Positions 1-64,000 of a stretch of 64,000 bases of DNA are shown here, piece by piece; the stretch's first letter is position 1, and each line of letters opens with the position of its first letter. This stretch comes from Alphaproteobacteria bacterium (GTDB lineage Bacteria > Pseudomonadota > Alphaproteobacteria > RF32 > CAG-239). Made by a program: the position numbers and the translations under genes. The DNA is taken from the NCBI GenBank assembly GCA_017543835.1, contig JAFYFJ010000020.1, positions 36,027 to 100,026 on the forward strand, in the 5' to 3' direction. A model generated the notes under the pieces. The model worked only from the letters and a program-made list of their open reading frames with translations. It searched no databases and had not been told where the DNA came from.

Positions 1-1
1 T

Positions 2-109
2 CGCAGTATTCCGACAATGTATTTGTTCAAAGACGGCAAACAGGTCGATGTTAAAGTCGGCTTGACGACGCAATCCAATATTCAAGAGTGGATTCAGTCT
101 TACAAATAA
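2..109 (+). CDS. trxA: thioredoxin, C-terminal fragment (5' end lies outside the window)
   Basis: Hand translation of frame 2 gives RSIPTMYLFKDGKQVDVKVGLTTQSNIQEWIQSYK*. This is the conserved thioredoxin C-terminus (IPT-x-x-LFK-x-G...VG). Stop TAA at 107-109. Confidence 0.7.
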   Translation, partial: RSIPTMYLFKDGKQVDVKVGLTTQSNIQEWIQSYK

Positions 110-114
110 TAAAA

Positions 115-160
115 AACGCAAACGATAAAGCCGCCGAGTTTTCGGCGGCTTTGCGTTTTT
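115..160. terminator. bidirectional intrinsic terminator between convergent trxA and tyrS
   Basis: GC stem gccgccga (130-137) / tcggcggc (142-149) with a 4-nt loop, extended by aacgcaaa/tttgcgtt. An A-run lies upstream and a T-run downstream, so it works on both strands. Confidence 0.7.
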
Positions 161-171
161 AAACGAGCGTT

Positions 172-1428
172 TTAGGCGCTTTTGAGCAAGCCGAATTTCT
201 TTTTGCCCTGTGCGATTTTAACTGCACCGTCCACCACATCGGCGGCGGTAATCACATAATTTTCGTCGGTAACCGGTTTGCCGTTGATTTTCAATCCGGC
301 TTGTTTAATCAGACGGCGCGCTTCGCCTTTGCTCTCCACAAATCCGATTTGCAAAAACGCGTCCAAAACGCCAATGCCGCTGTTCAAATCGGCATTCAGA
401 GTCGGCAAATCGTCGCCGGCGGCACCTTGTTCAAATGTTTTGACGGCCGTTTCCTGCGCCGATTGTGCTTCGGCTAAACCGCGGCAAATCTTGGTTGCCT
501 CAAATGCCAGAATCTTTTTGGCTTCGTTAATTTCTTTGTCTTGCAATTTTTCCAAACGATAAATCTCGTCCATCGGCAAATCGGTGAAAATACGCAAGCA
601 CTTGCCGACTTCAGCGTCACCGATATTGCGGAAATATTGATAATAGTCATAAGCCGGCAGTTTGTCTTCGTTAATCCATACCGCGTTGCCCTCGGATTTG
701 CCCATTTTCTTGCCCGCCGAGTCGGTAATAATCGGGCTGGTAAAGCCGAACAATTCCGTATCATAGCGGCGGCGGCCGAGTTCGGTGCCGGAGGTTATGT
801 TGCCCCATTGGTCAGCACCGGCAATTTGCGCGCGGCAGTTATATTTTTGCAACAACACGCAGAAGTCGTAACCCTGCAACAGCATATAGTTAAATTCTAA
901 AAACGACATCGGCTGTTCACGCTCCAGACGGCTTTTAACGCTATCCATCGTGAGCATACGGTTGACCGAATAGCAAGTGCCTATATCGCGCAAAAACTCG
1001 AGATAATTGATGTCTTTGAACCAATTCCAGTTGTCCACCATCAAAGCGTCGGTAGGGCCGTCACCGAATTTCAAGAACTTGGAAAAAGATTTTTTCAGGC
1101 CGATAACATTGTGCGCCAAAGTCGCTTCATCTAAAAACGGACGCAACTTGTCTTTGCCGGACGGGTCGCCGATGCGCGCCGTTGCGCCGCCGACCAATGT
1201 CAACGGCTTGTGCCCGCATTTTTGGAACCAACGCAACATCATCAGCGGCACAATATGCCCGACGTGCAAACTGTCACCGGTCGGGTCGGAACCCAAATAG
1301 CCGACCGCCGGTTTGCCTGTTTTTTCGCACTCATAGAGATAAGCATCAAAGCCCTCTTCATTGGTGCATTGATTGTAAAAACCGCGCTCGTGCATAATAT
1401 TTAAAAATTCCGATTTGAATTGTGTCAT
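172..1428 (-). CDS. tyrS: tyrosine--tRNA ligase
   Basis: 418-aa ORF with a class I HIGH-type motif (LHVGH), a KMSKS-type motif (KMGKS) and a C-terminal S4-like segment (GEARRLIKQAGLKINGK). Confidence 0.93.
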   Translation of the reverse strand: MTQFKSEFLNIMHERGFYNQCTNEEGFDAYLYECEKTGKPAVGYLGSDPTGDSLHVGHIVPLMMLRWFQKCGHKPLTLVGGATARIGDPSGKDKLRPFLDEATLAHNVIGLKKSFSKFLKFGDGPTDALMVDNWNWFKDINYLEFLRDIGTCYSVNRMLTMDSVKSRLEREQPMSFLEFNYMLLQGYDFCVLLQKYNCRAQIAGADQWGNITSGTELGRRRYDTELFGFTSPIITDSAGKKMGKSEGNAVWINEDKLPAYDYYQYFRNIGDAEVGKCLRIFTDLPMDEIYRLEKLQDKEINEAKKILAFEATKICRGLAEAQSAQETAVKTFEQGAAGDDLPTLNADLNSGIGVLDAFLQIGFVESKGEARRLIKQAGLKINGKPVTDENYVITAADVVDGAVKIAQGKKKFGLLKSA

Positions 1429-1514
1429 TGCTTTCCTTTGTCCTTTCGTATTTATACCAATTTTTAACGTATAGTAGCATAATATTTTATCAATGCAACA
1501 GGATTTAATTTTTA

Positions 1515-2618
1515 ATGATTATAAAAAGTTTAAATGCCCTCGGTTTATACGGTAATGCCTCGTTGAATTCGGTTGATTTGGCGCTGATGACAACCGACGG
1601 CGTTGATGTGCAACAATTTGTTAAAACACAGACGGTGCATTATCCGGACGATTTGTGCATGGATATTCGCGCGCTTATATCTAAACGCGGTTGGACTTAT
1701 GAAATGCTCAGCACTAACGCCGATGTGCAAGCGGTGCGCGAAAAAATCAGCCGTTTTTATGCCGAAGAAATCAAGGAATTTGTTGCCGATGAAAAAGTGG
1801 ATTGCTATGGTATCGACGGCTTAACATTGTTCAGTAATCCCGATGAAAAATGCTCGTATCAGCTTGAAGACGGGCGCGTTTTGGCGCGCGAACTCGAGCA
1901 AAACATCGTGACGCACTTTCACCGCGCCGATTTGCTTTCGGGCGGGCAGGCATCACCGCTTATGCCGGCATTTGTCAACTATTTGGGACAGATGGTGGAA
2001 AAACCGGCACTGTTTATCATTGTTGACGCGGTCAGCAGTTTGATTTATTTAGGACAATCGGGCGAATTGACGGCGTTTGACTGTGCACCGGGGATGGCGA
2101 TGATTGAGGACTGGACTTTTCGCCACGCCAATATGCAGACCGATTACAACGGCAAACTCGCCGTGACGGGCAAGCCGGATATGCAAATTGTCGAGTCATT
2201 GTTGCGCCATAAAATTTTGAAAAAAGAGCCGCCGAAAGCGTTGGATATCCTTTGTTTTGCCGATAAAAAAGAGCACTTAGAGGGCTTGTCGCTCGAAGAC
2301 GGCGCGGCGACGGCAACCGCATTTATCGCCGAGGCGATTTATCAGGCGGCGTTTGACTTTTTGCCTAAGATACCGGCTAATTTGTTTATCGGCGGTGCCG
2401 GCGCGCAAAATCCGACATTGTTGCGGCTGATTAAGCAAAATTTTGCCCCGCGTGATGTGATGCCGCTGAGCCGGCTTAATCCGAATTTGGATGCCATCGG
2501 TGCGCAATCGACCGCATTTAATACCGTGCGGCGGCTTTACGGTATGCCGCTGACCTACCCGACAACAACCGGCGCGTTTGAACCGCTGAGCGGAGGAGAA
2601 ATCTATGAAAAAATCTGA
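1515..2618 (+). CDS. anmK: anhydro-N-acetylmuramic acid kinase
   Basis: 367 aa, the right length for AnmK. N-terminal G-x-x-S-L-N-S-V-D-L-A-L segment and C-terminal PLTYPTTTGA...PLSGGEIY pattern typical of AnmK. Divergent from tyrS. Confidence 0.7.
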   Translation: MIIKSLNALGLYGNASLNSVDLALMTTDGVDVQQFVKTQTVHYPDDLCMDIRALISKRGWTYEMLSTNADVQAVREKISRFYAEEIKEFVADEKVDCYGIDGLTLFSNPDEKCSYQLEDGRVLARELEQNIVTHFHRADLLSGGQASPLMPAFVNYLGQMVEKPALFIIVDAVSSLIYLGQSGELTAFDCAPGMAMIEDWTFRHANMQTDYNGKLAVTGKPDMQIVESLLRHKILKKEPPKALDILCFADKKEHLEGLSLEDGAATATAFIAEAIYQAAFDFLPKIPANLFIGGAGAQNPTLLRLIKQNFAPRDVMPLSRLNPNLDAIGAQSTAFNTVRRLYGMPLTYPTTTGAFEPLSGGEIYEKI

Positions 2619-3342
2619 AAAATCAATACTTAAAGTAGAAAAATTATGCAAAAATTACGGCGACATCAAAGCGTCGGATAATTTGAGTTTTGAGGCAAAA
2701 AGCGGCGAAATTATCGCACTTTTAGGCCCGAACGGCGCCGGCAAATCAACCCTAATGAATATGATTGCCGGATATTTGGCGCCGACCTCCGGCAAAATCA
2801 AAGTATTGGGCAAAGATATTGCCGATTTTCCGATTTTTGCTAAAGAGAACATCGGCTTTTTGCCGGAAGGTTCGCCGCTTTATGCCGATTTGAGTGTTAA
2901 GCGCTTTTTGTGCTATATGGCCGAGTTGCGCGGGCTCAAAAAAGATGCGGTGCAAAAGGTGGCCGAAATCGCCAATGTTACCAATGTGATGGCGCAAAAG
3001 GTCGATACGCTTTCCAAGGGCTATCAGCGCCGTGTCGGCTTTGCGCAAAGCATTTTGAGTAATCCGCCGCTTTTACTTTTGGACGAGCCGACCGACGGCT
3101 TGGACCCGAATCAAAAGGATTATATCCGCCAATTGATTAAGCAAATGGCCAAAGATAAAACCATCATCATCTCGACGCATTTGCTGGAGGAGGCCGAAAC
3201 CGTCTGCAATCGCATCATTGTTTTGGACAAGGGTAAAATTAAGGCCGACGGCGATTTGCAGACTTTGCTAAAACAAATCAAAGCCAAAACAATTGCCGAG
3301 GCATTTCGTAAATTGACCGCAAAGGAGAACACCGATGAATAA
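2605..3342 (+). CDS. ABC transporter ATP-binding protein (ABC-2/GldA-like)
   Basis: Walker A GPNGAGKST, signature LSKGYQRR, Walker B LLLLDEPT. Overlaps the anmK stop and the downstream permease start. Confidence 0.9.
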   Translation: MKKSEKSILKVEKLCKNYGDIKASDNLSFEAKSGEIIALLGPNGAGKSTLMNMIAGYLAPTSGKIKVLGKDIADFPIFAKENIGFLPEGSPLYADLSVKRFLCYMAELRGLKKDAVQKVAEIANVTNVMAQKVDTLSKGYQRRVGFAQSILSNPPLLLLDEPTDGLDPNQKDYIRQLIKQMAKDKTIIISTHLLEEAETVCNRIIVLDKGKIKADGDLQTLLKQIKAKTIAEAFRKLTAKENTDE

Positions 3343-6300
3343 GATTCTGACTGTCGCCAAAAACGAGCTGATTCGCTATTTTGTGTCGCCGCTTGCGTAT
3401 GTGTATTTGTTCTGCTTTGTGATTTTGAACGCGTCGTTTGCGATTTATTTCGGCGATTTCTTTAATCGCGGGCAGGCCGATTTGCAAGCCATGTTTGAGT
3501 TTCAGCCGTGGCTGTATCTGCTGTTTATTCCGGGGATTTCGATGCGCTTGTGGGCCGAGGAGTTCCACTCCAAAACCATTGTGCAAATTGCCACACAACC
3601 GATTTCCATAACTCAACTGGTGCTCGGTAAATTTTTGGCCGCTTGGATATTTTGCGGTATTGCGCTGATTTTAACAACGCCGTTTTGGCTGACCATAAAT
3701 ATTTTGGGCGACCCCGACAATTTTGTGATATTTATGGGCTATTGCGGCAGTTTTGTTTTGGCCGGTTGTATGCTTGCCGTGGCGCAAACAATGTCGGCGC
3801 TGACCAGAAATCAGATTATTGCTTTGGTGTTGGCGGTAATCGCAAACTTGCTGTTTTTCTGGAGCGGTATTGAGTATGTGTTATCGTTTTGCCGCCTGTT
3901 TTTGCCGGAAAGCATAGTGGACGTGATTGCCTCGTTAAGTTTTATTACGCACTTTAACAACCTGACATACGGCTTGCTTGAATTGCGCAATGTTATTTTC
4001 TTGCTTTCGTTGATTTTGTTCGGCAATTATACCACCGTGCTGATTATCAACTTCAAAACGGCGGGAACTTCCGGCTGGCTGAAGTCGACCAGTCGATTGT
4101 ATAATGTGGTTGCGTGGTTCCTGTTGTTGTTGATTTTCTTCGGTGTCAACATCTTGGCCAACAATCTGACCGCCGATATTCAATATGATGGCACAGAGGA
4201 AAAGAACTGGACCTTGACCGACGATACCAAAAAGATTTTGCAAAACTTGCAAGAGCCGGTGTTGGCGCGGTTGTATTTTTCGCCGATTTTGGAACAACGT
4301 AATCCGGAACTGCGCGAAAAGTTTAACTCCATCCGCATTTTGTTGCACAAATACAAGGGTTTATCAAAAGGCAAGTTTGATTATAAAATATATTATCCTC
4401 GATTTTTGGGGCACGAAGAAGATTTGGCCATTGCCGACGGCGTGCAGTTGATTCCGCTGGTTGACCTTAATCAGACGGCGTTGTTCGGTATGACGGTTGA
4501 AGATACTTTGCAAAACAAAGAAGTCATCCCGTTTTTTGCGCAAAATCAATACGGGCGTTTGGAGCAGGATATTACCACCAAAATCTATCAACTCGGGCAC
4601 GAGCGCAAAACCGTCGGCATTTTGACCGGCACTTCGATTTTCGGGAAGAATTCGGATACCGAAGGCGTGGTTTTCGGTGATGTGTGGGAAGTCGTGCAAA
4701 TGCTCAACAAAGATTATCAACTGCACGAAATCAAAGAGCCGAAAGATTTTGACGATTATCAATTTGATGTTTTGCTGATGTTTTATCCGAAAAATCTCTC
4801 CAAAGAGATGATTGAAAAAATCAAAGAATATACGCGGACCGTCGGCAAAATTATTTTGATTCTCGACCCGGCAAACGAGGCCGAGCGGCTTTATTCGCCG
4901 GCCGCATTCCCGCAGCCGTCCGACATTGGCGAACTTGAGCAATTTTGGCGTATTAAACTTTATCCCGACTATGTGGTGGCCGATTTGAAAAACTCGGTTA
5001 CAGTGGATTCGTCTGAGGATTATACGAAAAATCCGGCCTTTTCGCAGGATGTTATTCAGTTTAAGATTCAGCACGAAGATATGAATCCGGAACATCCGGT
5101 TACGCGCAATTTGCACGAAATTATGTTCACATCGGCTTCGGTGGTGGTGCCGGATTTGGATGCTTACAAAGAAAAAAGAATAGTGTTCTATCCGCTGTTG
5201 CGCGCCAGTATGATTTCCGAGCTGATTAAGTCGGATGTTGTGACCAAAGGCAAAAATCCGGAAGAGATTTTGCAAGATTTTGAAGTGGACGGGAATCAGA
5301 AAATTTTGGCGGCCGAAATTATCGGTTTGGAAGAAGACCGGCCGTTTGATATTATCGCGGTTGCGGATTCGGATTTTCTGTATGACCAATTTTGGATGGA
5401 AAAAACGCATCTGTTGGAAAGCGAATATGTTACCGCCGTGTTTGACAGCGCCAATTTCTTGCTCAATGCCGTCGATTATTTGACCAATCAGGATGCTTTG
5501 CTCGGACTGCGCGGCAAACGGGCGCTCGACCGCAAATTTAACGATATTGAGGTTCTGCGTCGCTTAAATGCTTTGCAGTATAAACAAGAAGAAATGAAGA
5601 TTTTTGAGGAGCTTAATGCGGCTAAAAATGCCATTAAGGAAATTTGGGCCAAACGCGAATTTGAAGACCGCGAAAACTTTACGCCGGATGAATTGGCGGC
5701 AATTTCAAAAATTAACACGCGCTTGGATGAGTTTCGTCAGCGTTTGAGCGAATTGCGCTATCAGGCCCATCAAAACATCAAACAAATTTCTTCACGCGTC
5801 GCGTTTTTCAATATTTGGTTTTTACCGCTTGTTTTCGGCAGTATTTTGCTATTGGTGCGTTTGTTCAAAATGTTGCGCCGTCAACGCGTCAGAAGTGCGC
5901 CGTTTAAGATTAACAAGCGGCTGCTGACTTTGGGTGCGGGCGCGCTGGTTGTTTTGGTCTTGTCGGCAATTTCAATTTATGCCGTTAATTACAGCAGTGT
6001 CGATGCGTATGAAGGCAAGTTGGTCTTTCCGGAATTTAAGGACCATATCAACGAAGTCAATAAAATTGTTTTGAAAACAAACAAAATACAGCTGACGTTT
6101 GAGCTGAAAGATAATCAATGGCATTTGCAAGAAGTGCCTGATTTGCCGGTTTATCAGGAGCGGGTGCGCCGTTTGTTGTCGATGATTGCCGAGGCGCGTT
6201 ATTTTGCGCGTAAGAGCAACAAAGCCGAGAATCTGGCGATGTTTAATCTGTTGCCGATAGAGGACGAAAACTCCGGTGTTATCAAAGTATCGGCGTTGGC

Positions 6301-6805
6301 CGACGACAAGGTGATTCAAACCTTTAACTTGGGCGATGTCAACATAGATATCGGTCGCGGCGGCAAAGCGGCGTATATGCGTTTTGACGACCAGTTTCAA
6401 GTATGGGAAATCGAGGCCGATTTTGTGAGTATGGATTTGGATTGGCACTATTGGACCTATTCGCATTTGTGGGATTTGCGTTTCGGCCGTCCGAGCACGC
6501 ACGGTGAAGATTTCTTCAAAGAAAGATATTTGCTTAATGTGATGCGTTTGCTTTTGAACACACCGTATGAAAAGGTTATTGACGACCCGCACAAAGAAGC
6601 ATTAGCAACCATCAGATTCAATGTTGAAGACGACAATAAGGCGGATTTATCGTTCCATAAGGACGGGGATATCAGCTATGTGACTTATACCTTTGATGAA
6701 AATAATCATAACCCGCATTTAAAATTGCTGGCAGAATATTTAAATGGCAAAGCGTGTGTAATCGAAAACGAGAAGATGGAGAAATTGCTTGACGTTATCA
6801 AATAA
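3335..6805 (+). CDS. fused ABC-2 permease / GldG-type auxiliary domain protein (with a DUF4340-like tail)
   Basis: 1156 aa. The N-terminal ~240 aa are polytopic (ABC-2 permease-like). A large extracytoplasmic domain follows, flanked by a further TM (FFNIWFLPLVFGSILLLV), then a C-terminal extension. 8-nt overlap with the ATPase gene. The family call rests on architecture only. Confidence 0.65.
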   Translation: MNKILTVAKNELIRYFVSPLAYVYLFCFVILNASFAIYFGDFFNRGQADLQAMFEFQPWLYLLFIPGISMRLWAEEFHSKTIVQIATQPISITQLVLGKFLAAWIFCGIALILTTPFWLTINILGDPDNFVIFMGYCGSFVLAGCMLAVAQTMSALTRNQIIALVLAVIANLLFFWSGIEYVLSFCRLFLPESIVDVIASLSFITHFNNLTYGLLELRNVIFLLSLILFGNYTTVLIINFKTAGTSGWLKSTSRLYNVVAWFLLLLIFFGVNILANNLTADIQYDGTEEKNWTLTDDTKKILQNLQEPVLARLYFSPILEQRNPELREKFNSIRILLHKYKGLSKGKFDYKIYYPRFLGHEEDLAIADGVQLIPLVDLNQTALFGMTVEDTLQNKEVIPFFAQNQYGRLEQDITTKIYQLGHERKTVGILTGTSIFGKNSDTEGVVFGDVWEVVQMLNKDYQLHEIKEPKDFDDYQFDVLLMFYPKNLSKEMIEKIKEYTRTVGKIILILDPANEAERLYSPAAFPQPSDIGELEQFWRIKLYPDYVVADLKNSVTVDSSEDYTKNPAFSQDVIQFKIQHEDMNPEHPVTRNLHEIMFTSASVVVPDLDAYKEKRIVFYPLLRASMISELIKSDVVTKGKNPEEILQDFEVDGNQKILAAEIIGLEEDRPFDIIAVADSDFLYDQFWMEKTHLLESEYVTAVFDSANFLLNAVDYLTNQDALLGLRGKRALDRKFNDIEVLRRLNALQYKQEEMKIFEELNAAKNAIKEIWAKREFEDRENFTPDELAAISKINTRLDEFRQRLSELRYQAHQNIKQISSRVAFFNIWFLPLVFGSILLLVRLFKMLRRQRVRSAPFKINKRLLTLGAGALVVLVLSAISIYAVNYSSVDAYEGKLVFPEFKDHINEVNKIVLKTNKIQLTFELKDNQWHLQEVPDLPVYQERVRRLLSMIAEARYFARKSNKAENLAMFNLLPIEDENSGVIKVSALADDKVIQTFNLGDVNIDIGRGGKAAYMRFDDQFQVWEIEADFVSMDLDWHYWTYSHLWDLRFGRPSTHGEDFFKERYLLNVMRLLLNTPYEKVIDDPHKEALATIRFNVEDDNKADLSFHKDGDISYVTYTFDENNHNPHLKLLAEYLNGKACVIENEKMEKLLDVIK

Positions 6806-7712
6806 TCAGCGCCGTCTTAAAAACAACGCGGCATACGCCAGTATTGCCACGGCGGTTGTTTTGACCGTCATCAAAGGCGCGGCGGCTTTTGTGACCGGCT
6901 CGCTGTCGGTGTTGTCGTCAATGGCGGACAGTTTGGCCGATGTCATATCTTCTTTGGTAACGCTTATTGCGGTGATTTATGCCGATAAACCGCTGACTTG
7001 CGAACACCGCTACGGTTACGGGCGGGCAGAAGCGGTCAGCGCCTTGGTGCAGGCGGCATTTATCAGCGGCTCGGCATTTTTTATTTTGTATGACGCGGCA
7101 TATCGTGTCGGGCATCCGGTAATGCTCAAGCAAACGGGTATCGGTATCGGCGTGATGGGCATCAGCATTATGCTGACTTTGGCGCTGATATGCTATCAGA
7201 AATACGCCATCAAACGCGTTTCGTCGCAAGCCATAGAGGCCGACAACAAACATTATGTGATAGATTTGGCGGCAAATGCGGCGGTTTTGATATCGTTGGC
7301 GGCGGTGCGCTGGCTCAAGTGGGAATGGGTCGATATGGCGGCCGCGGTGTTGGTGTCGATTTATCTGATTGCAACGGCATTGAAAATCGCCAAACGCGCT
7401 TTAGAAGAAATCACCGACAAAGAAATCGATGTCGATATTAAGGCGCGCATAATCGAGGCGGTGACGTCAGTTGACGGGGTTAAGGGCTATCACGATTTTC
7501 GCTCGCGCGTTTCCGGCAACCGCTGGTTTATCGAGATTCATCTCGAATTTGACGGTAATCTGACCTTGTTGCAGGCACACGAACTTGCCGAGCAGGCCGA
7601 AAACAAAATTACCGCCCTATATGCCGAAGCACAGGTTATTATACATCAAGACCCGGTTGGTATAGAAGAAAAACGCCTCGATAATGATATTATCGGACCT
7701 TGCGCGTGGTAG
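6789..7712 (+). CDS. cation diffusion facilitator family transporter
   Basis: Six-TM N-terminal half with a D-x-x-x-D motif (ADSLAD) and an H-x-x-x-D motif (HYVID), plus a cytoplasmic C-terminal domain. The only in-frame start before the conserved region is TTG at 6789, so the start is uncertain. Confidence 0.8.
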   Translation: MTLSNNQRRLKNNAAYASIATAVVLTVIKGAAAFVTGSLSVLSSMADSLADVISSLVTLIAVIYADKPLTCEHRYGYGRAEAVSALVQAAFISGSAFFILYDAAYRVGHPVMLKQTGIGIGVMGISIMLTLALICYQKYAIKRVSSQAIEADNKHYVIDLAANAAVLISLAAVRWLKWEWVDMAAAVLVSIYLIATALKIAKRALEEITDKEIDVDIKARIIEAVTSVDGVKGYHDFRSRVSGNRWFIEIHLEFDGNLTLLQAHELAEQAENKITALYAEAQVIIHQDPVGIEEKRLDNDIIGPCAW

Positions 7713-7715
7713 CTG

Positions 7716-9362
7716 TTATGCTTTTTGCGGGAACTTAATGGTAAAGCACGTTCCTTTTTTATGCTTGCTTTTGACCGAGATTTTGCCGTTGCGTTTTTCG
7801 ATTAAGCTGCTGACAATTGCCAAACCCAAACCGGAACTTTTCTCTCTGTAATTTGCGGAATAAAACGGCTCGAAAATATGCTTGATTTTATCCGGCTCGA
7901 TACCGATTCCCGTATCGGCAACATCAACCACGACCGATTTGCCGCTCTTTTTGCCCGAAATACTTAAAACACCGCCGTCCGGCATGGCCTTAATCGCGTT
8001 TTGTGCCAGATTGAGAATAATCATCTTAAAGTCGGATTCGTTGCCCTCAAAACTCAGATTCGGCTCAATATTTGTTTCAACGGAAATACCGCGCCGCTTG
8101 GCATCGTAATCAATCATCAGCATCATATCCTTAATGGCATTCGGCACATCAATGATACCGGAATCTTGCTCGGAATATTGCGCCAGTTTGAGCAGTCTCT
8201 CCGGCGTTCGCAGTGTTTCGACCAGTTGCTTATGCACCATAAGCAGATATTTCTTTTGTTCGTCATCATCCGGAATATCTTTGTAGTTGCTGTCGAGGAT
8301 TCCCTCCAAAATCATACGAATTGCGCCGAGGTTGTTCTTAATTTCGTGCGCCAGCGAGGTCGATAAAAACGCGAGCGATGAAACTTTTTGCTGGTGCGAA
8401 AAATGCACATCGCGGCTTAAATCGTGAAGCGCCTCAATAATGTAATAATCGTCCGGATTTTTACCGTATATCAGCTTGTTGGCATTGACATACAGCGGGT
8501 GTCTGCCGACTTCGTGAATGGCATGAAAATCTTTTTGCCCCGCGCAAATATGCCGTATCGGACAATTATAGCGACTGCGCGGACAACCGTCGCAATCAAA
8601 ACCGTATGCCTTATAACATTTTTCGCCGATACAGGATTTTTCGAGCTTCAGAACATCATAAAAAGAGCGGTTGGCCATCACCACATTATAATTTTTATCT
8701 ATCACGCGTATCCCGTCCGGTATGGCGTCTATCAGCTGTTGCAAGAACTTTTCGCGCAACTTTGTTTTTTCGATGTTATCTTCGGTGTTGTCGAGCATCT
8801 GATTAAATGTGGCATACAAAATATCGAATTCATCTTTGGCCAGCGCACTTTTTTGCGTAGGTAATCGGTCGGAGAATATGCCGGCGGAAACGTTGTTGCT
8901 GACCGCAATCATTTTTTGCAACGGGCGAATAACCCAATAATCAAGCAACAATATCAGCACAAACACCAACAACATAACCACGATTAAACTGACAGCGACG
9001 ATTTCGGCGCCGGTGATAAGCGCTTCTTTGTTGTTATTGTAGTTTTCCCACAATTCATCATTGAGCTGACGTTCGCTGCTCAATTCCTGCTGAAAGGCGC
9101 TGATTCTGTCGCTGTTGGATATATAATCCGAATTGTTCATAATGTTCGGATATTCTATCGCCAATGCTGCCATTGTCTGACGTAAACGGATGTTATCATT
9201 TAATAAGCTGACGACGTATTGATTACGCATATAAACGGAAGTCATATTATCCTGTAATTTTTGCGAATACAAATTAAAGAAAATCACAAAAAAGATAACC
9301 GCCAAGATTGCCATAAATGCAAACAAGCTATACATAATTTTTTTGTTTAAGCTGATAAACAT
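7716..9362 (-). CDS. sensor histidine kinase (orphan; Cys-rich PAS-like sensor)
   Basis: Two N-terminal TMs; H-box SLAHEIKNNL, N-box LNLAQNAIKAM, G1 DTGIGI, G2 GLGLAIV. No response regulator gene is adjacent. Confidence 0.9.
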   Translation of the reverse strand: MFISLNKKIMYSLFAFMAILAVIFFVIFFNLYSQKLQDNMTSVYMRNQYVVSLLNDNIRLRQTMAALAIEYPNIMNNSDYISNSDRISAFQQELSSERQLNDELWENYNNNKEALITGAEIVAVSLIVVMLLVFVLILLLDYWVIRPLQKMIAVSNNVSAGIFSDRLPTQKSALAKDEFDILYATFNQMLDNTEDNIEKTKLREKFLQQLIDAIPDGIRVIDKNYNVVMANRSFYDVLKLEKSCIGEKCYKAYGFDCDGCPRSRYNCPIRHICAGQKDFHAIHEVGRHPLYVNANKLIYGKNPDDYYIIEALHDLSRDVHFSHQQKVSSLAFLSTSLAHEIKNNLGAIRMILEGILDSNYKDIPDDDEQKKYLLMVHKQLVETLRTPERLLKLAQYSEQDSGIIDVPNAIKDMMLMIDYDAKRRGISVETNIEPNLSFEGNESDFKMIILNLAQNAIKAMPDGGVLSISGKKSGKSVVVDVADTGIGIEPDKIKHIFEPFYSANYREKSSGLGLAIVSSLIEKRNGKISVKSKHKKGTCFTIKFPQKA

Positions 9363-9405
9363 CCGTTTGTCCTATGATTTTGTGCGAATTGTGAATATTG
9401 TGTGC

Positions 9406-10302
9406 TTATTTGGCGTCGCGCAACTCCGGGAAAAAGTCGGTTCGGTTCAGCTTGTAGAAAGTGAACGTATAGTCGATTAAGCCGGCAACATTTTGCAAAT
9501 TGCTGTCGTTCAGCATTTTAGCGGCCAGTTGTTCGCCGTATGGCGGGCGTTTCATCTGGCGGCTGATATGACGTGCCTCGCGCAAATATTCGTAATTGAT
9601 GTGCGAATTAAGCAACAGCGCGCGCGCTCTGATGCAATCGGCCAAGTTTTCATACGCTTTGTAACGATAGTCGGCGTCCGGGTCATCAAGCGGCACAACG
9701 CCTCTGTCATCATACCATACTTCGTCTAAATAAAGCGAATTTGCGGTCAGCGCCAAACGCGAAGTTCCCCAGTCTGTATAAATGGCGGCGGTGGCAATCA
9801 GCAAAGACGGCGGAATGGCATCGACTTTTATCATCAGCTGCCGGAACAAACTGAGAGTGCGCGCATCACCCTTAAGGTTGGTGAACGCGTCATACTCGCG
9901 GGCTTTTTGCTCCAAAAAAGAGGCCTCGCTCATACTCAACTTTTTTTCTTTGATGAATTTGGTGCGCAAATCTTCAAGCACCTTGCGTTCTTGCGCGATT
10001 TCTTCATTGATTTTCAAAACCAGCGGCAACATAATCCGAATAAAAATGCGGTGCTTGGCATCGTTGTCCTGAATATCTTTCCAGTCGGTCGGCATGTGGT
10101 CCATATAAATACGCGGATAGCGGCCGCGCTCTTTGGTATAATCCTCATAATTGTTGCGCGCGAATATCTCGACGATTTCGTCGGTGTTTGCTTCATGAAC
10201 GGTAAGAGCGCCGTCGCGCTTTGTCATCCGCAGATACGCCTGCGCCGAAACGGCGGAAAACATACTAACCATAAAAACGGCCGTTAACAGTAACTTTTTC
10301 AT
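9406..10302 (-). CDS. secreted glucosaminidase-domain protein (Bax/FlgJ-like)
   Basis: Signal peptide (MKKLLLTAVFMVSMFSAVSAQA). The central segment AAIYTDWGTSRLALTANSLY resembles the E-S-G-W-G-T-S region of Bax/GH73 glucosaminidases. Confidence 0.55.
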   Translation of the reverse strand: MKKLLLTAVFMVSMFSAVSAQAYLRMTKRDGALTVHEANTDEIVEIFARNNYEDYTKERGRYPRIYMDHMPTDWKDIQDNDAKHRIFIRIMLPLVLKINEEIAQERKVLEDLRTKFIKEKKLSMSEASFLEQKAREYDAFTNLKGDARTLSLFRQLMIKVDAIPPSLLIATAAIYTDWGTSRLALTANSLYLDEVWYDDRGVVPLDDPDADYRYKAYENLADCIRARALLLNSHINYEYLREARHISRQMKRPPYGEQLAAKMLNDSNLQNVAGLIDYTFTFYKLNRTDFFPELRDAK

Positions 10303-10824
10303 TTAAGCTCCTTTCAATCTGACTTCACGAATTTGCGGCATATACTTCTGAAATGTCCGCATAATAACATTTTGCAAGGTGTTTTGCGCATACGGGCAAC
10401 CGGCACAATGACCGGTGAACGAGAGCTCTAAAACACCGTTCGTAACCGAGTGAATTTCTATATCGCCGCCGTCGCGGTTGAGGGTCGGACGAATAAACGC
10501 GTCCGCCGCCGCTTCGGCTTGCTCTTTTGCGGAAGCATTATCATAATTTGCCGCAAAAGCTTGTTGTTCGCTCAAAAAATCATCAATTTCTGCCAAAACC
10601 AATGCCTTGGCATTTTCAAACTGCGTTGCCTCGTAGTGCACCGAAACGACTTCGGGCGCAATCATACAGCGCTTAATACCGTCAATGCCGATAATTCTGT
10701 TTGGCAATGTATCTTGCGCATAAGGACGGTCTTGCACAAACAATGTGCCGGCCGGCGCAATATTTTGCGGCGGATAAAAATTCATAATTTGCTTTTGTTC
10801 AAAATTTTCAAATTTAATCTGCAT
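10303..10824 (-). CDS. NifU/Nfu-family Fe-S cluster assembly protein
   Basis: 173 aa. C-terminal NifU-type CxxC (GHCAGCPYAQNTLQ) preceded by an Nfu_N-like domain. Confidence 0.75.
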   Translation of the reverse strand: MQIKFENFEQKQIMNFYPPQNIAPAGTLFVQDRPYAQDTLPNRIIGIDGIKRCMIAPEVVSVHYEATQFENAKALVLAEIDDFLSEQQAFAANYDNASAKEQAEAAADAFIRPTLNRDGGDIEIHSVTNGVLELSFTGHCAGCPYAQNTLQNVIMRTFQKYMPQIREVRLKGA

Positions 10825-12007
10825 AGCGTTCTTCCGTCAATTTGTTATTGATTTTTTCTGCTGAAACGACGGCGCGCAGCAGATAATAATTTTGTATGAG
10901 CAAATGATTCGGTGCCATCAGACTTTTCGGCATTCCGTTACGCACGGAAAACGGCTCAAATTCGGCGGCCTTTTTAAGTGAATTGACGAGATAAGTCCAC
11001 TCGGTGTATACATTTGCTTCCAAAATGGTGTCACGAAAATCAAACCCCAAAGTTTTGGTAATTTGCCACAAAGCAAATGCATATCCCTTGGCCTGATAAA
11101 ATAAATCGTCGGACTTAGTGTCAATCCAATCGGTGTCGTGCTCTAATTGATGATTTTCGTTTTGTCGAGCGAGTTTGTGCAGGCCCTTGCCGATTTTATT
11201 CAATAAAGCGCTTAAATCTTCGGCTTTCGGATAATATACGCCGTCTTTGCCGAACTTATGCAATTCCGCCGCCGCCTTACGATATTGCGCATTTGACGAC
11301 GGTGCCAAACTCAGCCCGTCTTTTTTATTCATCAGCCAAACCGTCGGCGAATATGCTAAAAATTCGGCGGCCTTTTTAATATCTTGCTTTTGCGCGTCGG
11401 TGTTTTGGTCGAAACCGCGCATAACGGCGGTAACATCGCGAAGTGCATACACGATTCCGATTTGAAAATTCGGCATATTGTCAAGCATATAAGCCGGAAA
11501 AATCGGCGGCAGATTCGGTGTCCACATCTTGTCATCAATTTCGCGTTTGAGCAAAAACGACATGGTCTCCGGTGCTTCCAGTATCGGAATATGCTTGCCC
11601 TGCGGCTTGTATTCGGTCCGCACATCGATATTTTCCGCCATCAGACACCCCAAGGCATAGTAGCAGAACACAAAAGTCGGAATACCGATGAGCAATGCTT
11701 TCGGCAAGCCGGTGACTTTATGAGCCGCTTTGCGCAGTTTTTTATAAACTTCCGATTTTTTGAACTTAAATTTTTTAAGACGCGTCCAACATTGTTTGCC
11801 GAGCAGTTTATAATCTGTTTTACGCAGTTTTTGATATAGATTTTGAGCTTGTGTCCGCCACGGATACGCTGCCAATGCGTTCTTTTTTTGCACGGCGAAA
11901 TCGCGCGTTTTTTGCCAAAGTGAAACAAACAACACGGATTGCTCGGTTTCTGTTTTGTTTCCCGCTTCGATTTCGGTCGATTCCTTATTTTGCCGTTTGT
12001 TTGCCAT
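10814..12007 (-). CDS. hypothetical membrane-anchored protein (possibly DUF2333 family)
   Basis: 397-aa ORF with one TM (LLIGIPTFVFCYYALGCLM). Overlaps the murJ stop and the nifU-like start, so it is in the same operon. The family guess is from memory of the LDNMPNFQIG-type motif only. Confidence 0.6.
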   Translation of the reverse strand: MANKRQNKESTEIEAGNKTETEQSVLFVSLWQKTRDFAVQKKNALAAYPWRTQAQNLYQKLRKTDYKLLGKQCWTRLKKFKFKKSEVYKKLRKAAHKVTGLPKALLIGIPTFVFCYYALGCLMAENIDVRTEYKPQGKHIPILEAPETMSFLLKREIDDKMWTPNLPPIFPAYMLDNMPNFQIGIVYALRDVTAVMRGFDQNTDAQKQDIKKAAEFLAYSPTVWLMNKKDGLSLAPSSNAQYRKAAAELHKFGKDGVYYPKAEDLSALLNKIGKGLHKLARQNENHQLEHDTDWIDTKSDDLFYQAKGYAFALWQITKTLGFDFRDTILEANVYTEWTYLVNSLKKAAEFEPFSVRNGMPKSLMAPNHLLIQNYYLLRAVVSAEKINNKLTEERYAD

Positions 12008-13571
12008 ACCTTTTTCTCACTGCGTCAATAATGTCACCAAAGTCAATAATATGTAATATTTTAGCCATAATCAGAAAAATTGCAAGAGCAAATGTGCCGA
12101 CAGCGGCTAAAACATAAAAAACATAAAAACTGCCGGCCAAATAAGTCGGAAAATAATGTTGTGCCGCCAATATGGCGCCGTGCGCACATCCGCCCATAAC
12201 CAAACAGGCCGTCGCGATTTTCAGCATTTTTATCAATAACGGTTTCTTAAAACGCCAATAACCGCGTTTTTGCAGGCCGGCAATATATTGTCCGAGCGAT
12301 ACAAACGCCGCAATCGTTGTCGCCATCGCAATTCCGACGTGGCCGAAAAAGCGCATCAAAATAATGTTGAAAGTCAGATTGGTCACAAATACCCAAAAGC
12401 TGTATTTAACAGGCGTTACCGTATCGCCGCGGGCAAAAAAGTTCGGCATCAGCGCCTTAGTCATCACATAGCACGGTAAGCCCACCGAATAAGCAATAAC
12501 CGCGTATGCCGTCTGTGTTGCATCAACGGCGGAAAAACGTCCGTGTCGGAATAAAAACGTGACCACCGGCTCGGCCAAAACAATCAGTAACACCGCCGCC
12601 GGCAACGACAACAACAGGCCGTATTCGACCGCTTTGTCCTGTGTAGTGCGGGCATTGTCGATATCTCCGGCTTTAAGGTATTTGGATAAAATCGGCAACA
12701 AGGCAACGCTGATGGCCGCACCGACCACACCGAGCGGAAGTTGCTGTAACCGATTCGCATAATAAAGCCACGAAATTGCGCCTGCACCGGCAAGCGACAC
12801 CAAAATCGTATCAACCGCCATGTTGATTTGATAAATACCGGCGCCGACCACCCCCGGTGCAATTCGCTTAAACAATGTCTTAATCTCAGGGTTGTGCATA
12901 ATTTTGATAAGATGAATATACGGATGAAGCGTTACGCCGGCACGCTTTAAAAATATATGCAACCACAGCATTTCCAAAATGCCGGCAATCGTGATGCCAA
13001 GCGCAAAGCCGTGTGCCGGTGTCGGCATAAACGGCACAAACACAAACGCCGAGAGAATCATCGTTAAGTTCAAAATAATCGGGGCCGCCGCCGGAGCCGC
13101 AAATTTTTCAAACGAATTCAAAATACCGCCCTGAAAAGATACAATCGAAATCAGCAACAAAAACGGAAAAGTTATGCGGCAAAGCTCGGTTGCCAACTCG
13201 ATTTTACCGGCATCACCGTGGAACCCCGGTGCCAAAACCGAAACAACATACGGCATTAACAGCTCAAACAGCACCACGAGCAAGCCGACAATAACGGTCA
13301 AAATCATCATCGCCTGCGCCGCAAAAAAAATCGAGCGCTTTTTGCCTTCTGCCACCAATTTTTGCGAAAACAACGGCACAAACGCACTGGTAAACGCCCC
13401 TTCGGCAAACAAACTGCGGAACAGATTCGGCAATTTGAACGCCACCACAAACGCGTCAGCCATCGCACTTGCGCCCATAAAATACGCCAGCACCATATCG
13501 CGCACAAAGCCGGTCACACGACTGACAAGCGTGAAACCGCCGAAGGTTGCAATTGATTTGAATAATGACAT
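11985..13571 (-). CDS. murJ: lipid II flippase MurJ
   Basis: 528 aa, polytopic. The N-terminus ...LVSRVTGFVRDMVLAYFMGASAMADAFVVAFKLPNLFRSLFAEGAFTSAFVPLF is the MurJ/MviN signature region. Confidence 0.93.
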   Translation of the reverse strand: MSLFKSIATFGGFTLVSRVTGFVRDMVLAYFMGASAMADAFVVAFKLPNLFRSLFAEGAFTSAFVPLFSQKLVAEGKKRSIFFAAQAMMILTVIVGLLVVLFELLMPYVVSVLAPGFHGDAGKIELATELCRITFPFLLLISIVSFQGGILNSFEKFAAPAAAPIILNLTMILSAFVFVPFMPTPAHGFALGITIAGILEMLWLHIFLKRAGVTLHPYIHLIKIMHNPEIKTLFKRIAPGVVGAGIYQINMAVDTILVSLAGAGAISWLYYANRLQQLPLGVVGAAISVALLPILSKYLKAGDIDNARTTQDKAVEYGLLLSLPAAVLLIVLAEPVVTFLFRHGRFSAVDATQTAYAVIAYSVGLPCYVMTKALMPNFFARGDTVTPVKYSFWVFVTNLTFNIILMRFFGHVGIAMATTIAAFVSLGQYIAGLQKRGYWRFKKPLLIKMLKIATACLVMGGCAHGAILAAQHYFPTYLAGSFYVFYVLAAVGTFALAIFLIMAKILHIIDFGDIIDAVRKRYGKQTAK

Positions 13572-13671
13572 AATTCGTCCCTTTCGCCCTTATTTTATGC
13601 CATATTAATCAATGTTCGTAACAAAATGGTTACTTTTTATCACAAATATGCAAAATATTTACAAAAAACAC

Positions 13672-13700
13672 TTGACAAAAAATATTATGCGTGTTATGCT
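13672..13700 (+). promoter_or_regulatory. sigma70-like promoter for the 13757 ORF
   Basis: TTGACA (13672-13677), 17-nt spacer, TATGCT (13695-13700), ~55 nt upstream of the ATG. Confidence 0.5.
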
Positions 13701-13756
13701 TAGACAAAAGATGAAAAAATTCGTCGGAAACGGCGATTGAAAAAAGGAATAAAAAG

Positions 13757-14197
13757 ATGACTGAGAAGAGTTTGGCACAAGAGTTTACCAAGAAAACGGC
13801 TACGATGATTGGGAAGCCGGAGGTAGCCAGTGCAATTGACCCGCGTTGTGGCGCAAGGCCGGAAGACCTGAAGAAAATGTATGCAAATGCGGTGATGGCG
13901 GAGTTTGAAAATAACAGGGTCGAAGCGATTCGCCCAGGTTGCGGTATGCCGCTTCAGACAATGAAAGAAGTTTTCGGTCAGGAACTTGCCGAGATGTTAC
14001 CGAATGCTTTGGCGGCAAAATCTCCTTCTCCGGAACAAATGTTTGTTATTGAACAGGCATATCTGAAATTGCAAGAACGCAATAATGATGCTAAGCCGCA
14101 AACCAATGCCTTTGCCGATTTGGCTAAAAATGTTGCGCCGCAGTCGAAAGTTGACTTTATGGCAAAGTTTAGAGAACAACATATGAAAGGGATGTAA
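13757..14197 (+). CDS. hypothetical protein
   Basis: 146-aa ORF with its own promoter-like element and a downstream terminator. No signal peptide, TM or recognisable motif. Confidence 0.6.
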   Translation: MTEKSLAQEFTKKTATMIGKPEVASAIDPRCGARPEDLKKMYANAVMAEFENNRVEAIRPGCGMPLQTMKEVFGQELAEMLPNALAAKSPSPEQMFVIEQAYLKLQERNNDAKPQTNAFADLAKNVAPQSKVDFMAKFREQHMKGM

Positions 14198-14215
14198 TCC
14201 CCTGTTTTGCAAATT

Positions 14216-14238
14216 GCCCGCTTCGGCGGGCTTTTTTT
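14216..14238 (+). terminator. intrinsic terminator
   Basis: gcccgc-ttcg-gcgggc followed by TTTTTTT. Confidence 0.75.
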
Positions 14239-14404
14239 ATGCTTGATTTTGAAGATTCTGCTTGCATTTCAAAAAATTATGTGTTAACAGAGTCATCGAA
14301 AAACGAATCGCTTTTATGTATGAGCCGCAAGGCCACCGTAGTAAAAGCACTGTATCAATCCGCTTTGTCATGCAAAGCTTAGAGAAAATGAAAGGAAAAC
14401 ACCT

Positions 14405-14863
14405 ATGAGACATGGTGACGCACATAAAAAATTCAGTATGCCGAAAAGCCAAAGAAGAGCTTTGTTCTCCAATTTGACCGGTGCATTGTTGACACACGAA
14501 CAAATTACAATCACTTTGACCCGCGCGAAAGAACTCAGAACTTTTGCCGATAAGATGATTACTTATGCCAAAAAAGGTGACCTCAACAGTCGTCGTCTGG
14601 CTGCCGGCTTCTTGCGCAACAACGAAGTTGTTTCCAAACTTTTCTCGACTTTGGCGGAACGTTATAAGGAACGCAACGGCGGTTATACCCGCGTGTTGAA
14701 GTCCGGTTTCCGTTACGGTGACTGTGCGCCGATGGCAATCATTGAATTGGTTGACCGCGACGTTAATGCAAAAGGCGCCAAGGATTTGGCTCGCGTTGCC
14801 GCTGAAAAAGCTGCCGCCGCCGAAGCCGAAAAAGCCGAGAGCGAAGGAACGGAAAACAAATAG
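14405..14863 (+). CDS. rplQ: 50S ribosomal protein L17
   Basis: [29 protein letters not shown]... and [10 protein letters not shown] are classic L17 segments. Ala/Glu-rich C-terminal tail. Confidence 0.92.
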
Positions 14864-14885
14864 TTTTCTAAAGAAAAAATCAAAG

Positions 14886-14912
14886 CGCCGCTTAATTTGA
14901 GCGGCGTTTTTT
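14886..14912 (+). terminator. intrinsic terminator after rplQ
   Basis: cgccgc (14886-91) / gcggcg (14901-06) stem followed by a T6 run. Confidence 0.7.
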
Positions 14913-14973
14913 GTTAGCCGTTAACGGAAATCACCGGATTTTACGGCGGGTCCTTTTTTGTTATGCGGCACAT

Positions 14974-15198
14974 TTATTCAAATACGATTCGCATTTTTTT
15001 GCCGTAAAATTCGGTCAGACGACGGAAAGCATTATGCTTTAAAAATTTACCGTTTTCCATACCCTCAATCATACGTTCGGGAACTTTGGTATGATAAGCA
15101 ACCGTGCGTAAATACATATGTCTTTCTTGCCGCATCTGCCACAATTCGCGTCCGATGGCACGCAATGTTTCTTTATCCGTAAAAATACATTTTGACAT
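14974..15198 (-). CDS. small XRE-like helix-turn-helix protein
   Basis: 74 aa. LRAIGRELWQMRQERHMYLRTVAYHTKVPERMIEGMENGK fits an HTH_XRE pattern. AAGGAG RBS upstream. Confidence 0.5.
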   Translation of the reverse strand: MSKCIFTDKETLRAIGRELWQMRQERHMYLRTVAYHTKVPERMIEGMENGKFLKHNAFRRLTEFYGKKMRIVFE

Positions 15199-15225
15199 CG
15201 TTCAGAACTCCTTAATTTGCCTTTG

Positions 15226-15261
15226 TTAAAACAAAAACCACCTCAAATCTCTTCAAGGTGG
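15226..15261 (-). terminator. hairpin plus T-tract on the minus strand (end of a candidate sRNA or leader)
   Basis: On the minus strand: ccacct-(12-nt loop)-aggtgg followed by tttttgtttt, 28 nt before the XRE-like ATG. Confidence 0.45.
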
Positions 15262-15387
15262 GGAGTTCCTAACTGCATACAGACAGTTCGACGTATTCAA
15301 TATATTCCGCCGACTCCCCATTTATGAGGAGTTATTTCTGTATGAGGAGTTAGGATACTCCGCCGACAACCTCTTGCCGACAAAACC

Positions 15388-15415
15388 ATAATAAAAAAAC
15401 TGTCGTAAAATGCAA
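15388..15415 (-). promoter_or_regulatory. sigma70-like promoter on the minus strand
   Basis: Minus-strand TTGCAT (15415-15410), 16-nt spacer, TATTAT (15393-15388). Lies just downstream of the binding-protein stop. Confidence 0.4.
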
Positions 15416-15422
15416 GTGATTT

Positions 15423-16535
15423 TTAATAAACTTTAACGAAACCGCCGTTTTCATAACGATAAATCGCATAACTTTCGTTTGTTTTCGGTGCGCCGTTGTG
15501 AAACATTTTGTAGCCGAATTCGGTGCGGATTTTTTGGTTATTCACGGTCGCCGAGAGTTTGTCGTAATCAAATGATTTTGCTTTTTGCACCAAATTTTGC
15601 CACAACTTGACCGCGGCATAACCGTAGAGCGACAAGCCCTCCGCCTCAAACCCGCTGAGTCGGAGTTTGACCAAGGTTTCGGCAAATTCCGGGTCATCGA
15701 CATTGCCTTTAAGCTCCATAAAATAGGTGCCCTCGGCATAATCGCCCAAATCGTCGAAATATTTTTCGCCGGCTTTGTAGCGGTTGGTAAAAATCACAAA
15801 ATCCGGCTGTTCGCGTCGCAAAGCATAGGCCATTTTGCGAATATTTGCCGACGAGCCGAGCAAAAAGGCCAGTTTATTGCCGTCTTGCAAGACCTTTTCG
15901 GAGAGCGCAATATAATCTTTGTCGGTTTGCTGATAATTATAAGATTGCACAATGACCGATTTGCCGTGTTTCAGAAATTCGTCGGCAATTGCTTGTGCTT
16001 CGGAAACACTTTCGCCGTTGTCGAGATTATGCACAACGGCCACACGGTCGCCGGCAAAATGCGTGTTATAAAAAGCAAAAAAGTCCTTGGCTTCCTGATT
16101 GGTGTAGCCGAGCATTTTCACCAAGCCCTTTTTGATTGTTTTTGCCTGCGCAAAGTCGACGGTTGTCGGAATAATCTGAAAAATATGCGCATTGGCATAT
16201 ATATCCGCTACCTGCTCAAACGCATTGGCGCAATACGGGCCGATAACGAGCGATACTTTGTTCTCTTTTTGAATACTCAGCATTTGTGCGGTAGAAACGG
16301 CAATACTGTCGCTGCATTGGTCATCGATTTTTAAAAGTGATATTTTTTTCTTTAAAACACCGCCGTCACGATTTATTTCTTCAATCGCGCGCTCAACGCC
16401 GGTTGTCAGTTCTTCGCCCTGTTGTCGATAATCTTCCGCCATCGGCACAATAAGCGCGACCGTTATTTTTGCATACGTCGGGAATGCATAAAATAATAAC
16501 GTCGCCAAGACCATATACTTAAAAAAATATCGCAT
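15423..16535 (-). CDS. periplasmic substrate-binding protein, LivK/type-1 PBP family (orphan, no adjacent permease or ATPase)
   Basis: Signal peptide MRYFFKYMVLATLLFYAFPTYA, then ITVALIVPM...GPYCANAFEQV, typical of Leu/Ile/Val-binding-type PBPs. The ATG at 16535 is preferred over the upstream start at 16559. Confidence 0.75.
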   Translation of the reverse strand: MRYFFKYMVLATLLFYAFPTYAKITVALIVPMAEDYRQQGEELTTGVERAIEEINRDGGVLKKKISLLKIDDQCSDSIAVSTAQMLSIQKENKVSLVIGPYCANAFEQVADIYANAHIFQIIPTTVDFAQAKTIKKGLVKMLGYTNQEAKDFFAFYNTHFAGDRVAVVHNLDNGESVSEAQAIADEFLKHGKSVIVQSYNYQQTDKDYIALSEKVLQDGNKLAFLLGSSANIRKMAYALRREQPDFVIFTNRYKAGEKYFDDLGDYAEGTYFMELKGNVDDPEFAETLVKLRLSGFEAEGLSLYGYAAVKLWQNLVQKAKSFDYDKLSATVNNQKIRTEFGYKMFHNGAPKTNESYAIYRYENGGFVKVY

Positions 16536-16661
16536 ATTCGCACAAATTGATATTAACACAATATTGAACTTAGCCGAAAAAAATTATATTTGCAATAATT
16601 TATTAAATTGTTGCGAAAAGCAAAGGATTGGTATATATCAAAAGTCAATGGAGAAAGGAAA

Positions 16662-19481
16662 ATGGCGGAGAGCAAATATATCGAAATCAAAGGTGCGCGG
16701 CAACATAACCTGAAAAATGTGAATGTCAACATTCCGAAAAACAAGCTGACGGTTATTACCGGCCTGTCCGGCTCGGGCAAGTCTTCTCTGGCCTTTGACA
16801 CGATTTATGCCGAAGGGCAACGGCGCTATGTGGAAAGTTTGTCGGTTTATGCACGGCAATTTCTCGATTTAATGAGCAAGCCGGATGTCGATTCGATCGA
16901 AGGATTGTCTCCGGCAATTTCGATTGAACAGAAGACCGTTTCGCATAATCCGCGTTCGACAGTCGGCACCATCACCGAAATCTATGATTATATGCGCTTG
17001 CTGTGGGCGCGTGCCGGCACGCCGTATTCGCCGGCGACCGGTCTGCCGATAGAAGCGCAGTCAACCACGCAGATGGTCGATAAAATTTGTGAATATCCGC
17101 AAGGCACAAAGCTGATTTTGCTTTCGCCGATAGCGCGCGGCAAAAAAGGCGAGTTCAAAAAAGAATTTGCCGAGTTGCAGAAAAAGGGCTTTCAACGCCT
17201 CAATATCGACGGCGAGATTTACAACATCGAAGAATTGCCGAACCTGAATAAAAACAACAAGCACAATATCGAGGTTGTGGTTGACCGCATTGTTGTCAAA
17301 GAGGGGATTCAAACGCGTGTGGCGCAGTCGGTGGAAACGGCGCTCAAATTGAGTGACGGGCTTTTGTATGTCGAAAACGTGGGCGATAAGTCGCGGGCGA
17401 CGTTTTCTTCAAAATTTGCGTGTCCGGTATCAGGTTTTACCATAGAAGAAATCGAGCCGCGCCTGTTTTCGTTCAATAATCCGCAGGGTGCGTGTCCGCA
17501 TTGCGGCGGTTTGGGCGCGAGTTTGTATATGGACCCGGAACTTGTGGTGCCAAACGAAAATCTGAGCTTGGCCGAAGGGGCAATTGCGCCGTGGTCGGTC
17601 AGTAGCCATTCGATTTTCTATCGGCAAACGCTCAATTCGCTGTGTGAATATCTCGATATATCCAACAAAACGCCGTGGAAGGACTTGCCGCCGTATGCGC
17701 AGGAAACGATTCTTTACGGTTCGGGCAACCGCTGTGTGCCGATGGTTTTCTCGAAATGGGTGAGTGATAAGCCGTTTGAGGGTGTGATTCCGAATTTGGA
17801 GCGTCGATTCGTCGAAACCGATTCGGCGGCGGTGCGGGATGAACTTTCGCACTATCAATCGGCCGCACCGTGTGAAGTGTGTCACGGCAAGCGGCTCAAA
17901 CAAGAAGCGTTGGCGGTCAAAGTTGCCGGCTCGGATATTATGGATGCCAGTAATATGTCGGTAAAGCAGGAACTCGCGTGGTTTGAAGGGGTGGAAGCGC
18001 AGTTGACGCCGCAAAAACGCGAAATCGCGCACAAAATCGTTAAGGAAATTCACGAGCGGCTCAGCTTTTTAAATAATGTCGGGCTCGATTATTTAACGCT
18101 GTCGCGGCAGTCAGGGACGCTTTCCGGCGGGGAAGCGCAACGGATTCGCTTGGCGTCGCAAATCGGCACCGGTCTGACCGGTGTGATGTATGTTTTGGAC
18201 GAGCCGTCCATCGGTTTGCACCAGCGCGATAACGATAAACTTCTCGACAGTTTGCGCCGTCTGCGCGACATCGGCAATACCGTAATTGTGGTCGAACACG
18301 ACGAAGACGCGATGCGTGCCGCCGATTATTTGATAGATATGGGACCGCTTGCCGGAACTTTCGGCGGTGAAGTGACGGCATCGGGCACGGTTGATGAAGT
18401 GTTGCGCAACCCGAACAGCTTGACCGCAAAATATTTAAATGGTGAAAAAGAAATTGCACTTCCGGCAAAACGCCGCAAAGGCAATGGTAAGTTTTTGGAA
18501 CTCAAAGGCGCACGCACCAACAATTTAAAAAATGTCGATTTGAAGATTCCGCTCGGCACGTTCACTTGTGTAACCGGTATTTCCGGCAGCGGTAAGTCAT
18601 CGCTGATTTTGGAAACATTGTTTAAGGCGGTGGATAAAGAAATGAACGGCAGTCGGGTGCCGCCGGGGCCTTATGACAAGCTTATCGGCTTAGAAAATAT
18701 CGATAAGGTCATCGATATCGACCAGTCACCTATCGGGCGCACGCCGCGTTCAAATCCGGCAACCTACACCGGCGTGTTCACCAATATTCGCGACTGGTTT
18801 GCCGAGTTGCCGGAAGCCAAGGCACGCGGCTATACATCGGGCTATTTTTCGTTTAACGTTCCGGGCGGACGGTGCGAGGCGTGCAAGGGTGACGGCGTGA
18901 TGAAAATCGAAATGAACTTTTTGCCGGACGTTTATGTTCCGTGTGATGCCTGCCACGGCACACGCTACAACCGTGAAACGCTTGAGGTTAAGTTTAAGGA
19001 TAAGTCAATTGCCGATGTTTTGGATATGACCATCGACGATGCGTATAAGTTTTTTGAGAATATTCCGGCGATTAAACGGCGGTTGGATTTGTTGCGCCGT
19101 GTCGGCTTGGGCTATGTCAAACTCGGACAACCGGCACCGACACTTTCCGGCGGCGAGGCGCAACGCATTAAACTTTCTAAAGAACTGAGCAAAAAAGCCA
19201 CCGGTAAAACGCTGTATATTTTAGATGAGCCGACGACCGGCTTGCATTTTGAAGACATTCAACATCTTCTCGATGTGCTTGAAATGTTGGTGGAGCAGGG
19301 CAATACCGTGGTGGTGATTGAGCATAATCTCGATGTCATCAAAATGGCGGATTATATCGTTGATGTCGGACCGGAAGGCGGCGAGGGCGGCGGCACAATC
19401 GTGGCACAAGGCACACCGGAAGAAGTGGCCAAAAGCAAAAAAAGCTGGACCGGCAAATATCTGAAAGGCAAACTGAAGTGA
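16662..19481 (+). CDS. uvrA: excinuclease ABC subunit A
   Basis: [20 protein letters not shown]..., two Walker A sites ([18 protein letters not shown]), LSGGEAQR signatures and Zn-finger CxxC pairs. The ATG at 16662 with an AAAGGAAA RBS is preferred over the 16608 start. Confidence 0.95.
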
Positions 19482-20041
19482 GTGACGGCGTTAACGAAAA
19501 AATATTGCTGCTTTCGTGCTGTGCGCCGTGTTCGTGCGCCGTTATAAAGACGTTGGCCGAGCAAAAAAAGGATTTCGCCGTGGTGTTTTATAATCCGAAC
19601 ATTCGTCCGTTTGCCGAATATGAAAAGCGCCGCGACGAAAACAAGCGCGTGTGTGAACTTTACGGCATCGACTTTATTGAATTAGAATACGATAACGAGC
19701 GGTGGTGCGAATTAACACACGGACTGGAAAATGAACCGGAACGTGGCGCGCGCTGTTCGATTTGCTTTTATATGCGGCTCAAACGCGCCATGGAATATGC
19801 CAAAGCAAACGGCTACACGGCGGTCGGTTCGGTTTTGGGCGTATCGCGGTGGAAAAATCTGGCGCAGGTCAACGATTCGGCATATAAAGCGGCAGAAGAA
19901 ACCGGTGTGCCGTATGTTGAAATTGAGGGGCGCAAACACGGTATGCAGGAGTTGCGTGCCAAACTTATCAGAGAATTGAATTTATACAATCAAAACTATT
20001 GCGGTTGCAAGCCGCTTAACAACAAACAGGAGGAAAAATAA
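19478..20041 (+). CDS. queH: epoxyqueuosine reductase QueH (DUF208)
   Basis: [10 protein letters not shown]...FYNPNI.P..EY..R...[10 protein letters not shown] pattern of QueH. The GTG start overlaps the uvrA stop. Confidence 0.8.
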
Positions 20042-21021
20042 TGCAAAAAATTATTCCGCAAAAATTGCAAAAAGGCGATAAAATTATGGTGGTCGCACCG
20101 TCACGCGGCTTAAAACTCATCGGGCCGGACTGCCGCGAAATCGCGCTCAAACGCTTTCAGGATATGGGGCTGACGGTTGAATTTGCGCCGAATACGACCG
20201 ACGAAAACTGGAATATGCAGGGTTGCGGCTCAATCGAACAACGCGCCGCCGACATTATGACGGCTTTCAAAGATAAGTCGGTTAAGGCGATTTTTACGGT
20301 TATCGGCGGGTTTAACTCTAATCAGATTTTGGCGCATTTGGATTATGATGTAATTAAGGCAAATTCAAAGATTATTTGCGGCTTTTCCGATATTACCGCT
20401 TTGTTGGACGCCATTACCGCGCGCACTGGGTTACAAACCTATTACGGCCCGCATTTCAGCTCTGTCGGTATGAAAAAAGGTTGCGAATATACGCTCGATT
20501 ATCTGCAGAAAATGCTGTTTTCCGACGCACCGACAGAAGTGAAACCATCGGCCGAGTGGAGTGACGATTTATGGTTTTTAGACCAAGATAAGCGCGAATT
20601 TATCAAGAACGACGGCTATTGGAATATTCACAACGGCAGCGCCAAAGGCACGATTGTCGGCGGCAATTTATGCACCTTTAATCTGCTTTTGGGCACGCCG
20701 TATCGGCCGGAATTTCCTTTGAATACGATTTTGATGATAGAAGACGATTCGGGCTCAAACGGTGTGATTTTTGACCGCAATTTGCAGGCATTGTGTCATC
20801 AACCGGATTTCAAAAATGTAAAAGGTATGGTCATCGGGCGCTTCCAAAAGGGTTCGGAAATATCGCGCGAGATGTTGGAGTTTATCATCAACAACAAGCC
20901 GGAGCTCAAAGATATGCCGGTGTTGGCAAATGTCGATTACGGACACTCGACGCCGATTATCACGATTCCGCTCGGCGGCACCGCAACAATAGATAACGGC
21001 AAGTTGACCATCGAAAAATAG
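20041..21021 (+). CDS. S66-family LD-carboxypeptidase (LdcA/MccF-like)
   Basis: GFSDITAL nucleophile motif and a C-terminal DYGHSTP His motif. TAATG overlap with queH. Confidence 0.8.
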   Translation: MQKIIPQKLQKGDKIMVVAPSRGLKLIGPDCREIALKRFQDMGLTVEFAPNTTDENWNMQGCGSIEQRAADIMTAFKDKSVKAIFTVIGGFNSNQILAHLDYDVIKANSKIICGFSDITALLDAITARTGLQTYYGPHFSSVGMKKGCEYTLDYLQKMLFSDAPTEVKPSAEWSDDLWFLDQDKREFIKNDGYWNIHNGSAKGTIVGGNLCTFNLLLGTPYRPEFPLNTILMIEDDSGSNGVIFDRNLQALCHQPDFKNVKGMVIGRFQKGSEISREMLEFIINNKPELKDMPVLANVDYGHSTPIITIPLGGTATIDNGKLTIEK

Positions 21022-21022
21022 T

Positions 21023-22978
21023 TTAACTCAGTTGGGTTTTATAAAGTGCGGCATATTCGCCGTCTTGCGCAAGCAATTCGTCGTGTGTGCCGCGCTCGGA
21101 TATATTACCGTTGTTCAAAACAACGATGCAGTCGGCGTTGCGCACGGTCGAAAGACGATGGGCAATAACCAAAACGGTGCGGTCTTTCATCAAATTATCA
21201 ATGGCCTGCTGCACAATTTTTTCCGATTTGTTATCGAGCGCCGAAGTTGCTTCGTCCAAAATCAGAATCGGCGCATTTTTAATAAACGCCCGTGCGATAG
21301 CGATTCGTTGCTTTTGTCCGCCCGAAACCAAAACGCCGCGCTCGCCGATTTCGGTATCCAAACCCTTATCGAGTGTGCCGACAAATTCATCGAGGCAAGC
21401 GGCTTTCAGCACTTCTTGCAAACGCTCTTCCGAAACATCGGTGCGGCCGAGCAAAATATTTTCTCTGATGGTGCCGCCAAACAGAAAGTTATCCTGAAAA
21501 ACAACGGCAATATTGCTACGCAAACTCTCCAAATCGATGTCGCGGATATCCGTGCCGTCAATGGTAATCGCGCCGTCGTTCACATCATAAAAGCGCGGCA
21601 ACAAAGCCGAAACGGTCGATTTCCCGCCGCCCGAATTACCGACCAACGCAATAGTTTGTCCGGCATTGATTTTTAAGTTTATCTTTTTTAAGACTTTCTT
21701 TTTGCCGTTATAGGAGAACGAAACATTTTTATATTCGATATTGCCGGCGCAATTTGTGAGCGGCTTGGCATCCGGCCTGTTTTGAATTTTGTTGGTTGAT
21801 TCGAGTTGTGCAAACACGCGTTCGCCCGCCATTAGCGCAACAACAATGCCGCTGGCGTTGTTGCCTATGGATTTGAGCGGGTTATAAAGCATAACGAGCG
21901 AAGTGATAAACGAGGCAAAGTTACCGACGGTTATCTGATGACTGATAATCAAATAGCTGCCGTACCATATTACAAACGCAATTCCGAAAGACGAAATCGT
22001 ATGCATAATCGGCGAAACGATGGCAGTTTTGGTCGTCATTTGCTGGCGCATATTGAAGATGCTCTCGATTGTATCCGCAAAATATCGGCGATAGCGGTCA
22101 AAAAGATTATACGCGCTGACAATGCGGTTGCTGCTGAACACTTCGTTATAATAGCGCATTGACTGAGCCGTTCCGCTCACATCCATCGCCACCACTTTTT
22201 TAAGCCGTTTTTTGACACGCGTCAGCGGTAAGAGTGCGCCAAATAGCACAATCGATGCTACCACAGCCAGTTTCCACGAGTTGTAGAACAACACGATAAG
22301 CAGTGAAACCGACGAGAAGAAGCGCGTCGAAAACAACCGCAAACTGCTGAGCAAACCGCTGCAGGCAGATTCGGCATCGCGGTTGAAACGCAACAAAACC
22401 GTGCCGGAATCGGTGGAATCGAAAAAGGCGGCTTCGCGATGAATCAGGTTGTTAAACAAGGTGCGTTTCAAATCGAGCGCAATTTTTTGCCCGACCCAAG
22501 TGTTTAAATATGTCGCCAAATAAGTGAACAAGGCCTGTAAAACGCTGAAAACGACAATCATCAGCGGAATATACATGGTCCAGCCGCCTTGCTTTTCTAT
22601 CAAAACAACATCCATAAACGGCTTGAGCGACCACGCAATAACGGCATCCATCGCCCCAATCGGAATGGTAATCACAATCGCGACAAGCAAACGAAACCAA
22701 TACGGCTTGACGTATGGCAACATTTGAGCATAGCTTTTGAAAGACTGATTTTTAAGCAGATTTTGCAAAAGGACGCGCCGCAACACAAACAAAATACCGC
22801 CGACACCCCACAGCGCCAAAATACATGTTGCGATAATCCAAAAATTGTGCCAGACAATGCTGCGGTGCTGAATATCCCAAACATTCGGCGATTCGGTTAT
22901 GCTCCAAAACCGATATGTTGCGCCGAATATCAATAAACAGCTACCGATAAATGCTGCCGAAATCTTTAGTATTTTCAT
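21023..22978 (-). CDS. ABC exporter, fused permease/ATPase (MsbA-like) with an N-terminal extension
   Basis: Walker A GNSGGGKST, signature VSGGQKQR, Walker B ILILDEATSALD. The ATG at 22978 (AGGGAA RBS) is preferred over TTG at 23002. Confidence 0.88.
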   Translation of the reverse strand: MKILKISAAFIGSCLLIFGATYRFWSITESPNVWDIQHRSIVWHNFWIIATCILALWGVGGILFVLRRVLLQNLLKNQSFKSYAQMLPYVKPYWFRLLVAIVITIPIGAMDAVIAWSLKPFMDVVLIEKQGGWTMYIPLMIVVFSVLQALFTYLATYLNTWVGQKIALDLKRTLFNNLIHREAAFFDSTDSGTVLLRFNRDAESACSGLLSSLRLFSTRFFSSVSLLIVLFYNSWKLAVVASIVLFGALLPLTRVKKRLKKVVAMDVSGTAQSMRYYNEVFSSNRIVSAYNLFDRYRRYFADTIESIFNMRQQMTTKTAIVSPIMHTISSFGIAFVIWYGSYLIISHQITVGNFASFITSLVMLYNPLKSIGNNASGIVVALMAGERVFAQLESTNKIQNRPDAKPLTNCAGNIEYKNVSFSYNGKKKVLKKINLKINAGQTIALVGNSGGGKSTVSALLPRFYDVNDGAITIDGTDIRDIDLESLRSNIAVVFQDNFLFGGTIRENILLGRTDVSEERLQEVLKAACLDEFVGTLDKGLDTEIGERGVLVSGGQKQRIAIARAFIKNAPILILDEATSALDNKSEKIVQQAIDNLMKDRTVLVIAHRLSTVRNADCIVVLNNGNISERGTHDELLAQDGEYAALYKTQLS

Positions 22979-23126
22979 TGCGTTCCCTATAAACTGAGCC
23001 AAATATAAAATATTTTTCGCAAACTGACAATATTTAAGTTTTTAATCATTGCATAATTTTTGTGGAAATTTAAAATAAATTCGTTATATTGATTACAATA
23101 TGATATTTTAGACAAGGAGAATAATT

Positions 23127-24104
23127 ATGACGCGAATTAACGACGAAAACGAATTTTACTCGGATATTTTCATTACACCGGAGAAGATGGTGTTTGTGCC
23201 GGAAAAACGCACGGCATGCGGCTTAAAGCAAATCGAACCGGACGATTTTGATTCGTTTTACGATTTGTTGGAACGTTCGTATAAAGGAAAATCCAGTTAT
23301 TCGATTATTTATGAAGGATACTTTTTCCGTGTTGAGCGCACGGTTTCAATGTATGGCGTAATGTATTGTATGCGTAAAATGCCGAAGAAGGTGCCGGATT
23401 TGAACTCACTCGGTTATCCGCCGGCTTTGGTTAACTTTTTATCGACGCTCGGTAATGCCTGCGGACTTTTGTTGCTCGGCGGTGCAACCGGTTCCGGTAA
23501 AACAACGACAATTTCCAGCTTGCTCCGTGAATATTTGATTAGAAACGGCGGTTTTGCGTATACGATTGAAGACCCGTTTGAAATGCCGCTTGACGGTGAA
23601 TATCGGGCGGTTAACGGTTCAATCGGCGTATGCAAACAAACACAGCCGATTAACGATGACTGGGGCGCATCATTGCGCTCGGCCTTGCGTTCACGCCCGC
23701 GTTATATTATGGTCGGCGAAATCAGAACACCGGCAACCGCCAGCCAATGCTTGCGCGCCGCAACCTCAGGCCACTTGGTGCTTTCCACCATTCACGCCAA
23801 CAACGTGGCCGATGCCATCGACGCTATCGTGAAGCACGCTTCCGCCGGCGAAATGAGTGAAGAATTGGCCTTCGACTTGCTGTCACGCGGTGTTTTGGGC
23901 GTTATTCACCAACAACTCGTCGGCACGGGGCAAAAACGTCCGGTGGTGGAATATGTGTTTGCAAACCCGAATACGACAATGGGTGACCAAACGCGTAACA
24001 TTATTAAAACCGGAAAGATTAACCTTGCAACCACAATCGAAATGCAGATGACGCGTATGATGCAAGGTCGTCCGTTGTTTGACGCGGTAGATGCCAAAAA
24101 ATAA
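23127..24104 (+). CDS. PilT/DotB(TraJ)-family hexameric secretion ATPase
   Basis: 325 aa. Walker A GGATGSGKTTT, Asp box/Walker B YIMVGEIR, His box LVLSTIHANN. No N-terminal GspE-type domain, so it is PilT-sized. Confidence 0.75.
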   Translation: MTRINDENEFYSDIFITPEKMVFVPEKRTACGLKQIEPDDFDSFYDLLERSYKGKSSYSIIYEGYFFRVERTVSMYGVMYCMRKMPKKVPDLNSLGYPPALVNFLSTLGNACGLLLLGGATGSGKTTTISSLLREYLIRNGGFAYTIEDPFEMPLDGEYRAVNGSIGVCKQTQPINDDWGASLRSALRSRPRYIMVGEIRTPATASQCLRAATSGHLVLSTIHANNVADAIDAIVKHASAGEMSEELAFDLLSRGVLGVIHQQLVGTGQKRPVVEYVFANPNTTMGDQTRNIIKTGKINLATTIEMQMTRMMQGRPLFDAVDAKK

Positions 24105-24127
24105 TTTCCATTGAAGCGTATAAAAAA

Positions 24128-24151
24128 ACGTCGACCGCTGAAAGTCGACGT
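24128..24151. terminator. bidirectional intrinsic terminator
   Basis: acgtcgac-cgctgaaa-gtcgacgt flanked by A7 and T5, between the convergent ATPase gene and the pil operon. Confidence 0.75.
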
Positions 24152-24173
24152 TTTTAATTTACAAAAATTCAAA

Positions 24174-24722
24174 TTATTGAAAAGTCCAAATCAACGTATT
24201 ATCCGTCGGTTGACACAACCCGCGTGTTGCGTAGTGCTTGATTGGCAGCGGATTATCGCCGCCCCAGTCAAACTCCGTAATAATATCATCGCTGATGATG
24301 GTAATTTTTTGCAAACCGAGCTGTTGCGATTTGGTCACCGCAAGTTCGCTCAAATTAATGCACGCCGATTTGCTCAAATTTTGCAACGCAATATCAAAGC
24401 TGTTATTGTTCGGCATAGACACATCGCCGTTTTTGCCCTGACCGATTTTTAAGGTAAAATCTTTGTTTTTGAGCAATTCGGCAACAATCAGACCGTCTGC
24501 CTCGGCTGTTTCGGTCGAAAGCTTCCAATAATTCGGCTGGTCGCGATAATAGTTGCGGATATTTTCTGCCGTTTTGAATATTTGACTATGCAAGTCTTGG
24601 TGCGGATTATGAAACAGCACATAACTCAATGTAATCACGGCGGCCAGCAGGCAAATCGCCAAAGCGACGCCGCTGAAGCTTACGGATTTGACATTTTTGA
24701 GATTTATGTGCAGTTTCTTCAT
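24174..24722 (-). CDS. putative type IVb pilin-like protein (PilS position), non-canonical leader
   Basis: The ATG at 24722 lies 1 nt after the pilR-like stop. MKKLHINLKNVKSVSFSG|VALAICLLAAVITLSYVLF is a basic leader ending in Gly followed by a hydrophobic helix. Two C-terminal Cys residues. Sits in the pilS position, but has no Glu5 and no canonical prepilin motif. Confidence 0.4.
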   Translation of the reverse strand: MKKLHINLKNVKSVSFSGVALAICLLAAVITLSYVLFHNPHQDLHSQIFKTAENIRNYYRDQPNYWKLSTETAEADGLIVAELLKNKDFTLKIGQGKNGDVSMPNNNSFDIALQNLSKSACINLSELAVTKSQQLGLQKITIISDDIITEFDWGGDNPLPIKHYATRGLCQPTDNTLIWTFQ

Positions 24723-24723
24723 C

Positions 24724-25845
24724 TTATGCCTTACCCATGTTGCTGGTAATTTGGTCTTGCATATCGAATGTGCCGAACACGGCCCAAGCAATAATACTGG
24801 CCACAAACAGCAACGCAAATGCGTTCATGACCTCGGCTCTTTGTTCAATCATATAAACCGAATCTTCAAGCCATTCGTTTGCAAGTTTATCCAAGGCCTC
24901 TTCAAAGTTATCCAATTCGGAATAAACTTTAAGGTCGGCAATAATCTGTTTATCCGGAAATTCGTGGCCGGCTTTACCCAAGGCCTGTCCCAAGTTATCA
25001 CCGTTTTTGATGTGGAACAAAGCACCGTCGATACGCTCGGTCAAATAGCGGCTGGCATCTTTTTTAAGCGATGACAACGCGAGCGAAACCGGCACGCCGC
25101 CCTTAACCAATGCGGACAAAGCCAACAACCAGGTAATACCGGTAAAAATCTTATAAAGCGACCAAGGCGGTGCGCGGTCGAATTTGACGCGGACTTTACC
25201 GGTCCAATAACCGATGGTGGAATAAATAATCAAACCGAGAACCGGAAAGAAGGCAAATGCCAACGGCCAGTTCTTTTGAATCCAAGTCGAGAGGTCAACC
25301 AAGCTTTTCGCCGTTCCGGTCCAAATCGTGTTCGGAGCGGCACTGAGCATCGGCGGCACCATGTAAACACCGATGGCGTAAACGATTAACACCGACATCA
25401 TCAACAAGAATGACGGGTAGGTAATGGCGCTGACAATCGGTCGAATCATACGGGTCGAGCCCTCGCACACCTTAATCAAGTTTAATAAAGCACTTTCCAA
25501 ATCCGCGACATCGCCCACCGAAAGCATCAAGCGCTCACGGTCCGGCGCCCAACCTTTTAAGGCCTCGGAAAACGGATGACCTTCACGCAACGAACGTCCC
25601 CACGCGCTGATGGCAATACCGATTGGCTCATTCGGATGTTGTCCTTCTTCGGTAATACTGTTATAAATCATATCAAGCGCGTTCATCAAAGAAAATCGGT
25701 TGCGCAACAACGATGCCAACTTACGATAGATTTGCAAACGTCTTTTGTTTGACATATTGCAAATAAATTTGGCATACGTCAGCATCCATTTGTTTGTTGT
25801 TCCCATGGCGCGATTAAAGGCGCTTTTCTTTTCTACTTGAGGCAT
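24724..25845 (-). CDS. pilR: type IV pilus/T2SS platform protein (GspF/PilC family; R64 PilR-like)
   Basis: 373 aa with three TM segments and two GspF-like cytoplasmic repeats. Directly downstream of the GspE-type ATPase. Confidence 0.8.
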   Translation of the reverse strand: MPQVEKKSAFNRAMGTTNKWMLTYAKFICNMSNKRRLQIYRKLASLLRNRFSLMNALDMIYNSITEEGQHPNEPIGIAISAWGRSLREGHPFSEALKGWAPDRERLMLSVGDVADLESALLNLIKVCEGSTRMIRPIVSAITYPSFLLMMSVLIVYAIGVYMVPPMLSAAPNTIWTGTAKSLVDLSTWIQKNWPLAFAFFPVLGLIIYSTIGYWTGKVRVKFDRAPPWSLYKIFTGITWLLALSALVKGGVPVSLALSSLKKDASRYLTERIDGALFHIKNGDNLGQALGKAGHEFPDKQIIADLKVYSELDNFEEALDKLANEWLEDSVYMIEQRAEVMNAFALLFVASIIAWAVFGTFDMQDQITSNMGKA

Positions 25846-25855
25846 CGTTCTTCTC

Positions 25856-27592
25856 CTAATATGTCGGACATTGGTCTAACAAGCCGCACCAACGCTCGAC
25901 CTCATCTAAGTCGATATATCCCTTGAGCATACGCTCGATAGCGGCCTCACGCAAAGGACGACCGTTAAGTTCACTTACCCAATAGTCGATGGCATCTTTG
26001 GTATCGCCGCTGAGCATCAGCCGCAAGAAGTGACCGTCCGGCAAAATAATTTCCGGCACCGACATACGGCCGATAACGCCTTTATTGCCGCAGAATTTGC
26101 AACCCGGACCGCGCACAAATGTGTTTTCGACCCCGAAATCGCCGAGAGCGATTTGCAGGCGCTTAAACGACGGGTCGGACATTCTTTCCTTTACCGGTTG
26201 CCGACAATAAGGGCAAATTTTTCTGAACAAACGTTGCGAAATCAAGCCCTTCATAATTTCCGGGTCTTCCAACATATACGGCTGAATACCCATATCGCGC
26301 AGACGGGTAATAATTGCCGGCGCCGAGTTGGCGTGCAATGTGGTCCACACGCTGTGGCCGGAAAGCGCGCCTCTGAACACCAGATTCGCGGCAGAAAGGG
26401 TTCGAATTTCACCGACCATAATCACATCAGGGTCGGAACGGAGAGCGGCCGACAATGCTTTGTTGAACGCATCGTCCTTTTCTTCTTCGGTAGAAGCGTT
26501 GGTCACCGGCATTTGCCGCGCGCCCGGAATCGGATACTCCGGCGGGTCTTCCACCGTCAAAACGTTGACTTCGCTTTGATGCTCCTGCAACAACTTAATC
26601 ATGTTGCGTTGCAGGGTTGTTGATTTACCGGAACCGGTCGGACCGGCAATAACTTTCAAGCCGGTTGCGCTGGCACGCAAACGGTAGAACAAATCTAACT
26701 CACGGTCACCTAACCCGAGCGAACGTAAATCGCCGTCGCCGTTCGGATTATCGGAGGCATAAAGCAAACGCATAACCAAATATTGCGAGCCGAATGCCAC
26801 CGGGTTAAATTGAAGACGAATAGCCAAGACGTTATGCGGCAGACGCAACTTGCCGTTGGTGCCGCGCAATGGTGTCGAACCTAATTTTTGCGCGCCTTGG
26901 AATTCGTTTTGCGCATAGTTCGCATCGGAAATATCTGCCGACGCAAAGGCCGCACGCACAAACGCTTCGCCCCATTCCTTTGAATATTCAAGTTCACGTT
27001 CCATCATACCGCTGGAACGGAAATAAACCAAGGTCGAATTGGCAACAATAACGTGAATATCCGAAACTTTATGCATTGCCGCACGGCTGATAACGCTCAA
27101 GAAGTCGATTTGCATCTGATAATCGGATGCTTCTTCGGCCGAAACCTGAATCTGTCCCTGTCCGCGTTCGGCATAAGCGTATAAGGCCACAATCTCCGAT
27201 GCGGAAACATAACGCGGGTCGGCAATGCGGATTTTACGACGACGCGCCAGAGCCGCAAAGTTCAAAACCTTACCGTCAAAGCGGTGGCTTTCGTCGACCA
27301 AATAAGTGCCGTCGGAAAACAGCGCCAACATCCGTCGTGTTTCGTCATCAACAACCAGCTCGCCGCCTTCCATCGTCAACAAACGGTTGTCGTTAGAAAA
27401 CAGAAGTTGGAACATATTGTTTTGGGCTTGTGTTAAGCCGGCATCGGAATCTTCAATATCTCCGCTTCGTGCTACTTTAAGAGCATTTTTTTCTTCGGCA
27501 GGCGGTTTTTGACCGGCAGAAACGGCAAGAGCGCCGGATGATGAATCCGGCTTTCCTGCCTCTGTTTGTGCTGTCAAATTCTCCTCAACCAT
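25856..27592 (-). CDS. pilQ: GspE/PilB-family assembly ATPase (R64 PilQ-like)
   Basis: Walker A GPTGSGKSTT, VIMVGEIR, His box VWTTLHANS, tetracysteine motif CPYC...CKFC. Confidence 0.9.
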   Translation of the reverse strand: MVEENLTAQTEAGKPDSSSGALAVSAGQKPPAEEKNALKVARSGDIEDSDAGLTQAQNNMFQLLFSNDNRLLTMEGGELVVDDETRRMLALFSDGTYLVDESHRFDGKVLNFAALARRRKIRIADPRYVSASEIVALYAYAERGQGQIQVSAEEASDYQMQIDFLSVISRAAMHKVSDIHVIVANSTLVYFRSSGMMERELEYSKEWGEAFVRAAFASADISDANYAQNEFQGAQKLGSTPLRGTNGKLRLPHNVLAIRLQFNPVAFGSQYLVMRLLYASDNPNGDGDLRSLGLGDRELDLFYRLRASATGLKVIAGPTGSGKSTTLQRNMIKLLQEHQSEVNVLTVEDPPEYPIPGARQMPVTNASTEEEKDDAFNKALSAALRSDPDVIMVGEIRTLSAANLVFRGALSGHSVWTTLHANSAPAIITRLRDMGIQPYMLEDPEIMKGLISQRLFRKICPYCRQPVKERMSDPSFKRLQIALGDFGVENTFVRGPGCKFCGNKGVIGRMSVPEIILPDGHFLRLMLSGDTKDAIDYWVSELNGRPLREAAIERMLKGYIDLDEVERWCGLLDQCPTY

Positions 27593-27613
27593 AGGCCGTT
27601 CTCTGTTTTTTCG

Positions 27614-29500
27614 CTATTTACCCGCACTCATCCCAAAAGAAAATCCGGTTTCTTTTGAATGTTTGGATGAACTCGAAGACTTACTGACCGCCGGAGCCGC
27701 TTTCGGAGCCGCTTTCGGTGCGGCTGCCGGAGCAGAGGATGTTCCCTTTGTCTGCTTATCCGACTTGTTGTCGTTTTTCGCGGATGAATTATCTCTGCGA
27801 ACCGGCTCAATCGGGTCAAAGAAATCTTCCGAGCTGTCGTTAAATGTCGCTTCCGGCTCATATTCGCGAATACCGCCGCCGGTGTAGAGATAGCTCTTGA
27901 TACCTTTGTTTTCAAACAAGATGTATGTATCCGTAATTGCCGTTACGATTTCGCCGCCTTTGAGCATCGAACCGCGGTGAACCGTAAAGGTCTTGCCGTC
28001 AATACTCACGAGTTTGGCAACAATTTCATCACCTTGACCGGTAATATCCAAAATCGCGTATTCGTGCGACAAATCCACATCAACTTGTGACGGAACACCG
28101 GTGCCGTCGAGGTTTTCGCCTTCAGCCAAACCGGCTTCACCGGCTTCGCGGCAAGCTCTGAGTTGTTCTTCGCGGTCGGCAATAACCGTTTGCAAATCAG
28201 CAATTTTATCGCGCAAAGAGTTAATGGTGATAAAGTGCTCTTGAACTGCGGCAATAACGTGCTTCTTCAAGATTTCGAGATATTTCGTAATATCGCCGAG
28301 CTTATCCTTAAAGTCGTTAATCAAAGCAACGCGTTCGTCTTCCAATTCGTGAATACGATTTTGCAGTTTGGCATTTTCATCAATCCATTTTTGATTCATG
28401 AGCAACATTTCGTTCATATAATCGTTGATGACTTTGGCTTGTCTGAGTTTTTCGAGCTCCATTTCGCGCTCTTTAAGCTTTCTTTGCTCTTCCAAAATCT
28501 TGGCCTGACGTTCCGCTTCGGCATTTTTCAGCTTTTCTTCATAAGCGCGGCGACGTTCGATTTCTTCTTGCATGGCGCGCAGACGAGCGGTACGCAAAGC
28601 AATAACTTTGTTTTTCAATTCTTCACGTTTATATTCCAAACGCAATAAGGTCGTTTGCTTTTCAATGGTCGACATCTTGTTGAACAAGCTGTTATCAACC
28701 TTTGAAAGAATCGCATTACCGAAGTTTTCGAGCGGTGATTTTGATGCATCAGCCGCCGGTGCATTTTCGTCTTTTGCCCCTTCCGGACTCAACTCATCTC
28801 CGGCACCCGCAGAGAACGGGTCAGACGGTGCAACGCCCGGTTTTGCGGCACCTGCCGGTGCATTGGTCCCTGCCGGCGCATTGGCATTAGCGTTGGCATT
28901 GGCTCCGGAGCCGGCATTTGCATTGGCATTATCCGCATTTTGCGGGGCGTTCTGAGCTTTTTCCGACGGTAATTTACCGCCCGGAACCGGTTGTGCTTTT
29001 TTCATCGATTCGGTCAATTCCGTCAGCTCATTCGGACGTTTATCTTCAAGAAACTCCAATTCTTTGTCAATGGAATTAGCCATACTGATGGCATTTGTAT
29101 CTTCCAAATCGGCATTGAGCGCCTGAAGCTCCTCTTTAACCGCGGCGATTTCCGAATCCAGTTCTTTCAAGCTTTCCATCGCTTTCTTTTCTTCGGCATC
29201 GATGGCCGCAATATTCTTTTGGGCACGTTCCTCGGCTGCAGCGACTTTATCTTGCGCTTCTTGAACAACCTTATCGATTTCGGCTTGCGAAACCTCAGAC
29301 GGTTTTTGAGCCGCTTCCGCTGTTTTTTGAGCCGCATCTTCTGCTTTTTGAGCAGTTTGAGCCGCTTTTTGAGCAGTTTCTGCAACCGGCGCTGTTGACA
29401 AAGAAGGCGCATCTGCGGCAAAACCGATTTTTGCCGGCATCGTAACGGCGAATAATAACGCTATTATGACTAAAGTTTTATTTTTGAGATTACAATTCAT
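27614..29500 (-). CDS. PilP-like pilus biogenesis protein with a large coiled-coil and low-complexity expansion
   Basis: Signal peptide, ~350 aa of heptad-like E/K/A/Q sequence, and an (NA)n/PAG tract. The C-terminal segment YAILDITGQGDEIVAKLVSIDGKTFTVHRGSMLKGGEIVTAITDTYILF resembles the R64-type PilP / GspC-HR beta domain. Sits in the pilP position. Confidence 0.5.
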   Translation of the reverse strand: MNCNLKNKTLVIIALLFAVTMPAKIGFAADAPSLSTAPVAETAQKAAQTAQKAEDAAQKTAEAAQKPSEVSQAEIDKVVQEAQDKVAAAEERAQKNIAAIDAEEKKAMESLKELDSEIAAVKEELQALNADLEDTNAISMANSIDKELEFLEDKRPNELTELTESMKKAQPVPGGKLPSEKAQNAPQNADNANANAGSGANANANANAPAGTNAPAGAAKPGVAPSDPFSAGAGDELSPEGAKDENAPAADASKSPLENFGNAILSKVDNSLFNKMSTIEKQTTLLRLEYKREELKNKVIALRTARLRAMQEEIERRRAYEEKLKNAEAERQAKILEEQRKLKEREMELEKLRQAKVINDYMNEMLLMNQKWIDENAKLQNRIHELEDERVALINDFKDKLGDITKYLEILKKHVIAAVQEHFITINSLRDKIADLQTVIADREEQLRACREAGEAGLAEGENLDGTGVPSQVDVDLSHEYAILDITGQGDEIVAKLVSIDGKTFTVHRGSMLKGGEIVTAITDTYILFENKGIKSYLYTGGGIREYEPEATFNDSSEDFFDPIEPVRRDNSSAKNDNKSDKQTKGTSSAPAAAPKAAPKAAPAVSKSSSSSKHSKETGFSFGMSAGK

Positions 29501-30737
29501 AGATTTCTCCTTTGAAAGTCCAATTTGCAGAATTTATGTCGTATGTAACAGTGTGAACCGTTAATCCTGAAAATTTCATTAACAAATCCATCCACGTCAA
29601 CGGGTCGTTGTTTGACGTGATGGAAAATTCCATCAAATCATATTGTGTTCCGCGCGGCGATACCCATTTTTTCGGTGTCAACGCAATGTTGATGCTCAAG
29701 GCCTGATTAATATCGTTGATGGTATTAATCAAATCGCTTTGTGTATATTCCGGCGGAGAGTTAAGCGTTTGCGGCTCCTCAACCGGCAACGATGCCATTA
29801 AGGTATTGCCGTCGGCGCTTAAAACGCGTGATTTAAATTCAACGCCCGAAACATCGAGTGCCTGTTCCATAAAGGTCAGACGACCGATTTCACGGCGCCA
29901 CGATGTGACCAAACCGGTGCTCTTGCAGGTTACGCCTTCCAAACGCCAACCCGGAGCAACCAATTCAACCACTTTTTGCGTGGCTTTATAGCAGTTGCGC
30001 ATAACATCAATCGGATTAGCGATTGATTCCCACGGCTTTGGCTCCGGCGGGAGCTCTTCCTGCTGAACCTGTTCAATCGGGGCAATAATCGGTGTTTCCG
30101 GTGCCGAGAAAAACAGGTCTTTTAAGGTAGAATACGCAAACCATAAAATAATTGCAAAGCAGGCGATGATTACCAAAAGCATAATGGAGTCATTGCTGGC
30201 ATCAATTTTATCGAGTTTGACTTGCAAGCCCTTTTCGAGCAGCGGCCCCAACTCATCCGGCCGCGTGTCTTCAATTCCCCATTCCGGCGGCGCAAAAATG
30301 GCGTCCCAATCCGGCACGGTTAACATTGAAATAAACTGATTCTTGGCATCACGCTCGCTGATAAACAATGTATCGCCGTCAGACAAGATAACATCGTTTC
30401 TGAAGCAGATATACCACCAACCCGTATCGACTTTGAACACGCCCAAAAACGATGTAACCGTTCCCAAGCCCGTAATCAAAGCCACGGCGGCCGACGGAAG
30501 ACCTTTGGTAAAGCCCTGCGTTGAGGCGGCAAGACCAAACTGCGGCGACTTGCCTTTGCGCGTCAGATACAGGTCTGCACCTTCGAGGATATTCTCGGCG
30601 GCTTCTTTGACCTCCGGCAACGGCTTGTCTTCGTTCATCAGCGGCTGCCAGAACAAGCTTGCGGCATAAGTCGTCGAGCCGGCCGTAAAGGTCGATTTCC
30701 AAGCTTTTTCTTCTGATTGCGTTTCCTCAATTTCCAC
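29490..30737 (-). CDS. type IVb pilus protein, PilO(R64)/PilO2-like
   Basis: 415 aa with one central TM (IMLLVIIACFAIILWFAY). GTG start with an AGGAG RBS. The call rests mainly on position between the secretin and the pilP-like gene, and on size. Confidence 0.5.
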   Translation of the reverse strand: MEIEETQSEEKAWKSTFTAGSTTYAASLFWQPLMNEDKPLPEVKEAAENILEGADLYLTRKGKSPQFGLAASTQGFTKGLPSAAVALITGLGTVTSFLGVFKVDTGWWYICFRNDVILSDGDTLFISERDAKNQFISMLTVPDWDAIFAPPEWGIEDTRPDELGPLLEKGLQVKLDKIDASNDSIMLLVIIACFAIILWFAYSTLKDLFFSAPETPIIAPIEQVQQEELPPEPKPWESIANPIDVMRNCYKATQKVVELVAPGWRLEGVTCKSTGLVTSWRREIGRLTFMEQALDVSGVEFKSRVLSADGNTLMASLPVEEPQTLNSPPEYTQSDLINTINDINQALSINIALTPKKWVSPRGTQYDLMEFSITSNNDPLTWMDLLMKFSGLTVHTVTYDINSANWTFKGEIYEL

Positions 30738-30756
30738 TGGTTTTCTCCTAAAAGAA

Positions 30757-32367
30757 TTAGTCTTTCATTCTGGATTCCGGATCAAGCGGTGATTCCAAAA
30801 CAACCGGCGTCAGCATAATCACCAAAACGGTGCGTGCACGAGATGCGGAAGATGAGCCGCCGAGCAACATATTATCCGGTGTTCCGGTACCGATTTTCTC
30901 AGTTGCGTCTTTGACTTGTTCATAACCTGCCAATACCAAGGTTTCGCCCGAGCGCATCGCCAATTCTTGCGTAAAGCCGCGTCCTTCGATAATCGGGTTT
31001 TGAACAAAGCCGTCTTTTGCATCTTCTTCGGTACTGCTTCCCAACAAGATTTTTTCCAAATCAACCAAATTTGACAAGGTCAGGTTGAAATAAACCATCA
31101 AACGTCCGTGGTCCAAAACTCTCGGCAATACGGCCATCATGAAACCTGTATTGATTTCTTCGGTTTCAACCGAAATTTCGGTGCTTTCATTGTCGTTTCC
31201 GGAATTTTCAACGGTTTGTTCCTTAACATAAGATTGTTTACGCATAACCTTAATCGGTGCGGCTTTGTTGTTCATGGTGGTAACGGTGCCGCTGGTTATG
31301 ACTCGAGCATTACCCTCTTTAGATAAACCTTCAAGGGTGGCATCAATATTGACTTTGCCTTTAATGATACCCATACCGAGCGAACTGGTGGAGTTTTCGA
31401 TTGCGCCGCCTTGGTGCCAAGCAGTTGCCTTTAAGTGGTTGCTGGCCGCAATTGTGGCACCCAAATCAAAGTTAAAGCCGTCGTCATTGTTAATATCAAC
31501 TTGCAACACCTTAACGCTGATGGCAACCTGTTTGCTCATACGGCTGTTCATTTCCGTAATGTATTTACCGATGCGCTTAATCACGGTCGGCGTATCCGTT
31601 ACGTTGATGGTGCCGCTTCCCGGATTCATCGAAATCGAACCGTCTCTGGTTTTCATATTATCGAGAGTAGCGCTGACTTCATCCCAAACACTTGAAGCCG
31701 TGTATCCGTTTTGCGCCGTAACCGAATCTTCGCCTTCGCCGCCGGAATTTGAAATACTGGCTTGAATATCCGGTGTGGTCGGCAAGGTGTAAAGAATAAA
31801 GGTTTTGGTGATAAACTTATAGAAATAAATCTCGTTTTTCTCATATTTCCACCAAATACCGAAACGATTGGAAACTTCGTCAAGCAGGCCGCTCAACGGA
31901 CCTTTGTAGTTAACAATCATCTTGGTCGAATCCGTCCATTGTTGACCGAGCGAATCAATATCCGGCTGGTTGTTATCGGCGGTGCTGATGGAAGTGCGGT
32001 CATCGTCTTCCAATTCCGGCGCATAACGAACCGTCAAACCCGTAATTTTGCTAATCATATTGCCGATTTCAAACAATGTAATCGGACGGTTACTGATAAG
32101 CGTAATACCGTCTTTGGCTTCCAAATAAGTCGGAACGGCTTCGCCTTCGTATTCAACGGTAGACGAATCACCGAGCCAAATATCGTTTTTGACCCGAATC
32201 AAATCATCCGGAATCTGCTCAGCCGGTGCAACCGCTTTTTGACGCAATTCGACGACATCTTTGGTGGTTTGCTCCAGTTCGCGGTCAAGTTCCGGCGAAA
32301 CGCTGCATGCGGCAGCAATTCCCAAAATGCCGAAAACAGTTAATTTAAACAAATTAGTCATACGCAT
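30757..32367 (-). CDS. pilN: lipoprotein secretin, R64 PilN family
   Basis: Lipobox GIAAAC. C-terminal secretin domain (NTGFMMAVLPRVLDHGRLMVYFNLTLSNL...GETLVLAGY...RTVLVIMLTPVVLE). The ATG at 32367 follows a GGAGGA. Confidence 0.85.
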   Translation of the reverse strand: MRMTNLFKLTVFGILGIAAACSVSPELDRELEQTTKDVVELRQKAVAPAEQIPDDLIRVKNDIWLGDSSTVEYEGEAVPTYLEAKDGITLISNRPITLFEIGNMISKITGLTVRYAPELEDDDRTSISTADNNQPDIDSLGQQWTDSTKMIVNYKGPLSGLLDEVSNRFGIWWKYEKNEIYFYKFITKTFILYTLPTTPDIQASISNSGGEGEDSVTAQNGYTASSVWDEVSATLDNMKTRDGSISMNPGSGTINVTDTPTVIKRIGKYITEMNSRMSKQVAISVKVLQVDINNDDGFNFDLGATIAASNHLKATAWHQGGAIENSTSSLGMGIIKGKVNIDATLEGLSKEGNARVITSGTVTTMNNKAAPIKVMRKQSYVKEQTVENSGNDNESTEISVETEEINTGFMMAVLPRVLDHGRLMVYFNLTLSNLVDLEKILLGSSTEEDAKDGFVQNPIIEGRGFTQELAMRSGETLVLAGYEQVKDATEKIGTGTPDNMLLGGSSSASRARTVLVIMLTPVVLESPLDPESRMKD

Positions 32368-33070
32368 TTTCGTCCTCCATTGTTTCAACTACCAAAACGC
32401 GGTTACCTTTATAAAATGTGCCTATCGGCGCCGGTCTGGCACGACCGAATGCTCTGATTAAGGCAGATGCAACATCGGCAAAACTGCCTCTGAACATTGC
32501 GCCGGCATTGAGTGTGTAGTTGCGGTTGGTTTTCCAAATCAAGCGCCAACCGGCTTCTTCACTCCATTGTGTCAGCAATTCTTTCAAGCTCTGGCCTTCT
32601 TCCGCCAGCCAATCTCTGTTTTGAACATCGGCATCTTCGGCGGCAACTTCTTGCGATTGAGCGCTTGTGTCAATCATATACGATTGTTGTGCCATTGTTT
32701 CGATTGTCGGCTGATATTCAACCACTTCGTCAACAATACCCGGAACGGTGGTGGCGGAAATATTGTTTCCGGCCGCGGCTTGAGTAATACGATGATCACG
32801 CGGCGAACGTTCGCCATATGCGCGGAAGTCCGAGTTTGTGCGCGTGTAATTGACAGGTGCCTGGTTAACGCATTCGCTGTAACCGGCGGAGTTTTCCGTG
32901 CAAACGTCCGTAAATTCCTGCTCGCTTTCGCAAATACCGTCTTGGCAGTTTGCTTCTCGTTCCAAGTAGCTTGTCGGTTCATTGACGCAACCGGTTGTGC
33001 CGAGAACACAGCAAACCAAGCCGGTAATTGCCAATTTATGCATTATTATCTTTTCAAAATAGTGTTTCAT
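32354..33070 (-). CDS. pilL: TcpQ-domain lipoprotein, R64 PilL-like
   Basis: Lipobox LGTTGC. The C-terminal segment WLAEEGQSLKELLTQWSEEAGWRLIWKTNRNYTLNAGAMFRGSFADVASALIRAF fits the toxin-coregulated-pilus Q / PilL domain. Confidence 0.7.
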   Translation of the reverse strand: MKHYFEKIIMHKLAITGLVCCVLGTTGCVNEPTSYLEREANCQDGICESEQEFTDVCTENSAGYSECVNQAPVNYTRTNSDFRAYGERSPRDHRITQAAAGNNISATTVPGIVDEVVEYQPTIETMAQQSYMIDTSAQSQEVAAEDADVQNRDWLAEEGQSLKELLTQWSEEAGWRLIWKTNRNYTLNAGAMFRGSFADVASALIRAFGRARPAPIGTFYKGNRVLVVETMEDENAYD

Positions 33071-33121
33071 CGTATTTTCCTATGATACAGGTTAAAATTG
33101 TAGTCGCATTCTTCAGATTTG

Positions 33122-34876
33122 TTACCATGGGTTATCTCCCCACTTAACGACGGCTTTTGCCATATCTTCTTCAGAAGCGTATCTCACATTCCTAATAATA
33201 AAAGAGTTTGGCTCGCGGTTGGTAAAAATTATATTAATTTTATGATAATCCACACCTCTGTCTGCCAAAAGCTTATAAAATAATTTCAAACGTTTTTGCT
33301 GAATAGCTTGCGGCGCGGACTGCGAAGCCCTGATTTCGACAACAACCGTGTCGTTTTTGACGGTGTTGTCGGCAAAAGCACGCAGCCATTCAAGCGTTTG
33401 CCCCGAAATTTCGGCCTTGTTCGGCTGAAATGTGATTTTTAACTCACTCGGAGCAATATTCTTTTCTTCTTCTTGTGGGCCCAACAGTTTTTGAAAGATT
33501 GAACCGCCGGACTTTTTACCTTCCGCCGTTTCCTGCTCATCATCCTTAGAGCCCGATTTATCCGATGAGCCCTTTGTCAGATTGCTGGCTTTTGTTTTAA
33601 CGCCGGAAAACCACGCCGTAATACTGTCGGTCAAACTCTTAGAGCTTGAATCGTCGGCATTGGATTCGTTTTGCTCATCAAAATCTTTTTCGGTGTCATC
33701 TGCCGGAATTTGTGCCGGAAGCGGTCGAATTTCGATTTTCGGTGCATCACCGTCGCTACCTGCCGGAGCTTGTGTGCCGGAGTTGTTGCCCGAAGTTCCC
33801 GAAGTGCCCGAGGCATCATTTTTTCCGCCGGTTGCACTTCCGGTGTTGCCGTCTTTATCCGCCGGCGGCAATTTATTTTGTGAGCGCAATTCTTCTTCCA
33901 ATTGCAGATTTTCTTTTGAGCTCGAAAATTGCGGCGTCAGATTTTCTTCTTGCATAATTTCGTCCGGAATCGGAATCAAAATGTTTTGTTGCGGGCGATA
34001 TGCCACCTGAGTTTCTTGCGCCGGCAGAGCAACATCGGCTGTCTCCGGCTGACTTTTAACACTCAGAGAATTTTTCGGCGCGTGCTTGTTTGCAACTTCG
34101 GCAACTTCCCACGGGTCATCATCGGATGTTTGCGGCGAAGCGACATTTGCGGCCAATTCGGAAGATTGAGCCGTCGATGTTTCCGTCTCCGAAACGGTTT
34201 CTTCTTCGTTTTCTTCCGCACGCTCGCTGAGCGGCTCGGTCACATCGGCCTGATTTTCGGTGCCCAAATTATAAACGCTGACATCGTGCGAGGCAAGCGC
34301 GATTTTTCCGTTGTCGGTTGCATCGGAAACGGTTACGGTGCCGCCCTCTATATTATAATTGTGCTTGAGAGGGATGGTGAACATCGGCGCCTGTGCGGCA
34401 TCGGCGATTTGCATATCATCATCGTTATCGTCGTCGCTGCTGTTATTGCTTTCGGCCTCGGTTTCCGGAGTTGTTTCCGGCAATTCGGAGGCATCGGCGA
34501 TTTCCAAATCATCACCGTCCGCAAGCGCAATATCTTCATTTTCGGTGTCGCTCGGGGTTTTATTTTCGGATACAATGCCGTCATCGTCATCTTCTTCCGG
34601 CGTATAAAGCACTTCATCGCTGTTTTCGGTTGTTTCGATATCTTCCGTCATCAGCGGATTGTTCGGTTGTGAAACCTCCTTAAACTTATTATAAAGAGGA
34701 TCTTCTTCTTCGTTGACGGCAAAGAGCTCGATGTTTTTGGCTTTGATTGACGCGGCGAGTTGCTCATCCGGTTGGTCCGGTAACGTGAGCAACAAATAGG
34801 CCTTCGCTGCCACAAATACAGCGACTAAAGACAACAGGAAGCTCCCTGCAAAATATTTAATACCCGGTTTCGGCAT
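33122..34876 (-). CDS. acidic membrane-anchored protein with a degenerate OmpA/MotB-like C-terminal domain
   Basis: The ATG at 34876 is preferred over TTG at 34915. N-terminal TM (FAGSFLLSLVAVFVAAKAYLLL), ~450 aa rich in D/E/S/T, and a C-terminal ~90 aa with an OmpA_C-like spacing pattern that lacks the PG-binding D/R residues. Confidence 0.55.
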   Translation of the reverse strand: MPKPGIKYFAGSFLLSLVAVFVAAKAYLLLTLPDQPDEQLAASIKAKNIELFAVNEEEDPLYNKFKEVSQPNNPLMTEDIETTENSDEVLYTPEEDDDDGIVSENKTPSDTENEDIALADGDDLEIADASELPETTPETEAESNNSSDDDNDDDMQIADAAQAPMFTIPLKHNYNIEGGTVTVSDATDNGKIALASHDVSVYNLGTENQADVTEPLSERAEENEEETVSETETSTAQSSELAANVASPQTSDDDPWEVAEVANKHAPKNSLSVKSQPETADVALPAQETQVAYRPQQNILIPIPDEIMQEENLTPQFSSSKENLQLEEELRSQNKLPPADKDGNTGSATGGKNDASGTSGTSGNNSGTQAPAGSDGDAPKIEIRPLPAQIPADDTEKDFDEQNESNADDSSSKSLTDSITAWFSGVKTKASNLTKGSSDKSGSKDDEQETAEGKKSGGSIFQKLLGPQEEEKNIAPSELKITFQPNKAEISGQTLEWLRAFADNTVKNDTVVVEIRASQSAPQAIQQKRLKLFYKLLADRGVDYHKINIIFTNREPNSFIIRNVRYASEEDMAKAVVKWGDNPW

Positions 34877-35165
34877 CTCTGTAAATCCTATTGAATCAAC
34901 GAATAACCGCGACAAAATGGCGACAGTTATCCCACTCTTTTGTTTGAAGATACAACGAAGTGTGTTAAAATACAGTTAATGAGAAAAATAAAGTTAATAA
35001 GTCGCAAAAATAAGTGTTAAAATCCGATAAAAATATGCTACGATACATACAAAGTAAATTTTTACATTTTATTTACTTTTTGTCGTTATTATTAAAATGT
35101 ATTTTTGTAATATGCACATATATACATATGGCAAAGCCCGAAAAACACGGATGCAGACGCTTGTC

Positions 35166-35213
35166 AAATGTAACAAAAATGTAACACAAATTTGTAAAAA
35201 AATGTGATATTAT
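35166..35213 (+). promoter_or_regulatory. tandem ATGTAACA motif plus -10-like TATTAT upstream of virB2 paralog 1
   Basis: AAATGTAACAAAAATGTAACA (35166-35186) is identical to 39809-39829. TATTAT at 35208-35213 lies 21 nt downstream. Confidence 0.5.
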
Positions 35214-35244
35214 GAAATTGTAATGAATTTATAGGAGAAAGAAA

Positions 35245-35577
35245 ATGAAACTTTTAAAGAATAATATTTGCACCATTTTGACATTGGTTCTGTTTTTCAC
35301 TCTTGTCATGACGGGCAATGCAGAAGCTGACGTTTTCGGTACGGCTCAATCTAAATTGTCGAACCTGTTCAAGCAATCAAAGTTCGTTATCTTCTTAATC
35401 GGCGGTTTCGGTTTGATCGCTTTGGCGTTCCAAGCCATCTTCGGTAAGTTGAAATGGGCATGGTTTGCCGCTTTGGCATTCGGTTTGGCAGTTGTGGCTG
35501 CGGCCGGTGGTGTTGTCGGTTATGCTGCAAACCAAGACAATATTGTTTCAAGCAACTTCAGCGATTCTTTGAAATAA
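35245..35577 (+). CDS. virB2: VirB2/TrbC-type T4SS pilin, paralog 1
   Basis: 110 aa: signal peptide plus two hydrophobic helices separated by a short basic loop (FGKLKW), the VirB2 architecture. AGGAGA RBS. Confidence 0.75.
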   Translation: MKLLKNNICTILTLVLFFTLVMTGNAEADVFGTAQSKLSNLFKQSKFVIFLIGGFGLIALAFQAIFGKLKWAWFAALAFGLAVVAAAGGVVGYAANQDNIVSSNFSDSLK

Positions 35578-35620
35578 TAAGAATAAGCGCAAAATTGCTT
35601 GCGCAAAATGATTACTTTGA

Positions 35621-35647
35621 GGAGGGAAAGCATAACGCTTTCTCTCC
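35621..35647 (+). other. 11-bp stem-loop between virB2 paralogs 1 and 2
   Basis: ggagggaaagc-ataac-gctttctctcc (one G-U pair). A second 6-bp hairpin lies at 35587-35604. Confidence 0.5.
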
Positions 35648-35671
35648 TTAGAGAAGATTAAGGAGGTAATT

Positions 35672-36007
35672 ATGCTGTGGATTAAAATAAAGAACTTTTT
35701 GTGGAATAACCGCTACACCATCTGCTTGGCACTTTCTTTATTTTTATATACAGCAGATGCCTACGCCACTTTTCAAGAATTTATAGATGCCGGTGATCAA
35801 ATATTTGCAGGCCTGAAGAAAATTATTTGGCCGGCGGCCACCATCGGCATTTCTTCGGTGTGTATTGCCGGTATGTTCGGCAGTTTTAACTGGAAATGGT
35901 TTATCGCAATTTTACTCGGCGTTTTCATTATTGCTACCGCCGAGAGCTTCAGTTCGCTTGTAGGTTCCGGTCCGAGCCAACAAACGGCAATGAGCGGAAA
36001 TGAATAG
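35672..36007 (+). CDS. virB2: VirB2/TrbC-type T4SS pilin, paralog 2
   Basis: 111 aa with the same leader plus two-helix architecture (FGSFNWKW loop). AAGGAGG RBS. Confidence 0.7.
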   Translation: MLWIKIKNFLWNNRYTICLALSLFLYTADAYATFQEFIDAGDQIFAGLKKIIWPAATIGISSVCIAGMFGSFNWKWFIAILLGVFIIATAESFSSLVGSGPSQQTAMSGNE

Positions 36008-36019
36008 GAGATTATACGG

Positions 36020-36580
36020 ATGAAAAAATCGCTTTTGTTCTTATTTGTTTCGTTTGCGTTTATGGGCGTTGCCGAAGATGCTTTTGCGGGTAATGCCGAC
36101 GTTATATTTGATATACTTGCATCAAAAGGCGGCACAATCGGTAAAGGATTGCGCGATACGGGCTTTTTGATTGCCGGTTTCGGTTTAATCGTCTTTTCGT
36201 TTATGGCGATTTTCAACAAAATATCGTGGAAAATGCTGGCATACATAATGTTCAGCACTTTCGTTTTAAGCACAATGATTGGAATTATCGGCTACATCAG
36301 CGGCGGACAATCCGGTCAACCGTTCCCGGATATTCAAAGCACCGGTGCGGGCGGTGAAAGTATGGACCCGACACAAAAGGAAGTGAATAAGGAAACCGGT
36401 GAAGATAAAACCGGAAGCGGAATCAGCGCACCGATGATATTCAGACCGGAAGAACAACCTTCAAATTCTCTGAATACACCATGGAACAATAATAATCAAA
36501 ACACCACGCCGGCGCAGCAACAGCCGTCTCCGTTGCAACCGCAGGATGAACAACCGTCGTGGAAAGCTCCTTGGCAATAG
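36020..36580 (+). CDS. virB2: VirB2-like pilin, paralog 3, with a Pro/Gln/Asn-rich C-terminal extension
   Basis: Signal peptide and two helices with an FNKISWKM loop, then a ~85-aa tail (NNNQNTTPAQQQPSPLQPQDEQPSW). Confidence 0.65.
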   Translation: MKKSLLFLFVSFAFMGVAEDAFAGNADVIFDILASKGGTIGKGLRDTGFLIAGFGLIVFSFMAIFNKISWKMLAYIMFSTFVLSTMIGIIGYISGGQSGQPFPDIQSTGAGGESMDPTQKEVNKETGEDKTGSGISAPMIFRPEEQPSNSLNTPWNNNNQNTTPAQQQPSPLQPQDEQPSWKAPWQ

Positions 36581-36600
36581 ACAACTGAAGAAAGTATCGC

Positions 36601-37044
36601 ATGAAAATTATTTTATTAGTCATCACAATTTGTTTATATGTTTTGCCGGCATACGCGTATATCGATAATACGCGTGCGGACGAAACTCAAGTGACGGCGG
36701 GTGACCAAAATTCGGCGATGCATCGTTTGAGCGACAAAAGCTCGGAAGCTCTCAAAAAATTGAAACAGGCCGACGAATATGTGACGCGCGTTAAGGCCGT
36801 CGGCAAGGCCGTAAATGCCGATGATTTGGAAGAATTGCTCCTGTCGGATAAAGAAGATAAAGAACGTCAGCAACTAAAGCAGATGATGCTGGATGCCGAA
36901 ATGAAGATGCGCTCGCCGCGGATGTTGATTGTGCAACCGGACCACGAGGTTTATGCTCATTTAACGGCCGCACGCAACAGTCAGATTAAAGATGCGCAAA
37001 CGGCGCGGGAATTGTGGCACGAACTGAAGGGGGGCGGCAAATGA
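36601..37044 (+). CDS. small secreted hypothetical protein (T4SS-associated)
   Basis: 147 aa with a signal peptide (LYVLPAYA|Y) and a charged helical body. Its stop overlaps the virB3 ATG (ATGA). Confidence 0.6.
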   Translation: MKIILLVITICLYVLPAYAYIDNTRADETQVTAGDQNSAMHRLSDKSSEALKKLKQADEYVTRVKAVGKAVNADDLEELLLSDKEDKERQQLKQMMLDAEMKMRSPRMLIVQPDHEVYAHLTAARNSQIKDAQTARELWHELKGGGK

Positions 37045-37331
37045 GAGAAGAAATCTTAAAAGCGGTTGCGCAACCTCCGAAAGTTTTGTGGGCGCCGATG
37101 GTGCCGTCCGTGATTAACCTGGGCATTCAATTTCCGGTGATGTTTATGGGTATCGGTATGGCGGGTATGAACCCGTTGTTTTTCGTGACGATGATTATTA
37201 TGTCGCATATTGCGTTGGTGTTTGCCGGTTTGAAAGAGCCGCACTTGTCGACAATGTTGCAAGCGTATGGTCAGACTTATCATCAAACTACTAATTTATA
37301 TTCGGAAGCGGGGAATAAATTTGAGCCATGA
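37041..37331 (+). CDS. virB3: T4SS protein VirB3
   Basis: ~96 aa. The LWAPMVPSVINLGIQF...FFVTMIIMSHIALVFAG hairpin is typical of VirB3. ATGA overlaps with both neighbours. Confidence 0.8.
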   Translation: MREEILKAVAQPPKVLWAPMVPSVINLGIQFPVMFMGIGMAGMNPLFFVTMIIMSHIALVFAGLKEPHLSTMLQAYGQTYHQTTNLYSEAGNKFEP

Positions 37332-39757
37332 ATGAATACGATTTTCTCAACATATTTGTGCGCGGTTTAAGCAATGTTGAAATAGCGGTAGCGATTATCG
37401 GTATTGCCTCGGCGGCCTCGTTTGCGATTTTATTGTCAACCAAATTCGGTAACTGGGTTTTGCCGCAACCGCGTGAATCGCGTGTTTCGGACTTTTTGCC
37501 GTTTCAAAAACTGATGTCGGACGGTGTGACCATTCAGTGCAACAACAATTCCTTTGCCCGAGTATTCCGACTGGACGGCGTCGACTTATCGGCGGCAACG
37601 GCGGAGAAGGTGTATTCGATGATGGAAGCACGAAAAGCGTGGATTGACGATATGGGCAATATGCAGGTTGTCGCCCGCGTGATTACCGTGCGTGACCGTG
37701 ATACTTTGGAAAGCGAAAAACGCGACTTCAATAATCCGCTTTTGGATACGATTTCTCAAATTTGGTTCGAGGGAATGAGCCGAATTTATACCAATAAGCA
37801 CTATGTTGTGCTTTCGGTTGCCGACCGCAAAGATGCGCTCAAAGATTTGAACTATGCCTCGCAAAGTTTGATGTCGACCATGAGCGAATACGGGGTCAGC
37901 CCGATGTATGAAACGGATACCAGCAGCCCGTTGGACAGTCCGTTTTATTTGTTTGCCCATTTGTGCAGTCCGGTATCGTTGCCGACGCCGAAAGTTAATA
38001 CGGCCGAAGGGGCGCGTTTGTGCGAGTTGTTGACGGCCGACCATATTCACTTTACGCGTGAAGAAGGGGTTATCCACTTTTTCTCCGGCGACCACGATTT
38101 ATACGAAATCGCTTTGGGTATTCGCAACAGCGGCGAGGCGATGGACGAGAGTATGATTTATTCGCTGAACGCCATCGACAGCGAGTTGGTGATTTTGCAC
38201 AACATCAGACCGTTGTTCCGTGCCGAAGCGCGTGCGCTTTTGATGCAACAACAACGTATGGCGATGAGCACAAGCTTATCGGCCGGTGTGGTGGAACAAT
38301 ATGCAACGGCTTTGGCATCTATCGACGATAGCGATAACGATTATCAATCGCTGGCGGAATACGCGATGACCATTATTGCCAAAGGTCGAAGCAAAGAGGA
38401 ACTCGATTTTGCCGAATCCGAAGTTCAGAGAATTTGCCGTTCGTTCGGTGTAACGCCGGTGCGTGAGGGCTGGGTGGCACAAGCGGTGTTCTTTACGCAA
38501 TTACCGACATACGACACTTATCCGCGCACTTATCGCTATTTGTCGCGGGTTATCGCGATGGCAATTACGCTTGATAAACCGGCCGGCGGCTTTGGCAAGA
38601 GTGACTGGGGTAACGGCGCGATTACGGTTTTCCGCACCATGAGCGGTTCGGCGTATCGTTTCCAATTCCACGTAAGCAGTGAAGAATCCGCGGTGGCGCA
38701 CTGTTGCATTATCGGTCCGACCGGTCAAGGTAAAACGACTTTGCTGACGTTTTTGGCCGGACAAGCCATGCGGCACGGTGATTTGCGCGTGTTCTTCTTT
38801 GACCGTCACTTGGGTGCACAAATCTTTACGCGCGCGGTCAAAGGCGCTTATGTCGGTTTTGACGGCGATGAAAAGAATGTTTCGCTTAACCCGTTTGACT
38901 GCGCCAATACGGCAGAAAACCGCGCATTTTTACGGCGCTGGCTGAAATCGATTACAATGGTTGACGATGCGCTTGCCGACCGCGAGGTCGCGCGTGCCGT
39001 CACAACGGCGTTTGACTATTTGCGGCCGGAAGAACGGTTGCTGTCAAACCTCTACAAGAGCTGTTTCTCGCCGACCGGCAATATGCGTCGCGAGTTGTAT
39101 CGTTGGGTGAATCCGGACCAATACGGCGCGATTTTCAACGGCACCGACGACAGTTTGGACTTGAAGAGCCGTCGCTTTATGGCGTTTGACTTTACGCATA
39201 TTTTTGAAGATGAAAACTTGGCTCCGGCCGTCATCAGCTATATTATGCACCGTATTCAATCCGAAACCGGCGAAACCGGTGTGCCGTCGCTGATTATGAT
39301 TGATGAAACGGCGCCGATGTTGAAGCACCCGATGTTTAGGGACTACTTTATGATTGGTTTGCAAGAAGGTCGTAAAAAACGGCAAGCATATCTCTGCGCG
39401 TTCCAACAGCCGAACATTGTCGATAAACTCGGCGTCGGCGAGGTGATTCGCGGTCAATGTCAAACCGTTATTTTCTTCCGCAACCCGCAAGCACAGATTG
39501 AAGATTATGCAAACTGGAACTTAACGCAAACCGAGCTCGATTTTATTTTCGGTAAGAGCTATCGTGACTTCCCTTATGCGATTTTGTTATCGCGTCCGGT
39601 GACCGGCGAATCCGTGATTTTGGATGTTGATTTGGGCGGTTTGGGCAAATATTTGCGCTTTTATAACTCCGGCCGCAAAAATGTGTTGCTGGTTCAACAA
39701 CTTATTCAAGAATACGGCGAAGACGGGTTCTTGGAAAAGTATCTGGACATCGCTTAG
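37328..39757 (+). CDS. virB4: T4SS ATPase VirB4
   Basis: 809 aa. Walker A GPTGQGKTT, Walker B SLIMIDETAPML, CagE/TrbE/VirB4-type length and position. Confidence 0.93.
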   Translation: MNEYDFLNIFVRGLSNVEIAVAIIGIASAASFAILLSTKFGNWVLPQPRESRVSDFLPFQKLMSDGVTIQCNNNSFARVFRLDGVDLSAATAEKVYSMMEARKAWIDDMGNMQVVARVITVRDRDTLESEKRDFNNPLLDTISQIWFEGMSRIYTNKHYVVLSVADRKDALKDLNYASQSLMSTMSEYGVSPMYETDTSSPLDSPFYLFAHLCSPVSLPTPKVNTAEGARLCELLTADHIHFTREEGVIHFFSGDHDLYEIALGIRNSGEAMDESMIYSLNAIDSELVILHNIRPLFRAEARALLMQQQRMAMSTSLSAGVVEQYATALASIDDSDNDYQSLAEYAMTIIAKGRSKEELDFAESEVQRICRSFGVTPVREGWVAQAVFFTQLPTYDTYPRTYRYLSRVIAMAITLDKPAGGFGKSDWGNGAITVFRTMSGSAYRFQFHVSSEESAVAHCCIIGPTGQGKTTLLTFLAGQAMRHGDLRVFFFDRHLGAQIFTRAVKGAYVGFDGDEKNVSLNPFDCANTAENRAFLRRWLKSITMVDDALADREVARAVTTAFDYLRPEERLLSNLYKSCFSPTGNMRRELYRWVNPDQYGAIFNGTDDSLDLKSRRFMAFDFTHIFEDENLAPAVISYIMHRIQSETGETGVPSLIMIDETAPMLKHPMFRDYFMIGLQEGRKKRQAYLCAFQQPNIVDKLGVGEVIRGQCQTVIFFRNPQAQIEDYANWNLTQTELDFIFGKSYRDFPYAILLSRPVTGESVILDVDLGGLGKYLRFYNSGRKNVLLVQQLIQEYGEDGFLEKYLDIA

Positions 39758-39808
39758 TTTTTAACGACAAAATTGCCAAAAACCAACATTTTTTCAATAA
39801 CATACAGA

Positions 39809-39857
39809 AAATGTAACAAAAATGTAACATTACATTTATATAAATATATGATATAAT
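39809..39857 (+). promoter_or_regulatory. second copy of the tandem ATGTAACA motif with a promoter-like -35/-10
   Basis: AAATGTAACAAAAATGTAACA (39809-39829), ATTACA (39829-39834), 17-nt spacer, TATAAT (39852-39857). The second half-site forms the palindrome ATGTAA-CA-TTACAT. Confidence 0.5.
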
Positions 39858-39891
39858 TAACTCTAGGGTAAGGATTATATAGGAGGTTATC

Positions 39892-40827
39892 ATGGTGTTC
39901 AAAAAGTGTAAGATGGGGCTTTTAACGATTTTAGTCCTTGTGATAATCTCGGTTGCCGGAAAAGCTTGGTCTTTCCCGTTGCCGACAAACGATTTTCAAC
40001 GCATTGCCTCGAGCGTTCAGGTAGGCATGCAACAGGTTATGCAAATCAAGCAGGAAATTGAGAGCAACCTTAACATAATTAAAGAGATTCAAAACGGCGG
40101 TTATGCGGCGGCGGCGGGTGATTTGTTTGCCAAGATTCAAAACGGCGATTACGACCGTTTCGGCGATAACCTCAAGGGCTTAAAGAGCAGCACCTATGAC
40201 GCAACGCACAGCGCACAAAAGGTTAAAGAGCGCAAAGAAAAAGAAGAAGCAGACCGTCAGGCAAAAGAAAAAGCCGAATTGGAAAAACAAAAAGCCGCCA
40301 AAGAAAAGGGCGATGCCGCGGCGGAAGAATCGCATAAATCCTTCTTCAAACGCGGATATAACTGGATAAAGGATAACCGCCTTGTAACCGATTCGGCGCT
40401 GGGCGCGGTCAATGCGGCAAATAATAACGATTGGAGCAATGTGGTTAACGATGCGGCCAGAAGTGCCGGCGGTGCCATCGGCGGCAGCGACGGTAACGAA
40501 CTCAGCGCGCTCGGCGGTATTGTCAGCTCGGGTATGGATATCGTCGGCAACAGTAATGACTTGGGCGAATTTATTACCAATACGGCGACCAACGGCAAAC
40601 TTACCGATAACCTCAATGTTTTGAATCAAGAACACGAAGCGTTGGAAGCAAAGCTCAAAGAAGCACAAGAACAAGCCGACAGAGAGCAAGCAGAAAGAAT
40701 TAAAGAGCAGATGAAACAGCTTGAAGAAAAAATGGCTCAAGAAAGAAAAGAACAACAGCAAAAAGAATGTCAAGCGTGCAGAAGTCAAAATCCGAATTCG
40801 CCTTGTATTTCGGCGTGCTCGTTCTAG
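39892..40827 (+). CDS. secreted coiled-coil protein, family 1 (paralog of 43299-44756; possible divergent VirB5/TrbJ-like)
   Basis: AGGAGG RBS, signal peptide, helical Q-rich N-terminus, Gly/Ser/Asn-rich middle, coiled-coil, and a terminal CQAC-x9-C-x3-C motif. No TM after the leader. Confidence 0.7.
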   Translation: MVFKKCKMGLLTILVLVIISVAGKAWSFPLPTNDFQRIASSVQVGMQQVMQIKQEIESNLNIIKEIQNGGYAAAAGDLFAKIQNGDYDRFGDNLKGLKSSTYDATHSAQKVKERKEKEEADRQAKEKAELEKQKAAKEKGDAAAEESHKSFFKRGYNWIKDNRLVTDSALGAVNAANNNDWSNVVNDAARSAGGAIGGSDGNELSALGGIVSSGMDIVGNSNDLGEFITNTATNGKLTDNLNVLNQEHEALEAKLKEAQEQADREQAERIKEQMKQLEEKMAQERKEQQQKECQACRSQNPNSPCISACSF

Positions 40828-40845
40828 CTTGAAAGGACTACGGCC

Positions 40846-41502
40846 ATGTTTAGTGTCAAAAATTTAAGCAAGGTAATAATGATTTGTTTGGGTCTGACAT
40901 TTTTTGTCAGCCCGACATCATTTGCCGATGATGCAAATAAAACAAAGCAATCGACAACACCGCAAAAAGAGCCGGATGTGCAATATACCGGTGTTTATCA
41001 AGGCCGACAGCTCATTCCGAACATTATGGCGATTCATTGCAAAATGAATGCGGAAGATGTGGCTAAGGATTTGAACAAACTGGAAGGTTGCCTTCGTCAA
41101 TATATCAAAGAAATGAACAATGAAGAAGTGATGGTGGCGCAAGAGGGCAGAAAAGATTATGAAACCATGGTCTATAGCGTGCTGAACGACCTTCTCGCAG
41201 CGAGTATGACCAAAGCGGCGGCCGTCAACGGTTTTGAAACATCGATAAGGGAATATGTTGACGCCACCAACGATAAATCGGATACCAAATTCAGCACCGA
41301 AACGGCGCTTACGGATACGCTTGCTTTTTCAACCGACATTAAAAACCATCTGCGTGATTTGTATGTTGAGGCGATTAAGTATGAGGTTGTGAAGAATATC
41401 GGTGTCATCACGCCGGATGCGTTTGAAGACGATACGGAAGAAAGCAAAGACGAGTCGAAAGCCGAGCCGGATAAAGATAAAGACAAAGAAAAAGGCAAAT
41501 AA
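40846..41502 (+). CDS. secreted protein, family 2 (paralog of the core of 41530-43260)
   Basis: 218 aa with a signal peptide. The ~150-aa core VQYTGVYQGRQLIPNIMAIHCKMNAEDV...LEGC... is shared with the next ORF. Acidic/Lys tail. Confidence 0.7.
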   Translation: MFSVKNLSKVIMICLGLTFFVSPTSFADDANKTKQSTTPQKEPDVQYTGVYQGRQLIPNIMAIHCKMNAEDVAKDLNKLEGCLRQYIKEMNNEEVMVAQEGRKDYETMVYSVLNDLLAASMTKAAAVNGFETSIREYVDATNDKSDTKFSTETALTDTLAFSTDIKNHLRDLYVEAIKYEVVKNIGVITPDAFEDDTEESKDESKAEPDKDKDKEKGK

Positions 41503-41529
41503 CGGTCGAAAGCAAAAGGAGGAAGAAGC

Positions 41530-43260
41530 ATGAATATACCAATAATATATAAAAACTTGCTCAGAGTATTTGTTATTTGTCTGTGCACCGTGTGCTTAAA
41601 TGCTACTCGGGTTGCGGCGGAATCCGGATTGGGACTTTCGCCGGAAATGCAGGCCGTCAGAACGTGGTTTGAACAAAAGAGACAATCTTTGGGAATAAAT
41701 CATCCGACTGCCGAAGAAAAAAGACAAATCGAAGCCGCTAAAAAAGAATGGGATCAAAAAAGCAAAGCGATGACAGATGATGAATATCAGGAAGCCGTCG
41801 ATGCATGGGCAGATTCATCAGGAATGGCAGCTTGGTCAAAACTTAATCCGTCATCGTCAAGTGATGCCGATGTAATCGCCGCAGACAGTGCGGATTACGT
41901 TTGGAACGAAATAGAATCGTATGCGCAAAATTTGGGAGGACAAGCTAAAAAAGATGATACGGAGGGCGATGGCGGAGAACCGGACGTGTTTGAGGATATT
42001 CCGATAGAAGATTCGTCGACTTCAACACCGGCCGACGCAACTACCGCAACGGCCGAAGCACCGGCTTCGTCTGGTGCCGGACCGGTCATTACGCCGGATG
42101 TGCCGACGAACATTACGCAAACCGTAACACAAAACAATAACGGGAACATAACTCAAGAAACGACAAGTAATTCGGTGCAGTCAACCGGCGGTGCGGGAAT
42201 CGGCACAACGGCCGACGAAGGTGACGGTAAGGCAAAAAGCGATGAAGAACAAGCCGATAATGCGCAAAATAATGACAATAAGAAAGAAGAAGAAAAAGCT
42301 AAAGAAGAAGTAAAATATAGCGGTATGTATAAAGACCGGCAACTTATTCCGGACGCGATGGCCGTTCATTGCGAAATGAATGCGGAAGATGTGGTTAAAG
42401 ACATGAGTCGTCTTGAGGGTTGTATTCGTAAATATGTTACCGATATGCATAATGGCAACGCATCGGAGGCCGCCGAAGGAAAGCAAGTGTATAATGTGTT
42501 GCGCTTTAATGTTTTGAGCGATGCTCTGAAAAAAGGAATCGCCAAGGCCGCGGCCGTCAACGGATATGAAACGGCAATGAACAATTATGCCGAAGCAAGT
42601 GCAAATGCGGAAACACAGTTCGATTCTGAGGCAAACATAAGCAATACGCTTGCGTTTGCGACCGATGTGCAGAACAGTATTCGTGATTTGTATGTCGAAA
42701 GCTTGCGCATTGAAGCCATAAACGGTTTTGGCGAAGTAGACCCGGCATCATTTGCCGATGAAGAAAAGAGCGAAAAAGCCAAGAGTGTCGAAGAGAGCGA
42801 GAAAAAGTCTGACTCTAATGTAACAAATGTGGATACGACGGTTGAAATCGGCGGCGACGGCGAAGAGGTTGATACCGGCGGTGCTGATGAAGATGTAACC
42901 GAAGGCGCCGAAATACCGGAAGGTACTGAGGTGGCCGGCGGCGATGCACAAACCGGCGGAGAAGACGCTACACCGCAAACCAGAACGGTAGAGCCGGTAG
43001 ATGAAAACGACCCGGTTGCAAAAGAACTCGCCGGAAGAAGTGATGAAGATTTGAAAGATTTATATAAAGATGTTCAAAGAGACCAAGAAGAACTAAGCGA
43101 TACCATTTTCAAATTAAAGCAAATAAAAGAAAAATGGCAAAAGCAGAATAAATGGACGGAAGATGAAGAAAAGAGTCTGCAGGCAAAGATAAAAGAATAT
43201 AAGGAAATGCAGGACTATCAGAAGAGTATTGAAAAAGAACTGAATAGAAGAGGCAAATAG
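41530..43260 (+). CDS. secreted protein, family 2, expanded (acidic N- and C-terminal extensions)
   Basis: AGGAGG RBS and signal peptide. The core VKYSGMYKDRQLIPDAMAVHCEMNAEDV...LEGC is ~50% identical by eye to the 40846 ORF. Confidence 0.7.
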   Translation: MNIPIIYKNLLRVFVICLCTVCLNATRVAAESGLGLSPEMQAVRTWFEQKRQSLGINHPTAEEKRQIEAAKKEWDQKSKAMTDDEYQEAVDAWADSSGMAAWSKLNPSSSSDADVIAADSADYVWNEIESYAQNLGGQAKKDDTEGDGGEPDVFEDIPIEDSSTSTPADATTATAEAPASSGAGPVITPDVPTNITQTVTQNNNGNITQETTSNSVQSTGGAGIGTTADEGDGKAKSDEEQADNAQNNDNKKEEEKAKEEVKYSGMYKDRQLIPDAMAVHCEMNAEDVVKDMSRLEGCIRKYVTDMHNGNASEAAEGKQVYNVLRFNVLSDALKKGIAKAAAVNGYETAMNNYAEASANAETQFDSEANISNTLAFATDVQNSIRDLYVESLRIEAINGFGEVDPASFADEEKSEKAKSVEESEKKSDSNVTNVDTTVEIGGDGEEVDTGGADEDVTEGAEIPEGTEVAGGDAQTGGEDATPQTRTVEPVDENDPVAKELAGRSDEDLKDLYKDVQRDQEELSDTIFKLKQIKEKWQKQNKWTEDEEKSLQAKIKEYKEMQDYQKSIEKELNRRGK

Positions 43261-43298
43261 TTTGGTTCAAATAAGGGTTGCATGAAAGGGAGGACAAT

Positions 43299-44756
43299 AT
43301 GAAAAAGAAAATAGCGACATTGGCGGTTGCACTACTGGTCTTATTTCCTAAGACCTCCCGCGCTGATTTGGATGTGCTGTCTATTGTTCAGGATAACTTG
43401 AAAGTCTTTCAAGAAAAAGCAAGCACCATTATTCAGGGTTATGTCGGTATTCAGGTCAATTTGCAGGAAATCGCGCTCAACCGCGATATGCTCGGTGCGT
43501 TGCGGGATACGGTTAAGGACCAGGTGCAGGCAAAAGTTGCCGGCATAATTAATGATGCCAAAGTTGCGGCCGTAGATGGTGCAAAAGAGGTGTTTAACCG
43601 TCAGCTGAGTTCGGTAACCCTTCCGGGACTGAATACTTCTGTCTCGTTGGGCCCTTATACATCGCCGGTTTTGAAGCAAAAAGTGGCAAAATCTTATGTA
43701 AAACGTAAAAATCAAAAAAGCGATGTTGTCGTAAATGTTAAGCAAGATGACCGCAACAACAGAATGATGGTGGAAAATTTAGCCATTATTTATTCTAACG
43801 CTTTGGTTAAGCGCAAACAATTGTTGGGAGAAGCGGCGGAAGATTCCGAAACACCTTCTCCGGCAGAAGCGGTATGTATTTTTCCGAAGCCGACGGCAAA
43901 CGGCGGCAGTGACGGCGGGGACGACAGCTCGGATAATTCCGATGTCAGCATTTTGCAATATCGCTATGTGCAGACGGCGTGCTTTGCCAATTATCGTTGG
44001 CTCGAAATGTTGCGGTTTGAATCGACATATCGCAAGGCATTGAGCGAGCTTTATATGACAACCGGCCGTGTTGATGATATTGCGGAAATTGTCGGAACGG
44101 AAGAAAAAGATATTAACGCCGAGGGCTTGGAGGATATCGGCGCAGAAGTTGTCGGCGAACGCAAGGCGATAGACCTTTTGGCACTCAAAGACCAATGGGA
44201 TAGCGGGAAAAATGCTTTTGAAAGCGGCGATTATGCCGGCGCTTTGTCGGCCGCGGGTGCGGCCTATGGTATCGGGTCGGTTGAAGGCAATCAAAACATT
44301 GCGGATATCGTTAAGACGGGAACAACCGGCGCCGGAAACGTATATAACGCGGCAAAAGACGGTAACTGGGGCGATGTTGTCAACTCAACCGGTCACGCGG
44401 TCGGCGATTCGCTCGGCGGAAATACCGGCAGCGAAATCGGCGCAACCGGAAGCATTATCAGCGGCGGTATGGGCGTTATCTCGTCGGGCGGCAATGCCAA
44501 TGACGTGTTTGATAACTTTATGACAGACGGCAGAATTCAAAGCGGTTTGAGCGATTTCAGCAATTTGGATACAAGTCAGGAAGATGCAATCGAAAAAGCC
44601 AAACAGGAAGAAGCGGAACGGATGCAACAGAAAATGCGTGAAGATATGGCTAAAGCGCAACAAGAAATGAAACAGCAACAATGTCAATCGTGTAAAGCCG
44701 ATGCGGAAAAAGCAGGCAGAGACCCTAACATGAGTTGTTTGGCAACGTGTATGTAA
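43299..44756 (+). CDS. secreted coiled-coil protein, family 1 (paralog of 39892-40827)
   Basis: The ATG at 43299 follows GGGAGGA. Signal peptide, a Gly-rich segment similar to paralog 1, and a terminal CQSC-x14-C-x3-C motif. Confidence 0.7.
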   Translation: MKKKIATLAVALLVLFPKTSRADLDVLSIVQDNLKVFQEKASTIIQGYVGIQVNLQEIALNRDMLGALRDTVKDQVQAKVAGIINDAKVAAVDGAKEVFNRQLSSVTLPGLNTSVSLGPYTSPVLKQKVAKSYVKRKNQKSDVVVNVKQDDRNNRMMVENLAIIYSNALVKRKQLLGEAAEDSETPSPAEAVCIFPKPTANGGSDGGDDSSDNSDVSILQYRYVQTACFANYRWLEMLRFESTYRKALSELYMTTGRVDDIAEIVGTEEKDINAEGLEDIGAEVVGERKAIDLLALKDQWDSGKNAFESGDYAGALSAAGAAYGIGSVEGNQNIADIVKTGTTGAGNVYNAAKDGNWGDVVNSTGHAVGDSLGGNTGSEIGATGSIISGGMGVISSGGNANDVFDNFMTDGRIQSGLSDFSNLDTSQEDAIEKAKQEEAERMQQKMREDMAKAQQEMKQQQCQSCKADAEKAGRDPNMSCLATCM

Positions 44757-44779
44757 CTCATTCGGAAAGGAACAAGACA

Positions 44780-46060
44780 ATGAAGAAAAAATCTTTGAAA
44801 AAATATCTGTCGGCTTTCTGCCTGATGAGTGTGGTATCTTTGGCTGTGTATAATGCGCAGGCATTTATGAAGCTCGACTTTTTTGCGCCTGTGGCCGATA
44901 TCGCCGATAAAATAGGCAAAGTGAAAACAAAAATCGAAACGGTTTATAATACTCAACTCGGAAAGTTAGAGGCCAAAGTTATGAAGGTTGCCGGTCGCGA
45001 AGGTGCTATGATATTCAAATATGTTCAAAACAATGCCGGCGCCATCGTGACCAGTGCCGCCAAAGGTCAGTTTTATGCGGCGGATTATACCGGCAGCGGT
45101 ATGTGGGAGGCCTTAAAATCGGAATTGGGCGATTTAAAGCTTGATTATGCCAAAGCGCAAAGACAACTTTCGGATTATGTTGAATCACGTGAACAGCAAA
45201 AAATTGATAAAAAACAAGCGATGGAAACGGAATTGGCTAAGATGGAGGCGGAACATCAGGCCTTGAACAGAAGTATGAAAGAGCTTGAAAATAAAGGCGA
45301 GCCGATACCGGAAAACGTGCAACAGCGCTTTGTGGAACTCGAAACGGCGATTCCGAAGATGAAGGAAAACATCAAGGTTGTTATGGAAAAAGATGTTACC
45401 GAAAGCGATACTTATAAAAAAATGATGAAGGGGCTTGAGGAAAAGCAACAAAAAGTGAATACTTTGGTGGCCAAAACCTCCGAAGATTCGCTGGTGAATA
45501 TGTTGGGGCAAAAATCGGTAGATTTGTTCAGTAAAAAAGCAGATGAAGAAGAAACGCAAAACTTATACAACAACGGTTTACAAAAGTTTTTCTTGGGCGA
45601 ATACGAGCCGGTTAATCCGGAAAATGTCGAACGAATCATGAAGTTCCGCAAGCAAGAATATTATAAAGCCGTCAAAAACGCGATGGAAACCACCATTACC
45701 ACGCAAACGAGTTTAATTGAAATCGAAGAACGGAGCTTAGGTTGCACCGATGCGGCAACCAACAAGGCGCAAGGTATTTTCGGGGCATCCGGAGCAAGAA
45801 TTTGCGTTGAGTTGCAAAATGCCAAGGTGGCGGCGCGGCAAATGGAACTTTTGTTGGCCGAAATCCGTGTTGAAACAACCAAAGAAATGCAATCTTGGAA
45901 AGATAAATACAAGATGGAAGACTATGGCAAAGATATTACGAAATTTAACTTAGACGACTATGTTATGAAAAAAGATACATTGTTCCGAAAAGCGAAAAAC
46001 AAAGCAAAGTCGGCGATTAATGATAAAATAACAAATTTTGATGTGTCCAGCGGATTTTAG
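44780..46060 (+). CDS. secreted coiled-coil hypothetical protein
   Basis: The ATG at 44780 is preferred. Signal peptide (SLAVYNAQA|F), long E/K/Q-rich helical sequence, no TM. Confidence 0.65.
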   Translation: MKKKSLKKYLSAFCLMSVVSLAVYNAQAFMKLDFFAPVADIADKIGKVKTKIETVYNTQLGKLEAKVMKVAGREGAMIFKYVQNNAGAIVTSAAKGQFYAADYTGSGMWEALKSELGDLKLDYAKAQRQLSDYVESREQQKIDKKQAMETELAKMEAEHQALNRSMKELENKGEPIPENVQQRFVELETAIPKMKENIKVVMEKDVTESDTYKKMMKGLEEKQQKVNTLVAKTSEDSLVNMLGQKSVDLFSKKADEEETQNLYNNGLQKFFLGEYEPVNPENVERIMKFRKQEYYKAVKNAMETTITTQTSLIEIEERSLGCTDAATNKAQGIFGASGARICVELQNAKVAARQMELLLAEIRVETTKEMQSWKDKYKMEDYGKDITKFNLDDYVMKKDTLFRKAKNKAKSAINDKITNFDVSSGF

Positions 46061-46071
46061 GAGGAAATATC

Positions 46072-49000
46072 ATGAAAAAAATTGTTTATTCTATTTGTGT
46101 GCTCCTGACCTCACTATTTTTTACGCGCAACGCTCATGCAATATGGCCTGACTTTACGCCGGCGATTCCGTTTTCGCCGCAGCTTTGCGTTATGTGTATT
46201 CCGCCGGCAATTTCGGTTGCGGTGTCTTATTATGACCAAGCCATGCAACTTAAAGAGGATTTGCAAAAATATACCGATATCACAACCTTAAAACAAATGG
46301 CGGCATCGTATGTTTCAAAAATGGGAACGACGGCGTTTAACAAATGGCGTCAAAGTAAGAATACGCGTGACAGAGGAATTTCATACGCCCGCACCATTGA
46401 AGACAGTAAAATTGCCGACCTTAAAGATGAGGCCTCGGTGAAAAATGCGTTTGTGAAATTGTTTATGCAATACCCTTCCGACAAATCACGCACCAAGGCC
46501 GCTTATAAAACCATCGGCGAACAGCTCAAAATGGATACGACTCTTGAGATGTATCTGACGGCGGTGGAAATGGAGAAAAAGCTTTACGGCAACACAAAAG
46601 CCGGAAAAGAAAGCAACGATTCCAAAAATATGGAAGATTTGGGACTGCTTAAACAAATCGATTTGTTTGAAAGCTGCCTTGTTCAAGGCGAAAATTGCGA
46701 TATTGTCGGCTTGAACAGTTGTCAGGAAAAATCCGGCGGCGGTTCGGACGATACCAAAGAAGACCAAGCGTGCTTCTGGAACAGTGCGTTGCAAGCCGAA
46801 AAACTCTATGACGAAATTATGCGCTACAACCTGTTCTTAATCACGATGCACGCACAATATCAGGCCGTTACCGGTATCGATATTTTAGCAAAAATCAAGG
46901 AATATGACGCCGAGAAAAAAGGCGAAGATGACAAGAAAAAAGACGAAGATAAATCATCTTTCCTGATTGAGCCGTATTTTATGCCGAGCACAAATACGGC
47001 AATGAGCGGTGTTTCGGCGCAAGCGGCATTTGCCGATTTGTCACCGGAGGAAGAAGAATTTGCCGAATCGGAATTATCCGGCTATGAAGAAAGTCTTTTG
47101 TCGCACGAAAATGTTATTGACGGCACTTTTGAAGATGCCGACCATCCGGACGGTTTTACATTGACCATCGGCGAGCGCGAAGATGATATTGCGAGTTTGG
47201 AAATCATCGGCGAAGCGCGTTCGGATTTAAATCAGGCGCAAAAAATACACAACTTGAAAAAGACTTTGCCGGAATATAAAAAAGTTTATCAGGATTATGC
47301 CGACGCTCAGGCAAAAATGGAACAGGCAAAAGCCAACTTACAGGCCTCCGGCGAGTGCGTCGAGAATATGATGGCGCCTTATTATGACAATCCAAGTGCG
47401 GTTTGGCTTGGTGGCAGTTGCACATATTATCGCGAAGGTCAGCTTGCTTGCCATTATGAGCCGGAAAAATCGGCGGATGACGAAAGCGAATCCGACGGAC
47501 TTTTCGATATTCTGTGTCCGGATAACGGCGCATATAACTGCTATGTTCAAGAGTTGCGCTCAAGCAACATAACGGGCGGTGTCGCCAAATATTTGCTGGA
47601 ATTGTATTCTGCCGCAAAAGATGAAGATGCGGCCGGCGATACGGAAGCATTTATCAATACGGAAGAAGAACAGCAGGACGGCGGCTATGTTTCGAGAGCC
47701 ACGATTACGACCGGCGGCGAGGGCTCGGAAGTAAGCGAAGATGAAGACGGCTTGTTTGCCTCCACTCGAGATTCCGATGATACAATGGATGAACACCAAT
47801 TGGCAAAAATGTCGGAACAAACTTCGGATACCGATTCGGGCGAAACCGTTTCGAATATGAAAGACCAGGAAAAAGGCGAAGAAGAAAAAGAACAGGCGCG
47901 TAAAGACAGTCTTATCAGATGGGTTATCGGCTCCGAAGTTGCCAAAGAACTGGCTCTGGACTTGGATACGGGCGAGCATAACTGGGGCAGTGTTCGTCAA
48001 AAATTCCCGCTCTGGAATGACCAAATTGCATATTACGACCAATATATTGACGGGAAATATGAAAATATCGAAGATTATATCAACAGTATGAAGCAAGTCG
48101 ATATGTTGCTGAAGTTGGCAACCACTTTGAATGTGATTTATCCGTATAAAGTTATTGAAGGAATCCCGCCGATTTCGGCTGAAACGCAACGCGAAGAAGC
48201 CAAAAGTGCTCTGACGGAATTGGGCGATACCTTAAAGAAAATGAAAGAAGGGTTATTCGGTGCGCCGGCAAATCAGGAAGAAGACGTAACATTTGATGAA
48301 ATATATAATAAGCAAATCGAAGATGCCATTGCCGCCGAAAATGCGAAGATTGAAGCCATTAAATTCGAATATGAACAAAATCGCGCCGCATTGCTGAGAC
48401 GTTTGAAGGCATTGTATGCCGTAATGAACGAAGCCAACACCAATTTAGATGACCTCAACCAAGAGTATAATCAAAATAACGAGATTGTGAAAAAAGGCGA
48501 TGCGACAACACCGGAAGCTAAAGAGGGCTTAGATTACGGCAAAACGCTTTATACCAATCGTAAATTGAGTGCAGATTCGCCGCAAAATACCGAATTTAAC
48601 GCAACCCAAGAAAACAATACCAAAAATTCGGCCGATGCCAGAAATAAACAGGCCACTGCCGCGAATAAAGCCGAACAATACGAACATATTGTGAAGGTGG
48701 CGGAAGAACAGGTAAAAAAAGTTAAAGAAGACTTAGATGTATTGCGCCGTCAATATGTGAAAAAATTGAGCGACGCCGAAGCAAGCGGAAGAACTCAGTT
48801 TACGGAATTTACGGAATCCTTGCGTGCGTCACGGCAAATCGGTGAATGGACATCGGCAACAAACGAGGTTTCGCCGCTTAAATTGTCGGAGAGTTTGTTG
48901 ACGTGCATCAAAACATACGCTCTTTCCAAAGTTTCCGAAGCCAAAACGAAAATCGATAAAATGAAGGATGACCAGTCGCTTTATTATGTTGCCGGCGCCG

Positions 49001-50931
49001 AAAAAGTGCAGGAAATTCATAATAAGATGATTAAGGAAATTACGGAAATACCGCTGGATAAATTGGCGGAATGTGCCGCTCTCGGCGAAATCAACGATTT
49101 TGACAATAATTCGGAAGAAGATATTGCGCCGGTTATCAATGTTTTCAAAGATATTTGTAAAGACGGTTTATGCACCACGCCGGACAGCGATTATTTTGTG
49201 GGCGCCATCGGTTTGCCGCGCGATTTTTCGGCTCCGAAACCGCCGCTTGAGTTCAGCTCGGCACCGTTGCATGAAGTGTTCCATTTTGATATTATCGACT
49301 TCAATAATGTTGATAAATATTATGAAGACAAAGATGATATTTATTCCAACAAAAAGATGTTCACATCGTTTGAAAGTTTCTTAAACTTCCTTAATACAAG
49401 TTCATCGGGCTTTGAATACGGCGGAACAACCTATGATTCAACGGTTCCGGTTATTTGGAAGTATATATTGAAACGGCACGCTTTTGTGCAAAAAGAAATG
49501 GATTTGACGGCATTGTTGGGAGATGACGAAGAAGCCGAAGCGGATTCACTTGCCGCCAACAATGAGAATACGATTTTGCGCGCAGGTATTTTTCCTTGCA
49601 TGGCAACGGATAAATATGTTGTTGATGTTATGAAACCTGAAAAATTGTCATTACCGTTCTTCCTTAAAGATAAAATCAAGAATACATTATATACTTATAA
49701 CTTAAATCGCAAACCGGATAATCCGGACGGCGAATACGGGAATATTCCGGAATGTCGGGCGGTTGAGTTGAAGAGTGTTGACGGCAAAGTGGTGGTATAC
49801 GACAAAGAGGCCGGTTTATCCGTCAGCATCGATGATATCGGAACATTGCGTCCGGGTGCAAGCCGCAGCAGCGAGCTCGGCACGATTATGTCGTATGTGG
49901 TGGATGAAGGAACGGTTATGGAAGCAATGATAAAGGCCGGACTTTTGGGTCACAAAATAGTAGACCGCGCATCGTTGCCGCACCGTTTTACCTTTAATCA
50001 GACCATATTGGATGCCATAGCCGATATTAATAAAACGGAAGATTTAACCGATGATGACGAAGCCGTTAAGTTTTATATGGCAAGCAGATTGCTGTATGAC
50101 AGCAACCAATTCGGCGATTATCTGGAACAGGTGGAATATGAAAGCATTGTAGCGGATTCTATGGAAAAAATCAAAAAGCAAATTGATGAAATCAGCGGTA
50201 AGTTGAACGATGTGTTCTCGGCCGCCAATTATGCGATATCCGATGACTTTAATCTGCTGAACGAAAGTGATTATGAAACCGCCGCCAAGATTATGGATGA
50301 GCAAAAAGAACTGTATCTGGATTTGGCAACACAAAAGTTGGATAATATTCCGGATAATAAGATTAAGTCGCAAAACATACGCGATAAAAAAGACAAATTG
50401 TTGCATAAACGCGCTCTTTTGCAATACGACAGCGAAGAAGTCGTGACCATAAACGGCAGCGAAGAAATAGATGAGCTGGAAGACAAAATTAAAAATCAAC
50501 AAGCGGATAGAACCGTCAATGAAAAATATAAAGAAAAAGAAGATGAAGAATTAGAACGTCAGAAAAAACATAAACGTATGCCGTATTGCGCATTTTATCC
50601 GACGGTAGAGGCCGCTGCCGGCTATTCGCCTAAAACCAACAGTGTGCCGCAAAAGTCCGGCGACAAAACGCTAGAGGATGTTCCGGCAGAAGAAAATACG
50701 GAAGGCGGAGAATTCTCGGCAACAACGGGTGAAGTGACCGGTGCGTCCGGCAATATTACGGCAGAATCCGGCTCGTTTGCAAGTTTAGTCGGAAGTTCGG
50801 CCGTCAACGATAATAATCTCGAGGTTGTTCAAGGGGCAGAAGAAGGAAGCTTGACATCGGCGCAAAATGGTGCAAAATCATTAGATGATTCCGGCGCTAA
50901 GGACTGGGGAATGGTCGGCGGCGGTTTCTAA
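46072..50931 (+). CDS. giant (1619 aa) secreted acidic protein, T4SS-associated
   Basis: AGGAGG RBS and signal peptide (FFTRNAHA|I). No further hydrophobic segment. Multiple coiled-coil and acidic low-complexity stretches; 15 Cys scattered through the mature protein. Confidence 0.75.
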   Translation: MKKIVYSICVLLTSLFFTRNAHAIWPDFTPAIPFSPQLCVMCIPPAISVAVSYYDQAMQLKEDLQKYTDITTLKQMAASYVSKMGTTAFNKWRQSKNTRDRGISYARTIEDSKIADLKDEASVKNAFVKLFMQYPSDKSRTKAAYKTIGEQLKMDTTLEMYLTAVEMEKKLYGNTKAGKESNDSKNMEDLGLLKQIDLFESCLVQGENCDIVGLNSCQEKSGGGSDDTKEDQACFWNSALQAEKLYDEIMRYNLFLITMHAQYQAVTGIDILAKIKEYDAEKKGEDDKKKDEDKSSFLIEPYFMPSTNTAMSGVSAQAAFADLSPEEEEFAESELSGYEESLLSHENVIDGTFEDADHPDGFTLTIGEREDDIASLEIIGEARSDLNQAQKIHNLKKTLPEYKKVYQDYADAQAKMEQAKANLQASGECVENMMAPYYDNPSAVWLGGSCTYYREGQLACHYEPEKSADDESESDGLFDILCPDNGAYNCYVQELRSSNITGGVAKYLLELYSAAKDEDAAGDTEAFINTEEEQQDGGYVSRATITTGGEGSEVSEDEDGLFASTRDSDDTMDEHQLAKMSEQTSDTDSGETVSNMKDQEKGEEEKEQARKDSLIRWVIGSEVAKELALDLDTGEHNWGSVRQKFPLWNDQIAYYDQYIDGKYENIEDYINSMKQVDMLLKLATTLNVIYPYKVIEGIPPISAETQREEAKSALTELGDTLKKMKEGLFGAPANQEEDVTFDEIYNKQIEDAIAAENAKIEAIKFEYEQNRAALLRRLKALYAVMNEANTNLDDLNQEYNQNNEIVKKGDATTPEAKEGLDYGKTLYTNRKLSADSPQNTEFNATQENNTKNSADARNKQATAANKAEQYEHIVKVAEEQVKKVKEDLDVLRRQYVKKLSDAEASGRTQFTEFTESLRASRQIGEWTSATNEVSPLKLSESLLTCIKTYALSKVSEAKTKIDKMKDDQSLYYVAGAEKVQEIHNKMIKEITEIPLDKLAECAALGEINDFDNNSEEDIAPVINVFKDICKDGLCTTPDSDYFVGAIGLPRDFSAPKPPLEFSSAPLHEVFHFDIIDFNNVDKYYEDKDDIYSNKKMFTSFESFLNFLNTSSSGFEYGGTTYDSTVPVIWKYILKRHAFVQKEMDLTALLGDDEEAEADSLAANNENTILRAGIFPCMATDKYVVDVMKPEKLSLPFFLKDKIKNTLYTYNLNRKPDNPDGEYGNIPECRAVELKSVDGKVVVYDKEAGLSVSIDDIGTLRPGASRSSELGTIMSYVVDEGTVMEAMIKAGLLGHKIVDRASLPHRFTFNQTILDAIADINKTEDLTDDDEAVKFYMASRLLYDSNQFGDYLEQVEYESIVADSMEKIKKQIDEISGKLNDVFSAANYAISDDFNLLNESDYETAAKIMDEQKELYLDLATQKLDNIPDNKIKSQNIRDKKDKLLHKRALLQYDSEEVVTINGSEEIDELEDKIKNQQADRTVNEKYKEKEDEELERQKKHKRMPYCAFYPTVEAAAGYSPKTNSVPQKSGDKTLEDVPAEENTEGGEFSATTGEVTGASGNITAESGSFASLVGSSAVNDNNLEVVQGAEEGSLTSAQNGAKSLDDSGAKDWGMVGGGF

Positions 50932-50974
50932 AGCGACATAACGGCGGAATGCTTATTAAATAAAGGGATTTATT

Positions 50975-51730
50975 GTGGCACAGTTAGACAGCGGCGTGAA
51001 AAAGATTTTGATAGGCGGTAATGTTCCGCCGAAAAGCCCGTCGTATCAACCGCATTTTATCAGCGAAGTCGAAAAGGAAGAAGCGTATGGCAAAGAGCGC
51101 TATTTCCGTTGGCTTTCGCGTTTGGTAATGCTGTGCGCTTTTGTTTCGCTCTCGTTTTTCTTGAGTTCGACATTGGTTATTTTCCGTTTGGCGCCGGAAA
51201 TTATCGTTGAGCCGCTTTTACTCGTTTCCAATCAGACGGATTCAAACAATTTGGTGCGCTATGAGCCGATTGCTACCAATATGCCGTCTTTAAAGCAAAT
51301 GACGGAGATGTTTATTAAGCAATATGTGATTGTGCGCAATACGGTGGTGATTGATGAACAGGAAATGAAAACGCGCTGGGGTTTGGGCGGCATTCTTCAA
51401 TATTTGTCATCGGAAGAGGTTTATTCGGATTTTGTCGGCGGTTTTGCCGAAGATGTCGGCCGATTATATAATCACTCGTATTCAAGCGAAGTTTATATTG
51501 ACCGCATCGGCAAAGAAGCGGAAAATTCGCCTTCGTGGACGGTTGACTTTACGGTGCATCACTTGTCGCAGGGGCGTAACAGCACCGGCACAATGACACT
51601 CAAAACAGAAAAATTCAGGGCTTCGGTTACGCCGCGTTATTATCCGGAAAGACGGTTGGTAACGCGCCGTTTGGTTAATCCGCTCGGCTTTATGGTTGAA
51701 AAATACAATCAAAGCGAAATCAGAGAATAA
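50975..51730 (+). CDS. virB8: T4SS protein VirB8, copy a
   Basis: GTG start. Cytoplasmic N-terminus, one TM (LVMLCAFVSLSFFLSSTLVIF), and a periplasmic NTF2-like domain with FIKQYVIVRNT and NPLGFMV motifs. Confidence 0.8.
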   Translation: MAQLDSGVKKILIGGNVPPKSPSYQPHFISEVEKEEAYGKERYFRWLSRLVMLCAFVSLSFFLSSTLVIFRLAPEIIVEPLLLVSNQTDSNNLVRYEPIATNMPSLKQMTEMFIKQYVIVRNTVVIDEQEMKTRWGLGGILQYLSSEEVYSDFVGGFAEDVGRLYNHSYSSEVYIDRIGKEAENSPSWTVDFTVHHLSQGRNSTGTMTLKTEKFRASVTPRYYPERRLVTRRLVNPLGFMVEKYNQSEIRE

Positions 51731-51874
51731 ATTTGTTTAATCTATTTTAATCTTTTTATTTTATTATAATCCCCAAAGAAGTATCTTCGGACGGCTTTGT
51801 GTGCCTAAAATTCGAGGACTTCTTGGGTTTGAGACGATTCTCGATAAACAAATATATTTGAAAGAGAAAAGCAG

Positions 51875-52063
51875 ATGTATAAGAAATTTTTGATTGTTGC
51901 AATACTGTTGATTTTATCGGCATGCAGCTTATTCGGTTCGTATTATGAGCCGGAAGCGGTCGGTATCGGCAAAGACGTCAACGAACTGAAACTTTCGCCG
52001 TGTGCATGTATGCAGCTTGACTTAATGAAAAATGTGCCGGATTGGTTCTGGGAAGCGATATAG
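51875..52063 (+). CDS. virB7: small lipoprotein, VirB7-like
   Basis: 62 aa with lipobox LILSAC. Lies between two virB8 copies, as in Rickettsiales rvh loci. The call rests on size, lipobox and position only. Confidence 0.5.
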   Translation: MYKKFLIVAILLILSACSLFGSYYEPEAVGIGKDVNELKLSPCACMQLDLMKNVPDWFWEAI

Positions 52064-52072
52064 GATATAACA

Positions 52073-52843
52073 ATGGCAGAATTGGGTAAAATTAATACGG
52101 AAAAACGGCTTATATCGTCCGGTCAGCCGCAGGCGGCACACAGCAGCAGTGCATCGCGACGCAATACGATTAAGCGCTCGGACGACAGCTTGGTTGTTAA
52201 TGCCAGCGAAAAAAGATATTTGTGGACGGCACGCGCCTTTGCGGTGGTGACGGCCATCAGTTTGTGCTGCAACTTAATTTTGCTCTTGACGATATCCAAT
52301 ATTCTGCCGCTGTATCGAATTGAGCCGTATTTGATTACTTTAACCAACAAAGAAAATCAAGTATATCACATTGTGCCATACAGTCGTGATATGGAGGCCA
52401 AAAAAAATATTACGGAAACATTTGTTCGGCAATATGTGTTGTTGCGCACAACCTTGTTGCCGGATATTGATGAAATGGAATCACGTTGGTTGAGCGGCGG
52501 CGATTTGCAAGAAATGTCGTCGGAAAGAGTGTATACCATTTTCTTGCACAAAACCGGCCAGCCGTGGTTGCAAAAAATGAAAGAAGACGGCATTACCAGC
52601 AATGTTAAAATTTTGACGGTAAACGAAATTGATGATTCGGTATGGCAGGTTGAATACAGCGTGGATTATTATCTGCCGGCAGAACGTAAGCCGACAACCA
52701 AAAAGTTCCGCGCAATTTTGAGAATTCAGTATCGCGCCAGAGCGGTGCAATATAAAGAAAGATTGAAGAATCCGGTCGGATTTAAGGTAATAGAATACGG
52801 TCTGAAAGATCTTTCCGATGATAGAACGGAGGCAAAACAATGA
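52073..52843 (+). CDS. virB8: T4SS protein VirB8, copy b
   Basis: One TM (AFAVVTAISLCCNLILLLTI), FVRQYVLLRTT and NPVGFKV motifs. Only distantly similar to copy a. ATGA overlap with virB9. Confidence 0.8.
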   Translation: MAELGKINTEKRLISSGQPQAAHSSSASRRNTIKRSDDSLVVNASEKRYLWTARAFAVVTAISLCCNLILLLTISNILPLYRIEPYLITLTNKENQVYHIVPYSRDMEAKKNITETFVRQYVLLRTTLLPDIDEMESRWLSGGDLQEMSSERVYTIFLHKTGQPWLQKMKEDGITSNVKILTVNEIDDSVWQVEYSVDYYLPAERKPTTKKFRAILRIQYRARAVQYKERLKNPVGFKVIEYGLKDLSDDRTEAKQ

Positions 52844-54420
52844 AAATGAGCTTGAAAAAACTGACACTAATACTTAGCGGCGTTTTGCTGTTCGGCAATG
52901 CGTCTGCCGGTTTGATTGACGACCACGATGAAAGTGCGTTGGACCAATATGCCGAGCAATCGCAAGGTAACTATCAGCCGATGAATATGAGTTATGCCGG
53001 TTTCAATAATTTGGGCATGATTCAAGAAGCGTGGCAAGACCCTTTGCAAAACTTGGGCGAAGGACAAAGCAAGCCGGCTTATTCAAAGTATTATTGGTCG
53101 CCGGATTTGGTTTTGCCGATTCGTTTGCGTGAAGGTATGATTACGCTTGTCAATTTTCCGGAATGGGAAATGATTGAAGAAGTGTTTGTCGGTGACCCGG
53201 GCTCGTTTAACGGTCAAAAAGTGTTGCCGAACTCCGTGATGTTTTATCCGATTAACAGCCGTAACGGTGTGGATACCAACATTGTCGTGTTCGGTCGTTC
53301 CGGCAACAAATATGTGTTTTATGCCAGAAGTGAGGCCTATAATACCGAACGTTTGACCAACTCCGTTGTGGATATTGAGGTTTTGGACTCGGCCGGCTCC
53401 GGTAAAGGCGGCGGCGGATTTGGAGGAACCGGCGTTAACGCCAGCAGGTTTCTAGGTGGCAACGGAAAATCGGTGGATTCGACATTTACCAAACGTTTTC
53501 AAAAAGAAGATTGGCTGAAAAGCATACCGATGGATGCGGAAAAATTCAAATTTGATATTGAAATCTATGTTCCGAATCCGGATGATGTGATTATTGCACC
53601 GGAGCGCGTATGGCACGATGATATTTTCACCTACATCGATTTGGGAGAAAAATCGTTGAATATGGTTCAGCGCCCGATTGTGACGATGATTATCGAACGC
53701 AGTGAAACGCCAATCGGCTTCAGAACAAAAGGTCCGAACAACCGCTTGATTATTGTCGAGGGTGTCGGCGATATGGTGATGCGCAGCGGCAAACGTATGG
53801 TCTGCCTCAAGATGCGTCGTTCCGATGACGAAGGGACACAATATGTGACTTATGCCGATACCAGCAAAGAATGGGATGTTGCACCGGCTATACCGGGCGG
53901 TATGGGCGGCGCGGCCGGCGGTGCAAACGGCGGCGGTGGTGCCGGTGCCGGCGGTATGGCCCGTGATAGCAAGGGCGGTGTATATATGCCGAACGGTGCA
54001 TACAGTAGCTTTGGTAACAATTCGGCAAACGAAGTTATGGCAAACTTTAATTGCAACGACAATTCTTGCGGCAATATGTCGCGCTTAAATTCGGGCGGCA
54101 ACAATATGCAGAATCCGTATCCGCAATACAAATTCGGCACGGGCTTTAACGGTCAAAGTACCGAAAGCTTGTCCATTGAATTGGGAACGGATGCCAGCGT
54201 CGGCAATTTGGAAACTCTGTGGAAAGATTTATCCGGTCGCTATCCGGCAATTTTGGGTTCTTACGAGCCGTTCTATTCGGTTGATGCACCGGCTGACGGT
54301 CAGGGTAAAGAACTGTTCCATCTGCGCGTCGGCCCGATTAAGAATCTCGAAACAGGCGATTCGATTTGCGGCGACCTCGGCCGCGGCGGTGTGTTCTGCA
54401 GCGTGGTAAGGACGCAATAA
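52840..54420 (+). CDS. virB9: T4SS protein VirB9 with a Gly-rich linker and a C-terminal SPOR-like domain
   Basis: Signal peptide and CagX/VirB9 N- and C-domains (…IRLREGMITLVNFPEWE…; …WHDDIFTYIDLGE…RLIIVEGVGD…). Then GGMGGAAGGANGGGGAGAGG, and a terminal ~80 aa ending FHLRVGPIKNLETGDSICGDLGRGGVFCSVV (SPOR pattern). Confidence 0.85.
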   Translation: MKMSLKKLTLILSGVLLFGNASAGLIDDHDESALDQYAEQSQGNYQPMNMSYAGFNNLGMIQEAWQDPLQNLGEGQSKPAYSKYYWSPDLVLPIRLREGMITLVNFPEWEMIEEVFVGDPGSFNGQKVLPNSVMFYPINSRNGVDTNIVVFGRSGNKYVFYARSEAYNTERLTNSVVDIEVLDSAGSGKGGGGFGGTGVNASRFLGGNGKSVDSTFTKRFQKEDWLKSIPMDAEKFKFDIEIYVPNPDDVIIAPERVWHDDIFTYIDLGEKSLNMVQRPIVTMIIERSETPIGFRTKGPNNRLIIVEGVGDMVMRSGKRMVCLKMRRSDDEGTQYVTYADTSKEWDVAPAIPGGMGGAAGGANGGGGAGAGGMARDSKGGVYMPNGAYSSFGNNSANEVMANFNCNDNSCGNMSRLNSGGNNMQNPYPQYKFGTGFNGQSTESLSIELGTDASVGNLETLWKDLSGRYPAILGSYEPFYSVDAPADGQGKELFHLRVGPIKNLETGDSICGDLGRGGVFCSVVRTQ

Positions 54421-54442
54421 TCAAAAATCAGGGACATATTCA

Positions 54443-64000: not shown

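What the first reader, a model, noticed from the sequence alone, without database searches (positions are those of the whole stretch)
24174..33070. R64/ICE-type type IVb pilus module (pilL-N-O-P-Q-R-S order) divergently paired with a VirB-type T4SS; incomplete gene set
Seen in the sequence: the minus-strand operon encodes a TcpQ-domain lipoprotein (PilL-like), a lipoprotein secretin (PilN-like), a PilO-sized bitopic protein, a PilP-like protein, a GspE ATPase (PilQ-like), a GspF platform protein (PilR-like) and a pilin-like protein. This is exactly the gene order of the IncI1 R64 thin-pilus operon. The genes are tightly packed or overlapping.

Not seen in the window: a prepilin peptidase (PilU), a PilV-type tip adhesin or shufflon, or a PilT-type transglycosylase.

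Established knowledge: this pil module normally accompanies I-type (Dot/Icm-like) conjugation systems on IncI plasmids, or GI-type T4SSs on PAPI-1/ICEclc-like islands. There it stabilises mating pairs.

Inference: coupling it to a IVA/rvh-like VirB locus across a shared 330-bp control region is an unusual chimera. It suggests co-regulated pilus-mediated attachment plus T4SS delivery.
Basis: partly seen in the sequence, partly recalled or inferred. Interest (0 to 1): 0.65.

Follow-up and report, generated by a model that had tools for sequence, protein, structure and literature searches.

The report
Chromosomal BFP-like type IVb pilus machine
The region encodes the assembly machine for a bundle-forming-pilus-like type IVb pilus that is a conserved chromosomal trait of uncultured gut and rumen Alphaproteobacteria and usually sits back-to-back with a VirB-type secretion system, although its fibre subunit and the peptidase that processes it are not in the window.

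Summary
Window 24174-33070 (minus strand) encodes, tightly packed, a TcpQ-domain lipoprotein, a PilN/BfpB-family lipoprotein secretin, a PilO/BfpC-like bitopic protein, a PilP-domain protein, a GspE-class ATPase, a GspF platform and a pilin-fold protein.

Four corrections:
- The operon starts one gene earlier, at 33122-34876. This gene encodes a membrane-anchored protein with an OmpA-like C-terminal domain.
- A PilT/BfpF-like ATPase (23127-24104, + strand) belongs to the system and was missed.
- The "pilin" lacks the prepilin signature (Gly-1, Glu+5). Canonical prepilins lie next to the operon in some relatives, but none is in this window.
- The proteins are closer to EPEC BFP and a Bosea megaplasmid cluster than to R64.

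The locus is chromosomal, flanked by housekeeping genes, with no tRNA, integrase or relaxase. The operon is conserved in all 80 related genome loci examined. In 54 of 59 informative loci a VirB operon lies divergently upstream.

A conserved TTAA-N7-TTAAC (CtrA-type) box sits about 100 bp upstream of the operon. It stays with the pil operon where virB is not adjacent, so a shared control region is not supported.

Verdict: a new variant of a known kind, of moderate interest.

The parts
34964..34979 (-). Conserved TTAA-N7-TTAAC box (TTAACTGTATTTTAAC), a CtrA-type full-site motif, about 100 bp upstream of the first pil gene
   Evidence: It is the only such box in the window. A box at 96-124 bp from the orf597 start is present in 39 of 41 related loci, including three loci without an adjacent virB. 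Shuffled intergenic regions give 2.4 of 31 loci.
33122..34876 (-). First gene of the operon (the ORF is open up to 34915; the likely start is Met14). It has an N-terminal membrane anchor, a long acidic low-complexity linker and an OmpA/Pal/MotB-like C-terminal domain.
   Evidence: No Pfam hit. One TM segment at residues 19-37. Conserved in 77 of 80 loci. The AF2 model of the C-terminal 127 aa has pLDDT 80. Foldseek top hits are OprF, Pal and MotB peptidoglycan-binding domains, E 3e-5, TM about 0.55.
32354..33070 (-). PilL/BfpG/TcpQ-like lipoprotein, the partner of the secretin
   Evidence: PF10671 TcpQ, E 1.2e-16. 39% identity to BfpG and 36% to the Bosea TcpQ protein. The N-terminus is lipoprotein-like (...LGTTGC), read from the sequence.
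30757..32367 (-). PilN/BfpB-family lipoprotein secretin (the ORF is listed from 32388; the 536-aa form starts at 32367)
   Evidence: TIGR02520 257.9 bits and PF00263. The only PDB hit is BfpB, 6e-45. 25-29% identity over 95% of its length to plasmid PilN. Cys28 is invariant.
29490..30737 (-). PilO/BfpC-like bitopic inner-membrane protein
   Evidence: PF06864, E 4.8e-20. The N-terminal domain hits the BfpC structure 3VHJ, E 1e-3. TM segment at 184-202.
27614..29500 (-). Extended PilP: signal peptide, about 430 aa of coiled-coil and low-complexity sequence, then a PilP-family domain (residues about 439-524)
   Evidence: TIGR03021, E 0.009 (whole protein) and 3e-4 (domain alone). 27 of 28 clade homologues hit it, best 1.5e-11.
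25856..27592 (-). BfpD/PilQ-like extension ATPase (GspE class, with a CxxC...CxxC motif)
   Evidence: T2SSE, E 1.3e-63. Best PDB hit is BfpD, 2.1e-89, against GspE at 5e-49. 38% identity to Bosea, 35% to BfpD, 29% to R64 PilQ.
24724..25845 (-). BfpE/PilR-like GspF-family platform protein
   Evidence: T2SSF, E 3.2e-24. 35% identity to Bosea, 32% to BfpE, 26% to R64 PilR.
24174..24722 (-). Pilin-fold protein (bundlin/PilS-like globular domain with a conserved Cys pair). It has a basic leader and a single TM but no conserved Gly-1 or Glu+5, so it is a degenerate, probably unprocessed pilin paralogue.
   Evidence: Searches give the alignment, the bundlin 1ZWT hit at 8.7e-8, and PilS/Bundlin Pfam hits in 15 of 26 members. 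In the all-protein search, 102 of 103 family representatives lack the class III signature.
23127..24104 (+). PilT/BfpF-like short ATPase, the putative retraction motor, convergent with the operon
   Evidence: TIGR01420 pilT_fam 124 bits. Best PDB hit is PilT, 3.6e-24, aligned through the IRNLIRE-like motif. 35% identity to BfpF and 34% to the Bosea short ATPase. A true orthologue sits next to the operon in 45 loci; in 11 of them it is co-directional, behind the pilin genes.
35245..36580 (+). Three tandem VirB2/TrbC pilin genes (35245-35577, 35672-36007, 36020-36580), divergent from the pil operon
   Evidence: PF04956, E 1e-7, 5e-8 and 5e-5.
37014..39757 (+). VirB3 (37014-37331) and VirB4 (37328-39757)
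   Evidence: PF05101 is weak. PF03135 and TIGR00929 give 377.7 bits. VirB4 has 84% median identity across 56 loci.
50975..64000 (+). Distal T4SS genes: two VirB8 copies (50975-51730, 52073-52843), VirB9 (52840-54420), a 1669-aa beta-flower-repeat protein (54443-59452), VirB10 with a roughly 1100-aa beta-flower N-terminal extension (59455-63693), and the start of VirB11 (63704 onward)
   Evidence: In a relative, VirB11 is followed by DUF3137 and then engB-yidC-rnpA-rpmH-gyrB, with no VirD4 or relaxase.

Best explanation
Window 23127-34979 encodes the assembly machine of a bundle-forming-pilus-like type IVb pilus. It has become a vertically inherited, chromosomal core trait of an uncultured gut/rumen alphaproteobacterial lineage.

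Inferred roles, by homology:
- The lipoprotein secretin (PilN/BfpB type), with its TcpQ/BfpG-like partner, forms the outer-membrane pore.
- An inner-membrane-anchored protein with an OmpA-like domain ties the machine to the cell wall.
- The PilO/BfpC-like protein and an unusually long PilP protein bridge the inner-membrane platform to the secretin.
- The BfpD-like ATPase, acting on the GspF-type platform, polymerises pilins.
- The PilT/BfpF-like ATPase retracts the fibre.

The operon's own pilin-fold protein has lost the prepilin cleavage and assembly signature. It is therefore more likely a membrane-anchored accessory than the fibre subunit. The fibre is predicted to be built from canonical prepilins (leader ...QSG|RSMVEM...) and processed by an A24 peptidase, both encoded elsewhere in this genome.

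Transcription is probably governed by a CtrA-type response regulator acting through the conserved box at about -100.

The usual back-to-back partner is a VirB-type T4SS with three VirB2 genes, giant repeat proteins and no coupling protein or relaxase in the cluster. This suggests both machines serve contact with other cells or surfaces rather than plasmid mating.

What is shown: gene identities, synteny, conservation and the motif. What is inferred: pilus production, retraction, CtrA control and any functional link to the T4SS.
For: Gene identities:
- Pfam and NCBIfam assignments.
- PDB matches to BfpD 2e-89, BfpB 6e-45, BfpC 1e-3, bundlin 8.7e-8 and PilT 3.6e-24.
- OmpA-like fold of the first gene's C-terminal domain.
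- Collinearity with, and higher similarity to, bfpG-B-C-U-D-E-F and the Bosea cluster than to R64.

Chromosomal, vertical inheritance:
- Housekeeping genes on the left flank (TyrRS, MurJ, L17, UvrA, QueH), and on the far side of the T4SS in a relative (yidC-rnpA-rpmH-gyrB).
- No tRNA genes and no compositional break.
- 213 species-level genomes encode a relative of the secretin. The operon order is kept in all 80 loci fetched. Median identities are 55-76% for PilL, PilN, PilO, PilQ and PilR, against 66% for the neighbouring MsbA-like ABC transporter.

Short ATPase: it lies next to the operon in 45 loci, and in 11 of them within the same transcriptional direction, behind the pilin genes.

Pilins:
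- Canonical prepilins with G|RSMVE lie beside or near the operon in relatives, up to three tandem copies.
- The PilS-like family lacks that signature in 102 of 103 representatives.

Regulatory box: present in 39 of 41 loci at 96-124 bp.

T4SS partner: virB is divergent and adjacent in 54 of 59 loci. T4CP-less T4SSs with multiple VirB2 copies are interpreted as adhesion devices in Bartonella Trw (PMC12857230, section 20).
Against: - No fibre subunit and no prepilin peptidase is present in 64 kb, or within 10 kb of the secretin in any relative for the peptidase. Whether this organism can make a pilus at all is therefore untested.
- The secretin and PilP scores of the window's own proteins are below the NCBIfam equivalog cut-offs.
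- The OmpA-like domain is identified by fold only (TM about 0.55), and peptidoglycan binding is not established.
- The CtrA assignment rests on a motif consensus recalled from Caulobacter. No CtrA gene or binding data were examined.
- All relatives are metagenome-assembled genomes, and there are no expression or phenotype data.
- Adjacency to virB is broken in 5 of 59 genomes, so a functional link is not obligatory at the level of gene order.
Confidence: 0.65

Rival explanations
1. Mating-pair stabiliser of a conjugative element, as for the R64 thin pilus or the PAPI-1 pilus. On this view the pil and virB genes are an integrated, perhaps still mobile, conjugative element.
For: PilN-family clusters on plasmids are mostly on conjugative replicons: 2509 of 3009 plasmid hits. 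A plasmid with a PilN-type cluster directly followed by VirB3 and a VirB4-like gene exists.
Against: No relaxase, coupling protein, integrase, tRNA target or repeats were found in the 64-kb window or beyond VirB11 in a relative. The GC content is the same as the flanks. The locus sits at the same chromosomal place, next to the MsbA-like ABC transporter and UvrA, in many species. It is conserved at housekeeping-like rates. No PilV/shufflon adhesin is present.
Confidence: 0.08
2. The pil genes no longer build a free pilus. They have been co-opted as part of the neighbouring T4SS. For example, the secretin and motor might export or display the giant beta-flower proteins, or a short periplasmic pseudopilus might be built around the degenerate pilin-like protein.
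For: The operon's only pilin-fold gene lacks Gly-1 and Glu+5 in the whole family. There is no peptidase near any locus. Adjacency to virB is conserved in 54 of 59 loci. No VirB6, VirB7 or VirB5 is recognisable in the T4SS cluster.
Against: Canonical prepilin genes, sometimes in tandem arrays, lie directly behind the operon in many relatives. A PilT-like retraction ATPase is retained. The operon and its promoter box persist where virB is not adjacent. VirB9 and VirB10 already provide an outer-membrane core.
Confidence: 0.15
3. A secretion or DNA-uptake device: a T2SS-like exporter, or a competence pilus working with a ComB-like T4SS.
For: The ATPase and platform belong to the GspE and GspF superfamilies. 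The VirB10 C-terminal domain scores higher on the ComB10 model (117 bits) than on the VirB10 model (88 bits). T4bP systems such as TCP are known, from general knowledge, to secrete a cognate protein.
Against: The secretin scores 258 bits on the PilN-family model against 43 bits on GspD. PilO, PilP and TcpQ are T4bP-specific parts. No GspC, L, M or pseudopilin set is present. VirB11 is present, unlike in ComB (the ComB composition is from memory).
Confidence: 0.07
4. A decaying remnant of a pilus locus with no present function.
For: The pilin, peptidase, transglycosylase and minor pilins are missing from the window.
Against: All nine genes are intact here and across 80 species-level genomes, at 45-76% median identity for seven of them (about 40% for the two low-complexity proteins). 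Cys pairs and catalytic motifs are invariant, and the promoter box is conserved.
Confidence: 0.03

Closest known systems
EPEC bundle-forming pilus operon (bfpA-G-B-C-U-D-E-F-P-H-I-J-K-L, plasmid pMAR2)
   Same: The core bfpG-B-C-U-D-E is collinear with the window's TcpQ protein, secretin, PilO-like, PilP-like, ATPase and platform. A BfpF-like retraction ATPase is present. The best or only PDB matches are BfpD, BfpB, BfpC and bundlin. Identities are 24-39%.
   Different: - No bundlin-type prepilin, BfpP peptidase, BfpH transglycosylase, minor pilins or BfpL in the window.
- The retraction ATPase is inverted.
- The PilP-position protein is 628 aa, against 164 aa for BfpU.
- There is an extra OmpA-like first gene and an extra degenerate pilin-fold gene.
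- The locus is chromosomal, sits in Alphaproteobacteria, and lies beside a T4SS.
Type IVb cluster on Bosea sp. RAC05 megaplasmid pBSY19_1 (and a similar hit on the Methylorubrum extorquens AM1 megaplasmid)
   Same: It has the highest sequence similarity found in annotated records: ATPase 38%, platform 35%, TcpQ protein 36%, PilO2 26%, short ATPase 34%. It has the same order, including a short second ATPase after the platform.
   Different: It is plasmid-borne, carries a PilV-type adhesin gene, has no VirB genes within 14 kb, and has no OmpA-like first gene. It has not been studied experimentally, as far as the searches show.
IncI1/R64 thin pilus (pilI-V) and the ICE/PAPI-1 pil2 cluster
   Same: The same family of parts is present (PilL, N, O, P, Q, R). 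The NCBIfam PilN-family model is the best hit for the secretin.
   Different: - Lower similarity: 26-30%, with no detectable PilO or PilP hit by BLAST.
- R64 has PilM between PilL and PilN, plus the PilT transglycosylase, PilU peptidase and PilV/shufflon, and it has no PilT-like ATPase.
- R64 is linked to MPF_I conjugation genes on a plasmid.
- The PAPI-1 gene order is recalled from memory and was not tested.
Burkholderia contaminans plasmid pBCO-2: type IVb cluster followed by VirB-type genes
   Same: A PilN-type cluster (two TcpQ proteins, secretin, PilP, PilO2, ATPase, platform, pilin, short ATPase) lies directly next to a transglycosylase, VirB3 and a VirB4-like gene. This is a precedent for T4bP plus VirB adjacency.
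   Different: The two gene sets are co-directional rather than divergent. The cluster is plasmid-borne and has a canonical pilin and PilV. Identity to the window is only 24-31%.
Bartonella Trw and other T4SSs that lack a coupling protein
   Same: The T4SS cluster has several tandem VirB2 copies and no VirD4. Trw is interpreted as an adhesion device (PMC12857230, section 20).
   Different: No VirB5 or VirB6 is recognisable. VirB10 and its neighbour carry huge beta-flower repeat regions. A VirD4 elsewhere in the genome is not excluded.

Membership tests
Type IVb pilus assembly system (PilN/BfpB-secretin class) | Lipoprotein secretin of the PilN/BfpB family | tested here: met
   TIGR02520 at 257.9 bits is by far the best model, though below the 287.65-bit equivalog cut-off. 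The only PDB hit is BfpB, 6e-45. The lipobox Cys is invariant.
Type IVb pilus assembly system (PilN/BfpB-secretin class) | TcpQ/BfpG/PilL-type protein encoded just upstream of the secretin | tested here: met
   PF10671, E 1.2e-16. 39% identity to BfpG.
Type IVb pilus assembly system (PilN/BfpB-secretin class) | PilO/BfpC-type bitopic protein and a PilP-family protein | tested here: met
   PF06864, E 4.8e-20, and BfpC structure hit at 1e-3. The PilP domain is below cut-off in the window protein (E 3e-4) but found in 27 of 28 homologues, best 1.5e-11.
Type IVb pilus assembly system (PilN/BfpB-secretin class) | GspE-class extension ATPase and GspF-class platform | tested here: met
   T2SSE 1.3e-63, T2SSF 3.2e-24 and BfpD 2.1e-89.
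Type IVb pilus assembly system (PilN/BfpB-secretin class) | Type IVb prepilin with a class III signal (Gly-1, Glu+5) in the locus | tested here: not met
   The operon's pilin-fold protein lacks both residues, and so does its whole family. tblastn with a relative's canonical prepilin finds nothing in the window even at E 10.
Type IVb pilus assembly system (PilN/BfpB-secretin class) | A24 prepilin peptidase | tested here: not met
   Absent from all window ORFs of 80 aa or more by Pfam. Absent by tblastn from the window and from 80 loci. The rest of the genome cannot be searched with these tools.
R64/IncI1 thin pilus or ICE (PAPI-1-type) pil cluster | PilM, PilT transglycosylase, PilU peptidase and PilV adhesin (with shufflon in R64) | tested here: not met
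   No tblastn hit for any of them in the window or in 80 loci.
R64/IncI1 thin pilus or ICE (PAPI-1-type) pil cluster | Carried on a conjugative plasmid or ICE with I-type or GI-type transfer genes | tested here: not met
   Housekeeping flanks, no tRNA, integrase, relaxase or T4CP, and a VirB-type neighbour.
R64/IncI1 thin pilus or ICE (PAPI-1-type) pil cluster | Closest sequence relatives are R64-type proteins | tested here: not met
   PilQ scores 156 bits to R64, against 299 to BfpD and 325 to Bosea. PilR scores 121 against 207 and 226.
EPEC-type bundle-forming pilus operon | The full bfp gene set, including bfpA, bfpP, bfpH, bfpI-K and bfpL | tested here: not met
   Only the G-B-C-U-D-E-F equivalents are present.
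Rickettsiales rvh-type T4SS (the neighbouring system) | Expanded family of large polytopic VirB6-like proteins, duplicated VirB4/8/9, and virD4 after virB11 | tested here: not met
   The six ORFs between VirB4 and VirB8 have at most one TM segment. Only VirB2 (three copies) and VirB8 (two copies) are duplicated. In a relative, VirB11 is followed by DUF3137 and housekeeping genes. The rvh criteria are recalled from the literature.
CtrA regulon (Alphaproteobacteria) | Full CtrA site TTAA-N7-TTAAC in the promoter region | tested here: met
   Box at 34964-34979. It is conserved in 39 of 41 loci at a fixed distance. The consensus is recalled from Caulobacter work.
CtrA regulon (Alphaproteobacteria) | CtrA binds the site and controls transcription | not testable with these tools
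   There is no genome-wide gene inventory and no binding or expression data.

The most novel reading that the evidence does not exclude
The type IVb pilus machine and the coupling-protein-less VirB system, with its giant beta-flower VirB10 and neighbouring repeat protein, may form one conserved contact apparatus. This would be a hallmark of a widespread but uncultured gut/rumen alphaproteobacterial lineage. On this reading, a retractile pilus captures a partner cell (bacterium, protist or host epithelium) and pulls it onto the T4SS. The lineage-specific signal-anchored pilin-fold protein and the 600-aa PilP would be adaptations that couple the two machines.
Probability: 0.2. Interest if true: 0.75.

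Novelty: new variant of a known kind. Interest (0 to 1): 0.5.

Why it matters
Type IVb pili are known mainly as plasmid- or island-borne virulence or mating factors of enteric Gammaproteobacteria. Here the same machine appears as a fixed chromosomal trait in a large, uncultured group of gut and rumen Alphaproteobacteria found in humans, ruminants, horses, rabbits and chickens. It has its own additions:
- an OmpA-like anchor;
- a greatly extended PilP;
- a small, distinct family of pilin-fold proteins that have lost the prepilin signature;
- a conserved CtrA-type promoter box.

It is usually paired with an unusual VirB system. This gives concrete, testable leads to how these poorly known gut bacteria attach to or interact with other cells. 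The degenerate pilin family is also a natural experiment on what a pilin fold does when it cannot be processed or polymerised.

Tried and rejected
- Exact-sequence look-ups of the window's VirB10, with two different start codons, found no record. Downstream context was taken instead from a 68%-identical relative.
- The single-sequence model of the pilin-like protein was too poor to use (pLDDT 48), so its fold rests on profile matches.
- Profile searches of the PilP domain and the orf597 domain against PDB sequences gave nothing significant.
- The sigma-70 promoter and terminator scan of 22900-35400 was not above chance.
- There were no tRNA genes and no Rfam families in the window.
- A sigma-54 reading of the conserved CTGGAA...TTGCA block upstream of virB2 was rejected by my own reading of the alignment, because the GG-GC spacing is 7 nt, not 10.
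- VirB6 identity for the ORFs at 39892-50931 was rejected: at most one TM segment each and no Pfam or NCBIfam hit.
- T2SS and Tad assignments were rejected on HMM scores.
- Six literature searches found no paper describing this locus or lineage feature.
- The GTDB placement of the clade (order RF32 / family CAG-239) is from memory only. The one paper checked had the relevant text truncated. NCBI files one member under Rhodospirillales.

Full report
**What is at the coordinates**

The minus strand between 24174 and 34915 carries eight tightly spaced ORFs. Junctions range from an overlap of up to 35 nt between ORFs as listed (about 14 nt with the revised PilN start) to a 51-nt gap.

- 32354-33070: TcpQ domain, PF10671, E 1.2e-16.
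- 30757-32388: a secretin whose best model is the PilN-family type IVB secretin TIGR02520, at 257.9 bits. The next models are MshL at 98 bits and GspD at 43 bits. The score is just under the 287.65-bit equivalog cut-off.
- 29490-30737: PAP_PilO, E 4.8e-20.
- 27614-29500: weak PilP-family match.
- 25856-27592: T2SSE, E 1.3e-63.
- 24724-25845: T2SSF, E 3.2e-24.
- 24174-24818: sub-threshold PilS domain.

**Corrections to the anatomy**

1. The operon begins one gene earlier.
   - The ORF at 33122-34915 (likely start at 34876) is present in 77 of 80 related loci.
   - It has an N-terminal membrane anchor, a long acidic low-complexity linker and a conserved 127-aa C-terminal domain.
   - An AlphaFold2 model of that domain, built with database homologues, reached pLDDT 80.
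   - By Foldseek it matches OmpA, Pal and MotB peptidoglycan-binding domains (E 3e-5, TM about 0.55).
2. The "PilP-like protein" is 628 aa.
   - Only residues about 439-524 are PilP-like.
   - The domain alone scores E 3e-4 against TIGR03021, and 27 of 28 clade homologues hit it, best 1.5e-11.
   - The first roughly 430 residues are signal peptide, coiled coil and low-complexity sequence.
3. A 325-aa ATPase at 23127-24104, convergent with the operon, was overlooked.
   - It scores best on the PilT/PilU family (124 bits).
   - Its best solved relative is PilT (3.6e-24), with the alignment running through the IRNLIRE-like motif.
   - It is 35% identical to the BFP retraction ATPase BfpF.
   - True orthologues sit beside the operon in 45 related loci. 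In 11 of them they lie in the same direction, directly behind the pilin genes.
4. The pilin-like gene really starts at 24722, one base after the PilR stop.
   - Its globular domain is pilin-like. It has two invariant cysteines, the family profile matches the bundlin structure 1ZWT at 8.7e-8, and 15 of 26 members hit Pfam PilS or Bundlin.
   - The N-terminus is a basic leader plus one hydrophobic helix, without a conserved Gly-1 or Glu+5.
   - By contrast, IncI1 PilS reads ...G|WAILE and another plasmid pilin reads ...G|FTLIE.
   - An exhaustive search of 1.84 billion representative proteins found only 103 relatives, and 102 of them lack the class III signature.
   - This is a small, distinct family of signal-anchored pilin-fold proteins, not a normal major pilin.

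**What is missing**

No A24 peptidase, PilV, PilM, lytic transglycosylase or canonical prepilin is present in the window. The peptidase is also absent within 10 kb of the secretin in all 80 relatives.

Canonical prepilins do exist in the clade. Genes with the leader ...QSG|RSMVEMLGVLAIIG... lie directly behind the pilin-like gene in many of the more distant relatives, in up to three tandem copies. They lie elsewhere near the operon in two closer relatives. The fibre subunit of this organism is thus predicted to be encoded outside the window. That prediction cannot be tested here.

**Which type IVb system it resembles**

BLAST against reference clusters gives these scores.

| Window protein | Bosea pBSY19_1 | EPEC BFP | IncI1 (R64 type) |
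|---|---|---|---|
| ATPase (PilQ-like) | 38% / 325 bits | BfpD, 35% / 299 bits | PilQ, 29% / 156 bits |
| Platform (PilR-like) | 35% / 226 bits | BfpE, 32% / 207 bits | PilR, 26% / 121 bits |
| TcpQ protein, PilO-like protein, short ATPase | detectable match | detectable match | no or weaker match |

- The best or only PDB sequence matches are BfpD (2.1e-89, against GspE at 5e-49), BfpB (6e-45), BfpC (1e-3) and bundlin.
- The BFP order bfpG-B-C-U-D-E-F is collinear with the window.
- R64 has pilM between pilL and pilN and has no PilT-like ATPase.

The module is better called BFP-like than R64/ICE-type. All of these systems share one core layout.

**Genomic setting and distribution**

- The left flank encodes TyrRS, AnmK, MurJ, ribosomal protein L17, UvrA, QueH, an LD-carboxypeptidase and an MsbA-like ABC transporter.
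- The window has no tRNA genes, no Rfam hits and no compositional break.
- The right side is a VirB-type T4SS: three VirB2 copies, VirB3, VirB4, six unassigned non-polytopic ORFs, two VirB8 copies, VirB9, a 1669-aa beta-flower-repeat protein, a 1412-aa VirB10 with a beta-flower N-terminal extension, and the start of VirB11 at 63704.
- In a relative with a 68%-identical VirB10, VirB11 is followed by a DUF3137 gene and then engB, yidC, rnpA, rpmH and gyrB.
- The whole pil-virB block is therefore chromosomal, with no relaxase, coupling protein or integrase in it.

Secretin homologues at 49-87% identity come from metagenome-assembled Alphaproteobacteria. The sources are rumen, human, horse, rabbit and chicken gut. 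In all, 213 species-level genomes encode a relative, and 80 loci were fetched.

- The operon order is kept in all of them.
- Median identities are 55-76% for PilL, PilN, PilO, PilQ and PilR, and 84% for VirB4. The neighbouring ABC transporter is at 66%.
- VirB4 lies divergently upstream in 54 of the 59 loci that have enough upstream sequence.
- In the five exceptions the pil operon is intact but has other neighbours, for example L17.

**The intergenic region**

Simple promoter and terminator scans were at chance level. Comparison across relatives revealed a TTAA-N7-TTAAC box (window 34964-34979, minus strand).

- It is present in 30 of 31 alignable pil-virB intergenic regions. Shuffled sequences give 2.4 of 31.
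- It lies 96-124 bp upstream of the first pil gene in 39 of 41 loci.
- Three of those loci have no virB genes upstream.
- It is the only such box in the 64-kb window. The window count alone is at chance expectation, so the evidence is the conserved position.
- The motif equals the Caulobacter CtrA full-site consensus, as I recall it.

The virB2 side has its own conserved AT-rich block 35-75 bp from the start codon, and a 16-mer that occurs in either orientation in different subclades. The region therefore looks like two separate promoter regions rather than one shared control element. Co-regulation is neither shown nor excluded.

**Is the pairing unprecedented?**

Most plasmid PilN-type clusters are on conjugative replicons. 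The IncI1 and pADAP-like examples examined are typed MPF_I. The closest Salmonella cluster and the BFP plasmid are on MPF_F plasmids.

Burkholderia contaminans pBCO-2 carries a PilN-type cluster, with a short second ATPase, followed directly by a transglycosylase, VirB3 and a VirB4-like gene. Adjacency of a type IVb pilus cluster and a VirB-type system is therefore rare in what I saw, but not unique.

What is new here is the divergent arrangement as a stable chromosomal feature of a whole lineage, without mobility genes. Six literature searches found no description of it.

**Most likely mechanism**

By homology, the proposed roles are as follows.
- The secretin and its TcpQ-like partner form the outer-membrane pore.
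- The OmpA-like protein anchors the machine to the wall.
- The PilO/BfpC-like and PilP proteins bridge to the inner-membrane platform.
- The BfpD-like ATPase extends the fibre, and the PilT/BfpF-like ATPase retracts it.
- The fibre is made of canonical prepilins encoded elsewhere.
- The degenerate pilin-fold protein probably stays in the membrane as an accessory part.

A T4SS with multiple VirB2 copies and no coupling protein in the cluster recalls Bartonella Trw, which is interpreted as an adhesion device (PMC12857230, section 20). Both machines probably serve cell or surface contact.

All functional statements are inference. No expression, structural or phenotypic data exist for these organisms.

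**Rivals**

- A conjugation accessory on a mobile element is disfavoured by the context (confidence about 0.08).
- Co-option of the pil genes into the T4SS is not excluded. The absence of a pilin and peptidase from the locus argues for it. The canonical pilins in relatives and the persistence of the operon without virB argue against it (about 0.15).
- A secretion or DNA-uptake role is possible but unsupported (about 0.07).
- A decaying remnant is contradicted by the conservation (about 0.03).

**Verdict**

This is a new variant of a known kind: a BFP-like type IVb pilus machine fixed in the chromosome of gut Alphaproteobacteria, with lineage-specific parts and a conserved T4SS neighbour. Interest is moderate, at 0.5.

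Noticed in passing
window 54443-59452 and 59455-62700: Two giant proteins in the T4SS operon carry many beta-flower repeats (PF21785/PF21784), DUF3659 and RHS-like repeats. One is a 1669-aa protein between VirB9 and VirB10. The other is a roughly 1100-aa N-terminal extension of VirB10 itself. The extended VirB10 is conserved at 41-83% identity across the clade.
   Followed up: partly
window 39892-50931: Six A-rich ORFs (311, 218, 576, 492, 441 and 1619 aa) lie between VirB4 and VirB8. Each has at most one N-terminal hydrophobic segment and no significant family match. No polytopic VirB6-like gene, and no recognisable VirB5 or VirB7, is present in the cluster.
   Followed up: partly
window 35169-35187; related loci upstream of virB2: A conserved 16-mer, TGTAACAAAAAATTCA (in the window: TGTAACAAAAATGTAACAC), occurs upstream of virB2. 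It appears in opposite orientations and at different distances in different subclades, which suggests an invertible or orientation-independent regulator site.
   Followed up: no
L069:17935-20163, L073:12116-14201, L078, L080, L057, L070: In some relatives, two or three tandem, diverged copies of the canonical prepilin gene follow the operon. Their N-termini are nearly identical and their C-terminal halves vary. This pattern would fit pilin variation.
   Followed up: no
L013, L015, L021, L029, L042 (record titles): Several genome records that carry this alphaproteobacterial locus are titled Bacteroidaceae, [Ruminococcus] gnavus, Lachnospiraceae or Eubacteriales. They are probably mislabelled or contaminated bins.
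   Followed up: no
L014:intergenic region upstream of orf597 (1174 bp): This locus has a second copy of the TTAA-N7-TTAAC box with the same flanks, 896 bp upstream, in an enlarged intergenic region. This suggests a local duplication or insertion.
   Followed up: no
window 28700-29000 and 27640-27760 (within the PilP gene): The extended PilP protein contains simple repeats (NANANA..., APAGTNAPAG, AAPKAAPKAAP). Its N-terminal half is poorly conserved between species, whereas the C-terminal PilP domain is conserved.
   Followed up: no
P0258 (homologue of the first operon gene): One homologue is recorded on a 1.86-Mb contig. This hints that genomes of this lineage may be small, about 2 Mb or less. 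The place actually fetched was a frameshift-ridden long-read contig with the same synteny.
   Followed up: partly

Follow-up and report, generated by a model that had tools for sequence, protein, structure and literature searches.

VirB5/TrbJ proteins (PF07996; TraC of pKM101, TrwJ of R388) are Sec-exported proteins of about 220-250 aa, and their single gene lies right after virB4, in a place that normally also includes the gene for the membrane protein VirB6. VirB5 is characterised by a three-helix bundle bearing a globular appendage and by a pentamer that sits on VirB6 at the tip of the pilus. In the Cag system of Helicobacter pylori several small secreted VirB5-like or tip proteins (CagL, CagI and CagH) are co-encoded, some of them with a shared C-terminal motif. 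In the Trw system of Bartonella, which has no coupling protein, trwL and trwJ are present in multiple copies that diverge more quickly than other parts of the system (PMC2883598). The Ptl system, to which pertussis toxin subunits are passed, offers a precedent for cargo that is exported by the Sec pathway, and such cargo may replace VirB5; conservation of VirB6 is reported for all T4SSs, and in R388 it is mostly periplasmic, with only two helices as anchor (PMC12857230).

The locus described here encodes a secretion machine in an alphaproteobacterium from the gut or rumen that is uncultured; the operon is present, up to virB10, in a window (the whole stretch of DNA analysed) of 64,000 nucleotides. 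The features of the operon are as follows.

35245..35577, + strand: virB2a pilin, 110 aa (Pfam TrbC/VirB2, E 1e-7)
35672..36007, + strand: virB2b pilin paralogue, 111 aa (Pfam TrbC, E 5e-8)
36020..36580, + strand: virB2c, 186 aa, VirB2-like, its C-terminal tail rich in P/Q (Pfam TrbC, E 5e-5, a score under the curated cut-off)
36601..37044, + strand: signal-peptide protein, 147 aa, confined to the window's subclade
37041..37331, + strand: virB3, 96 aa from an internal Met, as orthologues start (weak Pfam VirB3, E 0.006)
37328..39757, + strand: virB4 ATPase, 809 aa (Pfam CagE_TrbE_VirB, E 6e-14)
39892..40827, + strand: ORF A, 311 aa, slot gene in the virB4-virB8a interval
40846..41502, + strand: ORF B, 218 aa, slot gene
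41530..43260, + strand: ORF C, 576 aa, slot gene
43299..44756, + strand: ORF D, 485 aa, slot gene
44780..46060, + strand: ORF E, 426 aa, slot gene
46072..50931, + strand: ORF F, 1619 aa, slot gene
50975..51730, + strand: virB8a (Pfam VirB8, E 3e-12)
51875..52063, + strand: virB7-like lipoprotein, 62 aa, lipobox LSAC, kept in relatives
52073..52843, + strand: virB8b (Pfam VirB8, E 1e-23)
52840..54420, + strand: virB9, CagX-type with a weak SPOR-like C-terminus (Pfam CagX, E 1e-11)
54443..59452, + strand: protein of 1669 aa that has beta-flower repeats and a single TM segment at its N-terminus (Pfam Bflower_2, E 4e-113)
59455..63693, + strand: virB10, 1412 aa, beta-flower repeats and a C-terminal TrbI domain (Pfam Bflower_2, E 5e-49; TrbI, E 4e-31)

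We propose, with a probability of roughly 0.55, that the 11-kb block between virB4 and virB8a (the slot) is a lineage-specific radiation of the gene for VirB5, the pilus-tip/stalk adhesin, within a VirB/Trw-type T4SS. Upstream of this block, virB2a has a signal peptide and two TM segments, virB2c reaches 350-480 aa in relatives, and the 147-aa protein gave nothing significant in a Pfam search. The virB4 product has a predicted N-terminal TM segment, and identity among the 80 related loci introduced below is 72-91% for virB4 and 53-79% for virB3. Downstream, the virB7-like gene lies between virB8a and virB8b and its product carries a motif (SPCAC.QL) common to lipoproteins of Microvirga and Erythrobacter. 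In relatives virB11 comes next after virB10 and ends the operon; the window stops before it.

The sequence-only reading had described six consecutive same-strand ORFs in the slot, spanning some 11 kb with gaps of 10-40 nt, and this layout was recovered: all six lie on the + strand, the block measures 11,040 nt, and the gaps from A to F are 18, 27, 38, 23 and 11 nt, with 134 nt from virB4 to A and 43 nt from F to virB8a. Ribosome-binding sites of the AGGAGG type, said to precede most of the ORFs, are present for A, C and F and nearly so for D (GGGAGG), but B and E have a weaker AAGGA. For D and E, automatic ORF calling places the start further upstream, at TTG codons (43278 and 44735, respectively); we retained the ATG starts because each has a ribosome-binding site and matches the orthologue N-termini (MKKKI...). 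The signal peptides, judged by eye, are indeed found in all six proteins, each with a basic, a hydrophobic and an A-x-A-type stretch and a cleavage-like site (AWS↓F, SFA↓D, VAA↓E, SRA↓D, AQA↓F and AHA↓I for A to F), and no lipobox was found in these N-termini. Nor is there a further TM segment, as had been stated: in a Kyte-Doolittle scan with a 19-residue window nothing else exceeded 1.4, apart from a marginal segment in F (residues 31-34) adjoining the signal region. No Pfam family matched A-F. The label "coiled-coil" suits parts of A, D, E and F but not the domain shared by B and C, and the Q-rich mature N-terminus ascribed to E was an error.

To place these ORFs in context we compared 80 species-level loci of gut/rumen Alphaproteobacteria, all of them uncultured. 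Every locus has kept the slot, with four to seven signal-peptide ORFs, and of the 353 slot ORFs none shows two or more TM segments in addition to its N-terminal signal. The dN/dS ratios, computed against one close relative, are 0.09-0.23 for A-F (A 0.10, C 0.17, E 0.09), as against 0.03-0.04 for virB4 (0.03), virB3 and virB2a (0.04). The slot is therefore more than a chance arrangement, since it is kept in 80 related loci and its ORFs show such ratios; A-F are real genes that evolve faster than virB4. Comparison of the loci gives an ancestral, clade-wide layout in which the slot has four genes for Sec-exported proteins: the "first" gene, which is VirB5-like, then a short gene of the D type, one of the E type with an inserted coiled coil, and a giant F of 1300-1650 aa. 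These four families occur in the same order in every species.

The six ORFs of the window can be derived from this layout. ORF A encodes a signal peptide and a conserved N-terminal module of ~100 aa (FPLPT.D...QIKQEIESN...NGDYDRFG), then a coiled coil and, at the C-terminus, a CxxC...C...C tail, while ORF B encodes a signal peptide and a domain of ~180 aa (the B/C domain), which is found in the first-slot protein of 30-40 loci. The A module is fused to the B/C domain in distant relatives, and we interpret A and B as the N-terminal and C-terminal halves, respectively, of an ancestral first gene that was VirB5-like. ORF C is a paralogue of B (domains 43% identical, E 3e-52) with acidic low-complexity extensions at both its N- and C-terminus. 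ORF D combines a VirB5-like N-terminal module with C-terminal 150 aa paralogous to those of A (E 1e-23). The N-terminal module is common to A, D and E (hhalign 95% between D and E), and E itself resembles a VirB5-like protein into which a central coiled coil has been inserted. Comparison of the loci thus shows that, in the window's subclade, the first gene apparently became two, A with the N-terminal module and B with the C-terminal domain, that B was duplicated to give C, and that D took on the Cys-containing tail of A. In 57 loci F is the final gene of the slot. The F protein has a signal peptide and a VirB5-like N-terminal domain of ~270 aa that contains Cys, then a long coiled coil, beyond which follow conserved Cys-rich regions and a variable tail. 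The F family counts just 96 representatives out of 1.84 billion, nearly all with a length of 1250-1850 aa.

The closest plasmid-borne T4SSs provide a reference point for these families. Among 72,556 plasmids, the VirB4 proteins closest to that of the window (34-38% identical) are those of Erythrobacter aureus YH-07, Sphingosinicella sp. BN140058 p1 and Microvirga sp. VF16 pMVF16-3. These sister plasmids have the same order, virB2-B3-B4-[slot]-B7-B8-B9-B10-B11, and share the SPCAC motif of VirB7; a canonical VirB6 is missing from their slot, which encodes secreted proteins with VirB5 domains, namely a PF07996 VirB5 of 251 aa and then a second VirB5-domain protein of ~430-490 aa (98% against VirB5, E 3.5e-14). 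The match of F to this second protein is 79% over 194 columns, and the two genes are placed alike, immediately ahead of virB7/virB8. The plasmids differ in having two slot genes, a single virB2 and virB8, a VirB10 of normal size, and a relaxase and VirD4, and thus look conjugative. The Microvirga plasmid has an additional 228-aa ORF with three TM segments.

Profile comparisons extend this connection to VirB5 itself, represented by a validated family carrying PF07996. With hhalign, the first family matches VirB5 at 95% (E 4e-8 to 6e-8), the N-terminal domain of F at 85% (E 6e-6, two independent alignments) and E at 74.5% (E 2.7e-5, E residues 266-375 on VirB5 139-245) or, with another alignment, 55%; D matches the C-terminal helices of VirB5 at 41% (E 3e-4). 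The E-family HMM matches the VirB5 of the sister plasmids at both ends with order preserved, and the B/C domain falls on VirB5 positions 162-220 at 95% in one alignment, the domain alone giving E 0.04. The N-terminus of A matches at 85% with its signal peptide and at 6.5% (E 0.006) without; fused first-family members without signal peptides give two matches in the same order (E 0.0018 and 0.0098), and a full-length F alignment gives 11%. The probability therefore depends on the alignment, ranging from about 7% to 95%, and is 6.5-15% without signal peptides or with full-length alignments. Q/E/K-rich helical sequences are prone to spurious profile matches; reversed-template controls all gave E of at least 0.04. 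The slot proteins also share with VirB5/TrbJ a signal peptide, the lack of TM segments, the position directly downstream of virB4, and a mature N-terminus of the form [aromatic/I]-P-[T/V/L]-x-D before a long helix: WPT[LF]DI.. and FPLPT.D resemble the VirB5 motif GIPVIDP, and the first slot gene has [W/F]P[T/L]xD at its predicted mature N-terminus. The matches reach both N- and C-terminal helices of VirB5, and the AlphaFold2 predictions, made for A and the N-terminal part of F, are all-helical, at low pLDDT.

Nonetheless, the earlier suggestion of extremely divergent VirB5/TrbJ relatives, which the profile matches, the sister-plasmid slot and the VirB6 gene of a sister subclade (below) favour, is borne out in part only, because there is no Pfam match, the hhalign values swing and the AlphaFold2 models are poor. 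PF07996 does not match A-F at its curated threshold, nor, even at E up to 1, any of 45 E-, 29 F- and 37 first-family members, and the sole T4SS-related Pfam signal is a weak DUF4141 in 4 of 37 family members. HMMER profiles of the slot families retrieved no VirB5 structure among solved structures, and the AlphaFold2 models of A (pLDDT 48) and F(1-330) (pLDDT 40) are helical with unreliable packing. We regard homology between the slot families and VirB5 as moderately supported and dependent on the alignment. The slot further differs from known VirB5/TrbJ in having four to seven copies instead of one, with one copy split into two genes, in proteins of up to 1619 aa, and in inserted coiled coils, Cys-rich regions and the CxxC...C...C tail, all of which VirB5/TrbJ proteins lack.

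These departures can also be read as lineage-specific parts of an enlarged periplasmic/outer-membrane core, additions of the Cag3/CagM/CagT or DotF/DotH/Dis type, with the VirB5 likeness being compositional. The system is indeed expanded, with a 1412-aa VirB10, a 1669-aa beta-flower protein, two VirB8 and a CagX-type VirB9; F is large, its length is kept in relatives (about 1240-1650 aa) and its Cys and aromatic positions are conserved throughout; and the VirB5 matches lie below Pfam thresholds and weaken without signal peptides. We consider such an origin unlikely: repeated runs with independent alignments recover identical VirB5 regions in order each time, far above the reversed controls, the sister-plasmid slot consists of two proven VirB5-domain proteins and nothing else, and rates 3-7 times those of core parts suit exposed components more than ring scaffolds.

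A VirB5 radiation accounts for the slot but leaves the place of VirB6 to be considered. VirB6 has four to six hydrophobic helices, while A-F have the signal segment only, and none of them matches the TrbL family (PF04610). The sequence covered comprises about 64 kb of the host genome and 20-kb pieces of the relatives. In the 35 kb upstream within the window there is no polytopic VirB6, the polytopic ORFs there belonging to other families, and from 35 to 64 kb three or more hydrophobic segments occur only in virB2 copies and antisense artefacts. In a sister subclade, 19 of the 27 loci with enough flank have an extended-type TrbL/VirB6 (PF04610) at a distance of 7-9 kb past virB11 (for example L134, 19005-20666, 33.7 bits against a cut-off of 25.9). 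The proposal that VirB6 is encoded elsewhere thus agrees with the sister subclade, but in the window's own subclade none was found near the operon: the nearest relatives (L084, L085, L087 and L090) have no polytopic or VirB6 gene within about 9 kb past virB11. Because the sister subclade has an extended VirB6 of the TrbL family in genetic linkage with this operon, we take the lineage to use VirB6, and by analogy that of the host is most likely of the extended TrbL type and encoded outside the slot.

Alternatively, the window's subclade, and perhaps the related plasmid systems, might work without VirB6, with soluble VirB5-derived proteins (F or the second VirB5-like protein) building the stalk base. 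The lack of polytopic ORFs in the slots of 80 loci, upstream in the window and past virB11 in the four nearest relatives is consistent with this, as are the Erythrobacter plasmid, where from mobA to 12 kb past virD4 only virB2 and virB3 are polytopic, and the largely periplasmic R388 VirB6 with its two-helix anchor (PMC12857230). We nevertheless hold a machine of this kind, organised differently as the sequence-only reading had also suggested, to be improbable for this genome, given the TrbL-family gene linked to the sister subclade's operon, the reported conservation of VirB6 in all T4SSs (PMC12857230) and the extent of sequence covered, about 64 kb here and 20-kb pieces of relatives.

No VirD4 homologue was found in the window or in about 145 related loci. 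This, together with signal peptides on all six proteins and the location inside the operon of fast-evolving genes, one for a giant adhesin-like protein, would suit Sec-dependent cargo that is handed to a T4SS lacking a coupling protein for release or display. The Bordetella Ptl system is comparable in that no VirD4 is seen and Sec-exported proteins are encoded with the machine (PMC12857230), but Ptl has no VirB5, keeps VirB6 (PtlD) in place and has toxin genes that precede the operon instead of lying in the B5/B6 slot. Cargo seems to us quite unlikely, since the slot families have profile links to VirB5 and four families in fixed order everywhere would be unusual for effectors, and VirD4 could be encoded elsewhere in the genome.

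The Rickettsiales rvh loci are likewise chromosomal, with duplicated virB8, multiple virB2 and enlarged genes after virB4. We rejected this parallel: the slot proteins are TM-less and look VirB5-derived, whereas those of rvh are polytopic VirB6 paralogues without a VirB5, and the comparison fails because the slot proteins are not VirB6 paralogues. Cag resembles the locus in its huge repeat-bearing VirB10 (CagY) and CagX-type VirB9, but Cag includes a VirB6 (CagW) and a VirD4 (Cag-beta), the repeats of the present locus are of the beta-flower type, and a resemblance in sequence to Cag proteins was not found.

The Bartonella Trw system offers a closer parallel to the VirB5 radiation proposed here. 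It is likewise a chromosomal VirB/Trw-type system, and the closest solved structure to the window's VirB4 is TrwK of R388 (E 2e-36). As in Trw, there are multiplied genes, three of the TrbC type and four to seven slot genes that are probably VirB5-like, with no VirD4 seen in the flanks; virB2b and the slot genes have dN/dS ratios of 0.09-0.31 (virB2b 0.31), as opposed to 0.03-0.04 for core genes. However, Trw co-amplifies trwJ, trwI (VirB6) and trwH (VirB7) in near-identical tandem units, whereas here a single virB7 and a slot without virB6 indicate no co-amplification, and the slot copies are ancient, very divergent and varied in architecture. The hosts differ as well, Bartonella being a blood pathogen and the present lineage a gut commensal one.

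Taken as a VirB5 radiation, the slot suggests how the machine may function. The proteins would cross the inner membrane via the Sec pathway and may join the VirB2-built periplasmic stalk or the pilus tip, so that their long, fast-evolving coiled-coil or giant C-terminal parts could be displayed to the target surface. Their mode of action would then be akin to that of the amplified TrwJ and TrwL of the Bartonella Trw system, which operates without a coupling protein.

The window is chromosomal, with tyrS, uvrA, murJ and msbA present, and carries one type IV secretion system (T4SS) operon, which runs on the forward strand from 35.2 kb to the window end. Six consecutive ORFs (A to F) occupy the slot between virB4 and virB8a, the usual place of virB5 and virB6.

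Features of the T4SS operon (all forward strand)
5' part: three TrbC/VirB2 genes, the gene for a 147-aa signal-peptide protein, virB3 and virB4
39892-40827: slot ORF A
40846-41502: slot ORF B
41530-43260: slot ORF C
43299-44756: slot ORF D
44780-46060: slot ORF E
46072-50931: slot ORF F
After the slot: virB8a, the gene for a 62-aa VirB7-like lipoprotein, virB8b and a CagX-type virB9
54443-59452, 3' end: 1669-aa beta-flower repeat protein
59455-63693, 3' end: 1412-aa VirB10 with beta-flower repeats and a TrbI domain

The sequence-only reading had described A-F as closely spaced genes for exported proteins that lack transmembrane (TM) segments, and this description holds: the gaps are 11-38 nt, a Shine-Dalgarno sequence precedes each ORF, and each product has a single N-terminal hydrophobic stretch with an A-x-A-type site at its end and no second segment with a 19-residue mean above 1.4 in a simple Kyte-Doolittle scan (19-residue window). 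Because A-F lack TM segments, we reject an expansion of VirB6 like that of rvh loci, and because they lack a lipobox, we reject a lipoprotein reading. An intrinsic terminator dividing the block was likewise rejected, since terminator-like sites are not commoner than in shuffled sequence. The 134-nt gap that separates virB4 from A contains the region's best sigma-70-like match (39829-39857, ATTACA-17-TATAAT, extended TG), and A-F might, on this consensus match, also have their own promoter.

Both virB2 and virB8 are multiplied in the operon. The third VirB2-like gene (36020-36580) encodes 186 residues with a P/Q-rich tail; in three related loci from other genomes (L038 8415-9578, L054 8378-9688 and L082 8173-9612) this gene encodes 350-480 residues with 3-4 hydrophobic segments, and in a fourth (L057 5217-9551) a 1444-aa ORF stands at its position. 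VirB4 has a predicted N-terminal TM segment (residues 6-40, 37328-37450) despite the separate virB3, and such a segment is predicted as well in the VirB4s of the sister plasmids, the Microvirga, Sphingosinicella and Erythrobacter plasmids with the closest plasmid T4SSs. Dozens of beta-flower repeats (PF21785/PF21784) fill the two giants at the 3' end, of which the first has a single N-terminal TM segment and the second, VirB10, carries its repeats ahead of the TrbI domain; in being giant and repeat-bearing, this VirB10 resembles CagY. Directly upstream of the operon and divergent from it (24724-34915, reverse strand) lies a type IVb-pilus-like cluster encoding T2SSF, a GspE/PilB-type ATPase, an R64-type PilO (PF06864), a secretin, TcpQ and two unknown large proteins, an arrangement that recalls the thin pilus of IncI plasmids. 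Two related loci, L057 and L072, have this cluster immediately before virB3/virB4 on the same strand, and no virB2 gene was seen in L072. Unrelated to the slot, a 1156-aa ORF at 3335-6805 encodes GldF-like ABC permease as well as GldG-like regions and is predicted to have 8 TM segments.

To place the slot in its lineage, we scanned one genome per species for VirB4 relatives and confirmed 251. The best 80 of these (VirB4 identity 72-91%) all come from metagenome-assembled genomes of uncultured gut, rumen or faecal Alphaproteobacteria, e.g. 'Proteobacteria bacterium CAG:495' and 'Candidatus Scatocola', a clade that we take to be the GTDB order RF32. In every one of the 80 loci, virB4 and virB8a are separated by 7.4-11.2 kb, a space taken up by four to seven ORFs whose N-terminus is signal-like, and none of the 353 slot ORFs has two or more further hydrophobic segments. 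The missing slot VirB6 is thus a trait of the whole clade and not of the window genome alone. Compared with a close relative that has the same six-gene layout (L148), A-F show dN/dS of 0.09-0.23, which leads us to reject them as spurious or non-coding ORFs, against 0.03-0.04 for virB4, virB3 and virB2a, with dS near saturation. The genes are real and constrained, yet several times faster evolving than the core. Literature searches on the T4SS of this clade returned nothing relevant.

The slot proteins are related to one another in a modular fashion. A and D have their C-terminal ~150 residues in common (E 1e-23), among them a CxxC...C...C tail, B and C are 43% identical over a common domain of ~180 residues, and iterated searches among the slot proteins of all loci revealed a common N-terminal module in A, D and E; coiled coils occur in A, D, E and F. 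In more distant species a single protein of 450-800 aa (the 'first' family) contains both the A module and the B/C domain, and the F-type giants (1240-1650 aa) are always encoded by the last slot gene. The shared modules, the fused proteins and the position of F indicate a clade-wide layout of four genes, namely 'first', a short D-type gene, E and F. In the window subclade the 'first' gene has been split and D has gained its A-like tail, and in the window genome B has been duplicated as well. When a set of 1.84 billion representative proteins was scanned in full by HMMER with an F N-terminal profile, only 96 matched, nearly all of them giants of the same family, indicating that F is clade-restricted; a word-indexed homologue search with the F N-terminus gave 3 proteins.

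By sequence, A-F match nothing in Pfam or among solved structures. Pfam searches with A-F and with their orthologues (45 of the E type, 29 of the F type and 37 of the first type) returned coiled-coil noise and a weak DUF4141 match only. HMMER searches of PDB sequences, run with family profiles as well as with single proteins, found coiled-coil or designed-helix matches only, and neither A nor F matched the Microvirga slot proteins in direct BLASTP. The DUF4141 match covers the signal peptide and first helix of a first-slot protein (L045 12504-14048) and of three others (best E 1.3e-4); DUF4141 is presumably a domain of Bacteroidota conjugative-transposon proteins encoded near a VirB4 homologue.

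The sister plasmids carry the closest T4SSs among 72,556 plasmids (VirB4 34-38% identical), with the gene order and VirB7 motif of the window system. Their slot encodes two proteins. The first, of 251-273 aa, is named VirB5 by one source and belongs to a family with PF07996 (VirB5). The second, of ~430-490 aa, shows a signal peptide, a short Cys loop and a VirB5-type 'C-I-V-x-D' N-terminus when read from a corrected start, and it matches the VirB5 family with an hhalign probability of 98% (E 3.5e-14). The annotated GTG starts of two such 'hypothetical' proteins of 453 and 422 aa, on the Erythrobacter and Sphingosinicella plasmids (L151 12177-13661, L152 12055-13557), appear to lie too far downstream, as the open frame reaches an upstream Met with the signal peptide and Cys loop, and the corrected product is a second VirB5-domain protein. 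The slot families compare with these plasmid families as follows.

Slot families against VirB5 families (hhalign probabilities)
'First' family against the sister plasmid VirB5 family: 95%, E 4e-8 to 6e-8
F N-terminal domain against the VirB5 family: 85%, E 6e-6, in two independent alignments
F N-terminal domain against the plasmids' second VirB5-like protein: 79% over 194 columns
E family against the VirB5 family: 55-75%
D family against the VirB5 family: 41%

The VirB5 segments that align are always the same, namely the N-terminal helix and, around positions 127-245, the C-terminal helices; reversed-template controls give E 0.04-0.7. This hhalign support is not robust: the match of the A N-terminus drops to 6.5% without the signal peptide, the fused 'first' family without signal peptides retains two same-order VirB5 matches (E 0.0018 and 0.0098), the B/C domain by itself gives E 0.04, and full-length F gives 11%. 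AlphaFold2 reached pLDDT 48 for A, modelled from a 36-sequence alignment, and pLDDT 40 for F residues 1-330, modelled from 4 sequences, values too low for a meaningful fold comparison. Since the profile links are present but not robust and the models are poor, we rate a VirB5 origin of the A-F families as probable only.

VirB5 and VirB6 form the central stalk of T4SSs, on which pili nucleate, and to our knowledge VirB6 is regarded as universal. The whole 64-kb window has no unexplained polytopic ORF, and it ends 307 nt past virB10. In relatives, virB10 is followed by the gene for a 322-335-aa VirB11 and then by the operon end, and of the 27 metagenome loci that extend 8.6 kb or more past virB11, 19 have a VirB6-like gene on the opposite strand, 7-9 kb from virB11. 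Its product (at least 550 aa) has a polytopic N-terminal region and a long hydrophilic C-terminus, scores 33.7 bits against Pfam TrbL/VirB6 (cut-off 25.9; a second example 23.2 bits) and corresponds to the 'extended VirB6' defined in a recent review (PMC12857230). Beside it lie an XRE-type regulator gene and four conserved genes without assigned function; with no Pfam matches and no Walker A motif, these unassigned genes were rejected as a second recognisable T4SS. The claim that VirB6 is missing stands for the slot and probably falls for the system. Linked VirB6 was found only in a sister subclade, and the nearest relatives of the window locus (L084, L085, L087, L090) have unrelated genes past virB11, i.e. 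yidC, an autotransporter and a histidine kinase. Within the lineage VirB6 has left the core of the operon, or some members may have lost it.

The accessory cluster adjoining virB11 in the sister subclade (L134 12103-20666, reverse strand; also L093, L101, L106, L120, L144 and others) encodes, besides the extended TrbL/VirB6, a double XRE-HTH regulator that is 83-100% conserved, a Q/A/P-rich protein of 850-1084 aa, a protein of 190-280 aa, a lipoprotein of 415-535 aa and a single-TM protein of 234-284 aa. In L091 and L140 four of its genes follow virB11 on the same strand, and in L084 a 1400-aa autotransporter gene (PF03797; 12279-16481) does so.

A stalk that truly lacks VirB6 is kept alive as an alternative by the Erythrobacter plasmid, which from the relaxase gene to 12 kb past virD4 has no polytopic gene except virB2 and virB3; nor was a polytopic VirB6 seen in the Erythrobacter and Sphingosinicella plasmid T4SS clusters. 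A literature search for natural VirB6-less systems found nothing relevant. In its strongest form, which we consider improbable, the branch comprising the window subclade and these plasmid types would build its stalk without VirB6, from soluble, Sec-exported, VirB5-derived proteins including a giant of 1300-1800 aa, as a surface organelle that lacks a coupling protein and is conserved throughout a whole order of gut commensals. Of the two readings first proposed, a differently organised machine and a VirB6 encoded elsewhere with a divergent VirB5/TrbJ-like block, the latter is the better supported.

Most likely A-F are VirB5-type stalk or tip subunits that have diversified and gained extensions, such as the coiled coils of A, D, E and F. 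A fibre built on VirB2, or the distal end of the machine, would display them for binding to a target. They might instead be lineage-specific core or ring components, or Sec-dependent cargo that the machine takes over, as Ptl does with pertussis toxin. Neither the window nor the RF32-type locus sequences examined contained a VirD4 homologue. The nearest functional precedent for the proposed stalk or tip role is Bartonella Trw, which has no coupling protein and whose multiplied, rapidly diverging TrwL and TrwJ copies serve host-specific adhesion (PMC2883598). The window system is not categorically new; it is an order-wide, expanded system of the VirB/Trw type, apparently without a coupling protein and probably with a radiated VirB5 module and a relocated extended VirB6.

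These results, of interest to T4SS specialists and microbiome biologists alike, point to a chromosomal T4SS that is maintained in a large, uncultured gut and rumen lineage of Alphaproteobacteria and whose VirB5 position has radiated to give four to seven secreted proteins, including one that exceeds 1,600 residues. The sister plasmids have two VirB5-type genes and lack a visible VirB6, which makes them a tractable system for testing whether VirB6 is indispensable. If the slot proteins are tip or adhesin variants, they would be natural candidates for contact with host or bacterial surfaces, and the principle seen in Bartonella Trw would extend beyond pathogens to abundant commensals.
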